From an uncultured Chloroflexia bacterium (GTDB lineage: Bacteria; Chloroflexota; Limnocylindria; Limnocylindrales; CSP1-4), in assembly GCA_963728605.1 (NCBI GenBank), contig CAVSKS010000009.1, forward strand, positions 599,317 through 663,316: a DNA stretch of 64,000 nucleotides, in the 5' to 3' direction. Position numbers and translations under genes: made by a program. Below the pieces are notes generated by a model, which saw nothing but the letters and a program-made list of their open reading frames with translations, did not search any database and was not told the DNA's origin. How positions within the stretch are numbered: the stretch's first letter is position 1; the number at the start of each line of letters is the position of its first letter. This document shows, one piece after another, positions 1 to 64,000 of this stretch.

Positions 1-468
1 GACGTCCTGATCGAGGTCGTCGACGCCTCCGATGCCCGTTTCGCCGAGCACCGGACGACCGTCCAGACGGTCCTCGACGAGCTGGGCGCCGGCGACAAGC
101 CGCGGCTCGTCGCGTTCAACAAGGCCGACCTGCTCGACACGACGGCACGCGATGGCGCCACGCCCGCCCCGGCGATCGCCGGCTCGGTGTTCGTGTCGGC
201 GCTGACGGGCTACGGGATGGACACCCTGCGGGCGGAGATCGCCGCGCTCCTGGCGTCCCTGTGGGTCGACGTCGACGTGTCGGTGCCGTATGCCGCCGGC
301 GAGCTGCTGGCCCGCGTCCGCGAGCGGGGAACCGTGGACCTCGACTACCGCGACCGCGACGTGCGGGTCCATGGCCGGATCGCGCCGGCCCTCGCGGGCG
401 AGCTCCGAGCGACGGCCGATCGCTGGTCGGAGGCGGCGTCGACGAACGGGTCCGGCCCGGAGGCCTGA
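1..468 (+). CDS. hflX: GTPase HflX, C-terminal part (5' end outside window)
   Basis: Frame 1 is open from position 1: DVLIEVVDASDARFAEHRTTVQTVLDELGAGDKPRLVAFNKADLL...GYGMDTLRAEIAALL. NKAD is the G4 motif and the tail is HflX-like. Stop TGA at 466-468. Confidence 0.8.
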   Translation, partial: DVLIEVVDASDARFAEHRTTVQTVLDELGAGDKPRLVAFNKADLLDTTARDGATPAPAIAGSVFVSALTGYGMDTLRAEIAALLASLWVDVDVSVPYAAGELLARVRERGTVDLDYRDRDVRVHGRIAPALAGELRATADRWSEAASTNGSGPEA

Positions 469-470
469 TC

Positions 471-986
471 GTGGCCGCGTTGGTCCGGCTCGGCGGCCGG
501 GGCACGCTCCGTGATGGTTCGCGCGTCGTCTGGTCCGTGGCGGAGGGCCGTCGCGGCCGGCGCTGGCGGGAGGTCCGAACGGCCGCCGACGGGGCGGTCA
601 TCAGCTCGCTCCTCCTGGAGACCGACGCGGACGGACGGTTCAGTCACACCGAGCTCGCGACGGCGGCGGGACTCCTGACCCTTCACCCGGAGGGTGACGG
701 CACCCTCCACGGCAACCTCATCACCGAGGGCGGCGTGCAGCACGTCCGGGGCGTCCCGTGGCACGCCGATGGTGCCGTCCTGCTGCTCGAATCGCCGGTC
801 GCCACCGCCGTCGCGGCGGCAACCGCCCGCCGCCTCCGAGGGCCGATTCCGAGGGTGGTCTTCATCGAGCCCGAGGATCTCCGCCTCCTCCCGGGCAGCG
901 ACGTCGAGCAGGCCTCGGAGGGCGTCATCGACACCGAGGGGTTGCCGATCCTGACGGACGCCGAGAGCTGGCCGCTCGAGGAGTAG
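471..986 (+). CDS. hypothetical protein
   Basis: GTG at 471, 3 nt after the hflX stop, in the frame of ORF 261..986. Third-position GC is very high throughout. No recognisable domain. Confidence 0.55.
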   Translation: MAALVRLGGRGTLRDGSRVVWSVAEGRRGRRWREVRTAADGAVISSLLLETDADGRFSHTELATAAGLLTLHPEGDGTLHGNLITEGGVQHVRGVPWHADGAVLLLESPVATAVAAATARRLRGPIPRVVFIEPEDLRLLPGSDVEQASEGVIDTEGLPILTDAESWPLEE

Positions 987-1007
987 GGGAGTCCCAAGGC
1001 CGAAGGT

Positions 1008-1072
1008 CGATTGTGGATAACCTGTGGAAAAGCCTCCAAATAAGCACGCCCCAACTCGGAAAGCTGTGGATA
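1008..1072. promoter_or_regulatory. cluster of DnaA-box-like 9-mers: TGTGGATAA twice, TGTGGAAAA once
   Basis: Two perfect matches to the E. coli-type DnaA box (TTATCCACA on the other strand) at 1010-1018 and 1062-1070, plus a 1-mismatch copy between them. A fourth 1-mismatch copy, GTGGATAAC, heads the paralogous element at 3414-3422. Confidence 0.3.
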
Positions 1073-1205
1073 ACTCCCTTCCCCCCGGGTGACCTCCACC
1101 GCTACTGTTGGTCTTGCCTGAAGGGGCAACCAGACCGAAAGCGACACCGTTGGTACTTGTATTGACGGGGTCGACTACGGACCGGATGTTCCTTCGGGCG
1201 TTTTC
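1064..1205 (+). ncRNA. candidate cis-regulatory structured RNA leader (riboswitch-like), copy A; class unknown
   Basis: About 140 nt with a paralogous copy at 3413-3553. The blocks gtcttgcctgaagggc.ac..gaccgaaagc, ctacggaccg and ggttccttcgggcgttt are conserved, with variable and partly compensatory bases between them. The 5' gcctgaagg (1116-1124) can pair with the 3' ccttcgggc (1191-1199) as an enclosing P1. It ends in a U-run directly before an ATG at 1206. Confidence 0.4.
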
Positions 1206-1583
1206 ATGTCCGCCGACCATGCGCCGCTCAATCGGCTCCTGCATGGCGCGGCCAACTCGGCGCGAGCGAGCTTCCGCGGCAAGCCGACCGCCGAGAGTGA
1301 GGCGGCGGTCCGGCGCGCCTTGCGGGAGGTTACCTTCCGCTTCGAGCTGGTCACGCGGGCGAACGTTGTGGCCCATGAGGCACTCGACCTCGATGCGTTC
1401 GCCTATGCGGCGTTCACCAGCCAGCGGTCGGTCTCGTCGCACAGGAAGGCTACCCACTCGGTCCCGGGCTCGCGGTCGGGGCCGTGGTACACGACGCCGC
1501 ACAGCTTTCGCCCCGCTGGCAAGGCCTCGGCGGCCGCCTGCCAGGCGCCCTGTAAAGCAGCAATGTCCATGTTGGAACTCTAG
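1206..1583 (+). CDS. hypothetical protein (uncertain)
   Basis: ORF begins right after the RNA-like leader and has high third-position GC in its first two thirds. A competing 55-codon minus-strand ORF (1403-1570) also looks protein-like. No known domain. Confidence 0.3.
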   Translation: MSADHAPLNRLLHGAANSARASFRGKPTAESEAAVRRALREVTFRFELVTRANVVAHEALDLDAFAYAAFTSQRSVSSHRKATHSVPGSRSGPWYTTPHSFRPAGKASAAACQAPCKAAMSMLEL

Positions 1584-1969
1584 GACCAACCAAGCGGACG
1601 ACACGCCGCCCACTATGTCTACATCGTGACTGTGCAACGCACCTTCTCGATGGATTGCGCTCGCCTCTTGCAGTGGCCGCCCGCTAAACCCGTAGAAAGG
1701 TCGTCGTCGCTGTTAGCCGATCGTCCGGCCGCATCGCTACTGGCAGGGAGCGGATTTCGCGCTTCAAGCGCCTCGGCGACGCAACGGAGAACACCGTTGG
1801 CCTGCTCAAGCGGTCCGGTCCGAAGATCGCCGCCCGAAGGCAACGGAGACCGGTGTTGGCGACAAATTGAGGGGTGACGGTGGGGACCATCAGGAGCAGC
1901 ATACGGCGATTGGCGCGCGATGCGAGGGGTCGCGCGACCGCCCACGTTCGTATTCGGTGGAGGTTGGCC

Positions 1970-2734
1970 ATGCTGCTCAAGCGACTCTCGCGTCGTCTTC
2001 TCGCTCCGCTTTCGCTCATCGCCCTTGGCGCGGCTGGCCCACTCGCTGTTCTGGCATCGCACCAGTTCACCGACGTGCCCACGTCGAGCACCTTCCACGC
2101 CGACATCGACGCCATCCGCGACGCCGGCGTGACCACCGGCTGCGCCGTCGGCAAGTACTGTCCCAAGGACTTCGTCACTCGCGAGCAGATGGCGGCGTTC
2201 CTCAACCGTCTGGGCGCGCTGCAGGCAGGCAAGCCGCCGGTCGTCAACGCCAAACTGCTGAACGGCAATCCCGCCACGAGCTTTCTGCCGTCAGGCGGGT
2301 TGACGACCGTCAGTCAAATTGGGCCGTGGACGACTATCGGTCAGCCATCCGTGATCGTTGACAACACTTGGGACACGCGGGTCTGGGCGCCCGAGGACGC
2401 AGGCCTTTGGCTCAATCTTCGCCCGCCCGCCGGGTTCAGCGGCTTTACGTGGTGGCTATCGAGAATCGAGGTGTGCTTCGGCTCGGGCAGCACGGACCCT
2501 GTAACGGTCAATGAGCTGACGGTCGGCCAGACCATCGACGGCGACCCGACCGTGGCCCTCTCCACGCGAACAACGCCAGTCACCATCGGGGCTGGCGAGT
2601 GCGATGTCCTCACGGTCACACCAGGGCCGCAAATCGCCGGCGCGTATTGGGTTCATATGGAACTCGATGGAGGGCAGGACGTTCAGGTCTTCGTCGGGGA
2701 AGTCCGATCGTTCTGGGGCTTCCAGAACGACTAG
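1970..2734 (+). CDS. SLH (S-layer homology) domain-containing secreted protein
   Basis: ATG at 1970 preceded by GGAGG. Signal peptide MLLKRLSRRLLAPLSLIALGAAGPLAVLA, then an SLH motif FTDVPTSSTFHADIDAIRDAGVTTGC...FVTREQMAAFLNRL. Confidence 0.75.
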   Translation: MLLKRLSRRLLAPLSLIALGAAGPLAVLASHQFTDVPTSSTFHADIDAIRDAGVTTGCAVGKYCPKDFVTREQMAAFLNRLGALQAGKPPVVNAKLLNGNPATSFLPSGGLTTVSQIGPWTTIGQPSVIVDNTWDTRVWAPEDAGLWLNLRPPAGFSGFTWWLSRIEVCFGSGSTDPVTVNELTVGQTIDGDPTVALSTRTTPVTIGAGECDVLTVTPGPQIAGAYWVHMELDGGQDVQVFVGEVRSFWGFQND

Positions 2735-2869
2735 GGCCAACTCGCAAGCCGGCGCGGTGACCTGGGCTGCATCGCTCGTCCCCGATTGGTAATCCCAGGT
2801 CGCTCCAGATGGAAAGACGCCTTCGCCCCCTTGCTCATGGCTAGATGAGTGTCACGGTCCGCAAGACGG

Positions 2870-3361
2870 TCAAGTGGTACGCGGGCCGCTACGCCCCTCG
2901 CTCAGCTTGGTGTCACTCCAGACCTGGAAGCGGAATGTCTGGCCCGGCAGCAGGGTGACATCCTGGCGCGCCGAGCCCGTCGCCCCGGTCTGGAACGAGA
3001 CCCATGACGGCGGAGCCTCGGGATCGAGTGGCTGGCGGACGTTGCCATCGGGCAATGACGGGGCCTGGTAGAGGCTGCCGCCGGACGTCGCGCTGAGGCC
3101 CCACAGTCCGCTCCCGGCCTCGAAGCCCGGGGAGGTCAGGAACTGGTCGTCGGTCTGGATGGCGTGGCCCTCGTTGTCGCGGATCGTCCGGGCTGTCGTC
3201 TGGGCCACGCTCCGGCCGGATAGGTAGAGGTTGCGGACCTGGGGGCCGGTCAGGACCTGACTCCAGATCGCCGGCTCGTCAATCCAGCCGTCGAACCACT
3301 CGGGCGAGGACGTCAAGCCCGTCGCCCCGGCCGCGGCCGTCCACCGGCCTGCCTGGGCCAT
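2870..3361 (-). pseudogene. truncated LamG/concanavalin-like domain protein fragment (C-terminal part only)
   Basis: Contains FDGWIDEPAIWSQVLTGPQVRNLY, the C-terminal signature of LamG-type domains, only about 30 aa after the first Met. The N-terminal about 100 aa of the domain are missing. The upstream sequence in frame is unrelated and stops at about 3452. Confidence 0.4.
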
Positions 3362-3412
3362 CGTGGAAGAGGTGTGGACAAGCGAGGCGATCCGCGACAG
3401 GTTTCTCCGAAA

Positions 3413-3553
3413 CTCGTGGATAACCGCCTTCCCAGGTGCCGACCTTCCCGACTACAGTAGGTCTTGCCTGAAGGGGCCACGGACCGAAAGCAGTCTCGCG
3501 GGTGCTTGCATCAGCGGGAATGGCTACGGACCGACGGTTCCTTCGGGCGTTTC
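3413..3553 (+). ncRNA. candidate cis-regulatory structured RNA leader, copy B (paralogue of 1064-1205)
   Basis: Same conserved blocks and the same P1 arms (3466-3474 with 3540-3548) as copy A. Lies directly upstream of the dehydratase-like gene at 3579. Confidence 0.4.
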
Positions 3554-3578
3554 TCTTTGTCCCCGGAGATCCGCAGCC

Positions 3579-4550
3579 GTGCCGGTCCCGCGCGACGATC
3601 CCGAGCTCGAGCCCGCGGCCATTCGCGCCGCCGTGGCCGACATCGACCCCGTCTTCAGCAACTCCCCGCAGTTCGTCCACGACGGCCTGTCCGAGCGCGC
3701 CGGTCGACCGGTCGTCGTCAAGGTCGAGACCGTCAACCCGATCGGCGCATTCAAGGGCCGTGGAACTTGGCTGGTCATGCGCCGACTGGCAGGGGAGGGG
3801 AGGGTCGGCCCGGATCGTGCCTGTGTCGTCGCCTCGACCGGCAACTTCGGGCAAGGCATCGCCTACGCCGGCCGGTCGATCGGCGTGCCGGTCGTCGTGT
3901 TCGCGCACGCGGACGCCAATCCCACCAAGGTCGACCGGATCCGCCGGTTCGGGGCGACCGTCCTGGCCACGGGACGCGACTTCGACGAGGCTCGCGAGGC
4001 GTCCGCCAGGTACGCCAGGGAGCATGACGCCACGCTCGTCGTCGACGGTGAGCTGCCGTCGATCGCCGCCGGCGCCGGGACGCTCGCCGTCGAGCTGACC
4101 GACGCGGTCGCGGCGGGGCGCCTGCCCCAGATCGGTGCGGCCTACGTGCCGGTCGGCAACGGTGCGCTGATCGTCGGCGTCGGGGCGTGGCTGCGATCGG
4201 CCGCGCCGGGCTGTCGGGTCATCGGGGTGCAGTCGGACGCCGCGCCGTCGATGACCCTGTCGTGGCGGGAAGGCCGGCTCGTCGAGACCGAGACCGCGGA
4301 GACCTACGCCGACGGGATCGCCACCAGGGTTCCGGTCCCGGAGGCCCTCGAGATGATGGGCGGCCGGGTCGACGACATGCGGCTCGTCGCCGAGGCGGGC
4401 CTCCACGCCGCCCAGGTCGAGCTACGCGAGGCGCTCGGGATCACCGTCGAGGGCGCGGCCGCCGCGTCATGGGCAGGGCTGCTAGCCGATACCGAGCCGG
4501 CGCCGGGTGCCGCACTGGTGATCATCACGGGGAGCAACGCCCCCCGCTGA
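3579..4550 (+). CDS. PLP-dependent fold-type II enzyme (threonine/serine dehydratase or cysteine synthase superfamily)
   Basis: GTG at 3579, in the frame of ORF 3363..4550, chosen downstream of the leader. FKGRG lysine motif, STGNFGQGIAYAG glycine-rich loop, typical length. Confidence 0.8.
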   Translation: MPVPRDDPELEPAAIRAAVADIDPVFSNSPQFVHDGLSERAGRPVVVKVETVNPIGAFKGRGTWLVMRRLAGEGRVGPDRACVVASTGNFGQGIAYAGRSIGVPVVVFAHADANPTKVDRIRRFGATVLATGRDFDEAREASARYAREHDATLVVDGELPSIAAGAGTLAVELTDAVAAGRLPQIGAAYVPVGNGALIVGVGAWLRSAAPGCRVIGVQSDAAPSMTLSWREGRLVETETAETYADGIATRVPVPEALEMMGGRVDDMRLVAEAGLHAAQVELREALGITVEGAAAASWAGLLADTEPAPGAALVIITGSNAPR

Positions 4551-4555
4551 CGGCG

Positions 4556-4861
4556 TCAGTGGTTCGAGACGTCGTCGACGATGTTGAAGACGAAGACCGG
4601 CAGCCCGGGGGTTTCGGGCAGGTCCTTGATGCACAGCCGCGTGTTGCCGTTCTTGTCGCTGTCGGCCCACCACAGGTCCAGCGGCTCGCCGAGCAGCTCC
4701 TCGGGCACGCCGAGCGCTCGCGAAACGTCACGAAAGGCGTCCTTGGTGGAGCTCGTGAAGCCGTCGTTCGGACAACCGCGGGCAGGCTTGGCGGCGCTCA
4801 CGGGCGCGGCGCCTACCGTCAGCAGCACGACCACCAGCAGGACCCTGACGACCACGCGCAT
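4556..4861 (-). CDS. small secreted hypothetical protein
   Basis: Internal ATG at 4861 preceded by GGGAGG. Signal peptide MRVVVRVLLVVVLLTVGAAPVSA. About 101 aa. Confidence 0.6.
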   Translation of the reverse strand: MRVVVRVLLVVVLLTVGAAPVSAAKPARGCPNDGFTSSTKDAFRDVSRALGVPEELLGEPLDLWWADSDKNGNTRLCIKDLPETPGLPVFVFNIVDDVSNH

Positions 4862-5018
4862 GTCGACCTCCCTCGATCCAGGACCCCAGTCTACCTGCCG
4901 GATCACCTGATTCGGTGAGGCCAACCCACCCGATGGTCAGGCTGGTCAAGCGGCCAGCGGCCGGTGACGATAGGCACCGCAGTAGCCCAGCTGCTCCTGA
5001 CAACATGGAGGTTTCCCG

Positions 5019-5201
5019 ATGTTCGGCCGAGTTTTCCGCACGAGTGATCCATTCGAGGGCCGCGGCGCCCGCCGGCGGAACGTCAGAGTCCAGGTCGAGA
5101 GCTTCGTTGCCTTTGCCTTCGCCATCGTCGCCTGCGGCCTGGTGGCGGCGACGTGGCTGCAGCTGCTGGCGCCGTTCGCCGACCAGTTCGTCCTGCACTG
5201 A
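5019..5201 (+). CDS. small hypothetical membrane protein
   Basis: GGAGG 7 nt upstream of the start. One hydrophobic helix, FVAFAFAIVACGLVAATWLQLL. Confidence 0.35.
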   Translation: MFGRVFRTSDPFEGRGARRRNVRVQVESFVAFAFAIVACGLVAATWLQLLAPFADQFVLH

Positions 5202-5208
5202 CCGTCCG

Positions 5209-5499
5209 CTAGCGGTCCAGGCGGAAGTCGAGACCGCGCCTCTGGAGCGCCGGCTTCAGCAGGACGATCGACTTCGGCCCGAAGCCGTGCAGCCGGAGCA
5301 GCTCGCGCTCGCTGTGCCTTGCCACCTGTTCCAGCGTGCGGATGCCGGCCCCGTGTAAGGCATCCCGGGCGGGGTTTGAGAGGCTGGTCGGAAGGTCATC
5401 GGTCGACACGGTCAGCCGACGATAGCAGCCAGAGTCGCGGACCCGACCCACGTCGGCTAGTTGACAGGGCCACGCTCGCCACAACCGGGCCTTGCTCAC
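5209..5499 (-). CDS. small helix-hairpin-helix protein resembling the RNA polymerase alpha C-terminal domain (start uncertain)
   Basis: DDLPTSLSNPARDALHGAGIRTLEQVARHSERELLRLHGFGPKSIVLLKPALQRRGLDF follows the RpoA-CTD pattern (L.LS.R..N.L...GI.T...L......ELL....FG.KS). Third-position GC is high only in the C-terminal about 65 codons, so the true start is probably internal. Confidence 0.45.
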   Translation of the reverse strand: MSKARLWRAWPCQLADVGRVRDSGCYRRLTVSTDDLPTSLSNPARDALHGAGIRTLEQVARHSERELLRLHGFGPKSIVLLKPALQRRGLDFRLDR

Positions 5500-5534
5500 G
5501 TCTCATCGCAAACTTGCAGCGTGGACGTGCCTGA

Positions 5535-6920
5535 ATGACCCGCCGAACCTCGACCCTCCTCACCGCGGCCCTGACGGCGCTCGCCGCCGCCTGCAGCGTC
5601 CGCATCCCGCCAGCATCGTCGCCGCCGATCGCTGGCCCGACTGCATCTGCGACCGCGAGGGCCTCGGCGGCCGCGGCCTCGGCGGTGCCGGTGTCACCGC
5701 TCGTGCCTACGCCTCCGCCGGCCGGTGGGGGCCTCACCGCGGAGCTCGTTTGTGAGGAGCCGGGATGCGGGCTCAGCCTCCTCGACGCCGACGGCGAGGT
5801 CATGCCCGGTTGGCCGGTCGAGCTCGACGGCTTCTGCAGCGGGGCGGTGACCGACGGAATCCAGCGCGTCTATGCGGCCTGTGACATCAGCGTCGAGGGG
5901 CCCACGCTGCATGGATTCAACGCCAGCGGGGCGGTCGCGGACGGCTGGCCCGTCATCCTTCCGGCACCCATCGGCACCGTCTCCGTGAACGATTTCACCG
6001 CGGTATGCGGACGGCAGTTGCCGCCGATCTCCCTTGGCGCGGACGGCACGCTGTACGTGAGCACGTGGGACGAATCCGTGCGGCTGCTCCATGCCATCGA
6101 CCCCGCCGGGCAGCCTCGGGCCGGGTGGCCCCAGCCATTGCCGGGTGACAACCAATTCGGCTGCGGTGGGTTCACGCTCCTGCCCGACCAAACGCTCCGT
6201 GCCTGGGGGTACGAAGGGGAGCCCTCCGTGCCAATCGAACTGGGCTACGGTCCGTTCGCCCAGCGGACCGTATTCACAGCCTTGGCGGCTGATGGCTCCA
6301 CGCTGCCCGGTTGGCCATTCGGTTCAACGGGCACAGGCTCCGGTGCGCTGATCGGCGCCGACGGGACCCTGTACCACGTCTCGGAGGCGGGCAACGTGTG
6401 GGCCCACGGGATGGACGGCCAGCCGAAGCCGGGTTGGCCATTCGCGCTAGGCGAGGAGTGGATGTCGCCGTACCTCGCTCCCGACGGCCGGCTGGTCCTG
6501 CTCTCTGCCACCGGCACCGGCGAGATCGTCGCCATCGGCCCGGACGGAGCCACGTCCCCGGGCTGGCCGCGGCGGCTGCTCGTGGGTCGTGCCTCGCCGT
6601 GTCTGTACAACGGCGACACGGACTGCTTCTTCCTGGTGGAACCGGTGTTCGGACCTGACGGGACGGTCTACCTCGCCCTCGCGCCGATCGCGGAGGGCCT
6701 GGGTGGCAGCATCCTGGCCCTCGGACCGGACGGCCTCGTCCCTGCCGGCTGGCCGTTGCAGCTACCCGACGCCGTGGGCGCGGTCGGGCTGGCGGTCGAC
6801 GGAGCCGGCCACGTCATCGTCCACACGGCGACGTGCACCAGCGAGCCCTGCTGGGAGACCGCGGTCTACGACTCGCTCACCATCAGCGGTGCGGGCCAGG
6901 TCATCGAGGGGCGCCCCTGA
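5535..6920 (+). CDS. lipoprotein with beta-propeller-like GWP repeats
   Basis: Lipobox LTALAAAC. At least seven repeats carry (P/A/D)GWP(V/F/Q). Confidence 0.75.
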   Translation: MTRRTSTLLTAALTALAAACSVRIPPASSPPIAGPTASATARASAAAASAVPVSPLVPTPPPAGGGLTAELVCEEPGCGLSLLDADGEVMPGWPVELDGFCSGAVTDGIQRVYAACDISVEGPTLHGFNASGAVADGWPVILPAPIGTVSVNDFTAVCGRQLPPISLGADGTLYVSTWDESVRLLHAIDPAGQPRAGWPQPLPGDNQFGCGGFTLLPDQTLRAWGYEGEPSVPIELGYGPFAQRTVFTALAADGSTLPGWPFGSTGTGSGALIGADGTLYHVSEAGNVWAHGMDGQPKPGWPFALGEEWMSPYLAPDGRLVLLSATGTGEIVAIGPDGATSPGWPRRLLVGRASPCLYNGDTDCFFLVEPVFGPDGTVYLALAPIAEGLGGSILALGPDGLVPAGWPLQLPDAVGAVGLAVDGAGHVIVHTATCTSEPCWETAVYDSLTISGAGQVIEGRP

Positions 6921-7091
6921 GTCGCCGCGGCTACTCGCGGGCCGTAGGCCGCCACCGAGTCGCTCGACCAGGGGATCGATCCGATGCCCGGGAAGGCATC
7001 GGGCGGCCACGGCGATTGAAAATCAGCGAGGCCGGGAGGATGATGCTTCACGGCGAGCCGCACCGTTCTGTGCGGCACCACGTGGGGAGGG

Positions 7092-7697
7092 ATGAGCACC
7101 ATGGCGATGAACAACCCCAACAGCAGGGTGCAGGGGATCTTCGAGTCGCTCATCGGGGTCATGCGCGACGCCAAGGCGACGCAGCTCAAGGTGGAGATCG
7201 ACAACAAGCTCAAGGAGCAGAACGCGGTTGGCGACATGTCACCCAATGACCTGTACGACCTGATGGACAAGGCCGCGGCGACCAACACCGCCCTCCAGGA
7301 GAACGACATCGAGCGGGACATCGTCGTCCGCGCCGTCAGCGACGACATGGTCCAGAAGACCGCGGCCAAGGTGGTCACCATCCTCCGGCTTCCGCCCACG
7401 CCCGAGCTGATCGAAGCCGTCAAGGTGAACATCGATCAGGCCAAGCACGACGACTACGCGACGACCCACATCAACGACATGCTCGGCGAGATGGCGATGG
7501 CCGCCGTGGACACCCCGCAGGTCCGTGAGGCAAACCCGAACTTCAAGGGACTCGACGAGACCACAAAGGGCGCCATCGTCGCGGATGTGGTCGCCGACCT
7601 CCGCGAGCGAGTCTCGATCACCGTCGCCAATGACCTGATCACGCCGCCCGGGACTGCGCCCGGCGGGTACCCGAGCCGCTCCACGTCGCCACGCTGA
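7092..7697 (+). CDS. hypothetical protein (helical, no recognised domain)
   Basis: GGGAGGG before the ATG. Very high third-position GC over all 201 codons. Confidence 0.7.
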   Translation: MSTMAMNNPNSRVQGIFESLIGVMRDAKATQLKVEIDNKLKEQNAVGDMSPNDLYDLMDKAAATNTALQENDIERDIVVRAVSDDMVQKTAAKVVTILRLPPTPELIEAVKVNIDQAKHDDYATTHINDMLGEMAMAAVDTPQVREANPNFKGLDETTKGAIVADVVADLRERVSITVANDLITPPGTAPGGYPSRSTSPR

Positions 7698-7778
7698 CCC
7701 GGGGCCTTCGCCCAGAGGCTCGATCGTGGCCTCCCACGCGTCGATGTGGGAGGCCGGCGTCAGCGCGGGGTCAAAGGG

Positions 7779-8195
7779 TCAGAAATCGCGCCGACCCTCG
7801 AAGTGCTCGCCGACCTCCGGCCTGGTGAGCTGGTACAGGGCGATCCGCTGCCCACCTGGCGCGCGGAACGAGCACACCGGACCATGCGGAATCTCGAACG
7901 TCCGCTCCCGCTCCCAGCCGCGGCCGTCGAGCTCGGCCAGCGCGGCTGGTAGATCCGCGACCCGGTAGACGAGGACCGGCGCCTCACCCTCGACGTGGTC
8001 GGCCAGCAGGATCCGCGGGGCGGTGGGGGAGAGCTCGAGCATACAGACGCGGGCGCCCATGCCCTCAACGGCGAAGACGATCCGTCCGCCGAGGACGTCC
8101 TGGAAGTACGCGGCGTCGGTGGCGACATCCCGGCTCGGCATGTAGACGAAGTCGAGCGACTCGAACACGACCCGAAGCCTACGCCGGGCTGCCAT
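7779..8195 (-). CDS. VOC/glyoxalase-bleomycin-resistance family protein
   Basis: Internal ATG at 8195. LRVVFESLDFVYMP...GGRIVF...VLVYRVADLPAALAELDGRG...RAPGGQRIALYQ is a typical glyoxalase-fold pattern. Confidence 0.6.
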   Translation of the reverse strand: MAARRRLRVVFESLDFVYMPSRDVATDAAYFQDVLGGRIVFAVEGMGARVCMLELSPTAPRILLADHVEGEAPVLVYRVADLPAALAELDGRGWERERTFEIPHGPVCSFRAPGGQRIALYQLTRPEVGEHFEGRRDF

Positions 8196-8244
8196 GATCG
8201 ATGTCGAGTCCGACCCCGACCCTGGCCCAAAGGAGCTTCCCTCC

Positions 8245-8889
8245 GTGTCACTCGCCCGCGTCCAGTTCTTCTCGATCTCGCTCGACGGCTTCGGCACCGG
8301 CGAGGGCCTCAGTCTCGAGGCGCCGTTCGGCCACGCCGGCGAACGTCTGCACGAGTGGATGTTCGTCACCCGGTGGTGGCAGGAGCGGTCGGGCGAGCCA
8401 GGCGGCAGCGCTGGCATCGACGACGCGTTCATCCGGATGCACGATCTTGGGGTCGGTGCCGAGATCATGGGTGCCGGGAAGTTCGGCTATCCCGGCTGGC
8501 ACGAGGACCCCGACTGGAAAGGCTGGTGGGGCGATAACCCGCCATTCCACACCCCGGTCTTCGTGCTGACCCATCACCGGCGCCCTCCGATCGAGATGGA
8601 GGGCGGGACGACGTTCCACTTCCTTGACACGTCTCCGGCGGAGGCTTTGGAGACGGCCCGCACGGCCGCCGGCGGCCAGGATGTCCGGATCGGCGGCGGG
8701 GCCAAGGTGATCCGGGCGTTCCTCGAGGCTCGGCTCATCGACCACATGCACCTGGTGGTGGTCCCGATCCTGCTCGGCCGGGGCGAGCGCCTGTGGGACG
8801 GACTCGAGGGCCTCGAGCGGGACTACGCGATCGAGTCCGTCTCGTCGCCAAGCGGTGTTACCCACCTGACGTTCACCCGGGTGGGGTGA
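8245..8889 (+). CDS. dihydrofolate reductase-like protein (RibD C-terminal domain family)
   Basis: GTG at 8245 with AGGAG 9 nt upstream. ARVQFFSISLDGFG...VFVLTHH...VRIGGGAKVIRAFLEARLIDHMHLVVVPILLGRGERLW. Confidence 0.7.
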   Translation: MSLARVQFFSISLDGFGTGEGLSLEAPFGHAGERLHEWMFVTRWWQERSGEPGGSAGIDDAFIRMHDLGVGAEIMGAGKFGYPGWHEDPDWKGWWGDNPPFHTPVFVLTHHRRPPIEMEGGTTFHFLDTSPAEALETARTAAGGQDVRIGGGAKVIRAFLEARLIDHMHLVVVPILLGRGERLWDGLEGLERDYAIESVSSPSGVTHLTFTRVG

Positions 8890-8928
8890 TTGACAAGCGA
8901 TCACCCTGTTCTTACCGTTGTTGGTAAG
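8890..8928 (+). promoter_or_regulatory. putative vapBC promoter (-35 TTGACA) with a perfect inverted-repeat operator CTTACC-N6-GGTAAG
   Basis: TTGACA at 8890-8895. Palindrome cttaccgttgttggtaag at 8911-8928, 11 nt before the vapB ATG. Confidence 0.4.
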
Positions 8929-8939
8929 AAAGGGGTGGG

Positions 8940-9179
8940 ATGAGGATCACGTCGAAGGGCCAGGTTACGATTCCGCAGGCCATCCGCGAGCAGGCGGGTC
9001 TGATGCCGAACACCGAGGTGGAGTTCCGGGTGGAGGGTGACATCGTCACGCTGATGAAGGCTGTCAGAGCTCGGCGCAAGACGCGAGGCGCTGAGATCGT
9101 GGCGCGCCTCCGCCAGGGCAAGAGACACGTCACGATGACGACGGACGAGATCATGGCCCTCACGCGTGGCGACGATTGA
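8940..9179 (+). CDS. vapB: AbrB/MazE/SpoVT-type antitoxin (VapB-like)
   Basis: MRITSKGQVTIPQAIRE motif. Stop overlaps the start of the downstream PIN gene. Confidence 0.8.
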   Translation: MRITSKGQVTIPQAIREQAGLMPNTEVEFRVEGDIVTLMKAVRARRKTRGAEIVARLRQGKRHVTMTTDEIMALTRGDD

Positions 9180-9577
9180 CCATCCTGGTCGACAGCAACG
9201 TCGTCCTCGATGTGATCACCGAGGATCCGCTCTGGCAAGAATGGTCCAGCCAGGCCCTCGCTGATGCCGCCGATCGAGCGGTCCTGGTGATCAACCCGAT
9301 CGTCTACGGTGAGGTCTCGATCGGATTCGGCACGATCGAAGCCCTTGAAGGAGCCTTGCCGGGACCGATCCGCCGCGAGGAGCTGCCGTACGAGGCCGCC
9401 TTCCTGGCCGGCAAGTGTTTCCTCGAGTACCGCCGCCGCGGGGGAGTGCGGCGTTCGCCGCTGCCGGACTTCTACATTGGCGCTCACGCCGCCGTCCGAG
9501 GGTACGAATTGCTCACCAGAGATGCCGCTCGGTATCGGACGTACTTTCGGCGCCTGACACTGATCGCTCCAAGCTAG
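9176..9577 (+). CDS. vapC: PIN-domain toxin VapC
   Basis: TTG start overlapping the TGA of vapB. ILVDSNVVLD...INPIVYGEV is PIN signature. Confidence 0.85.
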   Translation: MTILVDSNVVLDVITEDPLWQEWSSQALADAADRAVLVINPIVYGEVSIGFGTIEALEGALPGPIRREELPYEAAFLAGKCFLEYRRRGGVRRSPLPDFYIGAHAAVRGYELLTRDAARYRTYFRRLTLIAPS

Positions 9578-9588
9578 ACGCGCTGGTG

Positions 9589-9608
9589 TTGACTAAGTTC
9601 GACTAAGT
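9589..9608 (+). promoter_or_regulatory. putative promoter/operator of the second TA pair: TTGACT plus direct repeat GACTAAGT x2
   Basis: ttgactaagttcgactaagtca lies 16 nt upstream of the antitoxin ATG at 9624. Confidence 0.25.
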
Positions 9609-9623
9609 CACTACCGTTGGCCT

Positions 9624-9857
9624 ATGCATCGAGCCATCAACATCCACGAGGCCAAGACCCACCTCTCGCGGCTCATTGAACGCGTCGAAGCCGGCGAGGA
9701 GATCACCCTCGCGCGCGCCGGCCGGCCCGTTGCCAGGCTCGTGCCCTATGTCGCCAGGGGCGAGCCACGCCGACGTGGGGCGTGGAAAGGCAAAGTTCGG
9801 ATTGGCCCGGACTTCGACGAACCACTGCGCGACTTTGAGCAGGCCCTGGAGGGTTGA
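9624..9857 (+). CDS. Phd/YefM-family antitoxin
   Basis: MHRAINIHEAKTHLSRLIERVEAGEEITLARAGRPVARLVP is a classic Phd/YefM N-terminus. Confidence 0.8.
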   Translation: MHRAINIHEAKTHLSRLIERVEAGEEITLARAGRPVARLVPYVARGEPRRRGAWKGKVRIGPDFDEPLRDFEQALEG

Positions 9858-10231
9858 TCCTCGTCCTCGACGCCCACACGGTCCTGTGGTGGCTAGCCGA
9901 CGAACCGAGCCTGTCGAGCGAGGCTGCCAGCGCCATTGATGATCCCGCCAACCAAGTGCTCGTCTCGGCGGCGACCATCTGGGAGATCGAGGCGAAGCGA
10001 CAGGCCGGCCGCCTTCAAGCCCCGGCCGATCTTCTGGCAGCGCTCGAGCAGGCAGCCATCCTGACGGTGCCTGTGACCGCCGAGGACGCTGTCGCCGCTG
10101 CCGGCCTACCGCGCCACCACGCGGACCCCTTTGATCGCATGCTCGTCGCCCAGGCGATGCGGCTGGACGCCATCATCGTGACCAAGGATCGAGCACTGGC
10201 GGCATACGGGATCGAAATCCTGCCGGCCTGA
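9854..10231 (+). CDS. vapC: PIN-domain toxin VapC
   Basis: TTG start overlapping the antitoxin stop. LVLDAHTVLWWL...ATIWEIEAKRQ...IIVTKD. Confidence 0.85.
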   Translation: MILVLDAHTVLWWLADEPSLSSEAASAIDDPANQVLVSAATIWEIEAKRQAGRLQAPADLLAALEQAAILTVPVTAEDAVAAAGLPRHHADPFDRMLVAQAMRLDAIIVTKDRALAAYGIEILPA

Positions 10232-10971
10232 TTAAGCGTGGCGATCACTTCCGATAAGGTAAGTTATGTCTGCGAGACGCCGATCGTGGCCATGATGTCG
10301 CGTGGCTCGGTCGGATCCTCGAAGGATTTGCCCCGTGATTACGGACCAACGCGTTAGTAAAGGTGAGTTCGGGACCCAATCCATGCCGGGTTGCAAGGCG
10401 TCGAATGACTTCCTTGCCGGGAAACATAGCCGCCACGTGCCGTCGCTAAGGGACGTCTCGATCGCCGCCGCCGTGGTCCGAACGAGCGCTCTCCACGCTA
10501 CTGGCGGTGGTATTCGCCATTGACAGCGGCCGTGTGGAGCACTGGCGGCGCTGGATGTGGAAGCGCTGAGTGGCCGCACTTGCGGTATCGCCTGGTCCCA
10601 GACATGTGCGAGCGGTGCCAAGGACCATTCGCGGATGTGCCGTCGAACGCACCGATTGAGCCAGTCCACGGGTCTGAAGAACTGTTTTGCAAGTTGGCTC
10701 GCGACTCGGTCGCGGAGCACCTTGCCGGCAAGGGTTCGACATGCCTCGATCATGTGGGCGTCAATCTCTGCGACGGAGTGGGTGAGGTTGCTCCCATCTC
10801 TTCGACGGTTTCCAGAATCGCGTCTGCCTCGAGAAGGTAGTTCTCGATTTCGTGCCGTTCGAGCACGACCAGCCTGTCGCCCGCCTGGCGGCTGTAGCCG
10901 GCGACTTGATCGGCTGTCAGGTAATCCCGATCGCGGATCAGGATAGAACGACGTGCCTGGAACCGTCTCAC
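10232..10971 (-). pseudogene. decayed Toprim-like nuclease partner gene (DUF4435/DUF4276-like, OLD/PARIS-type module), multiple frame breaks
   Basis: Fragment ILIRDRDYLTADQVAG...RLVVLERHEIENYLLEADAIL matches the C-terminal RDRD / E..LL signature of the Toprim partner in ATPase+Toprim defence pairs. Continues in another frame (ORF 10232..10753). Region is AT-richer than its surroundings. Confidence 0.4.
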
Positions 10972-10999
10972 CTAGGATCGCGAGCGCCGCCCTGTTGAC

Positions 11000-12280
11000 G
11001 CTTGCAATGCGTTCTCAGCGCTGTTGAGCGGGATCAATCGAACGACTCAGCCAATCGATGGAAACATGTAAACGAATGCCCGTGGATCTCTGTCGATAAA
11101 TCACCTTCAAGGAAGACCATGCGGTGGGCCATCCCGATGTAGCCCGAGAACCCGAAGATGGCCCGCATGAATGTGACGCGGTCTGCTCATCCGTGGCGGA
11201 TCGTGCGTATCCTCTGGCCGCCTGGCGCGTCGCGCTGGATGAGATAGGTGCGGTCGCGGCCCGCTTCATCGATCAACTCGAGCAGTTGTGCGTAGCAAGC
11301 CACAGCTGGTTGCAGGGATGGGATGCAGGGTCTCAAGTCGAACAAGAGCGCGCCTCGCCAATTCCGGTGCAGGTAAATTTCTAAACGATTAGTGTACGAG
11401 GATGATGTATGTACCTCGATTCCATTGCGCTCGAGGAAGCTGAGGACGAAGAACGCCTCTTGCTCGCCGGAGGACAGGTCCGTGAACGGAACTTGAGGTC
11501 CGTCAGGCGGAAGAAAATTTCCAGCTGGTCTCGCAGTTCATCGCCAGATCGAACGAACGGATAGCCTGGAAAGAGCCCGTCAAGGATGCGCTCGTACGCG
11601 TCGAGAGGATCGTCCGCCTCGGCCCGGGGTCCTCACCGCGCTCAGACGCCATGGCATGTAGGCCTATTCTTCGGGGATGGCTGTAGGCCTCCTCCACGAG
11701 ATACTCAACCTGATCGACGTACTGGTTCTCCGTCAGGTTAAAGGCCATTGTGCGGAGGTAATTTGCGGTGAGTCTATTAGTGTGGTTCCAATAGGTGTTT
11801 CGGTTATATCGGTGCTGCGGGTGGCCGGTCAGACCGAAGAAACACAGCCTTCATCGTCCCGCTTAGACACCGACTCACCAACGCGTGCGCATTGTCGTGA
11901 TACGAGGCGTCGTCGTCATGCTCTCCGCCGGAAAATCGTAGGCTCGTATGTACTCTCGCGCGGTCCCGAGCTGGAAAAGACACCCGCTGGATCTATCCCA
12001 GGATCCTCGTCCAGGCGCTGCCGGATAATCGCGATCTCGCCCTCGGTAAGGCCGAAACGCACCTCAAACGATTAATTACAGGCAAACATTCTCCCGGCGC
12101 TGCCAGTCGTAGCCGTGCGACGACGTCAGGGCGAAAGCCAGAGGGTGCAAGGATCGAACTCTTGCCGCCCGTTGGGCCCGCGACAAGGATCAATTCGAGG
12201 CACGCGGTTACACTGAAGGGACCGAGGCGTAGGTCTGTCAGGTGTCGGAATCGCCTTACGGAGACGTCCGCTACGTACAT
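11000..12280 (-). pseudogene. decayed AAA15/ABC-type ATPase gene (OLD/PARIS-like), fragmented
   Basis: N-terminal fragment VRRFRHLTDLRLGPFS...LVAGPTGGKSSIL with a shortened Walker A, at 11993-12280. Fragment LSSGEQEAFFVLSFLERNGIEV (ABC signature) at about 11400-11470 in another frame. No intact long ORF and low GC. Confidence 0.4.
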
Positions 12281-12304
12281 GTCTTGTCCTCTTACCCGGG
12301 TCAG

Positions 12305-12622
12305 CTATGCCGCTACCCTATCGAGTTGACCAGGCGTCGCCGCCTCTTTGGCGACCATCGAATGCCACGATCGTCCGTCCGTTGGCTTGGAGCTGTGGAG
12401 ACGAGGGCGGGTCCGACGATCACGCCGACGTAGTCGAACTCGAAGCCCCGCGCGGTGTAGAGGCAGCCGACCTCGTTCGATCCCCTCTTTCGCGCTCGCC
12501 CAGAAGCCGGACCTCGGGATGCCGGGATCGAGCCGCCCGACGCCGTCGCGGGCGTTCCAGCGCATCGCCCAGTCCCCCATCCTGACGTCGGGCTCTTGCA
12601 GGCCGGCGGCAGAAGCGCTCAT
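12305..12622 (-). pseudogene. DUF2075 gene fragment (duplicate of the C-terminal region of the gene at 13817-15637)
   Basis: EPDVRMGDWAMRWNARDGVGRLDPGIPRSGFWASAKEGI versus EPDVRVGDWSMPWNARDGVGRLGPGIPKSDFWASAKEGI in the intact gene. About 180 bp of DNA (12418-12595) is about 85% identical to 14101-14280. Confidence 0.6.
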
Positions 12623-12798
12623 GGCAGGCGGTGCTCCCGGACTTCGCCGGTTGCCATCACCTCCAGCAGCCGCATCGACAACTGTTCCCGGATGTCGAGC
12701 GGGATGCGCAGCACGGACGGAACGGCGTCCGTGGGAACGGCGAGTGCGACTGCGGACGCATCCTCTGTGCGCGCGAGCCCCGTCGAGCTATCCAGAGA

Positions 12799-13845
12799 TC
12801 AGGGCGTCGACGTTGCGAAGTCCAGATGTGCCGTCCTAACTTCCACCACCAACCGCTCTTCTGCCCGCTCGGCCACGATGTCGGCACCCGAGCCGCGGTG
12901 TTCCACCAGTTTCCACCCGCCTTCGGAAAGCCATTGCCGAACAGTCGCCTCGAGCTCGTGTGCTTCCCGCTGCGCGTGAGCGTTCGCCTGGAGAATGAAT
13001 CGACGGGCACCGTCCAAGAGGCTTTGGGACAGCTGGATGCCTGCCCTCACGTCTTCGTCCGCGAGGCGTTCAGGGTGCGTCCGAACGGTATCGCGCAGCA
13101 CCTCGAAGGCACGAAGTTCGTCTCTAAAGACGTTCGCCCACCCTCGGAGGCTCATCAACTGGGCCGAGAGACTGTGGTCATCAAGCCCAGCTTCACGCGC
13201 GATCGCCATCGTCGCCGACTGACCCCACGGGCCGAGGGCAAGCCGGAGATATCGGTCGACGTCGGTCACACTCGCGAGCAGCCTAGCCTCATCGAGCGCG
13301 CGATCAGGAGACAGACGCCGAGGCTCCTCGCGCGGCGTGTCGATAACTACCGGAGCTTGGCCTTGCTCAAGCAGAGCGTCCTTTTCTTGGGCCTGTTCCG
13401 CCGAAGCTACGAGATCTGGGATCGCGAGATTGAAGTGCAGGCTCTGCGATTGTCCGACTTGCACCTGGAGTGTCTGGATGTGCTCGCTTAACTCCTTCGT
13501 CAGCTCGGTCTGTTCCCGGATCTGCCGCCTGATACTGCCTAAGCCTGCGACACTGATCTCCGACAGATCCGGGTAGAGAAGCAGAGCAAGGAGCACAACG
13601 ACGGCGATCAGAAGCCCGTCAGCCAGACCCACTGGACTGCAAACGCGAACGACAGTGCTATTGGGGGCAACGTCCTCGCTGCAGCGCTGCCACTCCGGCG
13701 AGACGTAGGACGCAGCGATGAGTCCAGCGACGATCGCGAGAATGAGAAGCGACGTCAACCAGCGGATGGCTCGCACGGCGAGCGACCATTTCGATACGGC
13801 CACCCCTACTGGCGTTTCAGTCACCCGCGCGTACCTCACCGCCAT
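12799..13845 (-). CDS. membrane-anchored coiled-coil hypothetical protein, co-directional with the DUF2075 gene
   Basis: TM helix LTSLLILAIVAGLIAASYV plus a second hydrophobic segment, followed by a long helical region. Start overlaps the DUF2075 stop by 29 nt (an internal start is possible). Lower GC than the core genes. Confidence 0.55.
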   Translation of the reverse strand: MAVRYARVTETPVGVAVSKWSLAVRAIRWLTSLLILAIVAGLIAASYVSPEWQRCSEDVAPNSTVVRVCSPVGLADGLLIAVVVLLALLLYPDLSEISVAGLGSIRRQIREQTELTKELSEHIQTLQVQVGQSQSLHFNLAIPDLVASAEQAQEKDALLEQGQAPVVIDTPREEPRRLSPDRALDEARLLASVTDVDRYLRLALGPWGQSATMAIAREAGLDDHSLSAQLMSLRGWANVFRDELRAFEVLRDTVRTHPERLADEDVRAGIQLSQSLLDGARRFILQANAHAQREAHELEATVRQWLSEGGWKLVEHRGSGADIVAERAEERLVVEVRTAHLDFATSTP

Positions 13846-15637
13846 ACCTCGCTCTCCCTTCGGCAGCTCGGTTCTCGACGGGCGCGGGATGTTCTGTTCG
13901 GCTCAGGAAGAAGTCGCGCGTCGGGGCGTCCATGAAGTAGACGTAGCAGCCGCGGAGGCCGCGGGTTAGCAGGACCCGGTAGGTGCTCTTGACGTAGCGG
14001 GTGAACTCGGCCTCGGTGACGCCGCGGCGGACGACGCGGTCGTGGGACTGGTCGCGCTGGCCGACCCATCCCCCATCCATCGGCCGGTAGACGAGGTCGG
14101 GGCCGACGATCACGCCGACGTAGTCGAACTCGAAGCCCTGCGCGGTGTAGACGCAGCCGACCTGGTCGATCCCCTCCTTGGCGCTCGCCCAGAAGTCCGA
14201 CTTCGGGATGCCGGGGCCGAGCCGGCCGACGCCGTCCCTGGCGTTCCAGGGCATCGACCAGTCCCCCACCCTGACGTCGGGCTCGAGCTGGCCGGCGGCG
14301 TCGGGGTCGGACCAGGGCCAGCAGAAGCCGGCGACGAGTCGGGCGGTCGCCCCCTCCCCTGCCCGCTCGCGGATCAGGCGCTCGAGCTCGCGGACGTTGC
14401 CGACGATCCGGAAGTCGAACTCGTCGTCCATCGACCACAGGACCTGCGGCGTCCGGGCGAGCTCGAGGGTGTTGTCGACCCACTGGATGAACGAGTCGGA
14501 GCCGTTCGCCCGGAACTGCGCCTCGAGCTTGAAGTCGCGGACCTCGATCCCCCGCTTGGCGGCCGACTCGCGGATCAGGTCGGTGCTGCCGACCTCGCCC
14601 GGGCGGACGACCTGGAGGTCGTCGATGAAGAAGACCGACACGCGGCTGGCGTCGAGGATGTCGTCCATCTGGGACTTGCCGGTTCGGGCCTTGGCCGGCG
14701 TGAAGCGGCTGGTGCTGATCGTCCGGATCCGGTGGGCCTCGTCGAGGATCGCGACGTCGAGCGGCTCGGTGACGGTGGCGGTGTCGCGGAAGTACTTGAA
14801 CAGCGCGCCCGCCCGGCCGCCGACGAGCTTGCGCAGGTTCTCGGTGAACGCCTTCGAGCCGGTCAGGTGGAGGGTGCTGAGGCCGCGCTCGGCCAGCTCG
14901 GCGACGAGGTTGACGGCGATGACCGACTTGCCGGTGCCGGGCCCGCCCTCGACGAGGAAGACGACGTGGCGCTTGTTCTCGCCGGCGCCGCGGACCTCGT
15001 CGATGATCGCGTTGTAGGCGACGAGCTGCTCGTCGAGGAGGGTGAACGCGGGCTCGTTGCGGATGACCCGGGCGACGTGGTCGAGCAGCCGCTTGTGCGG
15101 CTTGAAGGCGGTCGTGGCGACGCGGTCGAGGATCTGGTTCGCCTCGTCGGGGCCGCTGACGCGCTGGTCGAGGAAGGTGGCGAAGGCGTCGCGCTGGTCG
15201 CCGGCGAAGCTCGGGTTTGTCGCCAGGAGCGTCGCGAAGTCGGCGTGGTAGAGCGGCGACTTCGGGTCGTACTGGGCGAAGTGGAGCCAGGCGCAGGCGG
15301 CGAGGTCGATCGGCGGCTCGTCGGTGAACGCCGGGTGGGTGTCCTGGAGGTAGCGCTGGTACTGGGCGACCTGGCGGCTCGGGTGGAGGTGGTCGCGCGG
15401 CCGGCCGCCGAAGTCGACGGTGACGCAGTCGGTGATGTTCGACCGGCCGACCTCGGTCCACTGCTTGAGCTCGACGACGACGGCGTGATCGCGGCGGGTG
15501 GCCGGGTTCGAGCCGGTGATCAGGACGTCGAGGCGCTTCGAGGTCAGCGGGAGTCGCAGCTCGACGAGGATCCCCTGGTCGGTCAGGTCAGCGAGCTGGA
15601 GGACGCTCGGCCATCGACGCTGAGCGAGTTGCGCCAC
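13817..15637 (-). CDS. DUF2075-family P-loop NTPase (Schlafen-like helicase-type) with an N-terminal nuclease-like domain
   Basis: 606 aa. Walker A VFLVEGGPGTGKSVIAVNL and Walker B VAILDEAHRI. C-terminal region characteristic of DUF2075. Confidence 0.85.
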   Translation of the reverse strand: MAQLAQRRWPSVLQLADLTDQGILVELRLPLTSKRLDVLITGSNPATRRDHAVVVELKQWTEVGRSNITDCVTVDFGGRPRDHLHPSRQVAQYQRYLQDTHPAFTDEPPIDLAACAWLHFAQYDPKSPLYHADFATLLATNPSFAGDQRDAFATFLDQRVSGPDEANQILDRVATTAFKPHKRLLDHVARVIRNEPAFTLLDEQLVAYNAIIDEVRGAGENKRHVVFLVEGGPGTGKSVIAVNLVAELAERGLSTLHLTGSKAFTENLRKLVGGRAGALFKYFRDTATVTEPLDVAILDEAHRIRTISTSRFTPAKARTGKSQMDDILDASRVSVFFIDDLQVVRPGEVGSTDLIRESAAKRGIEVRDFKLEAQFRANGSDSFIQWVDNTLELARTPQVLWSMDDEFDFRIVGNVRELERLIRERAGEGATARLVAGFCWPWSDPDAAGQLEPDVRVGDWSMPWNARDGVGRLGPGIPKSDFWASAKEGIDQVGCVYTAQGFEFDYVGVIVGPDLVYRPMDGGWVGQRDQSHDRVVRRGVTEAEFTRYVKSTYRVLLTRGLRGCYVYFMDAPTRDFFLSRTEHPAPVENRAAEGRARYGGEVRAGD

Positions 15638-15933
15638 GACTGGACCTCCGACGGCGCCGGCCGATAGCGGAACTCGTCGAAGAAGCGGTCTGACAGCTGG
15701 TTCGCGAGGCGTGCCTGCGTCGCGTCAGCGATGAACTGGCGCGTCGTGCCCTGGTAAAGGTGCACCGCTCCCCCACTCCCCCCGCCGGCGTCCCTCTCCG
15801 CGCCGGTCCTGCGGCCGACTATAGCGATCGCATCAGCGCGCAGCGTCTTTGAGCGCAGGCCCACCAAAAACGAGAAGTTCGCTGAAACCTACCGGGGCCC
15901 GACTTTGTCCTCCAGGTCCCGCCCTCTGACCCA

Positions 15934-16308
15934 TTAGGGCGACGGTGACGGCCGGAACCCGGATAACGCCTGATCGGCATACCACTGGGCGAACGGTTCC
16001 ACAATCCGGAAGAAGAGCCCTGATGAGAGCAGGAACCAGAAACCTCCGACGATCGCAAGAATGACGGTGGCTTGCAGCAGGAAGCCTTGGACTGGCGTCA
16101 GGTTCCGCCCCAGGCGTCGAGCGACCAGGATTTCTACGACGTCGGGCACCGTTCGGACGCGGCCACCGGCACTGAGACGGTACTTGGGAGTCGCATATGG
16201 ACGGGCGGCGGATGGCGAATACGCGAGCGGCCTGGTTCCGCGACAGGCTGGATACCGCTGACAGCCGAGGAATCGCTCGCCGGACGTCCGATTGCGGCGT
16301 TCGACCAT
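15934..16308 (-). CDS. small protein with a topoisomerase-type C4 zinc-ribbon motif and a C-terminal TM segment (start uncertain)
   Basis: FLGCQRYPACRGTRPL resembles the zf-C4 topoisomerase ribbon. TM helix LLQATVILAIVGGFWFLLSSGLFF. Confidence 0.35.
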   Translation of the reverse strand: MVERRNRTSGERFLGCQRYPACRGTRPLAYSPSAARPYATPKYRLSAGGRVRTVPDVVEILVARRLGRNLTPVQGFLLQATVILAIVGGFWFLLSSGLFFRIVEPFAQWYADQALSGFRPSPSP

Positions 16309-16368
16309 GGCCGCGCCACCCCGGTGTGTGGTCGGCGTCTCAGTCTGGCCTGACTGGGCCCATAGCCG

Positions 16369-16659
16369 TCAGACGTCCGACCGTGGTGCTCGCGATGATC
16401 GACCGTCCAGGATCGTGAGGACGACCACCTCGTCGGTGCCTTCGTCGTACCGATACACGACGAGCATCCAGCGCCACGGACCGAGGATGAAGCGGAGGCC
16501 CTCCCACCGGCCGGCCAGCGGTGGGCCGAGCAGCGGAAACTGGGCGAGGGGTTCGATGGATCGGCGGACGCGGTCCTGCGTGCCTCGGGGCAGGCTGTGG
16601 GTCCGGACCAACCTGGCGAGGTCGTCGACCGCTCTGTGGGCGACGACGACCCTCGTCAC
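16369..16659 (-). CDS. parE: ParE/RelE-family toxin
   Basis: GTG start. VVAHRAVDDLARL...PLAGRWEGLRFILGPWRWMLVVYRYDEGTDEVVVLTI. Lies 3 nt downstream of the antitoxin stop. Confidence 0.75.
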   Translation of the reverse strand: MTRVVVAHRAVDDLARLVRTHSLPRGTQDRVRRSIEPLAQFPLLGPPLAGRWEGLRFILGPWRWMLVVYRYDEGTDEVVVLTILDGRSSRAPRSDV

Positions 16660-16662
16660 GGG

Positions 16663-16920
16663 CTACAGGTCCGCGAGCGGGATGACTCGGCCGGCCTTCG
16701 CGTCGGCGATGCCTTCCTGGGCGCTTTCCCAGGCACCGTCCATGCGGTCCAGCAAGGCCACCACATCTCTCACGTCAGGATCCGTATCGTCGAGAGCGGT
16801 GGACAGGAGTGACCGAGCCAGCGTTCCCGGGTTGGTGTGGGTTCGCTCCGCGAGACGGCGCAGCTTGAGTGCTCGCTCGTCGTCGAGCACCACGTTGACG
16901 CGGTTCGGCTTGCCGACCAT
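16663..16920 (-). CDS. parD: ribbon-helix-helix antitoxin (ParD/CopG-like)
   Basis: Internal ATG at 16920. KPNRVNVVLDDERALKLRRLAERTHTNPGTLARSLLSTALDD. Confidence 0.65.
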   Translation of the reverse strand: MVGKPNRVNVVLDDERALKLRRLAERTHTNPGTLARSLLSTALDDTDPDVRDVVALLDRMDGAWESAQEGIADAKAGRVIPLADL

Positions 16921-16925
16921 GGGGC

Positions 16926-16960
16926 GAACCGTAGCACAGAACTGCACGGTTCGTGTACAC
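16926..16960 (-). promoter_or_regulatory. candidate operator for the RHH antitoxin: inverted repeat GAACCGT-N13-ACGGTTC followed by palindrome GTGTACAC
   Basis: Located 6-40 nt upstream of the parD start. Perfect 7-bp arms at 16926-16932 and 16946-16952. GTGTACAC at 16953-16960. Confidence 0.35.
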
Positions 16961-17354
16961 GCGTCGCCTGCCCGGCCAGACACGTTGCGGTCAACGGCGG
17001 GCAAATGGCGAAGCAGGCCCTCGAAGCCGGCCTGCTCGACGAGATCGGCGTGGATCTCGTGCCGGTGTGGTACTGGGTGCCGCGACCGACTCCTCGCCGA
17101 CTTCAGCACGCCGGTCCTCGAGGGCCCGATCCTGGTCGTCGAGGGAACTGGCGTCACCCACCTGCGCTACCGCGTCGTGAAGTAGTCGCTGTGCTCTACC
17201 GCGGGCCGCGGCGTCGTTCGAAGATGTGATCGAGGTCCTTGCGCCAGGTCTGGCCAGCGTCCTCGGAGGCGTCGGCGCGCATATCGATCCGGTCGGGCTG
17301 CACCCGCATGACGATGCGCTGGTGGAAGTCCGGATCCTCGCGACGCCGGTTCGG

Positions 17355-19625
17355 TCAGCCCCGGCGGCGGACGTCAGTTCGCATGAGCTGCACCTGGTAA
17401 GGCTTGCCCGTCGATAGCAGCCAGAAGAGCGAGGTCGTGCCTTCCGACGTGCGAACGAAGGAGTCGACCAGGAGCGGCGAATACAGCCAGCCATCGATCG
17501 GCACGTCGTCCGGCGCGTACCGAACGGGCTGCAGCCCACCGGCGGGATTGTTGAGGTAGCGGCCGTACGCCTCGCTCGGCCGCAGGATCTCGATTCGGTC
17601 GGACCACGGCCCCCAGGGCGTTGGCGAGCTCCGAAGGACGATGGGTCGCTCCCACCCAGGATCGGCGCCGAAGTCGCTTGCACCCGCACGCAGGTGATAC
17701 GGCCAGCCCTCGGTGTACAGCGCGATCCAGCGGTCCAGGTCCGGCACCCACGACACCGACAGGAACGAGACCGACGGCACGTCGAAGAGCGGTGTCGCCA
17801 GGGTTGGGTCCAGGGTCCATCGAGGTTGATCCGGTGTCGTGGGATCCGCGGCCTGGAAGTACCTGATCGGGAGTTGCTCGGCGCTCGCCATGCCGGCGGC
17901 GACCCGCCAGGGCAGTGGCAAAGGGATGTAACCGAGATGGGCCGCCCACGGCGCATGGGCCTGACCCCAGATCAGCAGGCCCTCACCGTCTCGTTCGGGC
18001 AGGCCGGGCCAATCGGCGTTCCTGACCACGCGCCCGCCGGCAAGATTCAATCGATCGTGTGCGACGACTCCGGGCAGGCGCGGAGCGACCCTGTCCTGCG
18101 GGTCGCGGTTGATGTAGGTGATGGCGTAGTGCAGGTCGAAATCAGCCGCCAGGTCATCCGCGCTCGCGAGGAGGATCTGGCTGTCCTCCGTCGCTTCTGG
18201 CGGGATCGCATGGAAGAAGGCCCACACCCGGCCGTCGTGGAAGAAGCCGCCGGTCGGCGTCTCCAAAGCCTTGAGGTGGTGCATGCCGTGGACCCTGAAG
18301 GGTCTGTATCCGCCTCCAGCGGCCGGCTCACGAAGGAAGTCGAGGGCGAACCCGTCGGGTTCCACTTGGCGCGCATACGAGATCCCGATCGGATCGAGGT
18401 CTCGGCTGCGCGGGCCGCCGAACTCATCCCCGAACAGGAAGATGAGCTGCTCGCCGTACACGACCGGGAACCCGAGGTCCGTACCGCCGACACCGGCCGT
18501 GGTCGAGTCGTTGATATGGGGCAGATCCTCCGGGTCGTAGTTGCCGGTGAGCTGGCAGATCCGCTGGGTCGCGCCATGAATGGGGACGGGGCCCTGCCAA
18601 TCCGTAGTGCCCACGACCCAGGCGACGTGGAGGACCCCGTTGCCACCCATTGCGACAGCCGTCACCTGGTCGTCCTGCGCGGCCATGGCGACGCCGCCCG
18701 ACGGTTCGAGGACGGTGGGCCCGATGGGCACAGGACCGTTCCACTCGCCACCCTCGTTGACCCAGGCCACATGCAGGTCGCCGTCGGACCCGACGGCGGT
18801 CGCCGCGAGGATGTCATCGCCCTGTTTGACAGCCCCGACGCCGGACCAAGGCTCGAGCACCGGACCGCCGATGGGGATCGGCCCGTGCCACTGTCCGGTG
18901 CCGTCGACCCAGGCGATGTGAAGCGTCCCGTCGCGCCCGATCGCCGCCGCGGTGAGCGTATCGCCCGTCTGGTACGAGAGGGCGATCCCGGACTTGGGCT
19001 CGAGGACCGGACCGCCAACCGGGACCGGTCCCTGCCACTGTTGCACCTCGTTCACCCAGGCGATGTGCAGGGTCCCGTCGCGTCCGATCGCCGCACAAAC
19101 GAAGATGTCGTCGCCTTGCTTCCCCAGCGCCAGGCGCGACCAGGGCTCGAGGACCGCCGGCCCGACCGGGACCGGGCCTTGCCACTCCCCCGCGCCGTCG
19201 ACCCAGGCCACATGGAGTTGCCCGTTACGCCCGACGGCGGTGGCCACGAAGGTGCCATCCGTCTGGTGACCCAGGGCGACTCCGGACCGAGGTTCCAGGA
19301 TCGCTGGCCCGACGGGCACGGGATCGTGCCATGTCCCGGTACCGGTGGCCCACGCAACCCGGAGTCGACCATCGGTCCCGATGGCGGCCGCGGTCAGGAC
19401 GTCATCCGTCTGCCTGGCCAGGGCGACACCGGACCAGGGTTCGAGTTCGCCAGGTCCGACCGGCACCGGACCCTGCCATGGCCGGCCCCGATTTGCCCAG
19501 GCGACATTGAGCCGGCCAGTCCGGTCGATCGCGACAGCCGTGAGGATGTCGTCGGTCTGCTGGGCAATGGCCACGCCACTTCGTGGAGCAAGGTCGCCGT
19601 GAGCGAGCACCTCGATGTCGATCAT
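17355..19625 (-). CDS. protein with eight ~45-aa tandem beta-propeller-like repeats and a C-terminal DUF4185-like (glycosyl-hydrolase-like) domain
   Basis: 756 aa. Repeats of the form PVPVGPxxLEPWSGVAxxxQxDDxLTAAAIGxDGxLHVAWVxGxGxWxG. C-terminal domain carries VVYGEQLIFLFGDEF...PWGPW. ATG overlaps the stop of the upstream M14 gene (ATGA). Confidence 0.8.
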   Translation of the reverse strand: MIDIEVLAHGDLAPRSGVAIAQQTDDILTAVAIDRTGRLNVAWANRGRPWQGPVPVGPGELEPWSGVALARQTDDVLTAAAIGTDGRLRVAWATGTGTWHDPVPVGPAILEPRSGVALGHQTDGTFVATAVGRNGQLHVAWVDGAGEWQGPVPVGPAVLEPWSRLALGKQGDDIFVCAAIGRDGTLHIAWVNEVQQWQGPVPVGGPVLEPKSGIALSYQTGDTLTAAAIGRDGTLHIAWVDGTGQWHGPIPIGGPVLEPWSGVGAVKQGDDILAATAVGSDGDLHVAWVNEGGEWNGPVPIGPTVLEPSGGVAMAAQDDQVTAVAMGGNGVLHVAWVVGTTDWQGPVPIHGATQRICQLTGNYDPEDLPHINDSTTAGVGGTDLGFPVVYGEQLIFLFGDEFGGPRSRDLDPIGISYARQVEPDGFALDFLREPAAGGGYRPFRVHGMHHLKALETPTGGFFHDGRVWAFFHAIPPEATEDSQILLASADDLAADFDLHYAITYINRDPQDRVAPRLPGVVAHDRLNLAGGRVVRNADWPGLPERDGEGLLIWGQAHAPWAAHLGYIPLPLPWRVAAGMASAEQLPIRYFQAADPTTPDQPRWTLDPTLATPLFDVPSVSFLSVSWVPDLDRWIALYTEGWPYHLRAGASDFGADPGWERPIVLRSSPTPWGPWSDRIEILRPSEAYGRYLNNPAGGLQPVRYAPDDVPIDGWLYSPLLVDSFVRTSEGTTSLFWLLSTGKPYQVQLMRTDVRRRG
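18515..19595 (-). repeat. eight in-frame tandem coding repeats of about 135 bp
   Basis: Correspond to the 45-aa protein repeats of the 17355-19625 gene. Diverged copies, not a CRISPR array. Confidence 0.7.
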
Positions 19626-21244
19626 GTCGACGTCCCCCGCTTCGCCGGCCTTCTCGTCCGCTTGGGCGATACCGCTGCCGGGGCCTCCCGCATCAGGGTC
19701 GCCACGACTCGGGAGACGGTTCGACCCTGGGCCGCCGTGAGCCGCTTCTGCACCTGCGCGAGGTCCCGCTTGACCTTCGGGTCCTCAATTCGGCGCGACA
19801 GGGCTCGGACAAATCTCCTCGCCCGGGCGGTGTCGGCGGCGGTGAGCTTGCTGGAGTTGCGCTCGATCAGCTCGGTCGCCCGTCCGAGGAGCTCAGCCGC
19901 CTCCCGCTGCAGCTTCTCGTCCTCGAGGACGATGGCGAGGACCGGTCGCTGGACGCGGTCGAACAGGTCGAGCCAGCCCTGGCCAGCGTCGGTGGTCGCG
20001 AGCGTCTCGTCGCGCAGGGCCCGGATCGCCTTGACGTCCCGAACGTTGTCGAACAGGGAAACGCCGACGAACTCGATCGCGCAGATGGTCTGCTCGATGA
20101 GGGTCAGGATCGCCGCCTTGGTGTCCTTCTTCGTGTCGGCGAGGCGGGTGGCATCCGATGGGTGGAAGTCCTGCCAGTCGTTGTCCGTGTCCTGCCCGCA
20201 CTCGAAGGCGAAGGCATAGGTCTTCTGGAGCCCCGGGTTCCGAAGGTGCTGGCTGTAGACGTAGTCGGAGCTCGTGCCTGAGGCGCCCGTCGGATAGATC
20301 GAGTGGATGGGCTGCGGCGTGTAGTTCCGTCCCCGGACCATCCGGACGGAGTTGACGACCCGCTGGGCGACGACCTGATAGCGCCGGAGATCCGCCGACG
20401 GGATGTACTCCTGGTACGTCGGCGGGTTCAACAGGGCGCAGCTTCCCGAAGCCAGGGTCGTGAAGTTCTGGCCCGGCGTCGTGGTCTGGAGCCGGGCGTG
20501 GCCCCACGGATACATGATCAGCTCTTTGAAGGAGTGCACGTCGACGAAGACGTTGACCTTGAACGTCTCGCAGAAGGTCCGGATGTTGCGAGCCTCGGGC
20601 TCGGAGAATGCGGCGGGGCCGCAGTAGGTCTGGTACGGATTGCAGACGTCGCACGACGTCGCCGAAGTGATCGTTGCCCAGGCGATGTCGAAGTTGCGGT
20701 TGACATCGACGCCGACGCACGGCGAGTTGAGGTTGTCGTGGCGGTTCATCCGCCACATGTCGTCCTCGTCCATCGCGTACTGCCGGCCATCGGGGTTGGC
20801 GGTCGGGATGAGCCAGATGTCGAGGGTCTCGACCATCAGCCTCACGTCCTGGGCGGACCACTTCCGGCCCTGGGTGCTGCTGGCGGAGCCCTTGTAGGTG
20901 ATGCCCTGGCCGAGCAGGTACGACCGCACGAGATCGCCGGCGAGCTCGATGATGGCGTCCGGGTTCATGTACTCCCGGGCATGCACGCCGCCGATCGCGA
21001 GGAAGCCGCGCCGACCGGAGCCACCGCCCGCCGCGATCTTCAGCGCGTAGACCGGGCGATCTCCTTCGGTTCGATGCGGCAACTCCCGTCGCGTGCACAG
21101 CCACGGGAACGACGACGCCAGGTGCAGCATGATGTTGTCGATCTGGTCGACCGTTCGGTACACCGTCGTCAGCCCTTCTTCGTCCGGCGAGGCGAGCCCT
21201 CGGGCCCCTCGCGGGGAAGGTCCCCAAAGGTTTCCTCGAGCCAC
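19622..21244 (-). CDS. M14-family zinc carboxypeptidase
   Basis: HAREY...NPDG, VDVNRNF and DVHSF motifs are the zinc and substrate-binding signatures of M14 peptidases. Confidence 0.85.
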   Translation of the reverse strand: MARGNLWGPSPRGARGLASPDEEGLTTVYRTVDQIDNIMLHLASSFPWLCTRRELPHRTEGDRPVYALKIAAGGGSGRRGFLAIGGVHAREYMNPDAIIELAGDLVRSYLLGQGITYKGSASSTQGRKWSAQDVRLMVETLDIWLIPTANPDGRQYAMDEDDMWRMNRHDNLNSPCVGVDVNRNFDIAWATITSATSCDVCNPYQTYCGPAAFSEPEARNIRTFCETFKVNVFVDVHSFKELIMYPWGHARLQTTTPGQNFTTLASGSCALLNPPTYQEYIPSADLRRYQVVAQRVVNSVRMVRGRNYTPQPIHSIYPTGASGTSSDYVYSQHLRNPGLQKTYAFAFECGQDTDNDWQDFHPSDATRLADTKKDTKAAILTLIEQTICAIEFVGVSLFDNVRDVKAIRALRDETLATTDAGQGWLDLFDRVQRPVLAIVLEDEKLQREAAELLGRATELIERNSSKLTAADTARARRFVRALSRRIEDPKVKRDLAQVQKRLTAAQGRTVSRVVATLMREAPAAVSPKRTRRPAKRGTST

Positions 21245-21528
21245 TGCTGCACGGACTGATCCGTGGCGATCAGCTCACGTGGGAACGGCTGGATCGGGTG
21301 GTGGCGACGGATGCGGACCTCGTAACCCCGATCGACGAGGTCAACAATTCCCTCGGCGGTGATCAGCACCCTCAGGCGGCCGTACCGGTCCGGCATCCGG
21401 TCCAGCGGCTCCGCGTCGAGCTCACGGATATCCTTGCGACCGCGTCCCGGGTGGATCGTCGCGTCGAAGCGACCGGAGCTCGGTGGCGGCTGGGCGACCT
21501 GCTTCGGGCGGCGTGAGCGCTCTGCCAT
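21169..21528 (-). CDS. hypothetical protein sharing its N-terminal about 35 aa with the duplicated gene family at 23745-24329
   Basis: SSGRFDATIHPGRGRKDI matches SPGRFVATIHPGRDQKDL. The downstream sequence is unrelated. Confidence 0.3.
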   Translation of the reverse strand: MAERSRRPKQVAQPPPSSGRFDATIHPGRGRKDIRELDAEPLDRMPDRYGRLRVLITAEGIVDLVDRGYEVRIRRHHPIQPFPRELIATDQSVQQWLEETFGDLPREGPEGSPRRTKKG

Positions 21529-21702
21529 GTCGAAACCCTATGCGCGGGCCGTCTCGACAGCGTCTCGCCTCCGAGGCTGGCAGACAACGATCCGATGACA
21601 CCCGCGATGCACGACCTCATCGCCTGGGCACGAACCAACTGGCCGTAGCGACCGATCGCCCGGACGCCGGCGTTGTCGTTCGGGTGGCTGAGGGCTGCCG
21701 GG

Positions 21703-22311
21703 CTACCCGCCTCGGAGCTCGAAGCCGACGGCGCCGGGCCTGGCGAGCAGGCCGTCGAGTGACAGATCGGCGAGGAGCGTCTGGCGAATGGTCTCGCCGA
21801 GGTCGTTGAAGGTGGCCGCCGGCGCCGAGACCGTGATTCGGTGCCGCTTCCCGAAGGGACGGACGCCGGCCATGGTGAGAGAGACCACGTCGGCTCCCGA
21901 GGGCGAGCGACGGACGATCCGTGCCAGCCCGCTCACCGGCGATCGCATCATGTCGTCGACCTCGCCGTCGGTCGTCCAGATGTAGCCCACTGGAATGACG
22001 GGCGCCCGTCCCCACGTCCTGGTCCATGCCAGGCCCGCCTCGAGGCGACGCTGGGACTGGCCGGGAAAGTCCGTCGCGGAGATCCAGACCCAGCGGTCCG
22101 CGAGGCGTCGGCCCCAGTAGTGGGTGACGGCGCCGGGGCGCTGTGCGACGTCGAACCGTTCGCCGCCGACCTCCACCCAACCGTCGAACGTTGTCTTCGC
22201 CGACGCTCCCTGATTTCGCGCCGCGGGTGAGCAATGCGTTCGAGATCGCAGCGAGAGCCTTCGCGGCGCGCTGCCCAGTCGCCGTGCTGGAACCGACATC
22301 GCCTCGTTCAT
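21703..22311 (-). CDS. hypothetical protein, duplicate copy 1 (N-terminus diverged or replaced)
   Basis: About 500 bp (21690-22190) is about 90% identical to 23740-24235. Body WVEVGGERFDVAQRPGAVTHYWGRRLADRWVWISATDF... Family unknown. Confidence 0.45.
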   Translation of the reverse strand: MNEAMSVPARRLGSAPRRLSLRSRTHCSPAARNQGASAKTTFDGWVEVGGERFDVAQRPGAVTHYWGRRLADRWVWISATDFPGQSQRRLEAGLAWTRTWGRAPVIPVGYIWTTDGEVDDMMRSPVSGLARIVRRSPSGADVVSLTMAGVRPFGKRHRITVSAPAATFNDLGETIRQTLLADLSLDGLLARPGAVGFELRGG

Positions 22312-22485
22312 CGGCGGGCAGCCTTAATCGGTCCCGGTCCCGCTCGGCCTTAACAACGCGGTGTCCTCAAGTGTGATGCGTTCGCGCGACGCTTGAATGT
22401 GGGGTGTCCCGGGCTGATGATGCGTGGTGGTTTTGGACGCTGCGTCGACGTGTAGGCGCGGCCCGGTTGCATTGGGAGGCTGGAC

Positions 22486-22650
22486 ATGACACTCACCGCC
22501 CGGTCGGTACTGCTTCTCGTCGCCGTGGTGCTCTTCGTAATCGCCGCGATCGGCATCGATCTGGGCAACATCTCCCCCACGGCCCTGGGACTCGCCTGCT
22601 TCGCGGCAGCGTTCCTAGTGCCGGACTCGGTCCTCAGCCGCCGCCCGTAG
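22486..22650 (+). CDS. small hypothetical membrane protein (54 aa)
   Basis: GGGAGG 6 nt before the ATG. MTLTARSVLLLVAVVLFVIAAIGIDLGNISPTALGLACFAAAFLV has two hydrophobic helices. Not in the ORF track because it is under 60 aa. Confidence 0.4.
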   Translation: MTLTARSVLLLVAVVLFVIAAIGIDLGNISPTALGLACFAAAFLVPDSVLSRRP

Positions 22651-22876
22651 CAAGGGCTTCGAGGAGCGGCGGTCGGATCCGCCTGAGCGGCACGACCAGA
22701 TCCACCTCGGCCAGATTCGGGAGGGGTGCGGGCTCGGGCGATACGAGCCGGACGTCGACGTTCGCCGGCAGATCGCCCATGTGGGTCCGCTCGGGCATGT
22801 CGGGCAGGCAGTCGACGACCGTGTCTGGACGCGCTAGATCGTGGCTTCGCGCGCCTGTCATGCCGTTGGACGGTGC

Positions 22877-23485
22877 TCAGTCGCCTAGCAGGGCGGGCCT
22901 TGGGCCGCTGAAGCGGTCGTATCGCTCGAGATACCCCATTCTGCGACCGACGGGGGCGAGCAAGGCCGACAGCGGCCCAACGATCCAGCTGAGCGGCGGT
23001 GGCGGGGCCGCTTCGCGCCGGTACGCCCGGGCAAGCACCATCATCTGCAGCGGGTTCGGGACGCCACGCTTGTTGACCTTGCCCTCCGCGGCCAAGCCGA
23101 ACATGGTCTCGAACAGTGTCTCCATGTCGAGTGCCGGGCGGAGTTGGATGAGCGTCGCCGCTTCGGCGTCACCGGGATTCCACCAGTTGTGCGGCACACC
23201 GGCGGGCACGACGGCGACCTCGCCGGGCCGGTAGAGGCGTTTGGTTCGGCCGACCTGGATCATCACGGGTGCCCCGCCGACTTCAAAGCGCTCCTCGGCG
23301 TTCGGGTGCACATGCGGCGTTGCGATGAAGCCGCCGGGCGCCATCCGGAGCATGAATTCCAGCATCTCGCCGTCGGTGTCGGCGGCCCGCTTGCGGAAGA
23401 CGAGGCGCTCGCCGGTCACGGGGTGGACGAGCGGATTCTCTTCCGTTCCGATCCGGAAGTCCTCGGTCGGCGCTGCTGAGGTCAT
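22877..23485 (-). CDS. cupin-domain protein
   Basis: Internal ATG at 23485. ATPHVHPNAEERFEVGGAPVMIQVG...GEVAVVPAGVPHNWWNPGD is the cupin motif pair. Confidence 0.75.
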   Translation of the reverse strand: MTSAAPTEDFRIGTEENPLVHPVTGERLVFRKRAADTDGEMLEFMLRMAPGGFIATPHVHPNAEERFEVGGAPVMIQVGRTKRLYRPGEVAVVPAGVPHNWWNPGDAEAATLIQLRPALDMETLFETMFGLAAEGKVNKRGVPNPLQMMVLARAYRREAAPPPPLSWIVGPLSALLAPVGRRMGYLERYDRFSGPRPALLGD

Positions 23486-23744
23486 CGCGTGCCTCGTGTG
23501 TCGTGACGGCCTGACGACGATACGCCATCGACGCCTCGGACGGCGGCGGGACGCTGCGAGCACGCCAGCATCGTCGTTCGGCTGGTCTCGCCGAGTTAGC
23601 CGCGCGATGGCTCGGTCACCGCGATGTCTCGACCGTCGTGTGCTGCGTCGACGAGGCGGACGCGCGCCGAACCGCCCGATACGAGAGCAAGACGAGCGGC
23701 ACCTGACCCAGCGGCGCCTGGATGTCCGGGTCGAGTTGCGCGGG

Positions 23745-24329
23745 CTACCGGCCTCGGAGCTCGAAGCCGACGGAGCCGGGCCTGGCGTGCAGGCCGTCGA
23801 ATAGGAGATCGGCCAGGAGCGTTTGGCGAATGCTTTCGCCGAGGTCGTTGAAGGTGGCTACCGGCGCTGAGACCGTGATTCGGTGGGGCTTCCCGAAGGG
23901 ACGCACGCTGGCCATAATCAGGGACACGGTGTCGGCGCCCGAGGGCGACCGGCTGACGATCCGTGCCAGGCCGCTCACCGGTGATCGCATCATGTCGTCG
24001 CCCTCGCCGTCGGTCGTCCAGATGTAGCCGACCGGAATGGCGGGCCCTCGTCCCCACGTCCTGGTCCATGCCGGGCCCGCCTCGAGGCGGCGCTGGGGCT
24101 CGTCAGGAAAGTCCGTCGCGGAGATCCAGACCCAGCGGTCCGCGAGGCGCCGACCCCAGTAGTGGGTGACCGCGCCGGGGCGCTGTGCGACCTCGAACCG
24201 CTCGCCGTCGACCTCCACCCATAGGCCGCTGAGGTCCTTCTGGTCGCGTCCGGGATGGATCGTCGCGACGAAACGTCCCGGAGAGATCGGCACCGCCGGG
24301 CTGTCGCGCTTGCTTCGTTTGAGCGCCAT
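23745..24329 (-). CDS. hypothetical protein, duplicate copy 2 (intact)
   Basis: 194 aa. MALKRSKRDSPAVPISPGRFVATIHPGRDQKDLSGLWVEVDGERFEVAQRPGAVTHYW... Confidence 0.55.
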   Translation of the reverse strand: MALKRSKRDSPAVPISPGRFVATIHPGRDQKDLSGLWVEVDGERFEVAQRPGAVTHYWGRRLADRWVWISATDFPDEPQRRLEAGPAWTRTWGRGPAIPVGYIWTTDGEGDDMMRSPVSGLARIVSRSPSGADTVSLIMASVRPFGKPHRITVSAPVATFNDLGESIRQTLLADLLFDGLHARPGSVGFELRGR

Positions 24330-24394
24330 ATGGCGAACCTATCACGGCCCTGTCGCTGGATCGTCTCGCCGCACGGAGCTGCCGACGCTCGACC

Positions 24395-24500
24395 TTGCGC
24401 AGCCAAGCCGGTCCGTCGGCCGTCTGCCCGGCCCGCCGCATCCGCTCGACCTCGTGGCGAAGGCACTTGCTCGGCCAGCCGTCCCCACGGATCGCCTTGA
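24395..24500 (-). pseudogene. 3'-terminal fragment of an S4-domain (Hsp15-like) gene
   Basis: Translates to ...AIKAIRGDGWPSKCLRHEVERMRRAGQ, compared with GIKAVRGEGRPSKRLRRELERMRRAGQA at the end of the intact gene at 33160-33531. DNA similarity about 80%. Confidence 0.45.
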
Positions 24501-24523
24501 TGGCGGGGGCGATCGCCCGCTGA

Positions 24524-25273
24524 TCAGCCCTTCTGCTCCGGCTCGTCCACGAACCAGCCGCGGACGATCTCTTCCCAGCCCTCTTCGGGAAGGCCCATCT
24601 CGGACCGCTCGGCCACGGACATGTTCGCCAGCAGCGCGACGGACTTGCGGGCCTGGAACGCGCGACTTGCCGGGGTCCGCCCTCGTGCTTCGATTCGCTT
24701 CCAACGCTCCTTGGCCGATGGCTTGTTCCGGTCGGCGGCCGTCTTGCGGACGACCCACCGACCGAGCCATGCCTGGAGCGACGGCGATCGCTCTGAGAAC
24801 GACGCGCGAAAGCGTTCGGCGCTGGCCCACTCGGTCAGATCCTCCGGGTCCCAGTCGATTACGGCGCCGGTCGCGGTATCGACGCAGGTCCAGCCCGGGT
24901 CGAGCTGGACGAGCGGCAGCAGCGTCCCCGGCCACCGCCGTCGCCGCGGAAGCTCTTCGCCTGCCCGACGAAAGCGCGTCTCCTTCAGCAGGCCCGCCAG
25001 CGATAGCAGGCCCGAGCCGGGACCGAAGCCGCCATCGGCGACCTCCGTGTAGAGACGCACGAGGAACGGTGGGAACGTCACCTCGAGTGCCTTCTCGATC
25101 GAGCGAAGGTCGGCCAGGGCGGCCGGTCGGGGCAGTTCCCGGCGACCGCCAAACAAGCCGCGGAGCGAGAATCCGCGCGGCGCGAGTTCGGTCCTGCGAT
25201 CGGGATCTGCCGCCCGAGTCCGGAGCTGCTCGAGGAGAGCGTCAGCGTCGAGTTCCGAGCCGTCACCGGTCAC
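24524..25273 (-). CDS. SMI1/KNR4 (SUKH-1) family protein, immunity-protein-like
   Basis: LEVTFPPFLVRLYTEVADGGFG...LLSLAGL is the SMI1/KNR4 pattern. Confidence 0.65.
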   Translation of the reverse strand: MTGDGSELDADALLEQLRTRAADPDRRTELAPRGFSLRGLFGGRRELPRPAALADLRSIEKALEVTFPPFLVRLYTEVADGGFGPGSGLLSLAGLLKETRFRRAGEELPRRRRWPGTLLPLVQLDPGWTCVDTATGAVIDWDPEDLTEWASAERFRASFSERSPSLQAWLGRWVVRKTAADRNKPSAKERWKRIEARGRTPASRAFQARKSVALLANMSVAERSEMGLPEEGWEEIVRGWFVDEPEQKG

Positions 25274-25318
25274 GGTTGGTTCGCTCCTTCAAGCTGAAGA
25301 GGTCGGCGGCCGACGGCA

Positions 25319-26983
25319 TCACGCGCCCCGCGGCACCTCGCCAAGATGGGCGCTGACGACGAGTTCGGCCGCCGCGCGGCTGTCGCGGTGGCCGGTCACG
25401 GCGGCGAGGAAGACCTCGCGCGGGAGGGCCAGCAGCTCGACCCCCGTGACGGCGATCACCGTGGCGGTCCTGGGGACGTCGCGGATGAGGGCGATCTCCC
25501 CGAACTGGGTGCCGGCGCCCTGGCGGCGGACGACGGCCCCGTCGATCGACACCTCGACCTCCCCATCGGCCACGATGAAGAGGCGGTCGCCGGCGTCGCC
25601 CTGCTGGATGACGGTCGCGCCCGGCGCGAAGCGCATCGGCTCGAGGTTGAGCGCAAGGCGTTCGAGGACGGCCGGCGTGAGCGGCGTAAACATCGGGATC
25701 CCGCGAAGCAGCGCCAGCTCCCGGACGGGGACCACGGCGGCCGCGTCGAGCCGGCGGAGCGTCCGCCAGGACGGGACCAGCGCCAGCGGCAACAGCAGGC
25801 CGGCGACGACGAAGGCCCCCTGCGTGCCGACGAGCGCGATCAGCACCGCCGCCAGCGCGCCGCCGAGGCCGAACGCGCCCATGTACATCGCTTCCAGGAC
25901 GCCCAGCACCCGCGACAGGACAGCATTCGGGGTGGCGCGCTGGAGCAGCGTCAGGCTGATGACGTCCTGCACGGCCCGCCCCGCGCCGGCGATGACCAGG
26001 AGGACCACCGCAACCGCGCCGATCGGCAGCAGGCCGATGCCGGCGAGCGGCAGACCCCAACAGACCAGGGCAATCACGAACGGGCCCGCCAGGCGGAGGC
26101 GGCCGGCGAGCGACAGGGCCACTGCGGAGCCGACGAGCCCGCCCACTCCGGCCACCGCGTTCAGGTAGCCGGCGCCACTCGGCCCGAGGTCGGTGAGCTC
26201 CAGCGCGAAGACGACGAGGAGCACGTCGAGCAGCCCCCACACGAGTGACGCGGCGCCGATGAGGAGCACAATCAGGCGCGGGCCGGACAGCGAGGCGACG
26301 GCGCCCGCGCCCGCGGCGAGCTCGCGGAGCACGGCCCGGGCACCGGACGCCGGACGCCCTGCACCTGTCGCGCCCGGGATGTCGATCGTTGCCACGCCCA
26401 GCGCGGACAGCCCGGCGATCGCCGCCGCGACGAGCAGTGCGGCCCCGCCGCCCCACCCCGCCACCACGAGGCCGGCAACCACCTGCCCGAGGAGGATTCC
26501 GACGTTCTCCATCGTCGCCGACGCCGCGTTCGCGGCGGTCAGCTCGGCCGGCGTCCGGGCGATCGACGGAAGCAACGAGAAGTGCGCCGGGCGCGTGATC
26601 GTCACGACGCACGCGCCGAGGATGGCGAAGCCGTAGACGAGCACCGCGGGTCCGGCGGCGAGGACCGCCAGGGCGGTCGTAACCATGAGCCCCGCCTGCA
26701 GCCCGTAGGACAGGAGCAACACCCGATCGCGGCGGAACCGGTCGCCCAGCGACGCTGCGAGAGGCGCCGCCACTGTGGCCGGTAGCAGCTGGAGCACCGA
26801 CACCGCGCCCGCCTCGACCGCGCCGCCGCGCTCGAAGGCGTAGAGAAGGATCGCGAGCCAGCGCGCCCAGTCGGCGAAGTTGAAGCCGGCGAATGCGAGG
26901 ACGACACGCCGCAGGCGGCGGTTGCCCATGACGAGTCTGAGCGTCGCAAGCCGTCGCATCCCGCGCGAAGCATCCCACGCCAC
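25319..26983 (-). CDS. MFS transporter fused to a C-terminal cyclic-nucleotide-binding domain
   Basis: About 12 TM helices, then FAPGATVIQQGDAGDRLFIVADGEVEV...GTQFGEIALIRDVPRTATVIA (cNMP-binding fold). Confidence 0.8.
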   Translation of the reverse strand: MAWDASRGMRRLATLRLVMGNRRLRRVVLAFAGFNFADWARWLAILLYAFERGGAVEAGAVSVLQLLPATVAAPLAASLGDRFRRDRVLLLSYGLQAGLMVTTALAVLAAGPAVLVYGFAILGACVVTITRPAHFSLLPSIARTPAELTAANAASATMENVGILLGQVVAGLVVAGWGGGAALLVAAAIAGLSALGVATIDIPGATGAGRPASGARAVLRELAAGAGAVASLSGPRLIVLLIGAASLVWGLLDVLLVVFALELTDLGPSGAGYLNAVAGVGGLVGSAVALSLAGRLRLAGPFVIALVCWGLPLAGIGLLPIGAVAVVLLVIAGAGRAVQDVISLTLLQRATPNAVLSRVLGVLEAMYMGAFGLGGALAAVLIALVGTQGAFVVAGLLLPLALVPSWRTLRRLDAAAVVPVRELALLRGIPMFTPLTPAVLERLALNLEPMRFAPGATVIQQGDAGDRLFIVADGEVEVSIDGAVVRRQGAGTQFGEIALIRDVPRTATVIAVTGVELLALPREVFLAAVTGHRDSRAAAELVVSAHLGEVPRGA

Positions 26984-27171
26984 GCGGCGCGCTCGCGGTC
27001 GTTCCGGCAGCGTTCCCGATAGGCGACGCCTGCGGCCGCCGTCCCGGTTCCCGTCCGAACGGTCGTCGCCTCTGAACTATTTTGAACGTTCCGGGTGCGC
27101 CGGCGGATCGATGTCCCAGAGCGCCGCTCATTCGCTACCTGGCGAGGCGGACGGCAGGAAGGGAGATTGAC

Positions 27172-27708
27172 GTGGATCGAGGATCGAAGCGGCTCGCAGG
27201 TTGGGCCGCGAGCGTGCTCGTCAGCCTGTTGGCATCTGGGCTCGTCCCGGGCACCGTCATGGCTGGGGGGCCAGACCATCAAGGACCGTTCGTCAACGAG
27301 TACTCGTTCATCGGCTTCGGGTGCGGATCCTTCGACGTCCTGATCGAGGGCGCCGGCACCGACGAGTTCACCATCTGGACCGATGCCTCCGGCGAGGTCG
27401 AACGCGTCCTGTATCGCGCTCGCTACCCGCATGACACGCTCACGAACACTGTGACCGGGCGCTCGATCGTCGTCCGCGCGGCGTTCGAGGAGCGCATCGT
27501 CCGGATCCCGGGCACGGACGAGTACACCAAGACGATTACCGGTTTTCGCTATCTCGTGAACGAGCCCGGCGCCGGGGTCACCATCCGTGACGTCGGCCGG
27601 ATCGTGTACGGCGATCTCGACCAGTCGATCGTGCTGTGGCAGGCGGGCGAGCACAACCTGGCGCTCGACGATCAGTTCGAGGCGTTGTTCTGTGCCGCAC
27701 TGGCGTGA
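27172..27708 (+). CDS. secreted hypothetical protein
   Basis: GTG at 27172 with AAGGGAG upstream. Signal peptide LAGWAASVLVSLLASGLVPGTVMAGG. Confidence 0.55.
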   Translation: MDRGSKRLAGWAASVLVSLLASGLVPGTVMAGGPDHQGPFVNEYSFIGFGCGSFDVLIEGAGTDEFTIWTDASGEVERVLYRARYPHDTLTNTVTGRSIVVRAAFEERIVRIPGTDEYTKTITGFRYLVNEPGAGVTIRDVGRIVYGDLDQSIVLWQAGEHNLALDDQFEALFCAALA

Positions 27709-27724
27709 CGTCGATACTCGCGTC

Positions 27725-28492
27725 GTGAAGAGCCTGCTCGCGGGACTGGCAACTGTCCTGCTCGCCGCCTGCCAGGGTGGAGGGGGTGCGGCATCGCCGC
27801 TCCCCTCCCCGGTGACGGCTGCCTCGGCACCAGCGGCGACCGCCGTCACCACGAGCCCGGCCACGAGCGAAGGCCCACCGACGGTGCGCCGCATGGATGG
27901 CGCGTACCTGTACGGCGGCGATGACGTCGTCCACCCAGCGGGGCTGTATGCGGCGCCGAGCTTCGCCTACCCGTTCACGGCCGAGCTGAATACGCCCCTC
28001 GGGATACGCGAGTCGGGCCAGTCGGAGCTCTTCGTCTTCATCGGTCAGGACAAGAACGCGCCGGCGAACGGTGACGAGGAGTTCGACGCCATGTTCCTGC
28101 GACAGGTCATCGATCCCACCGATCAGCGCTCGCTCAGCACGTTCGACGGAGATCCGTTCGAGTGGTTCATCGACCACACTCGCCTATCGCTGGTGACGGG
28201 CTCGCGGACCGAGCTCGAGGTCGACGAGCTGACCGCTCATCAGGCGGAATTTCTGCCCGCGAGTACGGTTTCCTGCGGGAACTTCCACCCGAATCTCCAA
28301 TGCGTCCTCATCGGCTTCGGGCCGGACGGCGACGAGCCGTTTGCACTGTTCGGCGGCAGCCGCCTGCGGATCGTAGTCGTCGAGCACGAGGATCGTGACC
28401 TGGTCTTTGCATATCAGGCCGCCGACACCGACGCCTTCGCCGCGAAGGTCGCGGTCTTCGATCACTGGATCCGGACGGTCGACTTTTTGTGA
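27725..28492 (+). CDS. lipoprotein, hypothetical
   Basis: Lipobox LLAACQGG, then a Thr/Ala/Pro-rich linker and a globular domain. Confidence 0.6.
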   Translation: MKSLLAGLATVLLAACQGGGGAASPLPSPVTAASAPAATAVTTSPATSEGPPTVRRMDGAYLYGGDDVVHPAGLYAAPSFAYPFTAELNTPLGIRESGQSELFVFIGQDKNAPANGDEEFDAMFLRQVIDPTDQRSLSTFDGDPFEWFIDHTRLSLVTGSRTELEVDELTAHQAEFLPASTVSCGNFHPNLQCVLIGFGPDGDEPFALFGGSRLRIVVVEHEDRDLVFAYQAADTDAFAAKVAVFDHWIRTVDFL

Positions 28493-28563
28493 TCGTCGTC
28501 GGGCTGCGGATGCCGACGCTGATCGCCTGGCTCGTGGGAGGCGATGCCCTCGTCTCCGGACGA

Positions 28564-29121
28564 ATGCTGGCGGGTGCGACTCGGGTCGAGCTGGTCGAGC
28601 GGGCCAGAGCCGGCGACCCGGATGCCTTTGAGGCATTGATCCGCGCCGTCGGGGATCACCTGTTGGCCGTCGCTCGGAAGATTCTCCGCGACCCCGATGC
28701 GGCGGACGACGCGCTGCAGCAGGCGGTCATTCGCGGCTGGCGAAGCTTGCCGCTGCTCCGTGACCCATCCCAATTCGACCAGTGGCTGTACCGAATCCTC
28801 GTCATGAGCTGTTACGGCGAGGCCAATCGTCGAAAGCGGCTTGCAGGCGAGGTCCGCTTTCTGGCTCCCGAGGCGAGCACGGGCGATGCCGCCGGGGCGA
28901 TCGCCGACCGTGACGCCCTGGAGCGGGCATTCCGAGCCATGACCCCTGCGCATCGGGCAGTGATCGTGTTGCACTACTTCGCCGACCTGCCCCTGACCGA
29001 GGTCGCCGCCACCCTGCGCGTGAGCCCCGGCACGGCGCGATCGCGGCTGCACTACGCGCTCCGGTCCCTTCGATCCGCCCTCGAGGCGATGGACCGCGAA
29101 GACCGGGGGAGCTCGAGATGA
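28564..29121 (+). CDS. ECF (sigma-70 family) RNA polymerase sigma factor
   Basis: ELVERARAGDPDAFEALIRAV...DALQQAVIRGW...LPLTEVAATLRVSPGTARSRLHYALRSLR (regions 2 and 4). Confidence 0.8.
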   Translation: MLAGATRVELVERARAGDPDAFEALIRAVGDHLLAVARKILRDPDAADDALQQAVIRGWRSLPLLRDPSQFDQWLYRILVMSCYGEANRRKRLAGEVRFLAPEASTGDAAGAIADRDALERAFRAMTPAHRAVIVLHYFADLPLTEVAATLRVSPGTARSRLHYALRSLRSALEAMDREDRGSSR

Positions 29122-30779
29122 GCGACGTGTCTCGCGACAGCGGGCTCGACGAGCGGATCAGGCGCTGGCTCGTCGCCGATGAGTTCGCCAGCGCCAGCCC
29201 CGTCCTGGACGCCGCGTTCGCGCAGATCGTCCACGTCCGGCAGCAGCGAAGATGGCCGTGGTCCGAGCTCGCCGAGGCGCTCGGGCAGCCGGCGTCCCTC
29301 AGGCTGCCTCGCTGGGCGTGGGTCGTCGTCGTGCTGATGCTCGCCGGGCTCCTCGCCGTTGCGTTCATCGCGGGCGCCGATCGCCTGCGACCGTTGCTCG
29401 ATCGCCTGACCGCACTGCCGGCCACCGCCGCGCAGCTGACCGTGGCGTCCTGCCCGGCAGAGCTGCTCTCGGCCGCGGACGTGGTCTGCAGCACCGCGAC
29501 CGTCCCCCGCCGGCACGGCGACCCGCCAGCCGGGACGCTCAGCCTATCGGTGACCGAGTACGGCCCGCGCGCCGCGCCGGGCGTCGGGGGCCAGGATGCC
29601 GTACCCATCCTGGTCATCGACCTCCCCGACCCCTTCGGCGAGCAGACCCGGGTGGACTTCGACCGCATCGCGCGCGCCGATCGTCGCCAGATCATCTCCG
29701 TCGCTCCTCGCGGAACCGCTCCGGGGGACGAAACCGTCGCCTGTCCGGAGCTCGAGGCGGCTGCGAACCCGTCCGCCTGGCTGGCCGATGGCGGCGTTCA
29801 GACGGCCGTCGCAAGCGCCGTGGCCGCGTGCCGCGATCGACAGGCGGCGGCAGGCGTAGATCTGGCCGCGTTCGAGCCGATCGAGATGGCTGCCGACCTG
29901 GAATCGGTCCGGCTCTCCCTCGGGGTCGACCGGTGGATCGTGCGAGCGCGCGGTCGCGAGGCAATGCTCGCGTTGGAACTGGCTCGGCGGTACCCGGCGA
30001 GCGTCTCCGGCGTCGTGCTGGTCAACCCGATGCTCCCGGGCGAAGACACGCAACGGTCGAGCTTCGACGGCCTGGACGCCGCCCTCGCCGAGCTGTCGAG
30101 GATGTGCGCCGCCGATGCCTTTTGCGCGACCCGCTACACACTACCGAGCGAGGCGTTCGCAGCCCTCGACGAGACACTCGGTGCGGGAGGCGTCCCGGTC
30201 TCAGTTAGGGACGCGTCTGGCGTCGACGTGATCGTCAAGGTCGAACCGGAGCTGCTTCGGGCCGCGGTTCGCGACGCCCTGGCGCGAACCCCGTCAATCG
30301 GCACCCTTCCCGCCCGGCTCGACGGCGCCGCCGCCGGCGACCTCGAGTGGCTGGCACAGGCGCTCATCGATCGAGGCTGGTGCCTGGGATCCGAGCTGCG
30401 ATGTTCGCTGGAAACGGGCTGGTCCGGCGGCGCCGAGCTCTCCATGGGCTGCGCAGCAGGAGAGGCGTCGGATCCGTGGCTGCTCATCTGTCCCGCATGG
30501 CTGGGCGCTGGCAAGGGCCAGTCTGCCGGCGCATCGGGCATCCAGGTGCCGATCGTGGCCATCGTTGGCACGGTGGGTCCGTGGACCAGCGAGCCGCGGG
30601 TCCGGGCAGCCTTGCAGGAGGTGCCGGACGCAGCCATCGTCGTGGCCCCGTGGGCGCCCGAGGGCTTCGAGTTCCAGTGCCTTCAGGCCAGCGGTCCTTC
30701 CTGGTACGCGACCGCCGACCGCGCGGCGTCATTCACGTGCCCCGACGTGGCTCTGCCCGTCTTCGCCGACGCTCCCTGA
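29118..30779 (+). CDS. anti-sigma factor: N-terminal cytoplasmic segment and TM helix, with an extracytoplasmic alpha/beta-hydrolase-like domain
   Basis: Overlaps the sigma stop. TM helix WAWVVVVLMLAGLLAVAFIAG. C-terminal domain with VSGVVLVNPMLPG. Confidence 0.65.
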   Translation: MSDVSRDSGLDERIRRWLVADEFASASPVLDAAFAQIVHVRQQRRWPWSELAEALGQPASLRLPRWAWVVVVLMLAGLLAVAFIAGADRLRPLLDRLTALPATAAQLTVASCPAELLSAADVVCSTATVPRRHGDPPAGTLSLSVTEYGPRAAPGVGGQDAVPILVIDLPDPFGEQTRVDFDRIARADRRQIISVAPRGTAPGDETVACPELEAAANPSAWLADGGVQTAVASAVAACRDRQAAAGVDLAAFEPIEMAADLESVRLSLGVDRWIVRARGREAMLALELARRYPASVSGVVLVNPMLPGEDTQRSSFDGLDAALAELSRMCAADAFCATRYTLPSEAFAALDETLGAGGVPVSVRDASGVDVIVKVEPELLRAAVRDALARTPSIGTLPARLDGAAAGDLEWLAQALIDRGWCLGSELRCSLETGWSGGAELSMGCAAGEASDPWLLICPAWLGAGKGQSAGASGIQVPIVAIVGTVGPWTSEPRVRAALQEVPDAAIVVAPWAPEGFEFQCLQASGPSWYATADRAASFTCPDVALPVFADAP

Positions 30780-30976
30780 CCATAATGCTGTCGATACGCC
30801 ACGACGGCGCGATGTGCGCCTTGCGGTCGAAGAGCGGCAGGTAGCACATGACCGCGTTCAATCCGTCGTCGGTCTCGGTGCGAAGGGCAAGCGGCTGGCG
30901 GAGCGGATGCGCCAAGTGGCCAACGTAGGGACGCACGGTCCTCTGAGTCGGTAGGGCGCCTCGGCATTCCTTCCCG

Positions 30977-31400
30977 CTACCAGACGACCTCGACATCGCG
31001 AGTGGATCGAGCAAAGCCACGGAGCCGCTCGTCCTTGGTCACCAGCGGGACACGGTGGTCTCGCGCCGTGGCATAGAGCAATCGATCGATCGGGTCGCCC
31101 GGGAAGTGGGTTGGCAGCCCACCGGCCAATGCCGCTGCCTCCGTGGTCAGTGCCGCCTCCACCACCCGGTCCGCTGCCATGAGCGCGACCGCCCAGGCAA
31201 CGGGATCGCGGTCCAGCGTGACCCGGCCGAGCCGGACCAGGGTTGCGATCTCCCAGCAGCTAACGGGGCTGACGAGCAGAGCATCGGCCTGATCGATCGT
31301 CCGCCTGGCTGCCCGGGAGAGTCGCTTCCCGCCCGCCTTCCACCACAGGACGACGTGGGTGTCGAGTAGAGGGTCTTGACCAGCCGGACCGCGCAGAGCC
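30977..31400 (-). pseudogene. PIN-domain (VapC-like) gene whose native start has been replaced by the first about 20 codons of an S4-domain gene in another frame
   Basis: PIN frame reads QDPLLDTHVVLWW...LVSPVSCWEIATL...VPLVTKDERL with no ATG, GTG or TTG start. Upstream, MADNTRIDRWLCAVRLVKT (S4/Hsp15-like N-terminus) runs in a different frame. Confidence 0.45.
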
Positions 31401-31420
31401 AGCGATCGATCCGGGTGTTA
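31368..31420. repeat. about 50-bp repeat (5' end of S4/Hsp15-like gene), second copy at 33476-33531
   Basis: gggtcttgaccagccggaccgcgcagagccagcgatc is nearly identical in both places. Confidence 0.6.
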
Positions 31421-31453
31421 TCGGCCATGGGCAATTCTGCGACCATGCACCGC

Positions 31454-31942
31454 ATGGCGAGCTACCAATTCGTCACCGAGTGGCGCCTCCGCGCGCCCAT
31501 CGACCAGGTCTTCGGGGCGATCGACGACGTCGATGCCTGGCCGACCTGGTGGCCGATGGTGCGGGCGGTCGATCACGTGCGCGAGGGTGATACCGACCGA
31601 ATTGGCGCAGTCAATCGGCTGACCTTCGTCGGCCGGCTCCCCTATCGCCTGGCGTTCGACATGGAGGTGACCCGGCGCGAGCCTCCGACGGCGCTGTCGG
31701 GCTCGGCCACGGGCGAGCTCGAAGGCGTCGGCGAGTGGACGCTGCACGAGGACGGCGAGTGGACCGTCGTGCGCTACGTCTGGGCGATCCGGACCACCCG
31801 TCCCTGGATGAACGCCCTCGCTCCCGTGCCCTTCGTCAAGGAGATCTTCGCGCTCAACCATCACGCGGTCATGCGCAACGGCCTGGATGGCATTCGCCGG
31901 CGGCTCGGCCGCATCGAAGGGACCTACTCGCGCAACGACTGA
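31454..31942 (+). CDS. SRPBCC-superfamily protein (polyketide cyclase/dehydrase-like)
   Basis: Internal ATG at 31454. MASYQFVTEWRLRAPIDQVFGAIDDVDAWPTWWP is typical of SRPBCC proteins. Confidence 0.7.
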   Translation: MASYQFVTEWRLRAPIDQVFGAIDDVDAWPTWWPMVRAVDHVREGDTDRIGAVNRLTFVGRLPYRLAFDMEVTRREPPTALSGSATGELEGVGEWTLHEDGEWTVVRYVWAIRTTRPWMNALAPVPFVKEIFALNHHAVMRNGLDGIRRRLGRIEGTYSRND

Positions 31943-32057
31943 GCGGCGCAGCTAGGTGTCGTAGTCCTGGATCCGCCTGCCGTGGCTGCGGTCGAGGAGG
32001 GCCGGCATCCGCTCTCCCATCTCCTTGACGACCGCCGCCGGTGGACTTCGGGCGAGA

Positions 32058-32879
32058 CTACCTAAGCCGGCTACCGGGCTGGAAATCCCCGCGAAGCCAG
32101 CGGACGAAGAACATGGCGTGCCGGACGTACGTGCCGATCGTGTCCTGCTGGCGACCGGCGGCCTCGATCGCCTGGCCGTAGCGACCGACCTGCCCGAACA
32201 ACTCGTCGGTCGAGACCGCTCCCGGGGGGACAGGCCGGCCCGTGCCCGTGGCACCTCTCGGCCGGTATTCGCCGGTGCGCCAGTCGAGGAACCGACGGGC
32301 GTAGTCCCAGTAGGAGTGGACGCTGTTGCGGGTCATGCCCGCATCCTGTGCCTCCCGCTCGTAGCGGGCCAGGGCGTCGCGTAGCTGCTCGTCCGTCATG
32401 ACCTCAACCCTTCCATACATTCCTTGCGCGGGGGATTCGGACACGCGACGCTGCCTGCCGAACGGGTTCTCGACGCCGACGTCTCCGTAGGTCTGGCCGT
32501 CGGCCAGATCCTCGGAGAGGACGACACGGCAGCCGGCCGACCGCGCCGCCTCGATGACCAGGGCGTCCCAGTAGGAGATCCCCCACGACACGCTGCCATC
32601 GATCGCCGCCGCGACATGGTCGGCGTCGAGAGCGACGCACGGCAGCCGGCGCAGCTCGTCGATCATCCGAGCCGCCTCACCCTCCCCTAACGGCCTGGCG
32701 AGCTTGCGGGTTACCGTGACATAGAACTCGCCGAGGACCTGCGAGGACACCACCAGCTCGACGTTCGGCTCTGGTGTCAGGACCTGGCGGGCCCGCTCTC
32801 GCTTGGCCGGGTCAGCAGCGTCGACCGCGTAGACCCAGACGTTCGTGTCAACGAACGTTCGAGCGGTCATGGAGGTCAT
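32058..32879 (-). CDS. vapC: PIN-domain toxin (VapC) with an about 130-aa C-terminal extension of unknown function in the same frame
   Basis: TFVDTNVWVYAVDAAD...VVSSQVLGEF. Continues without a stop into MTDEQLRDALARYEREAQDAGMTRNSVHSYWDYARRFLDWRTGEY... Confidence 0.65.
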   Translation of the reverse strand: MTSMTARTFVDTNVWVYAVDAADPAKRERARQVLTPEPNVELVVSSQVLGEFYVTVTRKLARPLGEGEAARMIDELRRLPCVALDADHVAAAIDGSVSWGISYWDALVIEAARSAGCRVVLSEDLADGQTYGDVGVENPFGRQRRVSESPAQGMYGRVEVMTDEQLRDALARYEREAQDAGMTRNSVHSYWDYARRFLDWRTGEYRPRGATGTGRPVPPGAVSTDELFGQVGRYGQAIEAAGRQQDTIGTYVRHAMFFVRWLRGDFQPGSRLR

Positions 32880-33093
32880 CGCGGGTCCAGGTCCTCCCTC
32901 CCCGACCGCTGGATGCGTCGACCGATCCGGCGATGCCGAGGAAGCGCGTGAGCGCTCCGTGCGCCGGGTCGGCCCCGGCGAAGGTGGCCAGGTATTCGCT
33001 CAGGACCGCATTAACCGATGTGCCGCGCTCCGCGGCGCGGGCACGCGCTCTGCGGAGGAGGCGGTCATCGACGGTGATCGTCAGATTTGCCAT
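32848..33093 (-). CDS. vapB: VapB-type ribbon-helix-helix antitoxin
   Basis: MANLTITVDDRLLRRARARAAERGTSVNAVLSEYL. GGGAGG ribosome-binding site. Confidence 0.7.
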   Translation of the reverse strand: MANLTITVDDRLLRRARARAAERGTSVNAVLSEYLATFAGADPAHGALTRFLGIAGSVDASSGRGGRTWTRDDLHDRSNVR

Positions 33094-33146
33094 AGTGCCT
33101 CCCGTGTAACACGGTTCATTATATAGCCTGACCGTGCGGGGTCAAT
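33094..33146 (-). promoter_or_regulatory. putative promoter (TTGACC -35, TATATAAT extended -10) and operator inverted repeat CCGTGT-a-ACACGG for the vapBC operon
   Basis: Inverted repeat at 33102-33114, between the -10 and the ribosome-binding site. AT-rich -10 at 33118-33125. Confidence 0.4.
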
Positions 33147-33159
33147 CTGTGACGCATGG

Positions 33160-33531
33160 TCACGCCTGGCCGGCCCGCCGCATCCGCTCGAGCTCGCGGC
33201 GGAGCCGCTTGCTCGGCCGGCCCTCGCCACGGACCGCCTTGATGCCCGGGGCGATCTCCCGGACGACTGGCGGTGGGCTGTTGTCGACATAGCAGGTGAC
33301 GGCGACTGCCGCGCCGACGCGCGTCTCGATCGGCCGGACGACCTCGACGATCCGCTCCCGGTCGGCGATCAGGGCGCGGACGACGTCTGTGGCACGGACC
33401 TTCGTCGACGGCTTGGCCGGGTGGTCGTTGACGCGGACGTGCCCGCCTTCGCACAGCTGGGTCGCCAGGGGCCGGGTCTTGACCAGCCGGACCGCGCAGA
33501 GCCAGCGATCAATTCGCGTGTCTTCGTTCAT
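33160..33531 (-). CDS. S4-domain RNA-binding protein (ribosome-associated heat-shock protein Hsp15-like)
   Basis: Internal ATG at 33531. MNEDTRIDRWLCAVRLVKTRPLATQLCEGGHVRVNDHPAKPSTKVRATDVV is the S4 signature. Confidence 0.7.
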   Translation of the reverse strand: MNEDTRIDRWLCAVRLVKTRPLATQLCEGGHVRVNDHPAKPSTKVRATDVVRALIADRERIVEVVRPIETRVGAAVAVTCYVDNSPPPVVREIAPGIKAVRGEGRPSKRLRRELERMRRAGQA

Positions 33532-34274
33532 GCGTAGCCGCCGGCACGCTTCAGCACGGCGACCTCGGGATACGCGCCGGGCGAGCCGTAGCCGTGCTCG
33601 ACTAGCCAGCGGATGTTGGATAGGCATCGCAACGACCACCACGCGCGGATGAGGTCGCCGTCGACATCGGTGCCGTAGCCGGCGAGGACATCCGCAAGGT
33701 GCTCCGGGTGTCCCAGGGTGAGGGTGGCAAGGTCGAAGAGCGCGTCGCCCTTGGACGCCTCGGACCAGTCGAGCACGCCCGTGATCCCGTCATCCGTGGC
33801 GAAGACGTGATCGACCTGCAGGTCCCCATGGATGAACACCGGACTCCACGCCCGAAGTGCGGTCTCCGCGAGCCGCCGGTTCCGACTGACAACATCCGCG
33901 GGAAGCACGTCGTTCGCGACGAGCCACCCGGACTCGCTGTCGAGGCGCGCTGCGAGATCGTCGAGGCTCGGACCAGGCCATGGCGGCAGCGGCGAGCCGT
34001 GAAGCGTGCGGACGGCAGCACCTGACGCTCTCCACGCCGCCGCCGACGCGGTCGACGGCTTTCCAAGCCGACCCAGTGGCGCCCCCGGCACCGGGGCGAG
34101 TGCGAGCACGTGCGGCCTCCTCCACAACACCTCCGGGGTCGGGACCGGCGCCAGCGCCATGGCCTCGACCTCGATGTCGAGGCGCCGCTGATCCGCGTCG
34201 ACCTTCAGGAATACGTCGCCGACGCGCAGCGTCGCGCGCTCGCGATGGGCGACCACGATCTCGACTTGATCCAT
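33528..34274 (-). CDS. aminoglycoside phosphotransferase (APH)/choline-kinase-family protein
   Basis: Internal ATG at 34274. IHGDLQVDHVF...GVLDWSEASKGDALFDLA is the APH catalytic motif. Confidence 0.7.
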   Translation of the reverse strand: MDQVEIVVAHRERATLRVGDVFLKVDADQRRLDIEVEAMALAPVPTPEVLWRRPHVLALAPVPGAPLGRLGKPSTASAAAWRASGAAVRTLHGSPLPPWPGPSLDDLAARLDSESGWLVANDVLPADVVSRNRRLAETALRAWSPVFIHGDLQVDHVFATDDGITGVLDWSEASKGDALFDLATLTLGHPEHLADVLAGYGTDVDGDLIRAWWSLRCLSNIRWLVEHGYGSPGAYPEVAVLKRAGGYA

Positions 34275-34412
34275 GCCGGGATTATCAGCGCTGCCCGTCA
34301 CATCCCAAGTCGAGCCAGGCCAGGCGGATGGAAAGTGACTCGGCGCCGTAGAAGGATCGTCGAATTCGGCCGCCTTCGGAATCAATCCGGCTTCGAGCCG
34401 TATCTCTATGGC

Positions 34413-34964
34413 ATGGTGGACACGATGGCGGTCCTTGTCGCGGACCTGGTGCAAGCTGCGGCGACTGGGGACGAGTCGGCGTTTACGGAGCTCGTCTCGC
34501 GCCATCACCGCGACATGCTGCGGGTCGCGTATGTAATCTGCCGAGACCCAGCTCTGGCGGAAGACGCGGCTCAGGCGGCCTGGGCGATCGCCTGGCGTCG
34601 GATCGGCGACGTGAAGGACTCGACCCAGATCCGGGGCTGGCTCGTCGCGGTTGCCGCGAACGAGGCCCGCCGGGCGATGCGGTCGCGTCGGCCGATGATC
34701 CATGAGATCTCGGTCGGCGACATCGAGCTCGAAGGGGTGCCAGACGTCCACTCGGACCCGTTGGCCGACACCATCGCCAGCTCGGACCTGCGCCGCGTCC
34801 TCGAGTCCCTTGATCCGACAGACCGGGCGCTGATCGCCCTTCGCTACGTCGCCGAGCTCAGCTCCGACGAGATCGGACGCGCCCTCGGCATGTCTTCGTC
34901 TGGCGCCCGTGGCCGGCTCTCGCGCCTGCTGCTCCGGCTCCGGGGAGAACTTCGCGATGCATGA
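34413..34964 (+). CDS. ECF sigma factor
   Basis: Internal ATG at 34413. DESAFTELVSRHHRDMLRVAYVI...AQAAWAIAWRR...LSSDEIGRALGMSSSGARGRLSR. Confidence 0.8.
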   Translation: MVDTMAVLVADLVQAAATGDESAFTELVSRHHRDMLRVAYVICRDPALAEDAAQAAWAIAWRRIGDVKDSTQIRGWLVAVAANEARRAMRSRRPMIHEISVGDIELEGVPDVHSDPLADTIASSDLRRVLESLDPTDRALIALRYVAELSSDEIGRALGMSSSGARGRLSRLLLRLRGELRDA

Positions 34965-36876
34965 CTTCGACCAGTTCGAGCGGCGCCTCGCAGACGGCCT
35001 CCGATCCGACGCCGATGTGAGCGTTGGTCCATTCGAGGCAGCGTCGATCGCGCGGGCAGCGATCGCCACCAATCGGTCGGCGGCCCCGCGCGTTCCCTGG
35101 ACGTCGTCGCGACGGGCCCGACGGTTCGGCCGAGGCCGCGGCATGACGCTTTTGGCGGCCGCAGTCGTGCTCGGCGGTGGCGTTCTGGCGGCGGGCTCCG
35201 GCCTCCTGCGGCTGCCGACATTCGTCCCGCCCGTGCCTGCCCCATCCGGGGTTTCGGTCGCCACGGGATCGCCGGATGCGACGTCCTCGAGCGAATCGGC
35301 AGCACCATTCCCAAGCGCCATCCCTGCCGCGGGTCCCGGAGGCGCCTGGATCCCAACCGGGACGATGGTGACGCCCGGCAACGGACACACCGCTGTGCGA
35401 CTTCAGGACGGCAGGGTGCTGCTGGTCGGCGTCACTGGCCCGGAGCAGGATTACGGGACAGCCGCGGAGGTGTATGACCCCGCGACCGGGGCCTGGTCCG
35501 CCGCCGGGAACATCTCGATGCCGCTCGTCACCGCCACGTTGCTGCCCGACGGCAGGGTGCTCGTCCTCGTGGGGGACCCCAACGGTGGTCCCCGCCGTGC
35601 GGAGGTGTACGACCCAGCCACTGGGACCTGGACCGCCACCGGTCCGATGGACCCGAGTGCGGAAGAAGCTGACGGCGCGTTCACAATGCTCCTGGACGGG
35701 CGGGTCCTGTTGGCTGGCAGGGACGGCGCCCAGGTCTACGACCCAGGGACTGGGACCTGGACCGCCACCGGTCCGATGGACCCGGATTTGGAGCCTGACA
35801 CGTACACCGTGCTCCGAGACGGCCGGGTCCTGGTGGCTGGCGGCGACCGTGCCCAGGTATACGACCCCGCCAGTGACACCTGGTCTGCCACCGGCGAGAA
35901 GAATGATCACGGCTATGCCGCAGCGGCCACCCTGCTGTCCGACGGCAAAGTCCTCGTTGCGGGCGGCATGACCTTTTCGCTGCCGGACAACTATGACCGT
36001 CTCGACCTGGCCGAGATATACGACCCCGTCACAGGGTCCTGGAGCGCGGCCGCGAGCATGCACGCGAAAACCAGGCCCGTGGCGGCGTTTCTGCAGCCCG
36101 ATGGCAAGGTCTTCGTGGTCGGATCGACGTTCTCCCCTACCTCATCGGTCATCTCGGCAGCTGAGGTGTACGACCCAGCCACCGACACCTGGACCGCACT
36201 CCCTGTGAGACCCGGCATCGAGTACAACGACGCGACCCTGCTGTCGGACGGCGCCGTGCTGGTGAGGGGCGTGGAAGATACCGAGCGGCGTGACTGTACG
36301 GCGGACCTCTACGACCCACACACCGGGTCGTGGACGACCGCCTCCACCGCGCCCTGGTGCGGCGGCTCGTTCACGCTCCTGCTCGACGGCACGGTCCTCG
36401 TGGCAGGAAGCAGGGACTGCAACGGCGAGGGTGTCTGCGTTTCGAATGGCGCGGCGGCGCTGTATGTCCCCGCCGGCGTAACCCTGCCGCGCTTGCCGGC
36501 GTTCCCGAGTCCGGCTCCGCCAGTCTTCCCGAGCCCGACCCCGGTGCCGACGCCGCTGCCGCCGGCAGCCGGTCCCGTTCCGCCGAATGCGCGGTCCTGG
36601 ACGGTCACGGTCGACAACCAGAGCTCCGAGCCCGCAGCACTGTTCGTGGCCGACGAAGCCTGGGACGGCTTGCGGCTCGTCGGGTCGGCGACCCCGAACG
36701 TGGTCCCAGCCGGCACCACGATGGAAGTGACCTTCCTCTTCCCTGCCGATGGCGGCTGGATCTATGTGAACCCGCGACCGGGCGAAGGTGGGGCGTTGGT
36801 CAGCGCGGACGACATCGGCATCCCGGGCAAGATCCTGATCCGAGAAGAGGGCGACGCGGGATGGTTGAGCCCCTAG
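34957..36876 (+). CDS. anti-sigma factor with Kelch-type beta-propeller ectodomain
   Basis: MHDFDQFERRL, then TM helix LLAAAVVLGGGVLAAGSG. Repeats AEVYDPATGxWxAxG...LLxDGRVLV. Pro-rich segment near the C-terminus. Confidence 0.75.
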   Translation: MHDFDQFERRLADGLRSDADVSVGPFEAASIARAAIATNRSAAPRVPWTSSRRARRFGRGRGMTLLAAAVVLGGGVLAAGSGLLRLPTFVPPVPAPSGVSVATGSPDATSSSESAAPFPSAIPAAGPGGAWIPTGTMVTPGNGHTAVRLQDGRVLLVGVTGPEQDYGTAAEVYDPATGAWSAAGNISMPLVTATLLPDGRVLVLVGDPNGGPRRAEVYDPATGTWTATGPMDPSAEEADGAFTMLLDGRVLLAGRDGAQVYDPGTGTWTATGPMDPDLEPDTYTVLRDGRVLVAGGDRAQVYDPASDTWSATGEKNDHGYAAAATLLSDGKVLVAGGMTFSLPDNYDRLDLAEIYDPVTGSWSAAASMHAKTRPVAAFLQPDGKVFVVGSTFSPTSSVISAAEVYDPATDTWTALPVRPGIEYNDATLLSDGAVLVRGVEDTERRDCTADLYDPHTGSWTTASTAPWCGGSFTLLLDGTVLVAGSRDCNGEGVCVSNGAAALYVPAGVTLPRLPAFPSPAPPVFPSPTPVPTPLPPAAGPVPPNARSWTVTVDNQSSEPAALFVADEAWDGLRLVGSATPNVVPAGTTMEVTFLFPADGGWIYVNPRPGEGGALVSADDIGIPGKILIREEGDAGWLSP

Positions 36877-37141
36877 CTGCCGGCCGCTGGCCGCGAGCGC
36901 CGGTCCCGACCATGGCGGCCGCCGAAGGGGCGGAGAGCTGGCAACGACGAGCGCCATAGCGCTTCTTCAACCGGGCTGATTGCGCGGGCAGCCTGCCTGC
37001 GCCTAACGCTAGGAGGGTCCTCGATGCCCATGTCCCTTGCCTGCCCCTGCCCGTCGGATCACCTCTGACCCGCGGGTCCTTCCACCAGCGCGCGCTTGCC
37101 GAGGTTCGCCTCGGGTGCCCGCCGCCCGAGAGGAGCTACTG

Positions 37142-38497
37142 ATGAACACCCGGATTGCCATCGCCCAGTCCCGATCGATCCGCGGACCGGTGATCGTTCT
37201 GCTCGCTGCTGCCCTTGCCCTTGGCGCCTTCGCCGCGCCGGCTCGTGGCCAGTCGGGCGAGAACGCCGCGACCACCTGGAACCTGATCGCCTCGAGCGCA
37301 ATCATGAGCCCAGCTCCAGCGGGAGCGGGTCAGCCGCCGCATGCCGCCGTCCTCAGCCTCGGCATGGTCCAGGGAGCGGTCTACGACGCGGTAAATGCCA
37401 TCGACGGCGGGCGGCAGCCGTACCTTGCCGACCCGTCCGCCGAAGCCTGGTACTCGAAGGATTCCGCCGTCGCGGCCGCGTCCTTCCGGGTGCTGGTCGG
37501 GCTCTTCCCGGCCCAGCAGACGGCCCTTCAGGCCCAGTACGACGCATTCCTCGCCGGCCTGCCGGATGGCGCGGCCAAGGCTGGTGGCGTCGCCGTCGGC
37601 GAGGCGACGGCCGCAGCCATGCTGACGGCCCGGGCGAACGACGGCCGGTTCGGTCCGTTCACCGTCGTCGAGGGCACGGATCCCGGCGAGTGGCGCCTCG
37701 CGCCGCCGCAGGGACCCACCGGCATCGTGGCTCGTGACCCGGCCCCCTGGGTGGGCAACGTCGATCCGTTCATCGTGCCGGACGTCGAGAGGCTCCGGAC
37801 CGACGGCCCGAACCCGTTGACCAGCGCGGCCTACGCCGAGGACTTCAACGAGGTCAAGGAGCTCGGTTCGCTCAGCAGCACGAAGCGGACGGAAGACCAG
37901 ACGGCGGCCGCAATCTTCTGGCAGGACAGCGGACCCGCGATCTTCAACCGCCTTTACCGCTCATTGGCGGCCAGCGAAGACCTGGACATCGTAGAGAGCG
38001 CCCGGCTCTACGCAATGGCCAACCTGGCCGCGGCCGACGGGTCAATCGGCTGCTGGAACGACAAGTGGCACTGGAGCTCATGGCGGCCGATCACGGCCAT
38101 CCGCGAAGCGGCCGGCGACGGCAATCCGGCGACCGTCGCCGATCCGGCCTGGGTGCCGCTATTCGACCCAACTGTCGCGGTCTCGGGGGCGCCGCTCGTG
38201 ACGCCCGGCTTCCCGGACCATCCGGCCGGTCACACCTGCATCAGCAGCGCCACGACGCATGCTCTGCAGGACTTCTTCGGCACGGACAAGGTCTCCTTCA
38301 CGGTGACGAGCAACAAGTGCTCGCCAGCCCCATGCCCGCCCCGGAGCTTCGATCGCTTCTCGGTCGCGCTCAAGGAGATCATCGACGCCCGCGTCTGGGG
38401 CGGCATCCACTTCCGGACGGCCGACGTGCAGGGAGCGGTCCTCGGCAAGAAGGTCGCCCGATACCTCGACCAGCACTACTTTCTGCCGGTGAACTGA
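37142..38497 (+). CDS. secreted PAP2/vanadium-dependent haloperoxidase-family protein
   Basis: GAGGAG before the ATG. Signal peptide. KWHWSSWRPI (K..RP), HPAGHT (PSGH-like) and GGIHFRTAD (SG.H...D) motifs. Confidence 0.7.
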   Translation: MNTRIAIAQSRSIRGPVIVLLAAALALGAFAAPARGQSGENAATTWNLIASSAIMSPAPAGAGQPPHAAVLSLGMVQGAVYDAVNAIDGGRQPYLADPSAEAWYSKDSAVAAASFRVLVGLFPAQQTALQAQYDAFLAGLPDGAAKAGGVAVGEATAAAMLTARANDGRFGPFTVVEGTDPGEWRLAPPQGPTGIVARDPAPWVGNVDPFIVPDVERLRTDGPNPLTSAAYAEDFNEVKELGSLSSTKRTEDQTAAAIFWQDSGPAIFNRLYRSLAASEDLDIVESARLYAMANLAAADGSIGCWNDKWHWSSWRPITAIREAAGDGNPATVADPAWVPLFDPTVAVSGAPLVTPGFPDHPAGHTCISSATTHALQDFFGTDKVSFTVTSNKCSPAPCPPRSFDRFSVALKEIIDARVWGGIHFRTADVQGAVLGKKVARYLDQHYFLPVN

Positions 38498-38576
38498 CCC
38501 ATTCGATGGGCCGCCTCCGGAGGGTCCGAACACGCTCACTCGACCGCCGAACCGGAATGCCGGTTCGGCGGTCAGC

Positions 38577-39296
38577 TCAGCCTCCGTCGCCGAAGATGTC
38601 ATGGCCAGAGGCGGTCCGGGGGTACCGCTCGGCGTAATCCTGCAACTCGCGGGGCAGAGCGTCGAGCCGCACCTCGTCCACGGCCAGCCGGAAGAACAGC
38701 TCGTTCATCGCCCAGTAGTGGTAGAGGAACTGCTCGAACGAGTCCGCGCAGACGGCCAGCGACCCCGCCCATTCGGCCAGGCGGATCTCACGAACCGGTT
38801 CGGCTTCACCGTCGTCAAACCCAACGGGCTCGGGCGTCACGACCACCGCCTCGGACCCGTCGGGCCCGGCGTACAACAGCCAGTGCAGGATCCATTGCTG
38901 GTCGGACAGGAAGTGGACGAGCTCGCCACCGTCGTCGGTCCGGACCCCAAAGTGCCCCAGGTCGAGGTAGCACGCGGTCGCCGATCGGATGTGACGGCGT
39001 GGCTCCGGGTCCTCGATGAATCGGCGGAACGCTCCGGGAAGGGGCCGACCCGAGACCACGGCACGCAGCCCATCCGCGTCCGCGTCCCGCTCGGCGGGAT
39101 CATCGGGGCCGCGGGTGAGCGACGGGTTGTGCGTCGGCGTCTCGAGCAGCCAGGCCATGCTCCCGTCCAGCGCGGCGCCGACGGGTGGCAGCGAGTCCAG
39201 GTCGACGGTGGAATAGGTCGCCCAGGTATCGAAGATGCCGGGTACGCCGATGGTCGGCCAGAGGCGACGAAGATCCGGTAGCGTGCTTTGCGGCAT
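38577..39296 (-). CDS. SMI1/KNR4 (SUKH)-like protein
   Basis: RPLPGAFRRFIED...LVHFLSDQQWILHWLLY...FEQFLYHYW. Confidence 0.5.
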   Translation of the reverse strand: MPQSTLPDLRRLWPTIGVPGIFDTWATYSTVDLDSLPPVGAALDGSMAWLLETPTHNPSLTRGPDDPAERDADADGLRAVVSGRPLPGAFRRFIEDPEPRRHIRSATACYLDLGHFGVRTDDGGELVHFLSDQQWILHWLLYAGPDGSEAVVVTPEPVGFDDGEAEPVREIRLAEWAGSLAVCADSFEQFLYHYWAMNELFFRLAVDEVRLDALPRELQDYAERYPRTASGHDIFGDGG

Positions 39297-39333
39297 CCGA
39301 TCAGATTACCGACTCTCCGCCTAGACTCGGCTC

Positions 39334-40359
39334 GTGAAGAAGATCGGCTTCCTTTCGTTCGGGCACTGGTCCGCGTCACCGTATTCCCAGGTCAGGTCCG
39401 CCTCCGACGCGCTCGTCCAGTCCATCGAGCTCGCCGAGGCCGTCGAGGACCTCGGCGCGGACGGTGCCTTCTTTCGCGTCCACCACTTCGCCCAGCAGCT
39501 GGCGTCGCCGTTCCCGCTGCTCGCCGCGATCGGCGCGCGCACGAAGCGAATCGAGATCGGGACAGCGGTCGTCGACATGCGCTACGAGAACCCGCTGTAC
39601 ATGGCCGAGGACGCCGGCGCGGCCGATCTCATCTCTGGTGGTCGGCTGCAGCTCGGGATCAGCCGCGGCTCGCCTGAGCAGGTGATCGACGGCTTCCGCT
39701 ACTTCGGCTACCAGCCGGCGGAGGACGACCCCGTCGGCGCCGAGCTGGCCCGCCAGCACACCGATGTCTTCCTCAACGTCATCTCCGGCGCCGGCTTCGC
39801 CGAGCCCAACCCCTCGCCGATGTTCCCGAACCCGCCCGGGCTGCTCCGGCCGGAGCCCCATTCTCCAGGCCTTCGGGACCGGATCTGGTGGGGTGCTGGC
39901 TCGCGCGCAACGGCGGAATGGGCCGCCCAGCAAGGGCTCAACCTGATGTCGTCGACGCTGATGACCGAGGACGCCGGGGTCCCGTTTCACGAGCTCCAGG
40001 CCGAGCAGATCCGGCTGTTTCGCGAGGCCTGGGCGGTGGCCGGACACGAGCGCGAGCCGCGGATCTCGGTGAGCCGCAGCATCTTCGCGATCGTGGACGA
40101 TCGCGATCGGGCCTACTTCGGACGGTCGAACCAGGACCGTGATCAGGTGGGCTACATCGACGCCCAGACCAAGGCGATCTTCGGCCGCTCGTACGCCGCC
40201 GAGCCGGACGTCCTCGTCAAGGAGCTCGCAAACGACACGGCAATCCAGGCGGCTGACACCCTCATGCTCACCGTGCCGAACCAGCTGGGCGTCGACTACA
40301 ACGCCCACGCGATCGAGAGCATTTTGAAGTACGTCGCGCCCGACCTTGGCTGGCGGTAG
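39334..40359 (+). CDS. LLM-class flavin/F420-dependent oxidoreductase (luciferase-like monooxygenase)
   Basis: IGFLSFGHWS...VEDLGADGAFFRVHHF...ISGGRLQLGISRG. Confidence 0.85.
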   Translation: MKKIGFLSFGHWSASPYSQVRSASDALVQSIELAEAVEDLGADGAFFRVHHFAQQLASPFPLLAAIGARTKRIEIGTAVVDMRYENPLYMAEDAGAADLISGGRLQLGISRGSPEQVIDGFRYFGYQPAEDDPVGAELARQHTDVFLNVISGAGFAEPNPSPMFPNPPGLLRPEPHSPGLRDRIWWGAGSRATAEWAAQQGLNLMSSTLMTEDAGVPFHELQAEQIRLFREAWAVAGHEREPRISVSRSIFAIVDDRDRAYFGRSNQDRDQVGYIDAQTKAIFGRSYAAEPDVLVKELANDTAIQAADTLMLTVPNQLGVDYNAHAIESILKYVAPDLGWR

Positions 40360-40540
40360 GCCGACGCCCGCTGTTTCAGTTCAGCCGGATGTTCTTGGTG
40401 CAGCGATCGGACCCTTGGCTCTGCCCTTGCCGCGTGATCCGCTTGACGCCACCTTCGGAAGGCGCTCCTTGGGACCCGGCGTGGGTCGTGGCGAGATCGG
40501 ACACGATTGCACCCATGAAGACCAGAGGATCGCGATCAGA

Positions 40541-41116
40541 ATGACGACATACCTCCTGCTCCTGCGCGGCATCAACGTCGGCGGCAAGAACAAGGTGCCG
40601 ATGGCGTCCCTGCGCGAGCTCCTCGAAGGGCTGGGCTACTCGAACGTCTCCACGTACATCGCCAGCGGCAACGTGATCCTGCGCTCCGACCGCGCCGCCA
40701 CGACGATCAAGCGGCAGATCGAAGAGGCGCTCCCCAAGACGTTCAAGCTCGACAGCGAGCTCATCGCGGTGCTGGTCCTGACGCACGCCCAGCTTCGGGC
40801 CATCGTCGACGACAGGCCCAGGGGCTTCGGCGCGCATCCGGAGACGTACCACAGCGACGCCATCTTCCTCATCGGGATCGACGCGGCGACGGCGATGGAG
40901 GTCTTCGACCCACATCCCGACGTCGACCGCGTCTGGCCCGGCGATGGCGTGATCTATTCGCAGCGCCTCAGCGCGCAACGCACCAGGAGCCGCCTCAACA
41001 GGGCGATCACCACCCCGCTCTACAAGTCGATGACGATCCGCAGCTGGACGACGACGATGGCCCTGCTCGAACTCCTGGACGGACGCGAGGCGGGTGGAGA
41101 GACAGTGACGGCCTGA
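40541..41116 (+). CDS. DUF1697-family protein
   Basis: MTTYLLLLRGINVGGKNKVPMASLRELLEGLGYSNVSTYIASGNVIL is the DUF1697 N-terminus. Confidence 0.75.
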   Translation: MTTYLLLLRGINVGGKNKVPMASLRELLEGLGYSNVSTYIASGNVILRSDRAATTIKRQIEEALPKTFKLDSELIAVLVLTHAQLRAIVDDRPRGFGAHPETYHSDAIFLIGIDAATAMEVFDPHPDVDRVWPGDGVIYSQRLSAQRTRSRLNRAITTPLYKSMTIRSWTTTMALLELLDGREAGGETVTA

Positions 41117-41132
41117 GCCGCTGTCGGTATGG

Positions 41133-41411
41133 TCAGCCGTTCTGCCGACCGACCCGCGCGTGATGTCCAGGCGTCTCCTGACGGTGCGGGCCGTTCGACA
41201 CCCTCCGCCGATCAAACCCTATGGTGGGGTCCTCCCACCAGCCGATCCGGCCACCGGGCGTACCGTGGAACACGATGAACGGCAGCCCGGCCGGTTCGCC
41301 CCATTCAGCGACCGCGATGGTTCGGCCGTCCGGCGCCCGAATGCGGTGCTCGATGTGCTCCGGGATCTCGACGCCCTCGGGCTCGATCAAGGTGATGGGA
41401 TCGGTCATCAC
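41133..41411 (-). pseudogene. N-terminal fragment of an alpha/beta-hydrolase gene
   Basis: DGRTIAVAEWGEPAGLPFIVFHGTPGGR. Only 92 codons before a stop. No catalytic serine region. Confidence 0.4.
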
Positions 41412-41651
41412 CTAGGCCGGGGGATGCGTTTCGATCTGCTTCTGGAGGGCCCCGATCATCGCCAGGGCCTGCTGGTGGTCCTTTTCATTCGGCTGCTCGT
41501 GATCGGCAGCGATCCCGCAGTACACGTCATGGATGGCCTGGGCCATCGTCTCTTCGTCCGCCAGGGCGACACCGCGCTGACGCAACCAGCGGGCGGTGTC
41601 GCTGTCAGCGGCGACGTGCAACTGTTCCAGCAGCGATTCCAGGTTCGCCAT
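41412..41651 (-). CDS. small hypothetical protein
   Basis: 79-aa ORF immediately upstream of the hydrolase fragment. No similarity recognised. Confidence 0.35.
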   Translation of the reverse strand: MANLESLLEQLHVAADSDTARWLRQRGVALADEETMAQAIHDVYCGIAADHEQPNEKDHQQALAMIGALQKQIETHPPA

Positions 41652-41848
41652 CGGTGGGAAGTATCCGCGATCTCGTGGGTGGCTCGCCTTGCCAATACCG
41701 CATCTTTCGCATGGTTTCGACGGCCGCAGAGCGGTAGGATTGCCGCCGGACGGAGCCCCTGACTGACCGGTCGTCTGTGGTCACGATGCCGGGTCATGAT
41801 CGACCAAGGCACGTGGCAAGGCTCGAGGAGGAGTCACCAGTGCATGGA

Positions 41849-42958
41849 ATGCGTTCGCGAGTCGTCGCGTTTGCGGTGGTCGCCATGGTCGCGGCGACGG
41901 CGTGTACCGCGGCACCAGGGTCGTCGAAGGCCGCGACGGCGAAATCGGCGGCCGACATGGGCGGCCTGGCGGAGCTGGTCAAGGCCGCCGAGGCCGAAGG
42001 CAAGCTCAACGTCATCGCGGTGCCGCCGGAGTGGGCCAACTACAAGGGCGTGATCGAGAAGTTCAAGGCGAAGTACCCGAAGATCGCGGTCGACGAGCAG
42101 GGTCTGGACTTCAACAGCCAGCAGGAGATCGACGCCGTCAACAACCAGAAGGGCACCGACAAGGCCCCTGACGTCCTCGACCTCGCACCCGCCATCGCCC
42201 TTGCCAATACCGCGGTCCTCGCGCCCTATCAGAACGCCGCATGGGCCGACATCCCTGCCAATCTCAAGGAGTCGACGGGACTCTGGGTCAGCGACTATGC
42301 GGGCTTCATGTCCATCGGCTGCGACACCAAGAAGGTCGCCGCGCCGGCTACAGTGGCCGACCTCCTGAAGCCCGAGTACCAGGGCATGATCGCCCTCAAC
42401 GGCAACCCCAAGTCGGCCGCGTCCGGTCTCCATGGCGTGGTCATGGCCGCCCTGGCGAACGGCGGATCCGCGGACGACATCTCTGCCGGTGTGACGTTCT
42501 TCAACGACCTCAACGAGGCCGGCAACCTGCTGCCGGTCGACCCGACACCGGCGACCATCGCCTCCGGTCAGACGCCCTGCGTCATCGACTGGGAATACAA
42601 CAACGCGGCGCTCACGGCCGAGCTCACGACCAAGGGCATCGACTGGGCGGTCGCCGTCCCCTCGGATGCGGCGCCGGTGGCGTCCTACTACTACCAGGCC
42701 ATCAACAAGGATGCCCCGCATCCGGCCGCGGCGCGGCTGTGGCAGGAGTTCCTGTACACGCCCGAAGCGCAGAACGAGTGGCTGAAGGGCTTCGCCCGGC
42801 CCGTCCTGCAGGAGAAGATGATCGCGGATGGGACGATCGACCAGGCCGCCCTGGACGGCCTCGCCCAGGTGGACGGCACGCCCGTCGTCCTGACCGAGGC
42901 GCAGCAGAAGGCGGCCGCCGAGTACGTCAACGCCAACTGGAACATCGACCTGCCGTAG
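41849..42958 (+). CDS. ABC transporter substrate-binding lipoprotein (family 1; iron(III)/polyamine type)
   Basis: GAGGAGGAG ribosome-binding site. Lipobox VAATAC. Conserved solute-binding-protein fold. Confidence 0.85.
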   Translation: MRSRVVAFAVVAMVAATACTAAPGSSKAATAKSAADMGGLAELVKAAEAEGKLNVIAVPPEWANYKGVIEKFKAKYPKIAVDEQGLDFNSQQEIDAVNNQKGTDKAPDVLDLAPAIALANTAVLAPYQNAAWADIPANLKESTGLWVSDYAGFMSIGCDTKKVAAPATVADLLKPEYQGMIALNGNPKSAASGLHGVVMAALANGGSADDISAGVTFFNDLNEAGNLLPVDPTPATIASGQTPCVIDWEYNNAALTAELTTKGIDWAVAVPSDAAPVASYYYQAINKDAPHPAAARLWQEFLYTPEAQNEWLKGFARPVLQEKMIADGTIDQAALDGLAQVDGTPVVLTEAQQKAAAEYVNANWNIDLP

Positions 42959-42986
42959 TCCCACGGATCACTCGAACCCGCTCGAC

Positions 42987-43913
42987 GTGACGGTCTCGAC
43001 GCCGGCGTCAGAGCAGCGACAGGGGGCCGGCTCCGCCTTGGGCGAGGCCGGCCCTCCGCGCAGGCGCTGGACCGGTACCTACCTGCCGCTGGCGCCGTTC
43101 TTCTTCTACGTCAGCCTCTTCCTGCTCCTGCCCACGTTCATCGTCCTCGTCGGCGCGTTCCAGGCGGCCGACGGGTCACCTTCGCTCGACAGCATCACCA
43201 CCGTGATGACCGGTCCCCGCTTCCTGCAGGCGTTCGGCCGGTCGGTCCAGCTGTCGCTCGTGTCGGCCCTGGCGGGGGCCCTCCTTGGCGGCCTGTTCGC
43301 GTGGGCCGTCGCGACCGGGGGGCCCGGGGGTCGCCTTCGCCAGATCTCCGTCGCGGCGTCCGGCGTCCTTGCCCAATTCGGCGGGGTGATGCTGGCGTTC
43401 GCCTTCCTGGCCACCTTCGGCTTCAACGGCCTGGTGACCCTCCTGCTCAAGGACGCCGTGGGGCTCGACCTCACGAGTGACAGCACCTGGCTCTACGGGA
43501 TGACCGGGTTGACGATCGTCTACACCTACTTCCAGATCCCGCTCATGGTCATCGTCTTCCTGCCCGCTCTCGACGGCCTGCGAAAGGAGTGGTGGGAGGC
43601 GTCCACCAGCCTGGGCGGCTCCAGCTGGTCGTACTGGCGGAACGTGGCCGGGCCGATCCTCGCCCCGAGCTTCCTCGGCGCCGTGCTGCTCCTCTTCGCC
43701 AACGCGTTCTCCGCCTACGCGACCGCCGCCGCCCTCGTCAGCCAGGGCAGTCCCATCGTGCCGTTGCAGATCGGTGAGGCCATGTCCGGCGAGGTGATCC
43801 AGGGACAGGCGAGCGTGGGCAAGGCCCTCGCCCTCGGCATGATCATCGTGGTGGTGATCGTCATGGCCCTCTACGCCCTCCTTCAACGCCGGGCGTCGCG
43901 GTGGCTGCGATGA
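42987..43913 (+). CDS. ABC transporter permease
   Basis: Six TM helices. Permease EAA-like loop. Confidence 0.85.
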   Translation: MTVSTPASEQRQGAGSALGEAGPPRRRWTGTYLPLAPFFFYVSLFLLLPTFIVLVGAFQAADGSPSLDSITTVMTGPRFLQAFGRSVQLSLVSALAGALLGGLFAWAVATGGPGGRLRQISVAASGVLAQFGGVMLAFAFLATFGFNGLVTLLLKDAVGLDLTSDSTWLYGMTGLTIVYTYFQIPLMVIVFLPALDGLRKEWWEASTSLGGSSWSYWRNVAGPILAPSFLGAVLLLFANAFSAYATAAALVSQGSPIVPLQIGEAMSGEVIQGQASVGKALALGMIIVVVIVMALYALLQRRASRWLR

Positions 43914-44719
43914 CGACGCGAGGTCAGCGCCTCCGCTCGGTTGCGCGGTGGGCCATCGTCATCATCGTCGGCGGCTACCTCCTGCTGCCGCTCGTGGCGA
44001 TGGCCGAGTTCTCGACCAGGGGCGATTTCGGCAGCCGATCGCTCGATTCGTGGATCGCCATCGCGGAGGACCCGAACCTCGTCGAGGCGATCATCACGAC
44101 CCTCGCCATTGCGGCCCTGACCGCGGTCGGCGTGTTGGTGCTGCTCGTGCCGACCATTACCTGGACCTATCTCCGGGCGCCACGACTGAAGCGGCCCGTC
44201 GAGTTCCTGTGCCTGTTGCCGATCGCGATCCCGGCCATCGTCCTGGTCGTCGGGATCGTGCCCATCTATTCGATCCTGACGCGAGCCACGCGCGGCAATC
44301 CGCTGGTCCTCGTCTTCATTGACATCATCCTCGTCCTGCCATACGCCCACCGGGCCATCGACGCGGGCCTGCGGTCGATCGACGTGGCCACCCTCGCGGA
44401 GGCGGCACGGAGCCTGGGTGCCGGCTGGCCGCGGGTCATGCTCCAGATCATCGCCCCCAACCTGCGCGCCGCGATCCTGGCCGCCGCCGTCATCTCGGTC
44501 GCCCTCGTGCTGGGCGAGTTCACCATCTCGTCGCTGCTGAACTACGACACGCTGCAGGTGGTCATCAACCTGCTCGGCAAGCGCGATGCGTTCGTGGCGG
44601 TCGCGGTCTCGCTTGCCGCGCTGCTCTTTGCATTCGTGCTCATCTTCGGAATCGCCATCGTTGCCGGCGGTGGACGGCGACGACCCGAGGAAACCATCGA
44701 GGGGAGTGCCGGCTCATGA
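43901..44719 (+). CDS. ABC transporter permease
   Basis: Six TM helices. Overlaps its neighbours. Confidence 0.85.
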   Translation: MAAMTTRGQRLRSVARWAIVIIVGGYLLLPLVAMAEFSTRGDFGSRSLDSWIAIAEDPNLVEAIITTLAIAALTAVGVLVLLVPTITWTYLRAPRLKRPVEFLCLLPIAIPAIVLVVGIVPIYSILTRATRGNPLVLVFIDIILVLPYAHRAIDAGLRSIDVATLAEAARSLGAGWPRVMLQIIAPNLRAAILAAAVISVALVLGEFTISSLLNYDTLQVVINLLGKRDAFVAVAVSLAALLFAFVLIFGIAIVAGGGRRRPEETIEGSAGS

Positions 44720-45789
44720 CGATCTCGGGCACCGGAGCTGGACCGACGGGCCGCACCGGGGTCACCGTGCAGTTGCTCGACCTCCATCGCTCGTATGGCG
44801 CGGTCCACGCCCTCGACGGCCTGACCCTCGAGCTCGCGCCTGGCGAGCTGGTCGCCCTGCTCGGCCCATCTGGGTGTGGCAAGACGACCGCGCTGCGTGC
44901 GCTGGCCGGCCTCGACGATCCCGACGCCGGCCGGATCGTGGTCGATGGTCGAGACCTGACCAACGTCCCGGCCAACCACCGCGACATGGGCATGGTCTTC
45001 CAGGCCTACAGCCTGTTCCCGAACATGACGGCCCGCGACAACGTGGCCTACGGCCTGCGGCTCCGGGGCGTCGATGCCCAGGCCAGGCGGCGGCGGGCGG
45101 ACGAGATGCTCGATCTAGTCGGACTACTGGCACAGGGCGGCCGATACCCGTACCAGCTGTCCGGCGGTCAGCAGCAACGGATCGCCCTCGCTCGAGCCCT
45201 TGCGATCCAGCCCAAGGTGCTGCTCCTCGACGAGCCGCTGTCTGCGCTCGATGCCAAGGTGCGCCGCCAATTGCGCGAGGAGATCCGCCGGATCCAGATC
45301 GCGATCGGGACGACCACGCTGTTCGTCACCCACGACCAGGAGGAGGCGCTGGCGCTGGGCGATCGAGTCGGGGTCATGGCCGCCGGCCGACTCGAGCAGA
45401 TCGCGCCGCCGGCCGAGCTGTACGACCGGCCGCGGACGGCATTCGTGGCCGAGTTCGTGGGGCTCACGAACCGCCTCGAGGGCACGGTAAGCGACGGCAC
45501 GATCGAGCTCGTCGGACAACGCATCCCGCTGCTGGAAGGGTCGGCCGGACCGGGTCGGGTGACCGCGCTGGTTCGACCGGAGTCGGTCCGGCTGACACCC
45601 GAGGACGGCGCGCCGTCGCATGTCATCGCCGTGAGCTTCCTGGGATCGCTGTGTCGGGTGCAGGTCGCGCTCCCGGACGGGGCCCTGGTCGTCGCCCAGA
45701 CGTCCGCCGCCGAAGGGACCGCCATGGGCCCGGGCACGGCCGTTCGCGTGACCATCGACCCGTCGCCGATCTTCGCGACACCGGCCTGA
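44716..45789 (+). CDS. ABC transporter ATP-binding protein with C-terminal TOBE-like domain
   Basis: GPSGCGKTT Walker A. LSGGQQQRIALARAL signature. LLLDEPLSALD Walker B. Confidence 0.9.
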   Translation: MTISGTGAGPTGRTGVTVQLLDLHRSYGAVHALDGLTLELAPGELVALLGPSGCGKTTALRALAGLDDPDAGRIVVDGRDLTNVPANHRDMGMVFQAYSLFPNMTARDNVAYGLRLRGVDAQARRRRADEMLDLVGLLAQGGRYPYQLSGGQQQRIALARALAIQPKVLLLDEPLSALDAKVRRQLREEIRRIQIAIGTTTLFVTHDQEEALALGDRVGVMAAGRLEQIAPPAELYDRPRTAFVAEFVGLTNRLEGTVSDGTIELVGQRIPLLEGSAGPGRVTALVRPESVRLTPEDGAPSHVIAVSFLGSLCRVQVALPDGALVVAQTSAAEGTAMGPGTAVRVTIDPSPIFATPA

Positions 45790-46049
45790 CCGGGCTACCG
45801 GCCGATCATGACCATCGTGTGGCGGCTGCCGGCCCTCGCTGCTGTTGCCGGAGCGGCGGTCGGCTTCGTTCTTGTCGCGGTTCGGGCCCGCTGACGTCAA
45901 GGGCCCTGGCGGCCCCGGGGACACGAGCATCGTCGGCGTCCCTCGTTGAGTAGTACCTCGCCCACGACGATCGGCCCATGGGACGGCCCAATTGCCATCT
46001 GTACGCTCGCGATCATCGCAACATCGTCAAAAGAGGTCCTCCTTACCCC

Positions 46050-47879
46050 ATGTTCGGCACCGAGGCTCGGGTCCGCCGCCCGGTCCTCCTGATCCTCGTC
46101 CTGGGGGTCCTGCTCGTGCTGGTCGGGGTGACGGCAACGACCCAGACGATCATGGTCTCGAGCCACGCCTCGGCGTCGACGCTCGCGGCCATCGTGGACA
46201 GCGACGTCGCGACGGTTCGAGGCTTCGTCCACAACGGGCTCAAGGGGCTCGATCCGTCCTCACCTGACGCCGCAACGAGCCGCAGGATCGAGGGGTACCT
46301 CGCCACGCTGTTGGCAAAGGGCGGCATCGTCCGGGCGGAGATCCGAACGGTCGACGGCTGGCTCGTCGCCTCGAGCGCGGCCGATGGAGCGGGCCAAGCA
46401 GCTGTCGCGACGGAAAGCGGCGATTTCGAGGCTGCCGCGGCAGGGACCCCGCGCGTGACGATGGTCGACGGCGCCGCCGCCGACGCGACTGGCGCCCCGC
46501 TGCCCGCGCAGGTTGTCCGCGAGTACCTTCCGCTCCAGCGGAACGGGGAAACGCTGCTCGTCATCGGGCTCTGGCGCGACGCCGCACCCATCCTCGCGCG
46601 GCTCGAGGCCATGCGCCAGGAGATCGTCCTGGTGACCCTGTCCGGCGCCGTCGTCGCCGGGTTCGTGCTGTTGCTCGTCTTTGGCGCCGCCCAGCGGCGC
46701 ATCAACCGCCAGACCGATGCGCTGGTCGCTGTCGCGCAGCGGGACCCGCTGACCGATTCACTCAACCACGGCGCGCTGGTGGGCTACCTGGCCCGCGAGA
46801 TCGAGCGGGCTCGGTCGGCCGGTACGCCGATCGGCGTCGCGCTCGTCGACGTCGACGGCTTCCGTCTCCTCAACGAGACCCACGGCCACGAAGCCGGTGA
46901 TGACGTGCTCATCCGGGTCGTGGAGATCCTGCAGCAGGAGATGCCGGTCGATGTCGTCATCGGCCGATACGGACCTGACGAGTTCCTCGTGATCGCCGGT
47001 CAGAAGCATGTCGTCGACCTCGAGCCGGCGGTCCACCGACTGCAAGGCGCCCTGGCCGACCTGAGTCTCGAGTTCGCGGGCACGGAGCGGCTGCCGCTGA
47101 CGGTCAGTGCCGGCGTCTGCACGTTTCCGGAGCACGGCAGCTCCGTAACGGAGCTCCTGTCGACGGCCGCAGCGACGCTCCATGAAGCTCGCTCGAGTGG
47201 CGGGGATGCCGTCCGCGTGGCTGGTGACGACTCGACGCAGCGCGTCCCGGGCGCGTCCACCTTCGACGTGTTCCAGGGCCTCATCCTGGCGGTGGACGCC
47301 AAGGATCGGTACACCAAGCGCCACTCGGAGGACGTCTCGCGATACGGCATGTTCCTGGCCCATCTGCTGGGGCTCGACGCCGAGACGATCGAGACCGTCC
47401 GGCTGGCTGGATTGCTCCACGACGTCGGCAAGATCGGTATCCCCGACGGCATCCTCCGGAAGCCAGCCCGACTCACGGCTGCCGAATACGCCGTCGTCAA
47501 ACAGCACGTCGCGCTTGGCGACATGATCGTCCGCGACCTGCCCGGCGTCGACGACATCCGAGCCGGCATCCGCCACCACCACGAACGGTGGGACGGTCGC
47601 GGCTACTTGACGGGGCTCGCCGGCGAGGAAATCCCGCTCGTCGCCCGCATCCTGTCCGTTGGTGACGCCTTCTCGGCGATGACGACGACGCGGCCGTACC
47701 GCAAGGCACTGTCAATTCGCGAGGCGCTTTCACGGCTGGGCGACGCCGCGGGCACGCAGCTCGAGGAAGGCCTGGTGGCCGCGTTCATCACCGGCATCGA
47801 GTCGGCCCCGGATGCGCCGCTGCCGGGCGCGGACCTGCCGTCGATCGCGGTCTGGAGCCTGGGACGGAGGGTCGCCTGA
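46050..47879 (+). CDS. membrane-anchored signalling protein: degenerate GGDEF domain plus HD-GYP phosphodiesterase domain
   Basis: N-terminal TM helix. GGDEF-like region in which the motif reads RYGPDEF. HD-GYP motifs HDVGKIGIP...[10 protein letters not shown]. Confidence 0.85.
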
Positions 47880-49064
47880 TGGGACCTCGGCGGGCGCGTT
47901 GGGCGGTCGCCGCGGTGGTCGGGCTGGCCGCGGTGGCGGCTCCTGGGGTCGTCCTGGCAGGCCGCGCCTGGACGTTGAGCGCCTCGCCGACCGTCATGAC
48001 GACCGGACAGCCAACGGCGATCACCCTCAGCGTCCAGAACGTCGGCGGCGACGGCGGTGGCGACGAGATCACGTGCGTCATTGTCGACATCCCAGGCTCG
48101 TTCGCGATCAGCGGCGCGTCGATCGTCTCGGTCAAGGGCCAGACGTCGGCCGCGATCCATGGCTGGGTGGTGATTCGGCAAGGCTCGACCATCGGGTTCA
48201 AGAACCCGTCCGACAACAATCCGTTGATCGGCATGCCGGTTGGCGACGGGGCCACGTTCCGGGTAACCGGCACGGCAACGACCGTCGGCAGCCAGACGTG
48301 GTCCGGTGTCGCGTATGACAAGCCCGGGAGCAGCGGGAATCTGGACTGCGGATCTGGCACGTTCCCGACGCGCACGGTGACGCTGACAGCGACGGCCCCT
48401 GGGCCTACACCCACCCCAACGCCCACGCCGACCCCGACACCAACGCCCACGCCGACCCCGACACCAACGCCCACGCCGACCCCGACACCGACGCCGACGC
48501 CTACGCCTACGCCGAAGCCGACGCCGACACCGCGCCCGACCTCCACGCCACGCCCGACACTGACACCGACACCGGCCCCGACAGCGACGTCGACGCCGAG
48601 TCCGACGGCGACGCCGACCACGCCGCCCTCCCCCACCCCGCTGCCTGCCAGCCCGCGTCCTGGTGCTCCAACCGCGGCGCCATCCGGGGCGCCGGCCGGG
48701 TCCGTCCCAACCGCGACGCCGGACCCGGCGGCCGTTCCGGCGGCGTCGGCCGCCCCGGTCGATGACGACCCGGCGGACCTTGCTGTGGGACGTTGGCGCG
48801 GACCGACCGCGCAACGACGGCGGTTCCACCGGAGGCGGAGGCGACGACTTGCTCGTGGACGCCGCTGCGACCGCGCTCCTCCTCGAGCTCGGGATCGAGA
48901 ACTGGACCGTGCCGGCCGTCGCACTGGGTGTCCCGGGGTTGTTGCTGATCCTGGGTGTCGCGCTTCAGGTCATCGGTGGTGCCGCGTGGATCCCGGTCGC
49001 CCGCCGGTCGATGGCTGGCGTCGGGGTTCGGGATCGAAGCAGGACGTCCGCCAAAAATCGCTGA
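47879..49064 (+). CDS. secreted surface protein with PT-repeat linker and C-terminal hydrophobic anchor; apparent +1 frameshift near 48760
   Basis: Signal peptide. (PT)n linker at 48407-48540. Third-position GC bias switches frame at about 48755-48765. Downstream frame encodes [25 protein letters not shown]...[34 protein letters not shown] (TM segment plus basic tail). Confidence 0.55.
48407..48640 (+). repeat. low-complexity Pro/Thr-rich coding repeat (PTPTPT... linker)
   Basis: Tandem ccgaccccgaca and ccaacgcccacg units. Confidence 0.7.
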
Positions 49065-49178
49065 CTCGAGTGCGGACCGGGAGCAGGCCCGGTCCTCCGG
49101 AACGTTGTGCTCTGTCACACGGCTGCAAGCCGCGACGCCCGCTAGGCCGCCGCTCGAACGCCAAACCTCCGGTGCAAT

Positions 49179-49904
49179 TTGCGGATGAGCACGCTTACGG
49201 CGGTCGCATCGCCTGCGCCAACGCCCGTTGTCCGTCCCGACTTCGGCCCGGCGGAGGCCACGGCCACGCCCCCGACGCCGGGCGAGCTCGCCTGGGTTGC
49301 GGCGATCACCGCTGCGAAGGCGACGGTCATCGTCCTCGCCATTGACGCGTTTCTGAACTCGGACGCACCTCGCTACCACGGCAAGGGCATGAAGCTTCGG
49401 GCCGTCGGCTACGCGGGCGGGATGCTGCTTGCGCCGCTGGCCTGGCGCATCCGCGGCCGGCGGGATCCCTACCCCCGGGCGCTCGACCTCGCGATCACCC
49501 TGCCGCTTCTGGTCGACGCCGGCGGCAACGCCGCGGGCATCTACCATCGTGCCCACGTCGACGACCTGATCCACTTCGCGGATGGGGCGCTGGTGTCGTC
49601 GGTGTTCGGGGCGCTCGCGACGCCGCGGGTCAGGACCCCGTGGGAAGCTGCGGGTGCGGGCGTGGCCGCTGGCGGGATGTTCGCCGGGCTGTGGGAGATC
49701 GGCGAGTGGATCGGACTCAAGCTGGGTGCAACGGGGATGAACCTGTCGTACGACGACACGATGGTCGACCTCGCCGAGACGATCGGCGGCGCCGTCCTCG
49801 GTGGCCTGGTAACCCTGCTTCGCCATCCGTCGCGGCTGCGCCGGATCCCAGGCGGTCGGGGCGATCCTGTGGTCGAGCTCCGCGGTGACCACCGCCGGGG
49901 CTGA
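49179..49904 (+). CDS. hypothetical polytopic membrane protein
   Basis: Several hydrophobic helices. No known domain. Confidence 0.5.
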
Positions 49905-50724
49905 TCCGGCGGCGGGTGATCCCGACACGATCGATCTGCGGTTCGTCGGCCATGCGACCACGCTGATCGCGGTCGCGGGCCTTCGGATCCTCACCGACCC
50001 GTTCCTGCGCGACCGGCTGGGGCCGTTGGAACGCCACGGTCCCCTCCCCGACCCGGTGAACCTTGGCCGGGTCGACGTCGTCCTGATTTCGCACGGCCAT
50101 GCCGATCACTTCGATCGGGAGTCACTGTCGGCCATCGGCGGCCATCCGATCGTGATCGTTCCGCGTGGCCTCGGCCGCGCCGCGCGACGGTGGATCGACG
50201 CCGACGTCCGCGAGATGGCGACGGGAGAGCGACAGGGGTTCGGCGACCTGTCGATAGAGGCGGTCCCTGCCCGACACTGGGTCACGCCAGGAGCTGCAAG
50301 GGCCGAGCCGCAGGGCTACCTCGTCGACCCTGGACGCTCCGGGCCGCGCATCTGGTTCGCCGGCGATACCGGCCGCCTGCCTGCCGACCGGCGGCCGTCG
50401 GGCTCGATCGACCTGGCCTTGCTGCCCGTCTGGACCTGGGGTCCGCATCGCGGGCCCGGTCACCTGGGCCCCAAATCGGCCGCGGAGATGCTGCGCGACG
50501 TCGACGCCAGGGTCGCGGTCCCGATCCACTGGGGCACCCTGTACCCGCGGCGCCTCCACCGCGTGTGGAAGGCGCCGCTGACGGAACCCGGCGATCGGTT
50601 CGCCCGCCACGCCGCCAGCCTGGCGCCGCGCGCGGATGTTCGGGTCCTCCGGCCCGGAGATTCGACGACGATCCGGTTCGGCGCCAGAGGCGGGGCCAGG
50701 GCCAACACCACAACCCGTCGCTGA
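49885..50724 (+). CDS. MBL-fold metallo-hydrolase
   Basis: VVLISHGHADHFD motif (HxHxDH). Confidence 0.8.
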   Translation: MTTAGADPAAGDPDTIDLRFVGHATTLIAVAGLRILTDPFLRDRLGPLERHGPLPDPVNLGRVDVVLISHGHADHFDRESLSAIGGHPIVIVPRGLGRAARRWIDADVREMATGERQGFGDLSIEAVPARHWVTPGAARAEPQGYLVDPGRSGPRIWFAGDTGRLPADRRPSGSIDLALLPVWTWGPHRGPGHLGPKSAAEMLRDVDARVAVPIHWGTLYPRRLHRVWKAPLTEPGDRFARHAASLAPRADVRVLRPGDSTTIRFGARGGARANTTTRR

Positions 50725-50754
50725 GTCGCCAGCAGGCTGACTCCACGAGCGCGG

Positions 50755-51831
50755 TTGTCACCGCCACCAATGCCACGTGCCCGCATGCGCCCGTTCACTG
50801 GTACCGTCGCAAGCATGGGACTTGGTTTTGGGTTGCTCAGCGCCCAGCGTCGCCCAGGTGAAGCCGACTGGACGCGGGCCTACGACGACACGATCCGCCT
50901 CGCCGTCGAAGCCGAGCGACTTGGCTTCACGTCCGTCTGGACGACCGAGCACCACTTCGTCGACGACGGGTACATGCCCTCGCTCCTCGTCGTCAGCGCG
51001 GCGCTCGCGCAGGCCACGTCGCGGATCGAGATCGGCACGGGGGTCATCCTCGCGCCGATGCACCAGCCGCTCCGGCTGGCGGAGGACGCGGCGACCGTCG
51101 GGCTGCTGAGCCACGGCCGGCTGGTGCTCGGACTCGGACTCGGCTGGTCAGAGGTCGAATACGTGGGGCTCGGCGCCGACATGCGCCAGCGCGGCGCGGC
51201 GATGGAGGAGGTCCTCCAGATCCTGCCGCAGGCCTGGAGCGGCCAGCCGTTCACCCACAAGGGCAAGGTCTACGACCTGCCGACCCTCGGCGTGCGGCCG
51301 ACGCCGCCGACCCGGATCCCGATCGTCATCGGCGGTGGCGCCGAGGCGGCCATCCGCCGCGCCGCCCGTCTCGCCGACGGCCTCTTCTCGAACGCGCCGG
51401 CCGAGAAGTTCGTGGAGCAGGTCGGCTGGGTGCTCGACGAATTCGAGCGGGCCGGTCGCGACCCGTCGACGTTTCGGTTCATCCACTACTCGATCCTGCT
51501 GCCCGGGGCGTCGCGCGAGGACGCACTCGCCCGCTACCGCGACGCAGTGTGGGCGCTGAACTGGAAGTACTCGGACATGGAGGCCTCGGCCACACGGCCC
51601 CTCCCGCCGTCCTCCCCGCCCCCGTTCAAGCGTCCGGACGACGAGCTCCTCAAGCGCAGAACCGCCCATGCCGGTACGACCGACGAGCTGGTCCAGGTGC
51701 TGCTCGACATTCGGAAGCAGGCGCCGGTCCAGGTGGAGTTCGTGGCCCGGAGCCACCTCCCGATGCTGGAGTACGACGCGCAGCTCGAGCTGATGCAGCA
51801 GCTGGCCGAGGGCGTCGCGCCGCACGTCTGA
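50755..51831 (+). CDS. LLM-class F420/flavin-dependent oxidoreductase
   Basis: FTSVWTTEHHF...GRLVLGLGLGW are luciferase-like monooxygenase motifs. Confidence 0.85.
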   Translation: MSPPPMPRARMRPFTGTVASMGLGFGLLSAQRRPGEADWTRAYDDTIRLAVEAERLGFTSVWTTEHHFVDDGYMPSLLVVSAALAQATSRIEIGTGVILAPMHQPLRLAEDAATVGLLSHGRLVLGLGLGWSEVEYVGLGADMRQRGAAMEEVLQILPQAWSGQPFTHKGKVYDLPTLGVRPTPPTRIPIVIGGGAEAAIRRAARLADGLFSNAPAEKFVEQVGWVLDEFERAGRDPSTFRFIHYSILLPGASREDALARYRDAVWALNWKYSDMEASATRPLPPSSPPPFKRPDDELLKRRTAHAGTTDELVQVLLDIRKQAPVQVEFVARSHLPMLEYDAQLELMQQLAEGVAPHV

Positions 51832-51978
51832 CGGTTCACGCGGCCTTCGGCGGGTCTATGATCGTCCGAACGGCTCGCACGGACGGAGGCGATGGACGAG
51901 TCCCACCGGCACCTGTTCACCCCCCAGAACTGGTGACTCATTCCGTATCTGGCCCAGTTCGGGCTGACGGAACGAGAC

Positions 51979-52240
51979 GTGGATGCGGCGAGCAAGCCGA
52001 TCAGGAACTACCTCTTCGACCAGTACGTGCGGGCTTGTGGCTTCACGCCGACTGATTCGTGGGTCTTCATCGTCCGTCCGACCGGAGATTGCGACCTCCA
52101 CCCACTCGAGGCCGGAGAACGCCGATGGTGCTGTGAGGACAGGAAGCGGCTCGCGGCGGAGGTCGGCACCGCGCCAACGGTGGGCAACCCGCCCTGGGCT
52201 CAGGACCAGCAGGTCATATCGACGGCGTTCGGCAATCAGC
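51979..52240 (+). CDS. small hypothetical protein upstream of the RiPP-like precursor (uncertain)
   Basis: High third-position GC for about 85 codons: MDAASKPIRNYLFDQYVRACGFTPTDSWVFIVRPTGDCDLHPLEAGERRWCCEDRKRLAAEVG. The track ORF (51979..52308) runs on into the precursor start; the end here is set at 52240, just before the precursor SD and ATG. Confidence 0.3.
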
Positions 52241-52252
52241 ATGGAGGTGGAC

Positions 52253-52447
52253 ATGAACTCCGCGGAACCTCAGACGCCCTCGGCTGCTGTACCAGAGAAG
52301 TCTCCTGACGCGTCGGCGCTGGATGCGCGCCTCCGCGGGCTTGCGGATGCCGACCTGGAGCTGATGCGCGGCGACGCCCGTGACAGTGGCGATTTCGACA
52401 ACAGCTTCGACAACAGCTTCGACAACAGTTACCACGGCGACGGCTAG
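52253..52447 (+). CDS. candidate RiPP precursor peptide (64 aa) ending in three FDNS repeats
   Basis: GGAGGTG 5 nt before the ATG. MNSAEPQTPSAAVPEKSPDASALDARLRGLADADLELMRGDARDSGDFDNSFDNSFDNSYHGDG. Third-position GC across the repeat supports this frame rather than the overlapping Ser/Thr-rich frame. Confidence 0.5.
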   Translation: MNSAEPQTPSAAVPEKSPDASALDARLRGLADADLELMRGDARDSGDFDNSFDNSFDNSYHGDG

Positions 52448-53603
52448 CCACGCGCCAGGGCGGAGCGCCGCCCTGAAGCTGCTGGTCGTCCAGCCGACGG
52501 CGCTCTGCAACCTGGACTGCGCCTACTGCTACGTGCCGGATCGTCTCGACGCGCGGCGCGTGCCGATGGCGCTCCTCGAGAAGCTCCTCGTGGCCCTCAA
52601 GGGCTCGCGCCTCGCCCGGGACCAGCGCGAGCTCAAGATGCTCTGGCACGCCGGCGAGCCGCTGGCGGCTGGGATCGGCTTCTACACCGAGGCATTTGCG
52701 CTGGTTGAGCGCGTGGTCGGCAGGCGGTGGCGAATGCGCCATTCCATCCAGACGAACGGCACCCTCGTCACGCCCGAGTGGTGCGAGCTGTTCCGCGACC
52801 GGCACGTCGCGATCGGCGTTTCGCTGGACGGGCCGGCCGAGTTCCACGACGCCAACAGGAAATCCCGGTCGGGTCGAGGCTCGTTTGCCCAGGCAATGCG
52901 GGGCGTCGAGGTCCTTAGAGACCACGACATCTCGCCGAGCGTCCTCAGCGTGCTCACCTCGGAGAGCATTGACGCGCCGGACGAGATGTTCGACTTCTTC
53001 TACGAGCGGGGTTTCCGGCGGGTCGCGTTCAACGTCGAGGAAATCGAGGGACCGAACCTCCAATCGTCGCTGATGCCAGAAGCCGAGGGCATGGTCGCTG
53101 CCCGAACTCGATATCGCGCCTTCATGGCGAGAATCGCCTGGCGGAATCAGCAGCTCGGCTGGCCCCTTCAGATCCGGGAGTTCGGGAATCTGGCGCGTCT
53201 GGTGACGCGACGTCGCCAGGACGTCAGCTTCACGCCAGTCGCCGCCGAACGACAGGCTGGCGCGATCCTGACGATGACCAGGGACGGCGTGCTGTACTCG
53301 TGGTCCCCTGAGCTTGCTTCCGATCCTGCCGGCGCCTTGGGTCGCTATGCCCTGGGCAATATCAACGACGTGATGACCGTCGACGAGTTGCTCGACACGG
53401 CAAGGGCCAGGGAGCTCCAGGACGAGATCGACCGCGGCATCCAGATGTGTCGGCAGACGTGTGCCTATTTCGGGGTTTGCGGTGGCGGATCGCCCGGCAA
53501 CAAGGCCTACGAGCGAGGGACGTTCGCGACGACCGAGACACTCAAATGTGCCCTTCAGACGCAGGAACTGACCGAGGTCATGCTGGACACGTTCGCCAAC
53601 TGA
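52380..53603 (+). CDS. radical SAM enzyme with C-terminal Cys-rich (SPASM/twitch-type) domain, anSME-like; start uncertain
   Basis: CNLDCAYCY (Cx3Cx2C) at the N-terminus. C-terminal CRQTCAYFGVCGGG...C. No canonical start codon between the precursor stop (52445-52447) and the Cys motif other than CTG at 52473. GTG at 52380 would overlap the precursor by 68 nt. Confidence 0.8.
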   Translation: MTVAISTTASTTASTTVTTATASHAPGRSAALKLLVVQPTALCNLDCAYCYVPDRLDARRVPMALLEKLLVALKGSRLARDQRELKMLWHAGEPLAAGIGFYTEAFALVERVVGRRWRMRHSIQTNGTLVTPEWCELFRDRHVAIGVSLDGPAEFHDANRKSRSGRGSFAQAMRGVEVLRDHDISPSVLSVLTSESIDAPDEMFDFFYERGFRRVAFNVEEIEGPNLQSSLMPEAEGMVAARTRYRAFMARIAWRNQQLGWPLQIREFGNLARLVTRRRQDVSFTPVAAERQAGAILTMTRDGVLYSWSPELASDPAGALGRYALGNINDVMTVDELLDTARARELQDEIDRGIQMCRQTCAYFGVCGGGSPGNKAYERGTFATTETLKCALQTQELTEVMLDTFAN

Positions 53604-53658
53604 CACGCCGCACCGGTGACGGACACGACGGTCCTGGTCACGGCAATATTCCTGTTGT

Positions 53659-54097
53659 ATGGCCCACTACGAGCTTTCAGTCCACGTCGCGGCGCCGGTC
53701 GAGCGACGTCTTCGCGCTGTGGACGAACCTCCAGCGCATGGGCGAGTGGGTCGGCGGGGTCACCGGCGTGACCGACGTGTCCGGACCGGTCGATCGAGTC
53801 GGCACTACCTACGTCGTCCATTTCGGGCCGCTGAAGAGTCCAACCGAGGTCCTCGAGGCGGATCCGCCGCGGCGCTTCGGCACCCGGTTCGGCAGCTGGA
53901 TTCTTCGGGGCCGATCCACTGCCACCTTCGTAGCCGACGGCGACGGGACCCGGGTCACGCAGGAATTCGAGACCGTCGGCCTGATATCGGCCATCTCGTC
54001 CTGGATCTTCTCGCGAGGCTCCTATGAGGGCAGCTTCCGCGGCGAGCTCGAGAAGTTCGCCCGGATCGCCGAGCGCGAGGCGGGCACGTCGCGCTGA
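53659..54097 (+). CDS. SRPBCC-family protein carrying a single-base frameshift near 53706
   Basis: Frame 1 reads MAHYELSVHVAAPVER, then frame 2 reads SSDVFALWTNLQRMGEWVGG...SRGSYEGSFRGELEKFARIAE. Deleting the A at 53706 gives the continuous sequence APVERVFALW. Confidence 0.55.
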
Positions 54098-54119
54098 TCC
54101 GAGGCAGGAAGGATCGACG

Positions 54120-54734
54120 ATGATCAAGCTCTGGAGCGAGTTGCCGCGAGCTCGGGCACGAGAGCAGGTCGCGGACGTGGCCACGCTGGTCTGGGTCGTG
54201 TTCTGGGGCAACATCGTCTGGCAGCTGTTCCAGTTCCTGGTGGGATTCGCCGCCGCCGGCCGGGCGGTCCGCGACGGGGGCGACACCATGATCACGAACG
54301 GTGTGGACCTTGGCGAGTCCCTCAGCGGCCTGCCATTGGTGGGGTCGCAGGTCCGCGACCTGACCCAGCGCGCCTTCGCCGGCGCCGGCCGCCCGCTGTC
54401 CGACCTCGGCACGGACCTCGAGCAGTTCGTCATCGTCGTGGCGGTCGTGATCGCGGTGCTGTTCGCCCTGGTGACGATCGGGCCATGGCTCAACCGATAC
54501 CTGCCCTGGCGGCTCGATCGCCTGCGGCGCCTGCGGTCGGCGCATCGGGCCGTGCGGGTAGCGCCGAGCCTGGCCAACGCCTCAATGGACCAGCTGCTCG
54601 CGCTGCGGGCCGTGACGCGCCTCGACTACCCGACCCTTCTCGAGTTCACGCCCGACCCGCTCGGGGACTGGGCGGCCGGCCGCCACGACCGGCTGGCGCG
54701 CGCCGAGCTGGCCAGCGTCGGACTGCGGCCCTGA
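54120..54734 (+). CDS. hypothetical membrane protein
   Basis: AGGAAGGA ribosome-binding site. Two TM helices (VATLVWVVFWGNIVWQLFQFLVGFAAAG, FVIVVAVVIAVLFALVTIGPWL). Confidence 0.55.
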   Translation: MIKLWSELPRARAREQVADVATLVWVVFWGNIVWQLFQFLVGFAAAGRAVRDGGDTMITNGVDLGESLSGLPLVGSQVRDLTQRAFAGAGRPLSDLGTDLEQFVIVVAVVIAVLFALVTIGPWLNRYLPWRLDRLRRLRSAHRAVRVAPSLANASMDQLLALRAVTRLDYPTLLEFTPDPLGDWAAGRHDRLARAELASVGLRP

Positions 54735-54888
54735 TGAGCGGTCTCGGGTCGGTGGTTCCCTGCCGTCGCCTACCCGCCAGGTGACTGGTAAGCGAAGAAT
54801 CAGCGGCTGCCAGCGCGTGCGCTGACTCCGGCCACGCACCGACGCCTCGCAAGACGAGGACGGCGGGACCATGGGACTCGCATATCAG

Positions 54889-56373
54889 TCAGTGAGCGGG
54901 TAATCGACGGGAACCGGCAGGTGCGGCCAGCTGATCCGCGACTTTCTGAGCCGACTCGAGGGCGCCTTCGACCCACGCCCCGCGGCGGCAGAAGACTTCG
55001 CCGCAGAGGTGGATCGGCAGCGCTGGGTCGGGCTGCGCGGCGAGGTCCATCATCTCGTCCGAGTTGGCGCCGGAGCGCCAGAAATGCCATCCGACTTCGC
55101 GTGGGTCGGCGCCCCAGTGCTGGAAGGCCGAGCCGGCCGGCACGGCAGGGACCTCCGCACCGGGATGCGCAGCGCTCAGCCAGCCCCGGAGGGCTTCCAG
55201 GAGGGCCGCCGGGACAGGTGCTCCCCCACTCCGGCCGTCGGCCAGGGCGACGATGGGTTCGTTGTGCCTGTGATCGGTGAATGCGGCGAGGACCGCGGCC
55301 GGACCCTTCGCGCCCGGCGTTTCGTCGAAGTAGAAGATCTTCCGGTTCGGCAGGTCGGTCGTCGTCCGGAGGCCCGTCGGTGGGTCGGCGCTGTCGCGCC
55401 ACCAGGGTCGGTCGTACCAGCAATAGAGCTTCGTGGCCGGGAAGCCCGCGATCGATTGGTACAGCCGTCGCCATGTCGGCCCGTTGATGGCCGGAGAAGC
55501 CTCGGCGAGTGCCTCGAGCGCCGGGATCGGCAGGGTCAGGACGAGCCGCCGTGCCCGCGCCCGCGAGCCATCGGCGAACCCCAGAAGCAGGCTCCCCTCC
55601 CCCATCTCGACCCGCTCCACGTCGTGTCCGAGTCGGACGGTTCCGCCGAGCCCCTCGAACCGCGCAGCCAGCTCACGCGGCACCCGATCCATGCCGTCGA
55701 TGGGCACGCGTGCCTGGCCCGATGGATAGCCGGTGCCCATGAGGTACTGAATCGCGTCGGCGGCGTTGTGGGGGTGGATACCGGAGTCGTACCCGAAGGC
55801 ATCGCTGGCGAACCGATGGCCCTGCGGGCTCAGGATCGTCGCGACGGCCTCGGCGATCGACCAATCGATGAGTGGCCGCCCACCGAACGTCCCCGTTGCC
55901 CGATGTCGGCGCCAGCCTGCCTCATCCAGCTCGCGAGCCGGCGGCACGATCCGGAGGAAGGCATCGCGCATGAGGTCGGACGCCGAGCGTCCCGCTTCTT
56001 CGGCGGGCAGGTCGTAGCCGCGGCCGCCCTCGGGATCGTCCGGGCTGCTGCCGATGACGCCGCGGAGGAATGTCCGTTCGGGCTGATTTGACGGATCGAA
56101 GGCGCGCGTCTCGATCCCCAGGTCGTCGACGACCGACTGCACCAGCGGGTGGCCGGACATGTAGCGCATGCCGCCGAGCTCGATTGGGTGTGACAGCCCG
56201 TCCACGTGGACGGACCAGAGGCGACCGCCGATCCGGTTCGACCGCTCGAAGATCGCGATCCGCCAGTCGGGTCGTGCCTGCAGGAGTCGGTACCCGAGGT
56301 AGGTGCCCGCGGCGCCAGCCCCGACGATTGCGACATCGAACGCCGTGTCCGGAGATGTCGATGGCTGCGACAT
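54889..56373 (-). CDS. FAD-dependent amine oxidase (monoamine/L-amino-acid oxidase family)
   Basis: DVAIVGAGAAGTYLGYRL dinucleotide-binding motif. IGGRLWS. C-terminal oxidase fold. Confidence 0.85.
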   Translation of the reverse strand: MSQPSTSPDTAFDVAIVGAGAAGTYLGYRLLQARPDWRIAIFERSNRIGGRLWSVHVDGLSHPIELGGMRYMSGHPLVQSVVDDLGIETRAFDPSNQPERTFLRGVIGSSPDDPEGGRGYDLPAEEAGRSASDLMRDAFLRIVPPARELDEAGWRRHRATGTFGGRPLIDWSIAEAVATILSPQGHRFASDAFGYDSGIHPHNAADAIQYLMGTGYPSGQARVPIDGMDRVPRELAARFEGLGGTVRLGHDVERVEMGEGSLLLGFADGSRARARRLVLTLPIPALEALAEASPAINGPTWRRLYQSIAGFPATKLYCWYDRPWWRDSADPPTGLRTTTDLPNRKIFYFDETPGAKGPAAVLAAFTDHRHNEPIVALADGRSGGAPVPAALLEALRGWLSAAHPGAEVPAVPAGSAFQHWGADPREVGWHFWRSGANSDEMMDLAAQPDPALPIHLCGEVFCRRGAWVEGALESAQKVADQLAAPAGSRRLPAH

Positions 56374-56376
56374 GAC

Positions 56377-57069
56377 CTACCCCATGCCCCAGACGAGCGA
56401 GGCGATCCACAGCGTCAGCGCAGCCCAGGCGAGCCCGATGAGCTGGACTCGCGGGAGGCCCACCCGAACCGCCGGAACCAGGAGAGCGAGCTCGGTCACG
56501 GCGTGGGCCGCGATCGTGACGACGACGAGCGGCGGCGACGCCGCGACGAGGAGCGTCCAGCCGATGTGGAGGCCCGTCTTCCATATCCGCTCGATGACAC
56601 CCCACAGCGGCGAGTCCGACCGGGTCTGGTCGCGCAGCGGGATCAGCGAGATCGCCTGGTCGCGCTCGGGATCCCGTCCGATCAGGGCGAGGATGGCTGC
56701 CCCGCTGACGATCGAGAAGACGGCCTCGGCGCCGCCCCAGCCGAGACCGACCCACAGCGCCCGAGTTGCCACGAGCCCCACCACAAGGACGACCCCCAGC
56801 CGCACCAGTTCCTCGACGATGCTGGCGACGACGGCAATGATCGGGTCCGCTCGCAGCCGGTCCTGCTGAGCGAGGCGGGACACGAGGCCCGACAGCGGGA
56901 AGCGCAATGCCAGGCAGAGACCCCAGCCGACGATGCCTGCCGCAAGCGCCCCGGGGTCCACCGAAGCGCCCGCCTGGACGAGCCCGAGTCCGAGGATGAA
57001 CGGCGCGGCGACGGCGAGCTTGGCCGCGCGTCTGAAGCTCAATCGGTAGGCGAAAATGTCGAAGGTCAT
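56377..57069 (-). CDS. hypothetical polytopic membrane protein
   Basis: Internal ATG at 57069. Six or seven hydrophobic helices. Lies between the large repeat protein gene and the amine oxidase gene on the same strand. Confidence 0.55.
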   Translation of the reverse strand: MTFDIFAYRLSFRRAAKLAVAAPFILGLGLVQAGASVDPGALAAGIVGWGLCLALRFPLSGLVSRLAQQDRLRADPIIAVVASIVEELVRLGVVLVVGLVATRALWVGLGWGGAEAVFSIVSGAAILALIGRDPERDQAISLIPLRDQTRSDSPLWGVIERIWKTGLHIGWTLLVAASPPLVVVTIAAHAVTELALLVPAVRVGLPRVQLIGLAWAALTLWIASLVWGMG

Positions 57070-57077
57070 CGCGCTAC

Positions 57078-60000
57078 CTACTTCTCGACCTGGCGCCTGA
57101 CGACACCGGAGGCCGTCAGGACCAGGCCCGAAACCACGATCCAGCCGCCGACGGCATAGGCAACCTTCATCATCCGCCAGAACCAGTAACCGTCCTGGGA
57201 CGAGACCGTGCAGCGTTGCTCCTGGCGGAGATCGAGCAGCGGCACCATCACGTCGAGGGCGTAGAGCGCCGGATCGATCTGGTTTCGACAGTCGACTTCG
57301 GCGGCCTCGCTTCCCGACGGTGCCGTTGGCACCACCACCAGCCTGCCGTCCTCGGTGAGGGTCGTGCTGACGGCGGCGGTATCGACCTTCAGGACGTTGG
57401 TGGCGGGCGCGATCCCGGACGTGCCAAGCCAGGCAAGCGCCCATCCGATGGCCCACAGGGCGACGCACGACTTGAGCGCGGCGTCGGTTCGAAGGCCGTA
57501 ACCGAACAGCTTCTCGACGGGCCACATCAGGACCCTCGTTCGAAGCAGGGCGACGGTCCCGCCGACGGCTCCGACGAGGAGCACGGATCGGACGGTGTCG
57601 CTCCTGAGCGTCGGGGGCAGGTCGGGCACGACGTGGCTCAGGACAAGTCCCACCGTCGCCAGCAAGGCGAGACCGGCGAGCAGCACGCGCATGACCGGAT
57701 GACCCACGATCCTCCGGTCGTAGACCTGGCGTTCGGTCTGCAGCTTCTCGATCGTGATGGCGTCGGCTCGGATGTAGTGGCCCTCGTTCCGCCACGTCCG
57801 GGCGAGCTGTTCGTATGGTTGGGGCTGGTAGGCCTCCTCGGTCGGCATGGCCGAGGTCGGGTACTGGGCCGTAAGCCATCGCCGGCGCCACTCGTGGGCT
57901 CGCTGACGTTCGGCGACGGGCTTGGCCTGGTCAGCTTGACCGCGCAATGCCGAGATCCCGGCGCGCAGGCGAGCAAGCGCACCGGCGATGCGTGCGGCAA
58001 TGGAGCCCGCCGGATCGCGCCGGCGGCCCTCGCTCGCTCCAAACTCGGCTCGTGTGGCAGGCGCCTTCGGGGTCGGGGGTGGCCCAGGCCCGAGGCGGCC
58101 ATACTCGAAGCCCACCAGGCGTAGCTGGACGACGGGCTCCCAGGGCTCACCCGCCGCCGGTGCGTCGCCGGCGAACCAGCCAGCCCCGGAATCGTCGTCG
58201 ATCGCCGCAACCTGGAGTCCGGCGAGGTCGACCATGGGCCGCGACCAGCCCGTTGGCCAGGTCGGCGTCATGGCCCGTCCAACCCAGGCTTTTCCCAGCT
58301 CCCCGACGACCGACCTCAGGACTGTCTCCCGCGTCTCGGGCTCCCAGGCCGCGAACGAGACTGAGAGATGGTCCGGTGGCCAGCCCGCCGATTGCCCATC
58401 GCCTGTCACCTCGTACCAGCGGATCGGCGGGGCGAATGCCAATCGCCCTGCTGCGGTCGCGGTGCGCAGTGGCTCGTCGTCCAGCATCTCCACGGAGCCT
58501 GTGGGCCCGATCAGAAGCTCCGCTGCGAAGGTGGCCGACCCGTAGGTGACCTCGGCGTGCGCCGCCCACGCACCGTTGACGGCCGGCGCGATGCGGATGC
58601 TGCCCGGTGTCAGAGAGAACGGCCCTTCGTCACCCCAGACGGCGTAACAGAAGAACTCGAGATAGGCGGTGGCCAGGTCTTCGCTGCCGAGCAGCGGGGC
58701 GGTTTCATCATTCCTGTCGTGAATCACGCTGGACGCGCCGTCCAGGATCCGAATCTCGACCTGGCCCTCGCTCGATACCGCATCGGGCTCGGCCAGAAGG
58801 AACGACAGCACCCCGATACCCCGGTCCGGCATCGGGCGGATCAGCACCTCGAGCAACGACCAACCGGGGTAGAACGGCAGGCCGGCGGACCGCGCGCCGA
58901 TGATCGCGGCCCGGTCGAGGGCGATGACGGCCGCGGCGGACAGGCTTCGCACCCGCAGGTCTTGCCCCACGTGAGCGTCTTCGAGGCTCAAGCTGGGTGC
59001 GTCCCCATTGAGCGACACGAGCGCCACCTCGTCGAGCACGAGCCGGCCGTCGACCGTCGCCGCCGAGAGGTCGATCCGACCGACCGTGCCTTTGACCTCG
59101 AGATCGCCTCGAACGCGCAAGCCGCGGGCGTCGATTGCCTGGATCGGACCGCGGCTCCAGCCCATCAGCCAGGCTCGCCCGTCGATGGTCGCGCCCGTCA
59201 GTTCCAGGCTCGATACGTCGCTCTGCGTCTCCCCCGACGGGTCGTCGATCGCGGGCCCAACCAGGAGGTCCGCCCCGATCTTCGAGGCGTACAGATCGAC
59301 GGCCGGGCCCGTAGCGCCAATGGTCTCGATCACGGCACCCCGGAGGTCGAGGGTCCCCCCGATGGCGGCCCCGTACAGGTCGACGGAGCCGTGGGCGTCG
59401 AGGCCCATACCGAGGGCGACATGACGGCGAACCTCGAGCGATTGCCCGACGACGGCGTTCGTCGTGTTCTCGCCGAGCACGGGCGCGACGAGGCGGGCCC
59501 CGCGCGCCCACACGTCGCCCCCGATGACCGCACTCGAAAGGTTGGTGCCGCCGTTCGACTCGAAGTCCGGCTCCAGCATCAGCCAGCTGCCGATGCGGGC
59601 ATTCCGAAGGTCGAGACCGAACCTGGTCCGTAATCCGGCCCACAGAGGATCGTCGGCGGGATCCCATGGCCGTTCCGCTGTCCACGGAACGCCCAGCTTC
59701 GCGCGGGCCGCGGTCAGCGCGCCGCCGACCTGGATGTTGCGGGCCTTGACCCAGCAGGCGCCGGTCGCCGCCGGATCCTCCCGACCGCGCAGGCCATCGA
59801 TGCCGAGGTCCCCGCCGATGACCGCGCTGCTGAGCTCGATTCCGTCCGCCCGGCAGTCGGACAGGGAGAGCCGGCGAATACTTGCGTGACTCGCGTCGAG
59901 CCCGGGTGACGTCGCGGTGGTGCCGACCAGCTCGCAGTCCGTGAGGATCAGGGCGTTGCATGGCTCGCCGGCGGGCCCACGTGCGTCTCGGAGGTCGATG

Positions 60001-60227
60001 GTTCCGGCGATCCGGGCACCCCGTATCCGGACACCGCTCGGCGCGCCTGACCCAAGCACGAGCGACCTGACAACGGGGGCTGGCACTGTCTCGCCGTGTT
60101 GCTGGGATTCGCGGCCATGCTTGACGTCCTGCCGCAACCGGTCGACGGCCGATGGCCCTTTCGCCGTGGCCCGACGCTTGTTGGCCCCACCAGGCGTCGT
60201 CCGATCGGAACGGCCAGGGTCAGTCAC
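57078..60227 (-). CDS. large (1049 aa) pentapeptide-repeat/beta-helix protein with C-terminal polytopic membrane domain
   Basis: Many repeats of the form LSSAVIGGDLGIDGL, LYGAAIGGTLDLRGAVIE, LTGATIDGRAWL. At least four TM helices in the last 250 aa. Confidence 0.8.
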   Translation of the reverse strand: MTDPGRSDRTTPGGANKRRATAKGPSAVDRLRQDVKHGRESQQHGETVPAPVVRSLVLGSGAPSGVRIRGARIAGTIDLRDARGPAGEPCNALILTDCELVGTTATSPGLDASHASIRRLSLSDCRADGIELSSAVIGGDLGIDGLRGREDPAATGACWVKARNIQVGGALTAARAKLGVPWTAERPWDPADDPLWAGLRTRFGLDLRNARIGSWLMLEPDFESNGGTNLSSAVIGGDVWARGARLVAPVLGENTTNAVVGQSLEVRRHVALGMGLDAHGSVDLYGAAIGGTLDLRGAVIETIGATGPAVDLYASKIGADLLVGPAIDDPSGETQSDVSSLELTGATIDGRAWLMGWSRGPIQAIDARGLRVRGDLEVKGTVGRIDLSAATVDGRLVLDEVALVSLNGDAPSLSLEDAHVGQDLRVRSLSAAAVIALDRAAIIGARSAGLPFYPGWSLLEVLIRPMPDRGIGVLSFLLAEPDAVSSEGQVEIRILDGASSVIHDRNDETAPLLGSEDLATAYLEFFCYAVWGDEGPFSLTPGSIRIAPAVNGAWAAHAEVTYGSATFAAELLIGPTGSVEMLDDEPLRTATAAGRLAFAPPIRWYEVTGDGQSAGWPPDHLSVSFAAWEPETRETVLRSVVGELGKAWVGRAMTPTWPTGWSRPMVDLAGLQVAAIDDDSGAGWFAGDAPAAGEPWEPVVQLRLVGFEYGRLGPGPPPTPKAPATRAEFGASEGRRRDPAGSIAARIAGALARLRAGISALRGQADQAKPVAERQRAHEWRRRWLTAQYPTSAMPTEEAYQPQPYEQLARTWRNEGHYIRADAITIEKLQTERQVYDRRIVGHPVMRVLLAGLALLATVGLVLSHVVPDLPPTLRSDTVRSVLLVGAVGGTVALLRTRVLMWPVEKLFGYGLRTDAALKSCVALWAIGWALAWLGTSGIAPATNVLKVDTAAVSTTLTEDGRLVVVPTAPSGSEAAEVDCRNQIDPALYALDVMVPLLDLRQEQRCTVSSQDGYWFWRMMKVAYAVGGWIVVSGLVLTASGVVRRQVEK

Positions 60228-60673
60228 CCGGGCGCTCGCAGGACGTGCGCGGTCGCCGGCATGCGATCCGTCGGCTGGATCACCTGGTGCCCACCTCTGG
60301 CGGTCGGTGGGCTGACGAGACGCACCGACGAGCGTGGCCGGAGTCTACATCCGTGAGTGCCCGCTCAACGCGTCAGGCGGGCACGAGGGGCGAATTTGCG
60401 TTGCCGGAGCGTCAGAGCTCGGCCACCGCCGGCTCGAGCGAGATCGTCAGCCCGTCGGCGTCGATGGCGGCCCGAACGCCGAGCGGTAGCGGGATGTTTG
60501 GTGGCTCGTGGCCACGCTCGTAGAGCTCGAGATCGGCGGCCTCGAGCGGCCCGGAGAGGGCCGCAATCGCGACTTCGTCGCCGGCGCGAAGGGCCCTCGG
60601 CCGGAGGATCGATGGCACGCTGACGACACTCCGGTTCACGAGGCGACGGTAGCAGGGAACAATCCGGCAGGTT

Positions 60674-61279
60674 GATGCCCCAGACTCAACAGCGGCCCTT
60701 GAAGCCGCGCTTGGAGACACGGCGATCCAGCGAGAGCTTGTCGAGCGGGCGCAGCAGGGCGACCTTGACGCGTTTTCGGCGCTGACGGTCGGCCGGACGA
60801 ACCGCCTGTACCAGGCGGCTCGGTTGATCCTGCGCGACGCTTCGTTGGCCGAGGACGTCGTCCAGGACTCGCTCGTCCGCGCCTGGCAGGACATCCGGGG
60901 CCTGCGCGACCCCGACAAGTTCGACGCCTGGCTGCACCGGCTGCTCGTCCGCGACTGCTACCGGGCAGCCGCCAGGCACCGACGCCGCGCCCGCATCGAG
61001 GTCGACATCGTCGACGTCTCGCGCCCGGAACCGGGGAGTCTCGCCGGAGAGGTCGAAACGCGCGACCAGGTCGCTCGTGGTTTCGAGCGCCTCTCGCCCG
61101 ATCAACGGACGGTGATCGTCCTCCACCACTACCTGGGCTTCACGCTGGCCGAGTCGGCCGAGGTGCTGGGGATCCCGCTGGGCACCATGCAATCCCGGCT
61201 GTTCCGTGCGCTCCGAAGGATGCGTGCCGCGCTCGAGGCCGATGACCAATCGCCGGTGACCGGCGGGAGGCCGGGATGA
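60674..61279 (+). CDS. ECF sigma factor (no canonical start codon found in frame; N-terminus uncertain)
   Basis: DTAIQRELVERAQQGDLDAFSALT...DVVQDSLVRAWQD...LGFTLAESAEVLGIPLGTMQSRLFRAL. The frame opens after a TAG at about 60660. The first in-frame ATG is at 60824, inside region 2. Confidence 0.7.
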   Translation, partial: DAPDSTAALEAALGDTAIQRELVERAQQGDLDAFSALTVGRTNRLYQAARLILRDASLAEDVVQDSLVRAWQDIRGLRDPDKFDAWLHRLLVRDCYRAAARHRRRARIEVDIVDVSRPEPGSLAGEVETRDQVARGFERLSPDQRTVIVLHHYLGFTLAESAEVLGIPLGTMQSRLFRALRRMRAALEADDQSPVTGGRPG

Positions 61280-62568
61280 ACGATCGCTTCGACCTCGACC
61301 TGACGGCCTGGATCGACTCGGAGACGGAGACCATGGCGCCGAGCTGGCTCCACGACAGCGCGATCGCCCGGGCGATGCGCACCCCGCAGCGGCCCGGATG
61401 GCGTGTCAGCCTCGAAGGGCTGTGGGACGGCGCCGGGACGTCCACCCTGCGGCGCCCGCGCGTCCTGCTGCTGGCGGCGGCGGTGGCGCTTCTCGTGCTT
61501 GCCGGCGCAGCCCTGTGGATCCTCGGTTCCCGACCGGAGCCGGTCCTGCCGTCGGTCCGAAACGGCCAGATCCTGGTCGCCCGCGCGATCGACGGGCCGG
61601 TAGCGCAGTACCGCACGATGAACCGCGACGGCTCGAATGAGCAGCTCGTGTTCGAGGCCCAGGAGTGCGGCCAGTGCGCGTTCTGGTCGCCGGACGGCAC
61701 TCGGATCCTGATCCCCGAGTTCGCAAACGACCGCCTGATGGCAGCGGTCGTCCGGGCCGACGGCGCCGCAAAGATCGTTCTCCAGCCGCTGCCCGGTTCG
61801 ACCGTCAACCTGGGCCCGGGCGGGTGGTCACCAAACGGCTCGCTGATCGCCCTGGCCGGATGGGATGACACGGATCCGACCCGACGCGGGATCTACATCG
61901 CTTCGCCCGACGGAACCGGGCTCCGGCAGGTCAGCCGGAGCACGGACGGCCGGCCGCACGACTTCACCTCGTTCTCGCCCGATGGCACCCAGATCCTGTT
62001 CGTGGCCATCGATCCGGTTGGTCCATCGAACGGCGGGATTTCCGGTGATCTCATGATCGTGAACCTGGATGGCACGGGCCAGCGTCAGCTCAACGCGGAA
62101 GGTACGAAGGTGGTCGCCACGGTCCGCTCGGGGCGGCCGATGGACTGGTCACCGGACGGCTCCGTCATCGCCTTCGCCGCGGTAGAGGGCGACCTGGACC
62201 AGGGACGAAGCGCCGTCTACCTGATCCCGGTCGATGCCGGCGAGCCCGAGCGGGTCACTGAGCCCGGCGACGGCGTGCAGAGCGTGGACTGGGCACCGAC
62301 CGGCAACCTCATCCTATCCGGCGATTCGCGTTCGATGTGGACGCTGGACGCCTCGAACCGCGAGCGTCACACACTGTGGACGTCGACGCCCGATGACCCT
62401 GCGTGCTGCGGGACGTGGTCACCCGATAGCCGGTTGATCCTCTTCGAGCGCGGTCAGCCCGGTCGCCGCGACCTGTGGACCATGCGGTCCGACGGGACCG
62501 TGGTCGGGCAGGTGACCCGCACGCCGGCGGACTACGTCTGGTACAGCTGGACGATCGAGACCGAATAG
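61276..62568 (+). CDS. anti-sigma factor with TolB-like (PD40) beta-propeller ectodomain
   Basis: Overlaps the sigma stop. TM helix VLLLAAAVALLVLAGAALWIL. Repeats WSPDGTRILIP, WSPNGSLIALAG, FSPDGTQILFVA, WSPDGSVIAFAAV, WSPDSRLILFERG. Confidence 0.75.
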   Translation: MNDRFDLDLTAWIDSETETMAPSWLHDSAIARAMRTPQRPGWRVSLEGLWDGAGTSTLRRPRVLLLAAAVALLVLAGAALWILGSRPEPVLPSVRNGQILVARAIDGPVAQYRTMNRDGSNEQLVFEAQECGQCAFWSPDGTRILIPEFANDRLMAAVVRADGAAKIVLQPLPGSTVNLGPGGWSPNGSLIALAGWDDTDPTRRGIYIASPDGTGLRQVSRSTDGRPHDFTSFSPDGTQILFVAIDPVGPSNGGISGDLMIVNLDGTGQRQLNAEGTKVVATVRSGRPMDWSPDGSVIAFAAVEGDLDQGRSAVYLIPVDAGEPERVTEPGDGVQSVDWAPTGNLILSGDSRSMWTLDASNRERHTLWTSTPDDPACCGTWSPDSRLILFERGQPGRRDLWTMRSDGTVVGQVTRTPADYVWYSWTIETE

Positions 62569-62657
62569 GCCGCTATCGGTCGGGGAACAATCTGCGGGTC
62601 GTTGCCCCCAGTCGAGGTGAAGGCGCCGTCGGCGCCGGACCTCGGAGGGCGGGAGCG

Positions 62658-63881
62658 ATGGGCTACTCGGTCGAACATCCACGGGCTTGGCGCGTTCTCG
62701 GGCTGATGGCGGTCGTCGCGCTCCTCGGTGCGTGTGCCTCCTCGGCGGTCCCGAGTGGCTCGGTCCCATTGACGCCAGGGCACTCGTCCCTCCCCTCCCC
62801 TGCGTTGTCGCCGAGCCACACGCCCCTGCCATCCGTAGAGCCGTCGCTGCCGCCGTCGGTCAACCTCCAGGGCCAGCTCTTCGTGGCCAGCCTGACCGGC
62901 GAGCACGAGCAGTACTTCGTGATCGTGGACGGCGAGCGCCGGGAGATCTTCGAGGCGGAGGGCTGTCACCCGTGCGTCGGTGTTTCCCCCGACGGCCGCT
63001 ACTTGAGCCACCCCTGGATCACGCCGAGCGACGGGTTCTCCGCCGCGGTGTACGACGTCGTCACCGGCGAGACTGCCGAGCTGCCAATTCCCGAGGGCTT
63101 CAGTGCGCTGGGTCCCGGCGCGATCTCCCCGGACGGCAAGCGGCTCGCCCGCCACGGCTGGAGCGATACTGACCCGACCGTCGACGGCATCTACGCCACC
63201 AACCTCGACGGTTCGGACCTGGAACTCGTTGAACGGGTGACGGACGGCCGCGGCCGCGATCCGTTGTGGTGGTCGCCCGACGGCAAATGGCTCCTCGTCT
63301 GGAGCGAGGACCCGACCGCGACCAAGCAGAGCCACCTCGGTGACCTGTACCTCCTGCCCCTCCGCGGTGGAGGTGCCCGGATGATCAACCCGTCCGAGAC
63401 CTCCGTGCAGGCGATCATCCACTACGGCACCGCGGCGAGCTTCTCGTCGGACGGGACGCGGGTCGCGTTCGTGGGGCTTCAAACTGACGATCCGGAGCAG
63501 TCGGCGGTCTTCGTCGCCGACGTTGCGAGCGGCGCGGCCACCCAGCTGACCGACTGGGCCATCGGCACGTGGGCCGTGCTGTGGTCGCCGACCGAGGATC
63601 TGATCCTCGTCGACCGGAACCGATGGCCGGGGCGGACGTTCTCGATCCTGCGACCGGACGACAGTACGGAGCGGGAGCTCTGGTCGTCGACGGCGGACGA
63701 CGCGGGCTGCTGCCCGACGTGGTCGCCTGACGGAGAGCTCATCCTGTTCCAGCGCGGCGCCCGGGACGCCATGCAGCTGTGGCTGATGGACCTCGACGGC
63801 AAGGTCCACGGCCGGTACGACGGTGTCGAGCCCGGGAACTGGATGTGGCAGATGTGGACGCGCCTGGCCGAGGCCGGCTAG
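62658..63881 (+). CDS. lipoprotein with PD40/TolB-like beta-propeller repeats
   Basis: GGAGGG ribosome-binding site. Lipobox LLGACASS. Repeats WSPDGKWLLVWSED, FSSDGTRVAFVG, WSPDGELILFQRG. Confidence 0.75.
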   Translation: MGYSVEHPRAWRVLGLMAVVALLGACASSAVPSGSVPLTPGHSSLPSPALSPSHTPLPSVEPSLPPSVNLQGQLFVASLTGEHEQYFVIVDGERREIFEAEGCHPCVGVSPDGRYLSHPWITPSDGFSAAVYDVVTGETAELPIPEGFSALGPGAISPDGKRLARHGWSDTDPTVDGIYATNLDGSDLELVERVTDGRGRDPLWWSPDGKWLLVWSEDPTATKQSHLGDLYLLPLRGGGARMINPSETSVQAIIHYGTAASFSSDGTRVAFVGLQTDDPEQSAVFVADVASGAATQLTDWAIGTWAVLWSPTEDLILVDRNRWPGRTFSILRPDDSTERELWSSTADDAGCCPTWSPDGELILFQRGARDAMQLWLMDLDGKVHGRYDGVEPGNWMWQMWTRLAEAG

Positions 63882-64000
63882 GCGACCTCGGCCGGCCCCG
63901 CGCCGTTCCCGCGAGGCGACACAAACGGTCGCTGACATTTGACGGATCAGGCGAGGCAGGGAAGCATGTCGGCGATGCACCGCACCCTCGTGACCCTTGT

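Follow-up and report, generated by a model that had tools for sequence, protein, structure and literature searches.

What are the two similar stretches, separated by 2.2 kb, near the start of this window (the whole 64,000-nucleotide stretch of DNA that was analysed), and does either of them act as a regulatory RNA? The first-pass annotation described them as two paralogous leaders of about 140 nt, each with a covarying structure, a terminal U-run and a DnaA-box-like motif at its head, and called them an unclassified riboswitch-like element. The host belongs to the Limnocylindria (CSP1-4/Ellin6529-type Chloroflexota), which are abundant in soils and uncultured. To our knowledge, almost nothing is known about gene regulation in this group.

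Positions 1055-1205 and 3405-3553 of the window are two copies (A and B) of one element with 72-75% identity. Both paralogues were recovered where they had been described; blastn aligned them with an E-value of 1.6e-19, and a comparison as direct repeats gave 75% identity between 1055-1130 and 3405-3480 and 73% between 1133-1203 and 3482-3552. Exactly two occurrences of each of the conserved blocks GGTCTTGCCTGAAGGGGC and CTACGGACCGnnnGTTCCTTCGGGCGTTT were found in the window, where chance alone would give 0.03 and 0.00, respectively, and GTGGATAAC is found at 1066, 3416 and also 1013. A covariance model of the family (R1), run with filters off, detected these two copies and nothing else in the 64 kb. 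The GC content of the window is 68.5%; it is 63-68% in the 2.2 kb between the copies, which holds weak ORFs only, versus 72-75% in the flanks. A coding ORF within the element was rejected because indels between the copies disrupt all reading frames.

The whole unit is longer than the repeat and spans about 200 nt, beginning at 1012 in copy A and at 3362 in copy B. It consists of three DnaA-box-like 9-mers in the same orientation, a sigma70-type -35/-10 pair, a hairpin of about 85 nt and an invariant U-run. The features of both copies and their neighbours are as follows.

1-468: C-terminus of an HflX-type GTPase, recognized by sequence motifs, not by a family search.
469..986, plus strand: gene X, roughly 171 aa with an uncertain start codon; its stop lies about 25 nt before box 1.
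1012..1020, plus strand: copy A box 1, TGTGGATAA, complementary at every position to the DnaA-box consensus TTATCCACA.
1023..1031, plus strand: copy A box 2, TGTGGAAAA, one mismatch, 11 bp after box 1.
1065..1073, plus strand: copy A box 3, TGTGGATAA, which follows box 2 at 42 bp and precedes the -35 by 5 bp.
1079..1084, plus strand: copy A -35-like hexamer TTCCCC, inferred from T(T/A)nCCA, which is conserved at -36..-31 across 119 units.
1103..1108, plus strand: copy A -10 hexamer TACTGT; the family consensus is TAnnGT at -12..-7.
1115..1200, plus strand: copy A hairpin RNA, with the predicted transcription start at its base (T1115/G1116).
1201..1204, plus strand: copy A U-run, TTTT straight after the basal stem, an intrinsic-terminator signature.
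3362..3370, plus strand: copy B box 1, CGTGGAAGA, a weak box.
3373..3381, plus strand: copy B box 2, TGTGGACAA, complementary at every position to the high-GC DnaA-box consensus TTGTCCACA.
3415..3423, plus strand: copy B box 3, CGTGGATAA, family-typical, the same exact 9-mer in 89/119 units.
3429..3434, plus strand: copy B -35-like hexamer TTCCCA.
3453..3458, plus strand: copy B -10 hexamer TACAGT.
3465..3549, plus strand: copy B hairpin RNA, from fold and covariance model.
3550..3559, plus strand: copy B U-rich tract, TTTCTCTTTG.
3579..4550, plus strand: PLP-dependent Ser/Thr-dehydratase-like gene with a GTG start and a GGAGA Shine-Dalgarno sequence at 3565-3569.

Boxes 1 and 2 of copy A form a double box with a 2-bp gap. 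The copy A hairpin comprises a conserved basal stem of 13 bp, the internal-loop region GACCGAAAG / CUACGGACC above it and, at the apex, a small hairpin with a tetraloop that is variable. The span of about 140 nt proposed for the leader was correct for the hairpin part, while its first 50 nt or so (1064-1114 and 3413-3464) are promoter DNA that carries box 3, the -35 and the -10.

Each copy folds into a single hairpin of about 85 nt, with free energies of -47.5 (A) and -51.2 (B) kcal/mol and z-scores of -3.4 and -3.0. The long-range helix GCCTGAAGG/CCTTCGGGC, which had been thought to enclose the element, forms the base of this hairpin in both copies. Four compensatory pairs distinguish copy A from copy B. 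RNAalifold analysis of the family alignment gave one hairpin of 33 pairs in which 97.2% of the cells are paired, and the value fell to 34-44% in a control with the 3' partners slid by 1-3 columns. Compensatory changes occur at 11 pairs of the family alignment. Changes on both sides of a pair were found in 134 cells versus 27±7 in shuffled alignments, and the observed value was reached in 0 of 500 shuffles. Because the search pattern prescribed the 3' blocks CTACGGACC and GTTCCTTCGGGCG, the invariance of the 3' arm is partly built in; no such constraint applied to the 5' arm, the TTT tail or any covarying position.

The strand of the element was evident from covariance model R1, which scored copy A at 99.2 bits on the plus strand versus 29.5 on the minus strand, and copy B at 107 versus 29.3. 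Several hairpin pairs are G-U, either invariantly or frequently. The G-U pairs and the strand asymmetry of the scores suggest an RNA made from the plus strand and not a DNA cruciform.

This RNA matches no Rfam family. A search of Rfam 15 yielded zero matches at the gathering threshold in the whole window and zero matches at E<=10 over 900-3700, in agreement with the earlier statement that the element could not be matched to a known riboswitch class. The families covered include glycine, T-box, ykkC, SRP, 6S, Y RNA and Chloroflexi-1. Nothing overlapped the elements in four related loci (L004, L025, L035 and L047), which include loop variants 2 and 3 described below, and ARAGORN found no tRNA or tmRNA. 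The glycine riboswitch shares only a short GAAGGGGCAA-like string with the element; it is a three-way-junction aptamer, in contrast to the single hairpin found here, and RF00504 gave no match at E<=10.

The basal stem of 13 bp pairs UGCYYGAAGGGGC with GUUCCUUCGGGCG. Above it, G-A-CCG-AAAG lies opposite CU-A-CGG-A-C, an internal-loop region with approximate two-fold symmetry in which A-A mismatches flank a CCG/CGG helix. Conserved nucleotides are concentrated in the internal loops, where A26, G29 and A30-G33 are invariant or nearly so. The apical hairpin is stable and its tetraloop varies by sequence (GCAA, CUUG or UUUA). At least three loop variants exist that have the promoter, boxes, basal stem and terminator in common and differ in their middles. 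Variant 2 carries CAUCUAGUGAUC on each arm around a palindromic CUAG helix and covaries independently, with 11 compensatory pairs in 18 sequences; variant 3 has a GGAGC-rich middle. The basal stem is conserved in sequence, not by covariation, to a degree that is more than a plain terminator role explains.

The symmetric conserved internal loops, together with the lack of a single-stranded seed, suggest binding of a dimeric protein. The loops of variant 1 (A-CCG-A / A-CGG-A) and the arms of variant 2 around the CUAG helix would each present such a symmetric site. From the sequence pattern, a dimeric-protein site is the most likely function of the internal loops, and a base-pairing seed or a metabolite pocket is less likely. 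Within the window, sites that could pair with the conserved loops were not enriched over chance. Gene X, a possible RNA- or DNA-binding partner by position, was rejected as such; its structure was predicted with confidence (pLDDT 93), and the only similarity, a weak one, was to the DUF1089 beta-barrel 2h1t, which has a lipocalin-like fold and not a known RNA-binding fold. The gene X family has more than 1200 hypothetical homologues with no Pfam domain, and those that are named come only from Ca. Limnocylindrales and Chloroflexota MAGs.

Further copies in related genomes, a search that had been suggested earlier, were abundant. About 120 distinct units with a common layout were collected from soil and sediment metagenomes (101 loci) and two Chloroflexota MAGs. 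The true homologues of the genome scan were one Ca. Limnocylindrales MAG (L001) and one MAG labelled Chloroflexia (L004), and its other matches (L002, L003 and L005) were chance hits in coding or unrelated sequence. The metagenome scan used the 3' block, and almost all of its 101 loci were genuine. Model R1 was built from 87 distinct sequences (alignment A3), and when it was run on the related loci it picked up additional copies that had diverged more; these lie on the same strand, and a contig holds up to three. The element is conserved in sequence across genomes whose flanking proteins are only 40-60% identical. It is confined to Chloroflexota of the Ca. Limnocylindria type and was previously unclassified.

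A tblastn map of all loci placed the units at a near-constant syntenic site, where hflX is followed by gene X, one to three RNA units and often a PLP Ser/Thr-dehydratase-like gene. The unit comes directly after hflX and gene X with no other terminator between. Copy A is nearest to the stand-alone, gene X-proximal copies of other genomes (up to 81% identity), and copy B is nearest to their PLP-proximal copies (up to 86%). The mutual identity of the two copies, 72%, is below that of each with its cross-genome match, which indicates old paralogues and not a recent duplication.

This distribution also bears on whether the copies are terminal repeats of a mobile element, a MITE or REP sequence, or integron attC-like sites that flank cargo. 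The repeats do flank a lower-GC segment of 2.2 kb with poor ORFs, variable genes lie between the copies in other genomes, and the hairpin is an imperfect palindrome. Nevertheless, such an origin is extremely improbable. The family keeps to a single syntenic site, the window has two copies in 64 kb and none elsewhere, and each diverged copy is closer to one in another genome. No transposase or integrase is adjacent, and RYYYAAC/GTTRRRY core sites are absent. BLAST against plasmid and phage collections found no element, and a pattern scan of viral contigs gave two chance matches, in a CRISPR array and in a coding region, that the covariance model did not confirm. A terminal repeat devoid of covariation, the contrary case raised in the first-pass annotation, is at odds with the strong, strand-specific covariation and its G-U pairs.

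Conservation of the units extends well upstream of the RNA. When about 120 distinct units were aligned on the hairpin base, it reached about 105 nt before the RNA. In the family alignment, box 1 is a weak, CGTGGACGG-like box at about -103 from the hairpin base, and box 2 starts 11 bp after the start of box 1 in 117 of 119 units. An exact TGTGGAYAA (complement of TTRTCCACA, a consensus that may not be the host's) stands at box 2 in 88 of the 119, and in 110 of them box 2 departs from it at no more than one position. Box 3 follows at a distance of 41-42 bp and is CGTGGATAA-like with one mismatch (8/9) in 104 of 119 units; a conserved GAAAsTC precedes it, and a -35-like T(T/A)nCCA lies 5 bp downstream. 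The background of near-consensus boxes outside the units is 0.09 per kb, and all three perfect 9-mers of the window fall within the two units. The DnaA-box-like motif noted at the head of each copy is thus a genuine conserved feature, and two more boxes lie upstream of it.

The -35 and -10 are separated by a spacer of 18 nt that is fixed in length and variable in sequence. The T, A, G and T of the -10 (TAnnGT, -12..-7) each carry 1.5-1.9 bits across 119 units. AGGTCT lies between the -10 and the hairpin, and transcription is expected to start on the T or G at the stem base. A simple promoter and terminator scanner detected neither feature in the unit, which is attributable to its strict promoter consensus and its loop limit of 8 nt.

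The identity of the factor that binds these boxes can be approached through their geometry. Winged-helix response regulators use direct repeats with an 11-bp period, and a site beside the -35 is typical of them. The boxes could therefore be direct-repeat sites of another regulator, such as a member of the OmpR/PhoB family, which would make the units resemble the CiaR csRNAs or Qrr sRNAs. Box 1 is degenerate, the first letter of box 3 is C where the consensus has T, and a search of the window and 390 kb of related loci detected no DnaA signature; neither dnaA nor an origin lies nearby, all of which would suit such a regulator. This assignment is quite improbable, given that box 2 has all nine positions of the DnaA consensus, flanking T included, in 74% of the units. 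Boxes 1 and 2, moreover, are a weak box and a consensus box in the same orientation with a gap of 2 bp. ChIP-seq in E. coli showed that paired boxes with a 2-bp gap in a weak-plus-strong combination are the preferred binding mode of DnaA, and box pairs were defined there by the same orientation and a distance of 2-3 bp (PMC11317965).

The boxes do not mark a replication origin. An oriC was rejected because the spacers are GC-rich, neither an AT-rich element nor TAG/GAT DnaA-trios are present, and dnaA is absent from the window and the 390 kb of related loci; GC skew in the window was uninformative. Since the boxes match the DnaA consensus and its double-box mode, yet the locus is not an origin, DnaA is assigned the part of a transcription factor. 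As judged from the motif, a regulator that sets the activity of this promoter is its most likely role. Activation seems likelier than repression because the boxes are upstream of the -35 and not over it.

A function at the DNA level was also considered, in which arrays of 3-9 boxes serve as a DnaA-titration or regulatory locus comparable to datA/DARS of E. coli or the DnaA-box clusters of B. subtilis, and the hairpin is only a strong bidirectional terminator or insulator that separates hflX/gene X from the adjacent genes. The box statistics and the double-box geometry suit this proposal, as do the fixed chromosomal site with one to three units and the position of the hairpin between convergent genes in many loci. 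It is nonetheless very unlikely, as a plain terminator needs neither conserved internal loops nor three maintained loop variants. It also needs no promoter that fires into the hairpin from a fixed distance, and no sequence conservation beyond that of flanking proteins as divergent as these. We know of no hairpin RNA associated with datA or DARS.

The 3' end of the unit has the signature of an intrinsic terminator, a GC-rich stem of 13 bp followed by a U-tract. TTT after GGGCG is invariant in 87/87 sequences, was not part of the search pattern and is followed by 5-6 U in the next 8 nt. The U-run that had been reported before a start codon is present in both copies; an immediate start was found only for a doubtful ORF after copy A, and the PLP gene after copy B starts with the GTG at 3579, which is 26 nt past the invariant TTT and 20 nt past the extended U-rich tract. 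With transcription expected to start at the foot of the stem and U residues behind it, the predicted default product is a hairpin RNA of about 90 nt. We infer the start, the termination and this RNA from the sequence, and DnaA binding from the motif.

The genes that follow the hairpin are diverse. Of 78 related loci, 36 have a PLP gene downstream of the RNA; in these it begins about 30-45 nt beyond the hairpin and has a normal Shine-Dalgarno sequence. Its product matches PF00291 at 9e-58, and the NCBIfam threonine/serine dehydratase models also match, all below their cut-offs. Next to 90 units, the following gene is on the same strand in 68 and convergent in 22. Other same-strand genes encode a CPBP/Rce1-like protease, an AT3-SGNH acyltransferase, an alpha/beta hydrolase, an ABC exporter, a PMT_2 glycosyltransferase, an MBL-fold hydrolase and an EamA transporter, and convergent neighbours encode an AAA_33 kinase, a methyltransferase and a lipoprotein. 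In several loci the units are in tandem, where the boxes of the next unit follow with no gene between.

The PLP gene after copy B lacks room for a promoter of its own and must therefore be transcribed through the hairpin, which places copy B in its 5' leader as had been proposed. Because such a close downstream gene needs read-through, the hairpin would also be an attenuator and a 5'-terminal leader. Attenuation could even be the principal function, if a metabolite or an RNA-binding protein at the internal loops stabilized the hairpin or blocked its closure and so set the level of read-through into the PLP dehydratase, CPBP protease, transporter and other genes, with the stand-alone copies as orphans or decoys. 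Hairpin-type aptamers inside terminators exist, for example, the HMP-PP/thiS riboswitch. The predominance of same-strand genes (68 of 90), the short distance to the PLP gene, the terminator signature and the concentration of conserved nucleotides in the internal loops all fit such a device. As read from the sequence, the arms of the basal stem can also each form a local hairpin (GCCC-GAAG-GGGC and CC-UUCG-GG), and these could compete kinetically with the long stem. Terminator-embedded attenuation as the main role is possible but doubtful for several reasons. Folding with 50 nt of downstream sequence left the hairpin unchanged and predicted no alternative or antiterminator structure, and if transcription starts at the stem base, there is no strand on the 5' side that could compete. 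The downstream genes have no common pathway, 22 of 90 neighbours are convergent, some units are in tandem, and three loop variants occur under an identical promoter. The heterogeneous genes, the convergent and tandem units, the loop variants and the lack of a competing fold mean that the label "riboswitch-like" could not be retained as it stood, and the unit is probably not a classical riboswitch.

Small-RNA genes are expected to conserve promoter blocks and a terminator, as these units do, and to occur independently of a downstream reading frame, as the units before convergent genes and in tandem do. More of the conservation is accounted for by regulation of the promoter through DNA boxes than by an aptamer that senses a ligand. 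The reading that we prefer is that each unit is an autonomous RNA unit with a probably DnaA-controlled promoter, a hairpin RNA product and a terminator that is leaky enough to serve as a leader, and it is held with about as much confidence as doubt. DnaA, bound at the double box and at the third box that abuts the -35, would set the activity of the sigma70-type promoter. Transcription would begin at the hairpin base, and intrinsic termination at the U-run would release an almost fully paired RNA of about 90 nt. A close gene on the same strand, such as the PLP dehydratase after copy B, would be expressed only by read-through. Where a convergent gene or another unit lies downstream, the RNA would stand alone and the hairpin would also terminate the hflX/gene X transcript.

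Several known systems resemble this unit in part. DnaA-regulated promoters, such as purH and nrdAB in E. coli and sda and dnaA in B. subtilis, have the same TTATCCACA/TTGTCCACA-type 9-mers and the same pairing of a weak with a consensus box, in one orientation and across a 2-bp gap; their boxes likewise precede a sigma70-type promoter. They differ from the present units, in which the product is a short hairpin RNA, a third box stands by the -35, the cassette is repeated one to three times and the role of DnaA is predicted. Multicopy sRNAs (CiaR csRNAs, Vibrio Qrr1-5 and tandem PrrF/AbcR) are likewise sets of paralogous RNAs of about 90 nt, each with its own promoter, a regulator site in it and an intrinsic terminator. 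Those sRNAs expose single-stranded seeds, whereas the RNA here is almost fully paired and its paralogues differ in the internal loops. Unlike them, the present units are clustered at one locus and can serve as mRNA leaders.

With the HMP-PP/thiS, PyrR and RAT/BglG attenuators, the unit shares a structured element that is itself the terminator hairpin, 30-45 nt before a gene. In contrast to those systems, it has no coherent regulon, antiterminator pairing or Rfam match, and some units stand alone or face convergent genes. In 3'-UTR-type sRNAs that have a promoter of their own, such as MicL and DapZ, as probably here, one terminator ends both the sRNA and the upstream transcript. The promoter of the present unit is intergenic and not within the upstream ORF, and the tie to hflX and gene X is only syntenic. 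A literature search on RNA motifs of Limnocylindria and on sRNAs driven by DnaA boxes found nothing relevant. The parts of the unit (DnaA boxes, a sigma70-type promoter, an intrinsic terminator and a small structured RNA) are of known kinds. What appears to be new is the way they are combined, in a cassette that is repeated and has several RNA variants, at one fixed locus of an uncultured soil lineage.

In its fullest form, the proposal would make this the first family of small hairpin RNAs controlled by DnaA. Its 3-9 boxes would read the level of the initiator and convert it into protein-binding RNAs of at least three specificities and into read-through expression of adjacent metabolic and envelope genes, while the box cluster might titrate DnaA and so couple replication initiation to physiology. 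This extended scheme is unlikely to hold in its entirety. The RNA family itself covaries strongly, has no counterpart in Rfam and is more conserved in sequence than the proteins around it. Its promoter is unusually well defined, and the sites upstream of it fit the double-box binding mode of DnaA. Even without DnaA, it provides a ready covariance model for annotating Limnocylindria genomes and is a clear candidate for a new class of protein-binding RNA or attenuator. If the promoter is indeed driven by DnaA, the DnaA regulon would be extended to non-coding RNA through a simple cassette of boxes, promoter and terminator hairpin, and the unit may link replication status to RNA and gene expression in these soil bacteria.

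The hairpin form carried by both window copies (variant 1) has sister variants with different middles, which were found in loci fetched by pattern scans:

L025, 1194-1293: sister variant of the RNA
L035, 749-849: sister variant of the RNA
L004, 3343-3440, minus strand: sister variant of the RNA
L083, 6896-6996, minus strand: sister variant of the RNA
L047, 1301-1401: sister variant of the RNA

In variant 2, both arms carry CAUCUAGUGAUC, and in variant 3 the arms are rich in GGAGC. The DnaA-box-like 9-mers, promoter, basal stem, and terminator are common to the sister variants and variant 1, with which they occur in tandem. A viral contig (L107), picked up through a chance pattern match, has a CRISPR array (5250-5560, minus strand; repeat GTTTCAATCCGCGCCCCTGTGAAGGGGCGAC) that bears no relation to the unit.

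Every unit is followed, 7-15 nt past its U-run, by a short conserved motif, (U)GUCC(G/C)G, for example at these window positions:

1207-1215: motif after copy A
3558-3566: motif after copy B

The motif occurs regardless of what comes next, be it another unit or a gene in the same or in convergent orientation.

The 3' arm of the hairpin contains the conserved string (A)CUACGGACCGG, present as A/G-CUACGGACCG at 1170-1186 (copy A) and 3519-3535 (copy B). This string looks like the sarcin-ricin loop of 23S rRNA (AGUAC-GAGA-GGACCGG) once the GAGA loop is taken out and only the two strands are left. The unit adjoins the gene for HflX, a ribosome-binding GTPase; the likeness beside hflX may well be a coincidence.

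Between copies A and B (1200-3400), GC content is 63-68%, compared with 72-75% in the flanks, and all ORFs are weak or fragment-like:

1206-1583, plus strand: weak or fragment-like ORF
1874-2734, plus strand: weak or fragment-like ORF, marginal SLH-domain match
2870-3361, minus strand: weak or fragment-like ORF

No homologues of these three ORFs were found in related loci, and the segment looks like inserted or decaying DNA. It also holds a 21-nt direct repeat (GCAACGGAGAACACCGTTGGC at 1781-1801 and GCAACGGAGACCGGTGTTGGC at 1840-1860, 59 bp apart).

The window starts with the end of an HflX-like gene, recognized by sequence motifs, and then gene X:

1-468: HflX-like GTPase, C-terminal part (sequence motifs, not family search)
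469-986, plus strand: gene X, about 171 aa, no Pfam domain

The predicted model of the gene X protein is confident and weakly resembles the DUF1089 beta-barrel PA1994 (2h1t). The RNA unit is always preceded by gene X, whose family has more than 1200 members, with names solely from Limnocylindrales and Chloroflexota MAGs.

Follow-up and report, generated by a model that had tools for sequence, protein, structure and literature searches.

The AriA and AriB components of the PARIS defence system are either encoded separately or joined in one gene (PMC9122126, PMC11464382); such fusions were reported by Rousset et al. 2022 (PMC9122126) and Burman et al. 2024 (PMC11464382). In the PARIS system of E. 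coli B185 (PDB 8UX9, 8V45-8V49) the sensor is an ABC ATPase and the effector is a DUF4435 Toprim tRNase; these are two proteins that assemble as AriA6:AriB3, and AriB leaves the complex and dimerises. AriB cleaves tRNA, with E26 and other acidic residues being catalytic, and K39 in the Walker A motif of AriA is needed for sensing the trigger (PMC11464382, PMC12409363). Defence by E. coli PARIS requires the Walker A lysine (K39) and the Walker B glutamate (E393) of AriA as well as the Toprim glutamate of AriB (PMC11464382). Parts of this architecture recur elsewhere: OLD and Gabija GajA (6P74) carry an ABC ATPase and a Toprim domain in a single chain, while AbiL (AbiLi/AbiLii) and the PtuA of Septu and retron systems have a related AAA_15/AAA_21 ATPase module.

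The locus described here lies in a stretch of 64,000 nucleotides (hereafter the window) from a Limnocylindria-like Chloroflexota genome, and it is a genuine pseudogene, though an unremarkable one, of a defence system already known. It agrees with the fused PARIS systems (AriAB, PDLC02981) in having the remains of one chain of about 660 residues, in which an ABC/AAA_21 ATPase is followed by a DUF4435 Toprim domain and a helical tail, but it differs from them in that the copy is dead and resides in a chromosomal hotspot of Chloroflexota and not in a phage or satellite. The E. coli system has the same pairing of ATPase sensor and Toprim effector, and its acidic Toprim motifs (E-G, DxD and ExE-N-Y) are recognisable here; unlike the E. 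coli proteins, however, the two parts are covalently fused in the present family, whose sequence similarity to the E. coli one is only remote. As compared to OLD and GajA, the nuclease half is of the DUF4435/AriB type, and the AbiL and PtuA systems differ in as much as they are two-gene systems, PtuA having an HNH partner, with scores far under those of AriAB. Our reading, to which we assign a probability of roughly 87%, is that positions 10245-12280 (minus strand) hold a dead fused PARIS-type AriAB gene that was horizontally acquired into a variable defence slot and later inactivated. The parts of the gene are as follows.

10245 to 12280, minus strand: fused PARIS (AriAB type) single-chain pseudogene, from frameshift-aware alignment and the PADLOC AriAB match (E 2.7e-42)
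11135 to 12280, minus strand: AriA-like half with the ABC-type ATPase (AAA_21/AAA_15 in intact relatives); its border with the nuclease half is approximate
10245 to 11134, minus strand: DUF4435/Toprim nuclease half, AriB-like, with a helical C-terminal part, from profile matches of fragments and the fold of a relative

The ORF scan found no intact ORF on the minus strand of 10232-12300; the longest one has 173 aa, and coding pieces occur in each of the three frames of this strand. The pseudogene begins with an ATG at 12280-12278, and its last recognisable frame closes with a stop at 10247-10245, i.e. 13 nt from the stop of a convergent VapC gene. It thus spans 2036 nt, as compared to 1974-1986 nt in the genes of intact relatives (n=5). 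The peptides quoted in the earlier note, which had been made from the letters alone, are indeed present on the minus strand at the places given there and in several frames: MYVADVSVRRFRHLTDLRLGPFS...GPTGGKSS is encoded in the ORF at 11993-12280, LSSGEQEAFFVLSFLERNGIEV from 11457-11477 onwards, and ILIRDRDYL...VLERHEIENYLLEADAIL in the ORF at 10750-10971. That note had described a decayed abortive-infection remnant with an ATPase and a Toprim-like (DUF4435) part, which is borne out, and the remnant is of the PARIS kind (AriAB E 2.7e-42).

The family assignment is carried by searches with the fragments and with their intact relatives. The concatenated fragments match 171 proteins in a database of 5.8 billion sequences (best E 9.3e-88), and all of the 120 listed matches are single chains of 618-732 aa with AAA_15/AAA_21, many of them with DUF4435 as well. 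The intact relatives match the PADLOC AriAB model (PDLC02981) over nearly all of its 694 positions with 246-329 bits (E 1e-73 to 1e-98), and the corrected translation of the pseudogene matches it with 143 bits (E 2.7e-42) over positions 252-672 plus an N-terminal stretch. Single fragments were also matched by the PADLOC models: the DUF4435 fragment (73 aa) is recognised by AriAB (6.7e-8, profile positions 489-536) and by AriB (9.2e-7), and the N-terminal fragment by AriAB (E 0.0054, profile positions 1-40). The match of the same 73-residue fragment to Pfam DUF4435 has an E of 0.0018 and 18.5 bits, which is under the curated cut-off of 27 bits, and no Pfam model recognises the corrected translation at E<=0.01. 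In the intact homologs the Pfam ATPase models score well (AAA_21 79-96 bits, AAA_15 48-57 bits). The relationship to ATPase and Toprim families that the earlier note had proposed is upheld by an actual search, with a similarity well above chance level, both in the alignment to intact relatives and in the fragment matches to AriAB, AriB and DUF4435.

Other defence models match the intact relatives more weakly, i.e. AriA at about 1e-27, PtuA at 1e-19 to 1e-23 and AbiLi at 1e-15 to 1e-18. Old and GajA match them at E 1e-10 to 1e-12, and only over a short ATPase segment of about 60-80 residues, and the corrected pseudogene has no Old or GajA match at E<=0.001. The label "OLD/PARIS-like" that had been proposed for the locus therefore holds for PARIS, for which AriAB is the best model, but not for OLD, since the Old and GajA models cover just that segment of the relatives.

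In a search of the PDB with a profile of 40 family sequences the ATPase half matches AriA (8ux9/8v45, E 3e-10), PtuA, OLD and Rad50, and there is no sequence match to the solved AriB. In direct comparison the family resembles E. coli AriA only weakly (E about 1e-5 to 1e-10), around the signature and Walker B, and the profile match to AriA lies around the signature, Walker B and H-loop. The AlphaFold model of one intact relative, P0002 (pLDDT 82), has OLD (6p74) as its top full-length fold match and also matches PtuA, in both cases via the ATPase. When the C-terminal 284 residues of P0002 are modelled (pLDDT 84), there is one credible PDB match, chain 8v46_D of AriB, over 297 aligned columns; its probability is 0.98, but an E of 0.011 and a TM of about 0.35 make it marginal, so that the predicted AriB fold of the nuclease half is supportive but not strong.

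The earlier note had spoken of a two-gene module, which is not supported. Residues 1-646 of single-chain proteins align collinearly with the remnant, and the domain junction (FGFSGYIGMAHRMVFLEG) aligns to them free of gaps and has no intergenic boundary. As there is neither gap nor boundary at this place, the ancestor was one fused ORF. Could the locus nonetheless be what is left of a two-gene cassette with separate AriA and AriB, or of an ATPase-Toprim nuclease of the OLD/Gabija type? It does hold both ATPase and Toprim-like motifs, the models Old, GajA and ATPase-Toprim match the relatives weakly, and the OLD nuclease of Thermus (6p74) heads the fold matches of the full-length model. However, a two-gene cassette is contradicted by the gap-free junction and by the 120 listed relatives, every one of them a single protein of 618-732 aa. 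An OLD/Gabija origin is opposed by the AriAB model, whose E-values for the relatives are over 60 orders of magnitude better than those of Old and GajA, and by the nuclease half, which has DUF4435 motifs and finds its best fold match in AriB rather than in the Toprim of OLD. We consider either origin highly improbable.

In the fused AriAB gene that we prefer, the ancestral protein, one chain of about 660 aa, would have carried an ABC/AAA_21-type ATPase on its N-terminal side and a DUF4435 Toprim nuclease on its C-terminal side. Much of its motif content can still be read, and 47 of the 55 residues that are invariant across 40 relatives are retained in the corrected reading. The individual motifs are listed below.

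12155 to 12178, minus strand: what is left of the Walker A / P-loop motif, GPTGGKSS, with one residue fewer than GPNGGGKS, which is invariant in the family
11457 to 11477, minus strand: ABC signature LSSGEQE, preserved (S270, G272 and E273 are family-invariant)
11364 to 11399, minus strand: destroyed Walker B block, with SYTNRLEIYLHR in one frame where the family has VFVDEPEMHLHP
11285 to 11302, minus strand: H-loop region WLATHN, preserved, in a frame that differs from its neighbours
11100 to 11117, minus strand: first Toprim acidic motif VFLEGD, preserved (E-G is family-invariant)
10918 to 10935, minus strand: Toprim DxD motif RDRDYL, preserved
10831 to 10854, minus strand: HEIENYLL motif, preserved (E-N-Y is family-invariant)

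The shortened Walker A that had been noticed earlier is genuine. Firstly, N37 of the P-loop is replaced by Thr, and secondly, one codon is lost in frame, while the Lys and Ser of Walker A survive. The Walker B block has fared worse: D296, E297 and P298 are lost, and the reading in the adjacent frame, IILVH*S, has His in place of Asp, a TAA in place of Glu and Ser in place of Pro, so that the Asp and the catalytic Glu are absent in either frame. The peptide LLFDLRPCIPSLQ was considered as a candidate for Walker B and rejected, as it arises when ARRALVRLETLHPIP is read out of frame; Walker B itself lies at 11364-11399. In the nuclease half, R396, the invariant Arg of a DRR motif, has become Pro.

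For counting the lesions, a purpose-written frameshift-aware protein-to-DNA aligner was used with three intact relatives (P0002, P0001 and P0005) as guides. Residues 1-644/646 of the approximately 660 residues of the guides align collinearly, with 18-20 frameshifts and 2-3 stops, and the corrected pseudogene is 47-49% identical to them. The number of frameshifts depends on the penalty (13, 18 and 25 at -25, -18 and -8, respectively, and again 18 at -12), and the in-frame stops range from 1 to 4 across the alignments. The alignment to P0002 scores 1214 on the real DNA and 22 on the reversed DNA, and as a control, genes of intact relatives that are 53-56% identical to the guide were aligned at the standard penalty, and no frameshift was called in them. 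A tblastn search of six relatives against the window gave the same picture, i.e. residues 1 to about 646 are collinear on 12280->10308 with alternating frames. A frameshift falls at about 11089, just after the first Toprim acidic motif, and an in-frame stop was found further on within a well-aligned block.

11045 to 11047, minus strand: in-frame TGA stop, MFPSIG*VVRLIPLNSAENALQ as compared to MFPAVADEIRFVPINSADNALR

An intact ORF is thus not obtained by a few corrections, since about 18 frameshifts (13-25) and 1-4 stops stand in the way. The locus is a pseudogene that is dead on several independent counts and without the ability to make the protein: besides the frameshifts and stops, Walker A and Walker B are damaged, and E. 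coli PARIS needs both motifs for defence.

It should be asked whether the lesions are in the DNA at all: indel errors in a metagenome assembled from long reads, concentrated in a low-GC or strain-variable segment, might make an intact and active gene look broken. The source, a contig of 752 kb, probably belongs to a long-read MAG, the nearest relatives come from the long-read MFD MAGs, and the DUF2075 gene, which lies next to the pseudogene (see below), is split over 2-4 frames in several related MAGs, i.e. indel errors do occur in such data and some of the indels of the pseudogene could be assembly errors. On the other hand, the 13-25 frameshifts are all inside 2 kb, whereas elsewhere in the 64-kb window there are uninterrupted frames of 1088, 809, 680, 641 and 635 aa, among others; the longest stretch without a coding-like frame, 10231-13817, spans the pseudogene and orf348, which is low in GC3. 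The inferred shift sites lie outside homopolymer runs, and there are lesions that are not indels, such as the TGA at 11047-11045, the replaced D, E and P of Walker B, the change from Asn to Thr with the missing codon in the P-loop, and R396P. In addition, the PADLOC score is halved in spite of the frame repair (143 as compared to 246-329 bits). An intact and active gene behind a faulty assembly is very unlikely, and we return to a gene that has really decayed.

The base composition of the locus is distinct. As had been claimed, its GC content is below that of the flanks, with 0.565-0.60 over approximately 10800-12400 and 0.65-0.73 farther out on either side (400-nt windows). The corrected frame of the pseudogene has GC1/2/3 of 0.62/0.47/0.67, and in terms of GC3 this value of 0.67 compares with 0.96 for the DUF2075 gene and 0.76-0.87 for the remaining neighbours. 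Low GC was also considered as a sign of decay, i.e. of AT-biased mutation, but this is rejected since the genes of intact relatives have equal values (GC 0.58-0.60, GC3 0.65-0.69, in contigs of 0.64-0.65 GC). The low GC is a trait of the gene family, a mobile-gene composition that was inherited and not produced by decay.

The surroundings of the pseudogene consist of the following features.

8940 to 9577, plus strand: MazE/AbrB-type and PIN pair (VapBC-type)
9624 to 10231, plus strand: Phd/YefM and PIN pair (VapBC-type), convergent on the 3' end of the pseudogene
12399 to 12610, minus strand: displaced internal DUF2075/SLFN-helicase fragment, aa ~449-516, with one frameshift, directly upstream of the pseudogene
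13817 to 15637, minus strand: intact DUF2075 / Schlafen-group-3 helicase-like gene (Pfam PF09848, now SLFN-g3_helicase, E 7.6e-88)

The flanks are therefore as the earlier note had them, with two VapBC-type pairs (8940-10231, plus strand) on one side and the DUF2075 locus (13817-15637, minus strand) on the other. The segment 12399-12610 is a direct repeat of 14089-14299 (88-94% identical, with tblastn support), and displaced gene fragments similar to this one were also seen in three related loci (L007, L003 and L041). Relatives of the DUF2075 protein, 75-92% identical at the amino acid level, occur in MAGs of about 33 species of Chloroflexota (labelled as Chloroflexia or Limnocylindrales); an actinobacterial host is ruled out. 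In 80 related loci, neither an AriAB homolog beside DUF2075, intact or decayed, nor a homolog of orf348 was found (0 of 80 in both cases).

DNA synteny with the relatives returns only at positions ~1-720 and 3450-3560, and since it resumes only outside, the stretch from about 3600 to 13800 is, as judged by alignment, a variable slot. The cargo of the corresponding slot in related loci differs from one to the next: a type II CBASS with SAVED-PDDEXK effector, cyclase and E1-E2 (L030), PDC-S48 with an Abi_C protein (L005), a cyclase-NB-ARC-TPR protein (L002), a PDC-M36A-like protein (L022), and an ion channel with a PIN protein (L001). The slot is a defence hotspot, and in these genomes defence cargo may be sought downstream of the conserved DUF2075/SLFN-like helicase gene. 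The composition of the pseudogene is foreign and the gene is absent from the syntenic relatives, and for these reasons its horizontal acquisition, which the earlier note had suggested, appears plausible.

We speculate on how such a hotspot might work. Cassettes may recombine inside the 3' third of DUF2075, regenerate the helicase and leave displaced fragments behind, so that the AriAB fossil, the ORFan orf348 and the two VapBC pairs would be successive layers of turnover in a hotspot that is lineage-wide in Limnocylindria-like genomes. This proposal is tentative and in our view rather doubtful; if true, insertion would be targeted to a gene, with no integrase in sight, by a mechanism that is undescribed for Chloroflexota.

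The proposed history of the pseudogene itself would begin with horizontal acquisition into the slot downstream of the DUF2075/SLFN-like helicase gene, and the later inactivation would comprise the approximately 18 frameshifts, the 1-4 stops, the shortened P-loop and the destroyed Walker B. No close intact ortholog was found, the nearest relatives being 47-49% identical after frame correction; a metagenome scan gave no AriAB relative above about 35% best-segment identity, and a scan of viral contigs gave a single distant match and identified no phage carrier.

As for the function before inactivation, we infer from analogy that the mechanism of E. coli PARIS carries over to the fused forms. By comparison with the two-protein system, the ATPase part would sense a phage-encoded trigger in an ATP-dependent manner (PMC11464382, PMC12409363), and sensing would then license the Toprim nuclease to cleave host tRNA, so that translation would stop and the infection would be aborted. 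A covalent fusion cannot free its nuclease subunit, and for this reason activation would presumably take place in cis or by a rearrangement of protomers or oligomers.

A further possibility is that the remnant has been kept for some other role, e.g. as a regulatory or decoy RNA, as a short residual peptide or as a substrate for recombination in the hotspot. Its full length of about 2 kb persists, with many small lesions and no large deletions, and it is located in a recombination-active slot. Against this, the scans of the window yielded no Rfam family or tRNA, and no promoter-like or terminator-like sites were found by the scan of 10000-13000. Among the related loci (n=80) no homologous remnant is conserved, and the longest ORF is a 173-aa tail that is out of its context. 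A retained role is hardly credible on these grounds; no function of the remnant is indicated, and a gene that was acquired and then died remains our reading.

The pseudogene alone matters little. It adds one case of how an uncultured lineage of Chloroflexota acquires toxic abortive-infection genes and loses them again, and it illustrates that defence scanners working on called proteins miss such a locus entirely, while fossils of this kind are recovered by reading the raw sequence. Two misreadings are corrected at the same time, as the ancestor is one fused gene rather than two and the low GC comes from the family and not from decay.

The gene order of the present locus recurs in one locus from a metagenome (L082), with DUF2075 (split), an unknown protein of 633 aa and an intact AriAB. 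A functional link between DUF2075 and AriAB was considered and rejected: all close relatives keep DUF2075 but have no AriAB beside it, and among about 70 loci of the AriAB family L082 is the only one with DUF2075 nearby. As the adjacency is unique to L082 among them, it is put down to a hotspot that both loci share and not to a pairing in function.

In the slot immediately downstream of the conserved DUF2075 gene, the defence cargo varies from one Chloroflexota genome to another, as the following loci from related genomes show (coordinates are internal to each locus).

L030, 4459-8297: CBASS type II
L005, 4039-7329: PDC-S48 and Abi_C
L002, 12699-15485: cyclase-NB-ARC-TPR protein
L022, 11881-14115: PDC-M36A-like protein
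L001, 12656-14503: ion channel and PIN protein

The gene order of the window, i.e. DUF2075, an unknown, AriAB, is found again in the metagenomic locus L082 (ENA ERZ25039476 contig_12140, 3921-9974), where the unknown is 633 aa long. The states of the two outer genes are reversed with respect to the window: in L082 AriAB is intact and the DUF2075 gene is split over three frames.

Displaced pieces of the DUF2075/SLFN-helicase gene were detected in the window and in three related loci, where they are partial copies from the 3' third of the gene, lying downstream of it.

Window, 12399-12610, minus strand: internal fragment of 212 bp (aa ~449-516) with one frameshift
L007, 12516-12884: displaced partial copy
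L003, 13113-13253: displaced partial copy
L041, 13166-13360: displaced partial copy

The window fragment is situated immediately upstream of the AriAB pseudogene and forms a direct repeat (88-94% identical) with 14089-14299 on the minus strand, its counterpart within the intact DUF2075 gene, 1.69 kb away. Since such pieces occur both here and in the three relatives, the 3' third of the DUF2075 gene seems to be a recurrent insertion site.

Two toxin-antitoxin pairs are located at 8940-10231 on the plus strand and differ in their antitoxin type, MazE/AbrB-like with PIN in one and Phd/YefM with PIN in the other. In several relatives, homologs of each pair (41-69% amino acid identity) are found in the neighbourhood of the DUF2075 gene.

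L005, 8636-9249: toxin-antitoxin homolog
L009, 6646-7238: toxin-antitoxin homolog
L011, 2884-3524: toxin-antitoxin homolog
L024, 16651-17273: toxin-antitoxin homolog

The pairs may have settled in the slot before the AriAB gene did.

The DUF2075 gene, conserved elsewhere, is split into 2-4 frame segments in six loci (L026, L027, L028, L032, L033 and L044), in most of them at about 10001-11760. The related MAGs concerned are mostly long-read MFD assemblies, and the splits reflect either indel errors in the assemblies or a gene that was pseudogenised repeatedly. This is a warning for every pseudogene call made on such data.

At first sight, high GC and VapBC pairs suggested an actinobacterium; this reading was rejected, as the neighbouring genes all have their closest relatives in Chloroflexota MAGs (labelled Chloroflexia or Limnocylindrales). 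No tRNA genes or Rfam families were found across the entire 64 kb window.

One further putative coding frame separates the DUF2075 gene from its displaced fragment.

Window, 12799-13845, minus strand: orf348

This frame has a GC3 of 0.70, and its overlap with the DUF2075 stop amounts to 29 nt. It is an ORFan whose sole match in 5.8 billion protein clusters is itself, and Pfam and PADLOC models gave no match. The opposite strand contains a 286-aa ORF (12631-13491) with similar codon statistics, therefore the coding strand of orf348 is only putative. Two hydrophobic helices lie close to the N-terminus of the putative orf348 product.

Follow-up and report, generated by a model that had tools for sequence, protein, structure and literature searches.

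Diverged gene fragments and a chimeric reading frame around an S4/Hsp15-like gene in a Chloroflexota genome

Introduction

Several described systems bear on the locus presented here. Phage 21 and prophage e14 integrate into icd, duplicating the 3′ end of the gene. In the solved proteins of the AttH-like and Fsa2/Phm7 types, two barrels act together. Gene-turnover hotspots can lack mobile-element genes and change through recombination in the core genes that flank them (Oliveira et al., 2017; PMC5635113). Homology-facilitated illegitimate recombination (de Vries and Wackernagel, 2002) is summarised in PMC6382021. Reciprocal loss of duplicated genes and the birth of chimeric genes are further points of comparison.

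Here we describe the surroundings of an S4/Hsp15-like gene within a 64,000-nt stretch of DNA (the window) from a soil Chloroflexota genome. The kind of phenomenon is already known. As in the hotspots of Oliveira et al. (2017), conserved genes (DUF1697, S4, C-M14, SUKH and a Kelch/ECF-sigma block) are interspersed with variable blocks, the content of which differs in each related genome; no integrase or transposase is recognisable, and toxin-antitoxin and defence-type genes abound in the cargo. Unlike in those hotspots, the flanking S4 gene has itself been duplicated and eroded repeatedly, and illegitimate junctions take the place of clean double crossovers in core genes. With illegitimate recombination, the window shares joints between unrelated sequences that have little or no microhomology, and partial gene copies that lie beside an intact homolog and adjoin extra blocks of DNA. 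In contrast to the homology-facilitated form, however, erosion of an old paralog accounts for the S4 pieces better than a freshly duplicated anchor would, and neither a donor molecule nor a transformation event can be shown. We consider it likely that old duplications, insertions and deletions, joined by illegitimate recombination, left the repeats as scars in a turnover hotspot around S4. The term hotspot is used here in an informal sense, from a comparison of five genomes, the present one and four relatives.

Results and Discussion

Diverged copies are joined to unrelated DNA

All repeat features, namely the cyclase-like copies A and B, ORF C, the S4 gene with its pieces and a PIN toxin gene, lie on the minus strand. 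Self-BLASTN of the window and a repeat finder recovered every repeat that the earlier note had claimed, with coordinates that were off by a few bases only. Positions 21699-22179 match 23741-24221 over 481 nt without gaps (89.6% identity, E=0), so that the two copies are indeed more than 70% identical once aligned. The 3′ end of the S4 gene (33163-33261) recurs upstream of the second copy at 24421-24519 (99 nt, 85.9%, E=3e-26), where its last ~100 bp had been reported, and the 5′ end of the gene (33474-33532) recurs at 31371-31429 (59 nt, 88.1%, E=9e-14). ORF C (21169-21528) and B have 44 nt in common at 80% identity (family D7 of the repeat finder), corresponding to 26 aa at 61.5% identity at the protein level. 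A SLFN-type helicase gene and its 212-nt relic constitute a fourth pair of intact gene and relic. At least eight novel junctions fall within 12 kb. Junctions lie at 22193/22194, 24222/24223, 24370/24371, 24519/24520 and 31370/31371, and mapping against parental-type sequences revealed no extended homology at the junctions. Given these junctions and an arrangement that differs among relatives, the proposal that the region has seen several illegitimate and homologous recombination events stands.

Might the pattern have arisen during assembly, through chimeric joining or wrongly resolved repeats in a contig derived from a metagenome? The source is apparently a single metagenomic contig (752,040 nt); there is no second assembly on record, and a search found none of this organism that would confirm the arrangement. 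Such an artefact is nevertheless extremely improbable. The copies are 10-14% diverged and joined to non-homologous DNA, a pattern that a collapsed or duplicated assembly would not give; their substitutions are coding-like in B and decay-like in the S4 relic. The sequences that meet at the junctions are not homologous and share a few bases of microhomology at most, and assemblers do not create junctions of this type. Moreover, the independent genome L110 has relics at matching positions, and L004 and L111 carry S4 scars of the same type.

A C-type leader and gene start are fused to half of a cyclase-like gene

Copies A and B belong to one AttH/tocopherol-cyclase-like family. Copy A (21699..22193, minus strand) is a 5′-truncated 3′ half that covers residues ~138-299 and has no genuine N-terminus, and the cyclase-like part of B (23745..24222, minus strand) covers residues ~142-299. 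In tblastn searches, residues 138-297 of the full-length protein P0002 matched A and residues 142-298 matched B. The match to A begins at 22191-22193 in every full-length relative, and that of L106 extends ~14 nt beyond the stop codon, to 21686. Full-length relatives are two-barrel proteins of 280-310 aa, the first ~137-141 residues of which are missing from A and B; the N-terminal half of the gene was not found anywhere in the window. What remains in either copy is the 3′ half of a two-barrel gene of ~290 aa; the N-terminal barrel is absent from both. What had been described as a 194-aa hypothetical gene (B) is therefore not complete in either copy, residues from ~138 or ~142 to the end being retained.

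The structure model of a full-length relative (pLDDT 93.7) has the two-barrel AttH/kievitone-hydratase/Fsa2 fold (Foldseek to 2ICH, E=2.6e-11). By sequence, a profile search returned no PDB match for the family, and A and B match the middle of the Pfam Tocopherol_cycl model with a similarity under the Pfam threshold. The full-length relatives thus have the fold of the AttH/tocopherol-cyclase-like proteins (PF14249; PDB 2ICH and 7A0Q; Fsa2/Phm7/CghA), whereas A and B encode the second barrel only.

A and B are 89.5% identical to one another and 86.8% identical to L001, and are mutually closest relatives. The cyclase-like segment of B is nested within that of A at both ends, and the two truncation points are 13 nt apart, which fits descent from one truncated copy. 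Alternatively, two independent truncations could have been selected at a domain boundary. Both points lie inside a long β-strand (model residues 129-145) and not in a linker, which argues against a cleanly excised domain.

In B, the truncated segment has acquired a new beginning. The whole ORF (23745-24329, minus strand) joins a head in frame to the cyclase-like part; the head (24223..24370, minus strand) comprises a 41-nt upstream leader and 36 codons from the beginning of another C-type gene, C2. It is 82-84% identical at the nucleotide level to L002 and L003, over a stretch that spans the start of the P0047 gene and its upstream sequence, and ~70% identical to ORF C. Judged by these identities, its source is a second, divergent C-type gene and not ORF C. 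The invariant motif of the family in the ORF C alignment, RFDATIHPG, is kept in the head as RFVATIHPG, and L002 differs from it about equally at all codon positions (ω ~0.62).

ORF C itself (21169..21528, minus strand) is an intact gene of 119 aa and the first of the C-M14 operon, with the M14 peptidase gene (19622-21172/21244) downstream. C-type ORFs immediately precede an M14 gene in ~80 loci belonging to several phyla. The orthologs in L004 and L083 are 79-82% identical in protein sequence, with nucleotide homology from 39 nt upstream of the gene; ORF C had no match in Pfam or NCBIfam. The earlier note had taken C for a fusion that retains only the common N-terminus. C is instead intact, a member of a conserved family of small genes whose place is always before an M14 peptidase gene. 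The chimera is B, where the leader and 36 C-type codons run on in frame into the 3′ half of the cyclase-like gene.

How have the two copies fared since? Copy A has been delimited as 21703-22311 by mechanical ORF calling and as 21703-22176 (157 aa) by a gene caller. In codons 1-44 of the long version, GC content by codon position is flat and non-coding, with a GC3 of 0.66 against 0.82-0.90 in real genes; in B, codon-position GC is coding-like in both head and core, and the cyclase-like part has a GC3 of 0.86. Polarised substitutions in the B lineage (6 nonsynonymous, 16 synonymous) give a pN/pS of 0.13 (p=6e-6 against neutrality). Of all the pieces, B is the only one with a signal of purifying selection, and it may be a young chimeric gene. 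Alternatively, the low ratio could date from a time when the gene was still whole, and would then carry no information on the chimera.

The preserved frames also invite the view that A and B are functional single-barrel paralogs, a deliberate expansion of a stand-alone C-terminal barrel. Both are open over 158 codons without an indel, which is mildly unexpected of A, also free of stops, as a long-dead pseudogene; their overall dN/dS is 0.25-0.27, and both truncations sit at nearly one point, near the start of the second barrel. Yet A lacks a start codon with a coding-like leader and offers only an internal GTG, and its lineage, with 12 nonsynonymous and 8 synonymous changes (pN/pS 0.55, p=0.21), is indistinguishable from neutral. 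In addition, two barrels act jointly in the solved relatives of the fold, and other short homologs in the databases look like sporadic truncations and not like a family. We regard a paralog expansion as unlikely. B by itself, as a candidate chimeric gene, resembles known cases of chimeric gene birth: it consists of the leader, start codon and 36 codons of one gene and 158 codons of another, is in frame with coding-like composition, and has its larger part apparently under purifying selection. It differs from them in that the recruited fragment begins inside a β-strand of the parental fold.

S4 pieces probably derive from two old paralogs

The intact S4/Hsp15-like gene, S4-1 (33160..33531, minus strand; beta paralog), lies where the earlier note had placed it, and its S4 domain is clear (Pfam 49.7 bits, cut-off 22.8). 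Its nucleotide identity to the S4 genes of L004, L083, L110 and L111 is 87-88% (87.6% for L110), against 92-95% between the flanking orthologs of the window and L110, and downstream of it lies a flank unrelated to the one that follows S4 in the relatives. The 3′ relic (24405..24519, minus strand) contains codons 91-123 (24421-24519) and ~16 nt of native downstream flank, and begins 4 nt past the SUKH stop codon. This flank, GGCCGACGGACCGGC, is common to the relic and to the intact S4 gene of L110. A 5-nt deletion has removed the stop codon of the relic, and 7-8 unique nonsynonymous changes affect residues that are invariant in all intact copies; the changes of CpG type include R105W, R109C and R112H. 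The 3′ relic is the eroded remainder of a second, older S4 paralog that is intact in relatives. Local debris of the intact gene does not by itself account for the S4 pieces.

The 5′ relic (31371..31428, minus strand), an ATG and 19 codons that run out of frame into a PIN gene, matches S4-1 at 51/58 nt, the last 37 nt being identical, but matches the relatives' S4 at only 46-49/58 nt. The adjoining vapC-type PIN toxin gene (30977..31366, minus strand) matches positions 3-118 of 120 of the PIN profile (E=2.2e-15), is unrelated to the other PIN protein (32058-32879), and lacks both its start codon and an antitoxin gene. As no in-frame ATG, GTG or TTG start occurs before 31180, the start of the gene has been replaced by the S4 5′ piece, as had been suggested.

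At the place of the intact S4 gene of the window, L110 has a 47-nt S4 relic (19622-19667), which was assigned to a paralog by position and is too short to prove which one it is. Because relics or copies occupy both positions in L110, the S4 duplication predates the split from the L110 lineage. We infer that two old S4 paralogs were lost reciprocally between lineages: of the two S4 positions, the window has one intact gene and one relic, and L110 the opposite. Compared with established reciprocal loss of duplicated genes, the case differs in the mere 47 nt of the L110 relic and in the assignment by position.

S4 fragments occur in four of the five related genomes, each time from another part of the gene (codons 1-19 and 91-123 in the window, 6-42 in L004, ~54-68 in L110 and ~86-123 in L111). 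This recurrence would also be expected if S4 were the attachment site of one or more site-specific integrative islands, its pieces being attL/attR remnants that bound the inserts. Indeed, the intact gene and the 99-nt 3′ fragment are in direct orientation, 8742 nt apart, and flank a toxin-antitoxin-rich block, much as the icd insertions of e14 and phage 21 leave an intact gene together with a second, diverged 3′ end that lies in direct orientation some distance away. However, the fragments stem from different gene parts in each genome, which leaves no common core site, and the relic is upstream of the intact S4 in L111 and downstream in the other genomes. The ORFs scanned in the block yielded no domain of an integrase, recombinase or transposase, and a tRNA is likewise absent. 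Unlike at icd, the ancestral chromosomal flank, that of the relatives' intact S4, is borne by the relic and not by the intact gene, and the differences in the relic are of the decay type. An island of this kind is very unlikely.

The S4 surroundings differ in each related genome

The comparison with relatives that the earlier note had proposed showed them to be arranged differently around S4. The interval from S4 to the C-M14 operon (21568..33159) measures 11.6 kb here, ~280 nt in L083, where S4 (9068-9436) is directly upstream of C-M14 (C at 9717-10076), and ~450 nt in L004, which is arranged as L083 with an additional 170-nt insert bearing an S4 fragment. None of the genes that intervene in the window was found within ±10 kb in L004 or L083. 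A 9-kb block (25290..34285) is shrunk to 82 nt in L110; it contains APH, S4-1, vapB, the PIN protein, SRPBCC, the S4 5′ relic with the dead PIN gene, a 553-aa ORF, an ECF sigma factor, two unknown ORFs and an MFS-cNMP transporter. On either side, L110 15336-19605 corresponds to window 38575-34286 (92.4%) and L110 19687-20372 to window 25289-24605 (94.8%), and the 82-nt filler between these matches holds the 47-nt S4 relic. The conserved SUKH/SMI1-KNR4 gene (24524..25273, minus strand; Pfam SMI1_KNR4 26.4 bits) serves as an anchor with 94.8% identity to L110; the S4 3′ relic is bounded by its stop codon. Five different gene sets, mostly rich in toxin-antitoxin genes, surround S4 in the five related genomes, and toxin-antitoxin modules are packed around it in L110 and L111. 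With five genomes compared, insertion here and deletion in the relatives are equally possible for most accessory genes, and most events can be given neither an order nor a direction.

One large segmental or tandem duplication, ~10% divergence ago and followed by loss of most redundant genes, would make all pairs the same age. The four repeat pairs are all 86-90% identical, though such alike identities are partly a detection limit for short, decaying fragments, and A and B are sister copies. The pairs are, however, local neighbours and not two parallel blocks, the order in the window being S4, S4, S4, C2, cyclase-like, cyclase-like, C, M14, helicase and helicase relic, and a second M14 is absent. 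Since the B head is much closer to another lineage than to C, C2 is not a C duplicate of that age. The S4 duplication, moreover, falls before the L110-lineage split and the cyclase-like pair after the L001-lineage split. A single duplication is accordingly an unlikely source of the repeats.

We therefore favor a history of separate events. The ancestor would have carried two S4 paralogs, each rendering the other dispensable, and different lineages would have eroded different copies, the dead ones being trimmed by deletions back to the edges of functional neighbour genes. The PIN toxin gene may have lost antitoxin and start codon in a single event, and a similar break may have cut the second C-type gene at codon 36. 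Similar breaks would have left two surviving copies of the 3′ half of the cyclase-like gene, which exists in full-length form elsewhere in relatives. As its segment is nested inside that of A, B probably originated as a copy of an A-like fragment; it would have landed in frame behind the C-type leader and first 36 codons. It would since have evolved under purifying selection, and so may be expressed as a protein with one barrel. Decay would meanwhile continue in copy A and in the S4 and PIN pieces.

Between B and A lies a cupin gene (22877..23563, minus strand; Pfam Cupin_2, E=3.3e-12), the true start of which is likely near 23485. Full-length cyclase-like relatives have Septum_form or methyltransferase genes as neighbours and never cupin, which is not a usual neighbour of the family.

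Repeated segments around the S4 and M14 genes

In a self-comparison of the window, whose G+C content is 68.5%, we recovered every repeat listed in the earlier note, and the minus strand carries all genes of these repeats. The cyclase-like copies A and B share 481 nt without gaps (21699-22179 versus 23741-24221, E=0) at an identity of 89.6%, in agreement with the claimed value of about 90% and well over the 70% set as its limit. The two ends of an S4 gene recur separately, with 99 nt of the 3' end at 85.9% identity (24421-24519 versus 33163-33261, E=3e-26) and 59 nt of the 5' end at 88.1% (31371-31429 versus 33474-33532, E=9e-14), and ORFs C and B have 44 nt of their heads in common at 80% (21431-21474 versus 24235-24278). 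Exact-sequence look-ups of B, of the intact S4 gene S4-1 and of C matched no other assembly. The observation is thereby confirmed, and its interpretation is partly supported: several novel joints and rearranged relatives bear out repeated recombination in the region, whereas the reading of the individual gene pieces needs correction.

The cyclase-like copies A and B

Against the Pfam model Tocopherol_cycl (PF14249), A and B (ORFs 21703-22311 and 23745-24329) score 25.1 and 23.8 bits and their full-length relative P0002 scores 23.6, all short of the gathering threshold of 26.6; the match is confined to the middle of the model (~155-221 of its 335 positions). Searching the database with B retrieved genuine family members of 280-310 aa, to which A and B align over the last ~157 residues only. 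Homology to the full-length gene of the related locus L001 (87% identical) begins at window position 22193 in A, at codon ~138, and at 24222/3 in B, at codon ~142; in both copies homology to relatives stops a few bases past the stop codon, and the N-terminal half of the gene is absent from the window in every frame. A PDB profile search by sequence found no match for the family. Modelled with AF2 at high confidence (pLDDT 93.7, pTM 0.90), the full-length protein adopts a two-β-barrel fold, for which Foldseek retrieved AttH (2ICH, E=2.6e-11) and 7A0Q (E=2.9e-9) and which is also found in kievitone hydratase and the Fsa2/Phm7/CghA cyclases. Full-length relatives have two consecutive barrels in one chain of ~290-330 residues, an arrangement missing in A and B. 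Because homology starts at codons ~138 and ~142 of this fold, A and B each encode what amounts to the second barrel. In the model, the two breaks lie within the long strand 129-145 and outside any linker.

Full-length relatives adjoin Septum_form or methyltransferase genes and never a cupin or C-type gene, so A and B lie outside the usual context of their family. We also considered the cupin and the other intervening genes as native neighbours of a full-length cyclase-like gene, and found none of them beside relatives. A and B are closest to each other (89.5%), followed by L001 at 86.8% to each and, further away, by L106 and L107; a metagenome scan with the family alignment gave relatives of at most 57% identity among the matches listed. 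Since they are each other's closest relatives, we take A and B for a within-lineage pair, and a dS of about 0.26 marks it as old. The cyclase-like segment of B is nested within that of A, which has 13-14 extra bases at the 5' side and about 14 past the stop codon; this fits a scenario whereby B was copied from an A-like truncated fragment.

ORF C and the M14 peptidase

The third ORF of the repeat group, the 119-aa ORF C (21169-21528), had been taken for a fusion of a shared N-terminus to different sequence. This view did not hold: ORF C is a full small gene with equivalents upstream of M14 peptidase genes in about 80 loci, and it is B that represents the fusion. P0047, a full-length homolog of 118 aa, adjoins an M14 gene on its upstream side, and a C-type ORF lies directly upstream of M14, often overlapping it, in essentially all of the 80 recovered loci (mostly at ~9650-10080 in loci L002-L083), which span Actinomycetota, Acidobacteriota, Nitrospirota, Proteobacteria and Chloroflexota. 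Family members measure 115-124 aa, with an N-terminal RFDATIHPG as the most conserved element and a Lys/Arg-rich C-terminal tail; ORF C has the size, the motif and an M14 gene directly downstream. Neither Pfam nor NCBIfam holds a model that matches the family. The AF2 model of C is of moderate confidence (pLDDT 75.5) and found no fold match in the PDB (best E=0.56). A detached M14 pro-domain is unsupported, there being neither a Pfam nor a PDB fold match. A functional link of C to the peptidase, as partner, substrate or regulator, seems likely, and annotation should treat ORF C as a genuine gene, conserved in partnership with M14 peptidases.

Downstream of M14, a 756-aa ORF (17355-19625) combines an N-terminal array of ~49-aa repeats (147-nt offsets, 65-69% identity) with a C-terminal DUF4185-like region; it is missing at the same position in the related loci L004 and L083, and the 720-aa protein encoded after M14 in L002 shows no relationship to it.

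B as a candidate chimeric gene

The duplicated segment of A and B is real, but what had been described in B as a 194-aa hypothetical gene is a chimera built around the 3' half of a gene for 280-310 aa. Its head (24223-24370) consists of 41 nt of upstream leader and the first 36 codons, and is 82-84% identical to the P0047-type gene of L002 and L003 and only about 70% identical to ORF C. Because the head matches the P0047-type gene better than ORF C, B is a chimera whose head stems from C2, a second, divergent C-type gene. The reading frame continues from the C2 head into the cyclase-like 3' half, with at most a base or two of homology at the joint, and the window contains neither the remainder of C2 nor any M14 partner for it. 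B keeps the motif as RFVATIHPG, without the remaining C protein or an adjacent M14 gene, and is therefore not a member of the C family. We envision an illegitimate joint through which a peptidase-partner gene would have contributed its leader, its start codon and the motif of its first β-strand (RFVATIHPG), in frame, to the second barrel of an AttH/tocopherol-cyclase-like enzyme. More speculatively, the original C2/cyclase joint may have used a shared GATGGG, with the frame restored by a 7-nt deletion; the data are compatible with such a step and do not need it.

Has the joined gene been maintained by selection? When the 50 differences between A and B were polarised with four outgroups, the B lineage had 6 nonsynonymous and 16 synonymous changes (pN/pS 0.13, p=6e-6 against neutrality) and the A lineage 12 and 8 (pN/pS 0.55, p=0.21), a difference between lineages that is borderline (Fisher p=0.06). 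GC3 is coding-like in B (0.78 in the head, 0.86 in the core) and amounts to 0.66 over codons 1-44 of the long A ORF, where G+C is flat over codon positions, so these codons are not a real N-terminus. Differences between the B head and L002 are spread evenly over codon positions (ω about 0.62), with the motif kept. Taken together, B looks constrained and A relaxed, though the frame of A is still unbroken. That unbroken frame might suggest that A and B are both working single-barrel genes, which we consider less likely since A is missing a credible start and its substitutions follow a relaxed pattern. Part of the selection signal of B could also be inherited from its time inside a full-length gene. 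Gene conversion from a full-length paralog is unlikely, because the protein database contains no close one from the source genome. A diversity-generating retroelement was rejected as the source of the differences: mismatches are mainly G/C and transitions, adenine is the rarest base at the mismatched positions of A (4/50), and no reverse transcriptase was found among the scanned ORFs.

It is possible, albeit rather doubtful, that B (23745-24329) is functional, that is, a young chimeric gene whose single-barrel protein has been maintained by selection since the joint. B is the only element here with some novelty, as a candidate chimeric gene for which both parental gene types are identified and the larger part appears to be under purifying selection. 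If true, it would represent a datable bacterial gene birth through domain capture with both parental gene types known; if B is expressed, it would provide a natural experiment on whether a single barrel of a two-barrel enzyme fold can persist by itself.

The S4 gene, its relics and a beheaded PIN gene

S4-1 (33160-33531) scores 49.7 bits against Pfam S4 (cut-off 22.8) and 43.2 bits against the NCBIfam Hsp15 equivalog (cut-off 148), and is hence best labelled "S4-domain, Hsp15-like". Its two fragments elsewhere in the window, of 33 and 19 codons, are too short to form an S4 domain. The 3' relic (24421-24519) runs on into a 15-nt downstream flank, GGCCGACGGACCGGC, that is the same as that of the intact S4 gene of L110; its stop codon has been removed by a 5-nt deletion, and it carries 7-8 unique nonsynonymous changes, several of CpG type, at residues invariant in every intact copy. 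BLAST gave no support for a resemblance of the whole 92-nt stretch from this relic to the start of B to the L083/L004 spacer: identity of its first ~15 nt to the L110 flank is solid, and the resemblance of a further ~30 nt to L083 is no more than suggestive.

The 5' relic (31371-31428) comprises the start codon and 19 codons, the last 37 nt being identical to S4-1, and continues in another frame into a PIN gene (30977-31366; profile positions 3-118 of 120, E=2.2e-15). An S4 piece has thus indeed taken the place of the start of a PIN gene, as proposed earlier: it runs into profile position 3, and neither a start codon nor an antitoxin gene was found for the PIN ORF, which is therefore not a VapBC module. 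A single deletion that removed both the antitoxin and the toxin start would be the natural explanation, because loss of the antitoxin should be tolerable only if the toxin dies. A separate pair of an RHH-like gene (32848-33093) and a PIN gene (32058-32879) is present; a duplicated S4-vapBC unit can be discarded, as the two PIN proteins are unrelated. The PIN protein of the separate pair has a ~140-aa C-terminal extension without family match, and its gene overlaps the RHH-like antitoxin gene.

Next to S4-1, a 620-aa "APH" ORF (33528-35390, minus strand) is over-called. It matches a phosphotransferase at residues ~413-573 only, and its N-terminal ~366 codons overlap an ECF-sigma/Kelch pair on the opposite strand (34110-36876, plus) that is 92% conserved in L110; the APH gene proper probably spans about 33528-34240.

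Neighbourhoods in related genomes

We compared 20-kb loci from four relatives (L004, L083, L110 and L111). L083 and L004, from "uncultured Chloroflexia" MAGs with M14 proteins 81-83% identical, have S4 directly upstream of C-M14, separated by a spacer of about 280 nt in L083. The L004 spacer is 170 nt longer (9470-9650), and part of the extra DNA is an S4 piece without its head (codons 6-42), whose nearest match is the S4 gene of L004 itself (100/111 nt). This piece represents a further S4 scar, formed independently in a separate lineage. On the opposite strand of these spacers (L083 9437-9716, L004 9266-9716), a conserved hydrophobic peptide (...PQVLSGFLSALLLPVAIFLITRALAS...) without window counterpart may represent a small membrane-protein gene. 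In the window, 11.6 kb lie between S4-1 and C, and none of the intervening genes occurs near S4 or M14 in L004 or L083.

L110, from the genome that also supplied L001, has the order ABC transporter, DUF1697, three genes, S4, a convergent PIN-RHH pair, several genes, then luciferase-like, VCPO, Kelch, ECF sigma and SUKH. Window segments 38575→34286 (92.4%) and 25289→24605 (SUKH, 94.8%) are just 82 nt apart there, with a 47-nt S4 relic inside these 82 nt, in the interval where the window has a 9-kb block (25290-34285) with the intact S4. Because L110 retains the relic, a deletion of this block in L110 is indicated. S4-1 and the intact S4 of L110 are 87.6% identical and the flanking orthologs 92-95%, as expected were the two intact S4 genes paralogs. 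In L111, S4 lies amid densely packed toxin-antitoxin genes of MazE, DUF2442/DUF4160, PIN, HicB-like, TacA/acetyltransferase, Gp49/HTH and Phd/YefM types (array 7300-16200), and a 3' relic of its own is found 830 nt upstream of the intact gene. Stretches of 55-84 nt recur within this array at 84-92% identity (12469-12709 versus 15626-15751).

Relics cover codons 1-19 and 91-123 in the window, 6-42 in L004, about 54-68 in L110 and about 86-123 in L111. A site-specific attachment site is disfavoured because the portion of S4 that they span differs from genome to genome. Islands integrating at S4, to which recurrent scars of one gene might point, are less likely also given that no common core is seen, relic position varies and the ORFs scanned with Pfam between 24.5 and 35.4 kb include no integrase or recombinase gene. 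On the simplest reading, S4 was duplicated long ago and its copies were then eroded reciprocally, in a neighbourhood with fast turnover. The intervals DUF1697-S4, S4-C and ECFsigma-SUKH differ among the window and the four relatives, so that, judged by the differing accessory genes between shared conserved flanks in these loci, the region behaves as a gene-turnover hotspot in the sense of PMC5635113.

How might the mosaic have arisen?

At least eight novel joints between unrelated sequences occur within 12 kb, several of them where working genes end: the 3' S4 relic begins 4 nt after the SUKH stop codon, the 5' relic extends to the second or third PIN codon, and A/B homology ends just past the stop codon. 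Pfam found no integrase, recombinase or transposase domain in the ORFs scanned (19.6-36.9 kb); the window, junctions included, contains no tRNA or known RNA family, and GC content and skews stay level throughout the block, giving no compositional signal of foreign DNA. We envision that duplication or acquisition would render some genes redundant, and that illegitimate recombination and deletion would then strip dispensable DNA until reaching sequence under selection. The reciprocal S4 relics, without mobile-element genes, would thus reflect deletions that trim dead DNA to working-gene borders. The region matches both previously described hotspots whose diversification involves no recognisable mobile elements (PMC5635113) and known routes of illegitimate recombination (PMC6382021).

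A single large duplication behind all pairs is less likely in that the pairs are arranged locally, the C2 head is of a foreign type, and the S4 and cyclase-like pairs differ in age. An assembly artefact is likewise less likely: the copies have diverged, the joints are non-homologous, and corresponding relics exist in independent genomes. For most accessory genes, insertion here and deletion in relatives are not distinguishable, and most events are unordered.

The region is an ordinary case, if an unusually legible one, of how genes decay and turn over next to a conserved gene in an uncultured soil Chloroflexota. The case mostly changes nothing, and serves as a clear example of redundant-gene erosion and accessory-gene turnover; annotators should not treat the headless PIN gene, or the ORFs of 194, 157/202 and 102 aa, as ordinary genes.

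Other features of the window

A fourth pair of intact gene and relic lies outside this region, where a 212-nt relic of a second gene copy is 89.6% identical to the intact gene (12399-12610 versus 14089-14299). The intact partner is a Schlafen-group-3/DUF2075 helicase gene (13817-15637; 606 aa, Pfam E=7.6e-88), and a 348-aa ORF without assigned function lies between gene and relic. A 53-nt relic of the same helicase family (92% identity) occurs downstream of M14 in L002 (2154-2206).

Between convergent genes, a non-coding element of ~175 nt (54744-54918) has two copies in a related genome, at L001 7975-8127 and 19406-19577 (the latter = L110 5843-6014), at 77-81% identity. No Rfam family matches it, and one strand is predicted to fold back on itself into an extended, imperfect hairpin (-85.7 kcal/mol, z=-3.6, equally stable shuffles 0/200); a structured RNA and a small repeat element are both conceivable. 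The window further contains a 149-nt direct repeat of 73% identity (1055-1203 versus 3405-3552) and a near-perfect 32-nt palindrome at 38542-38573.
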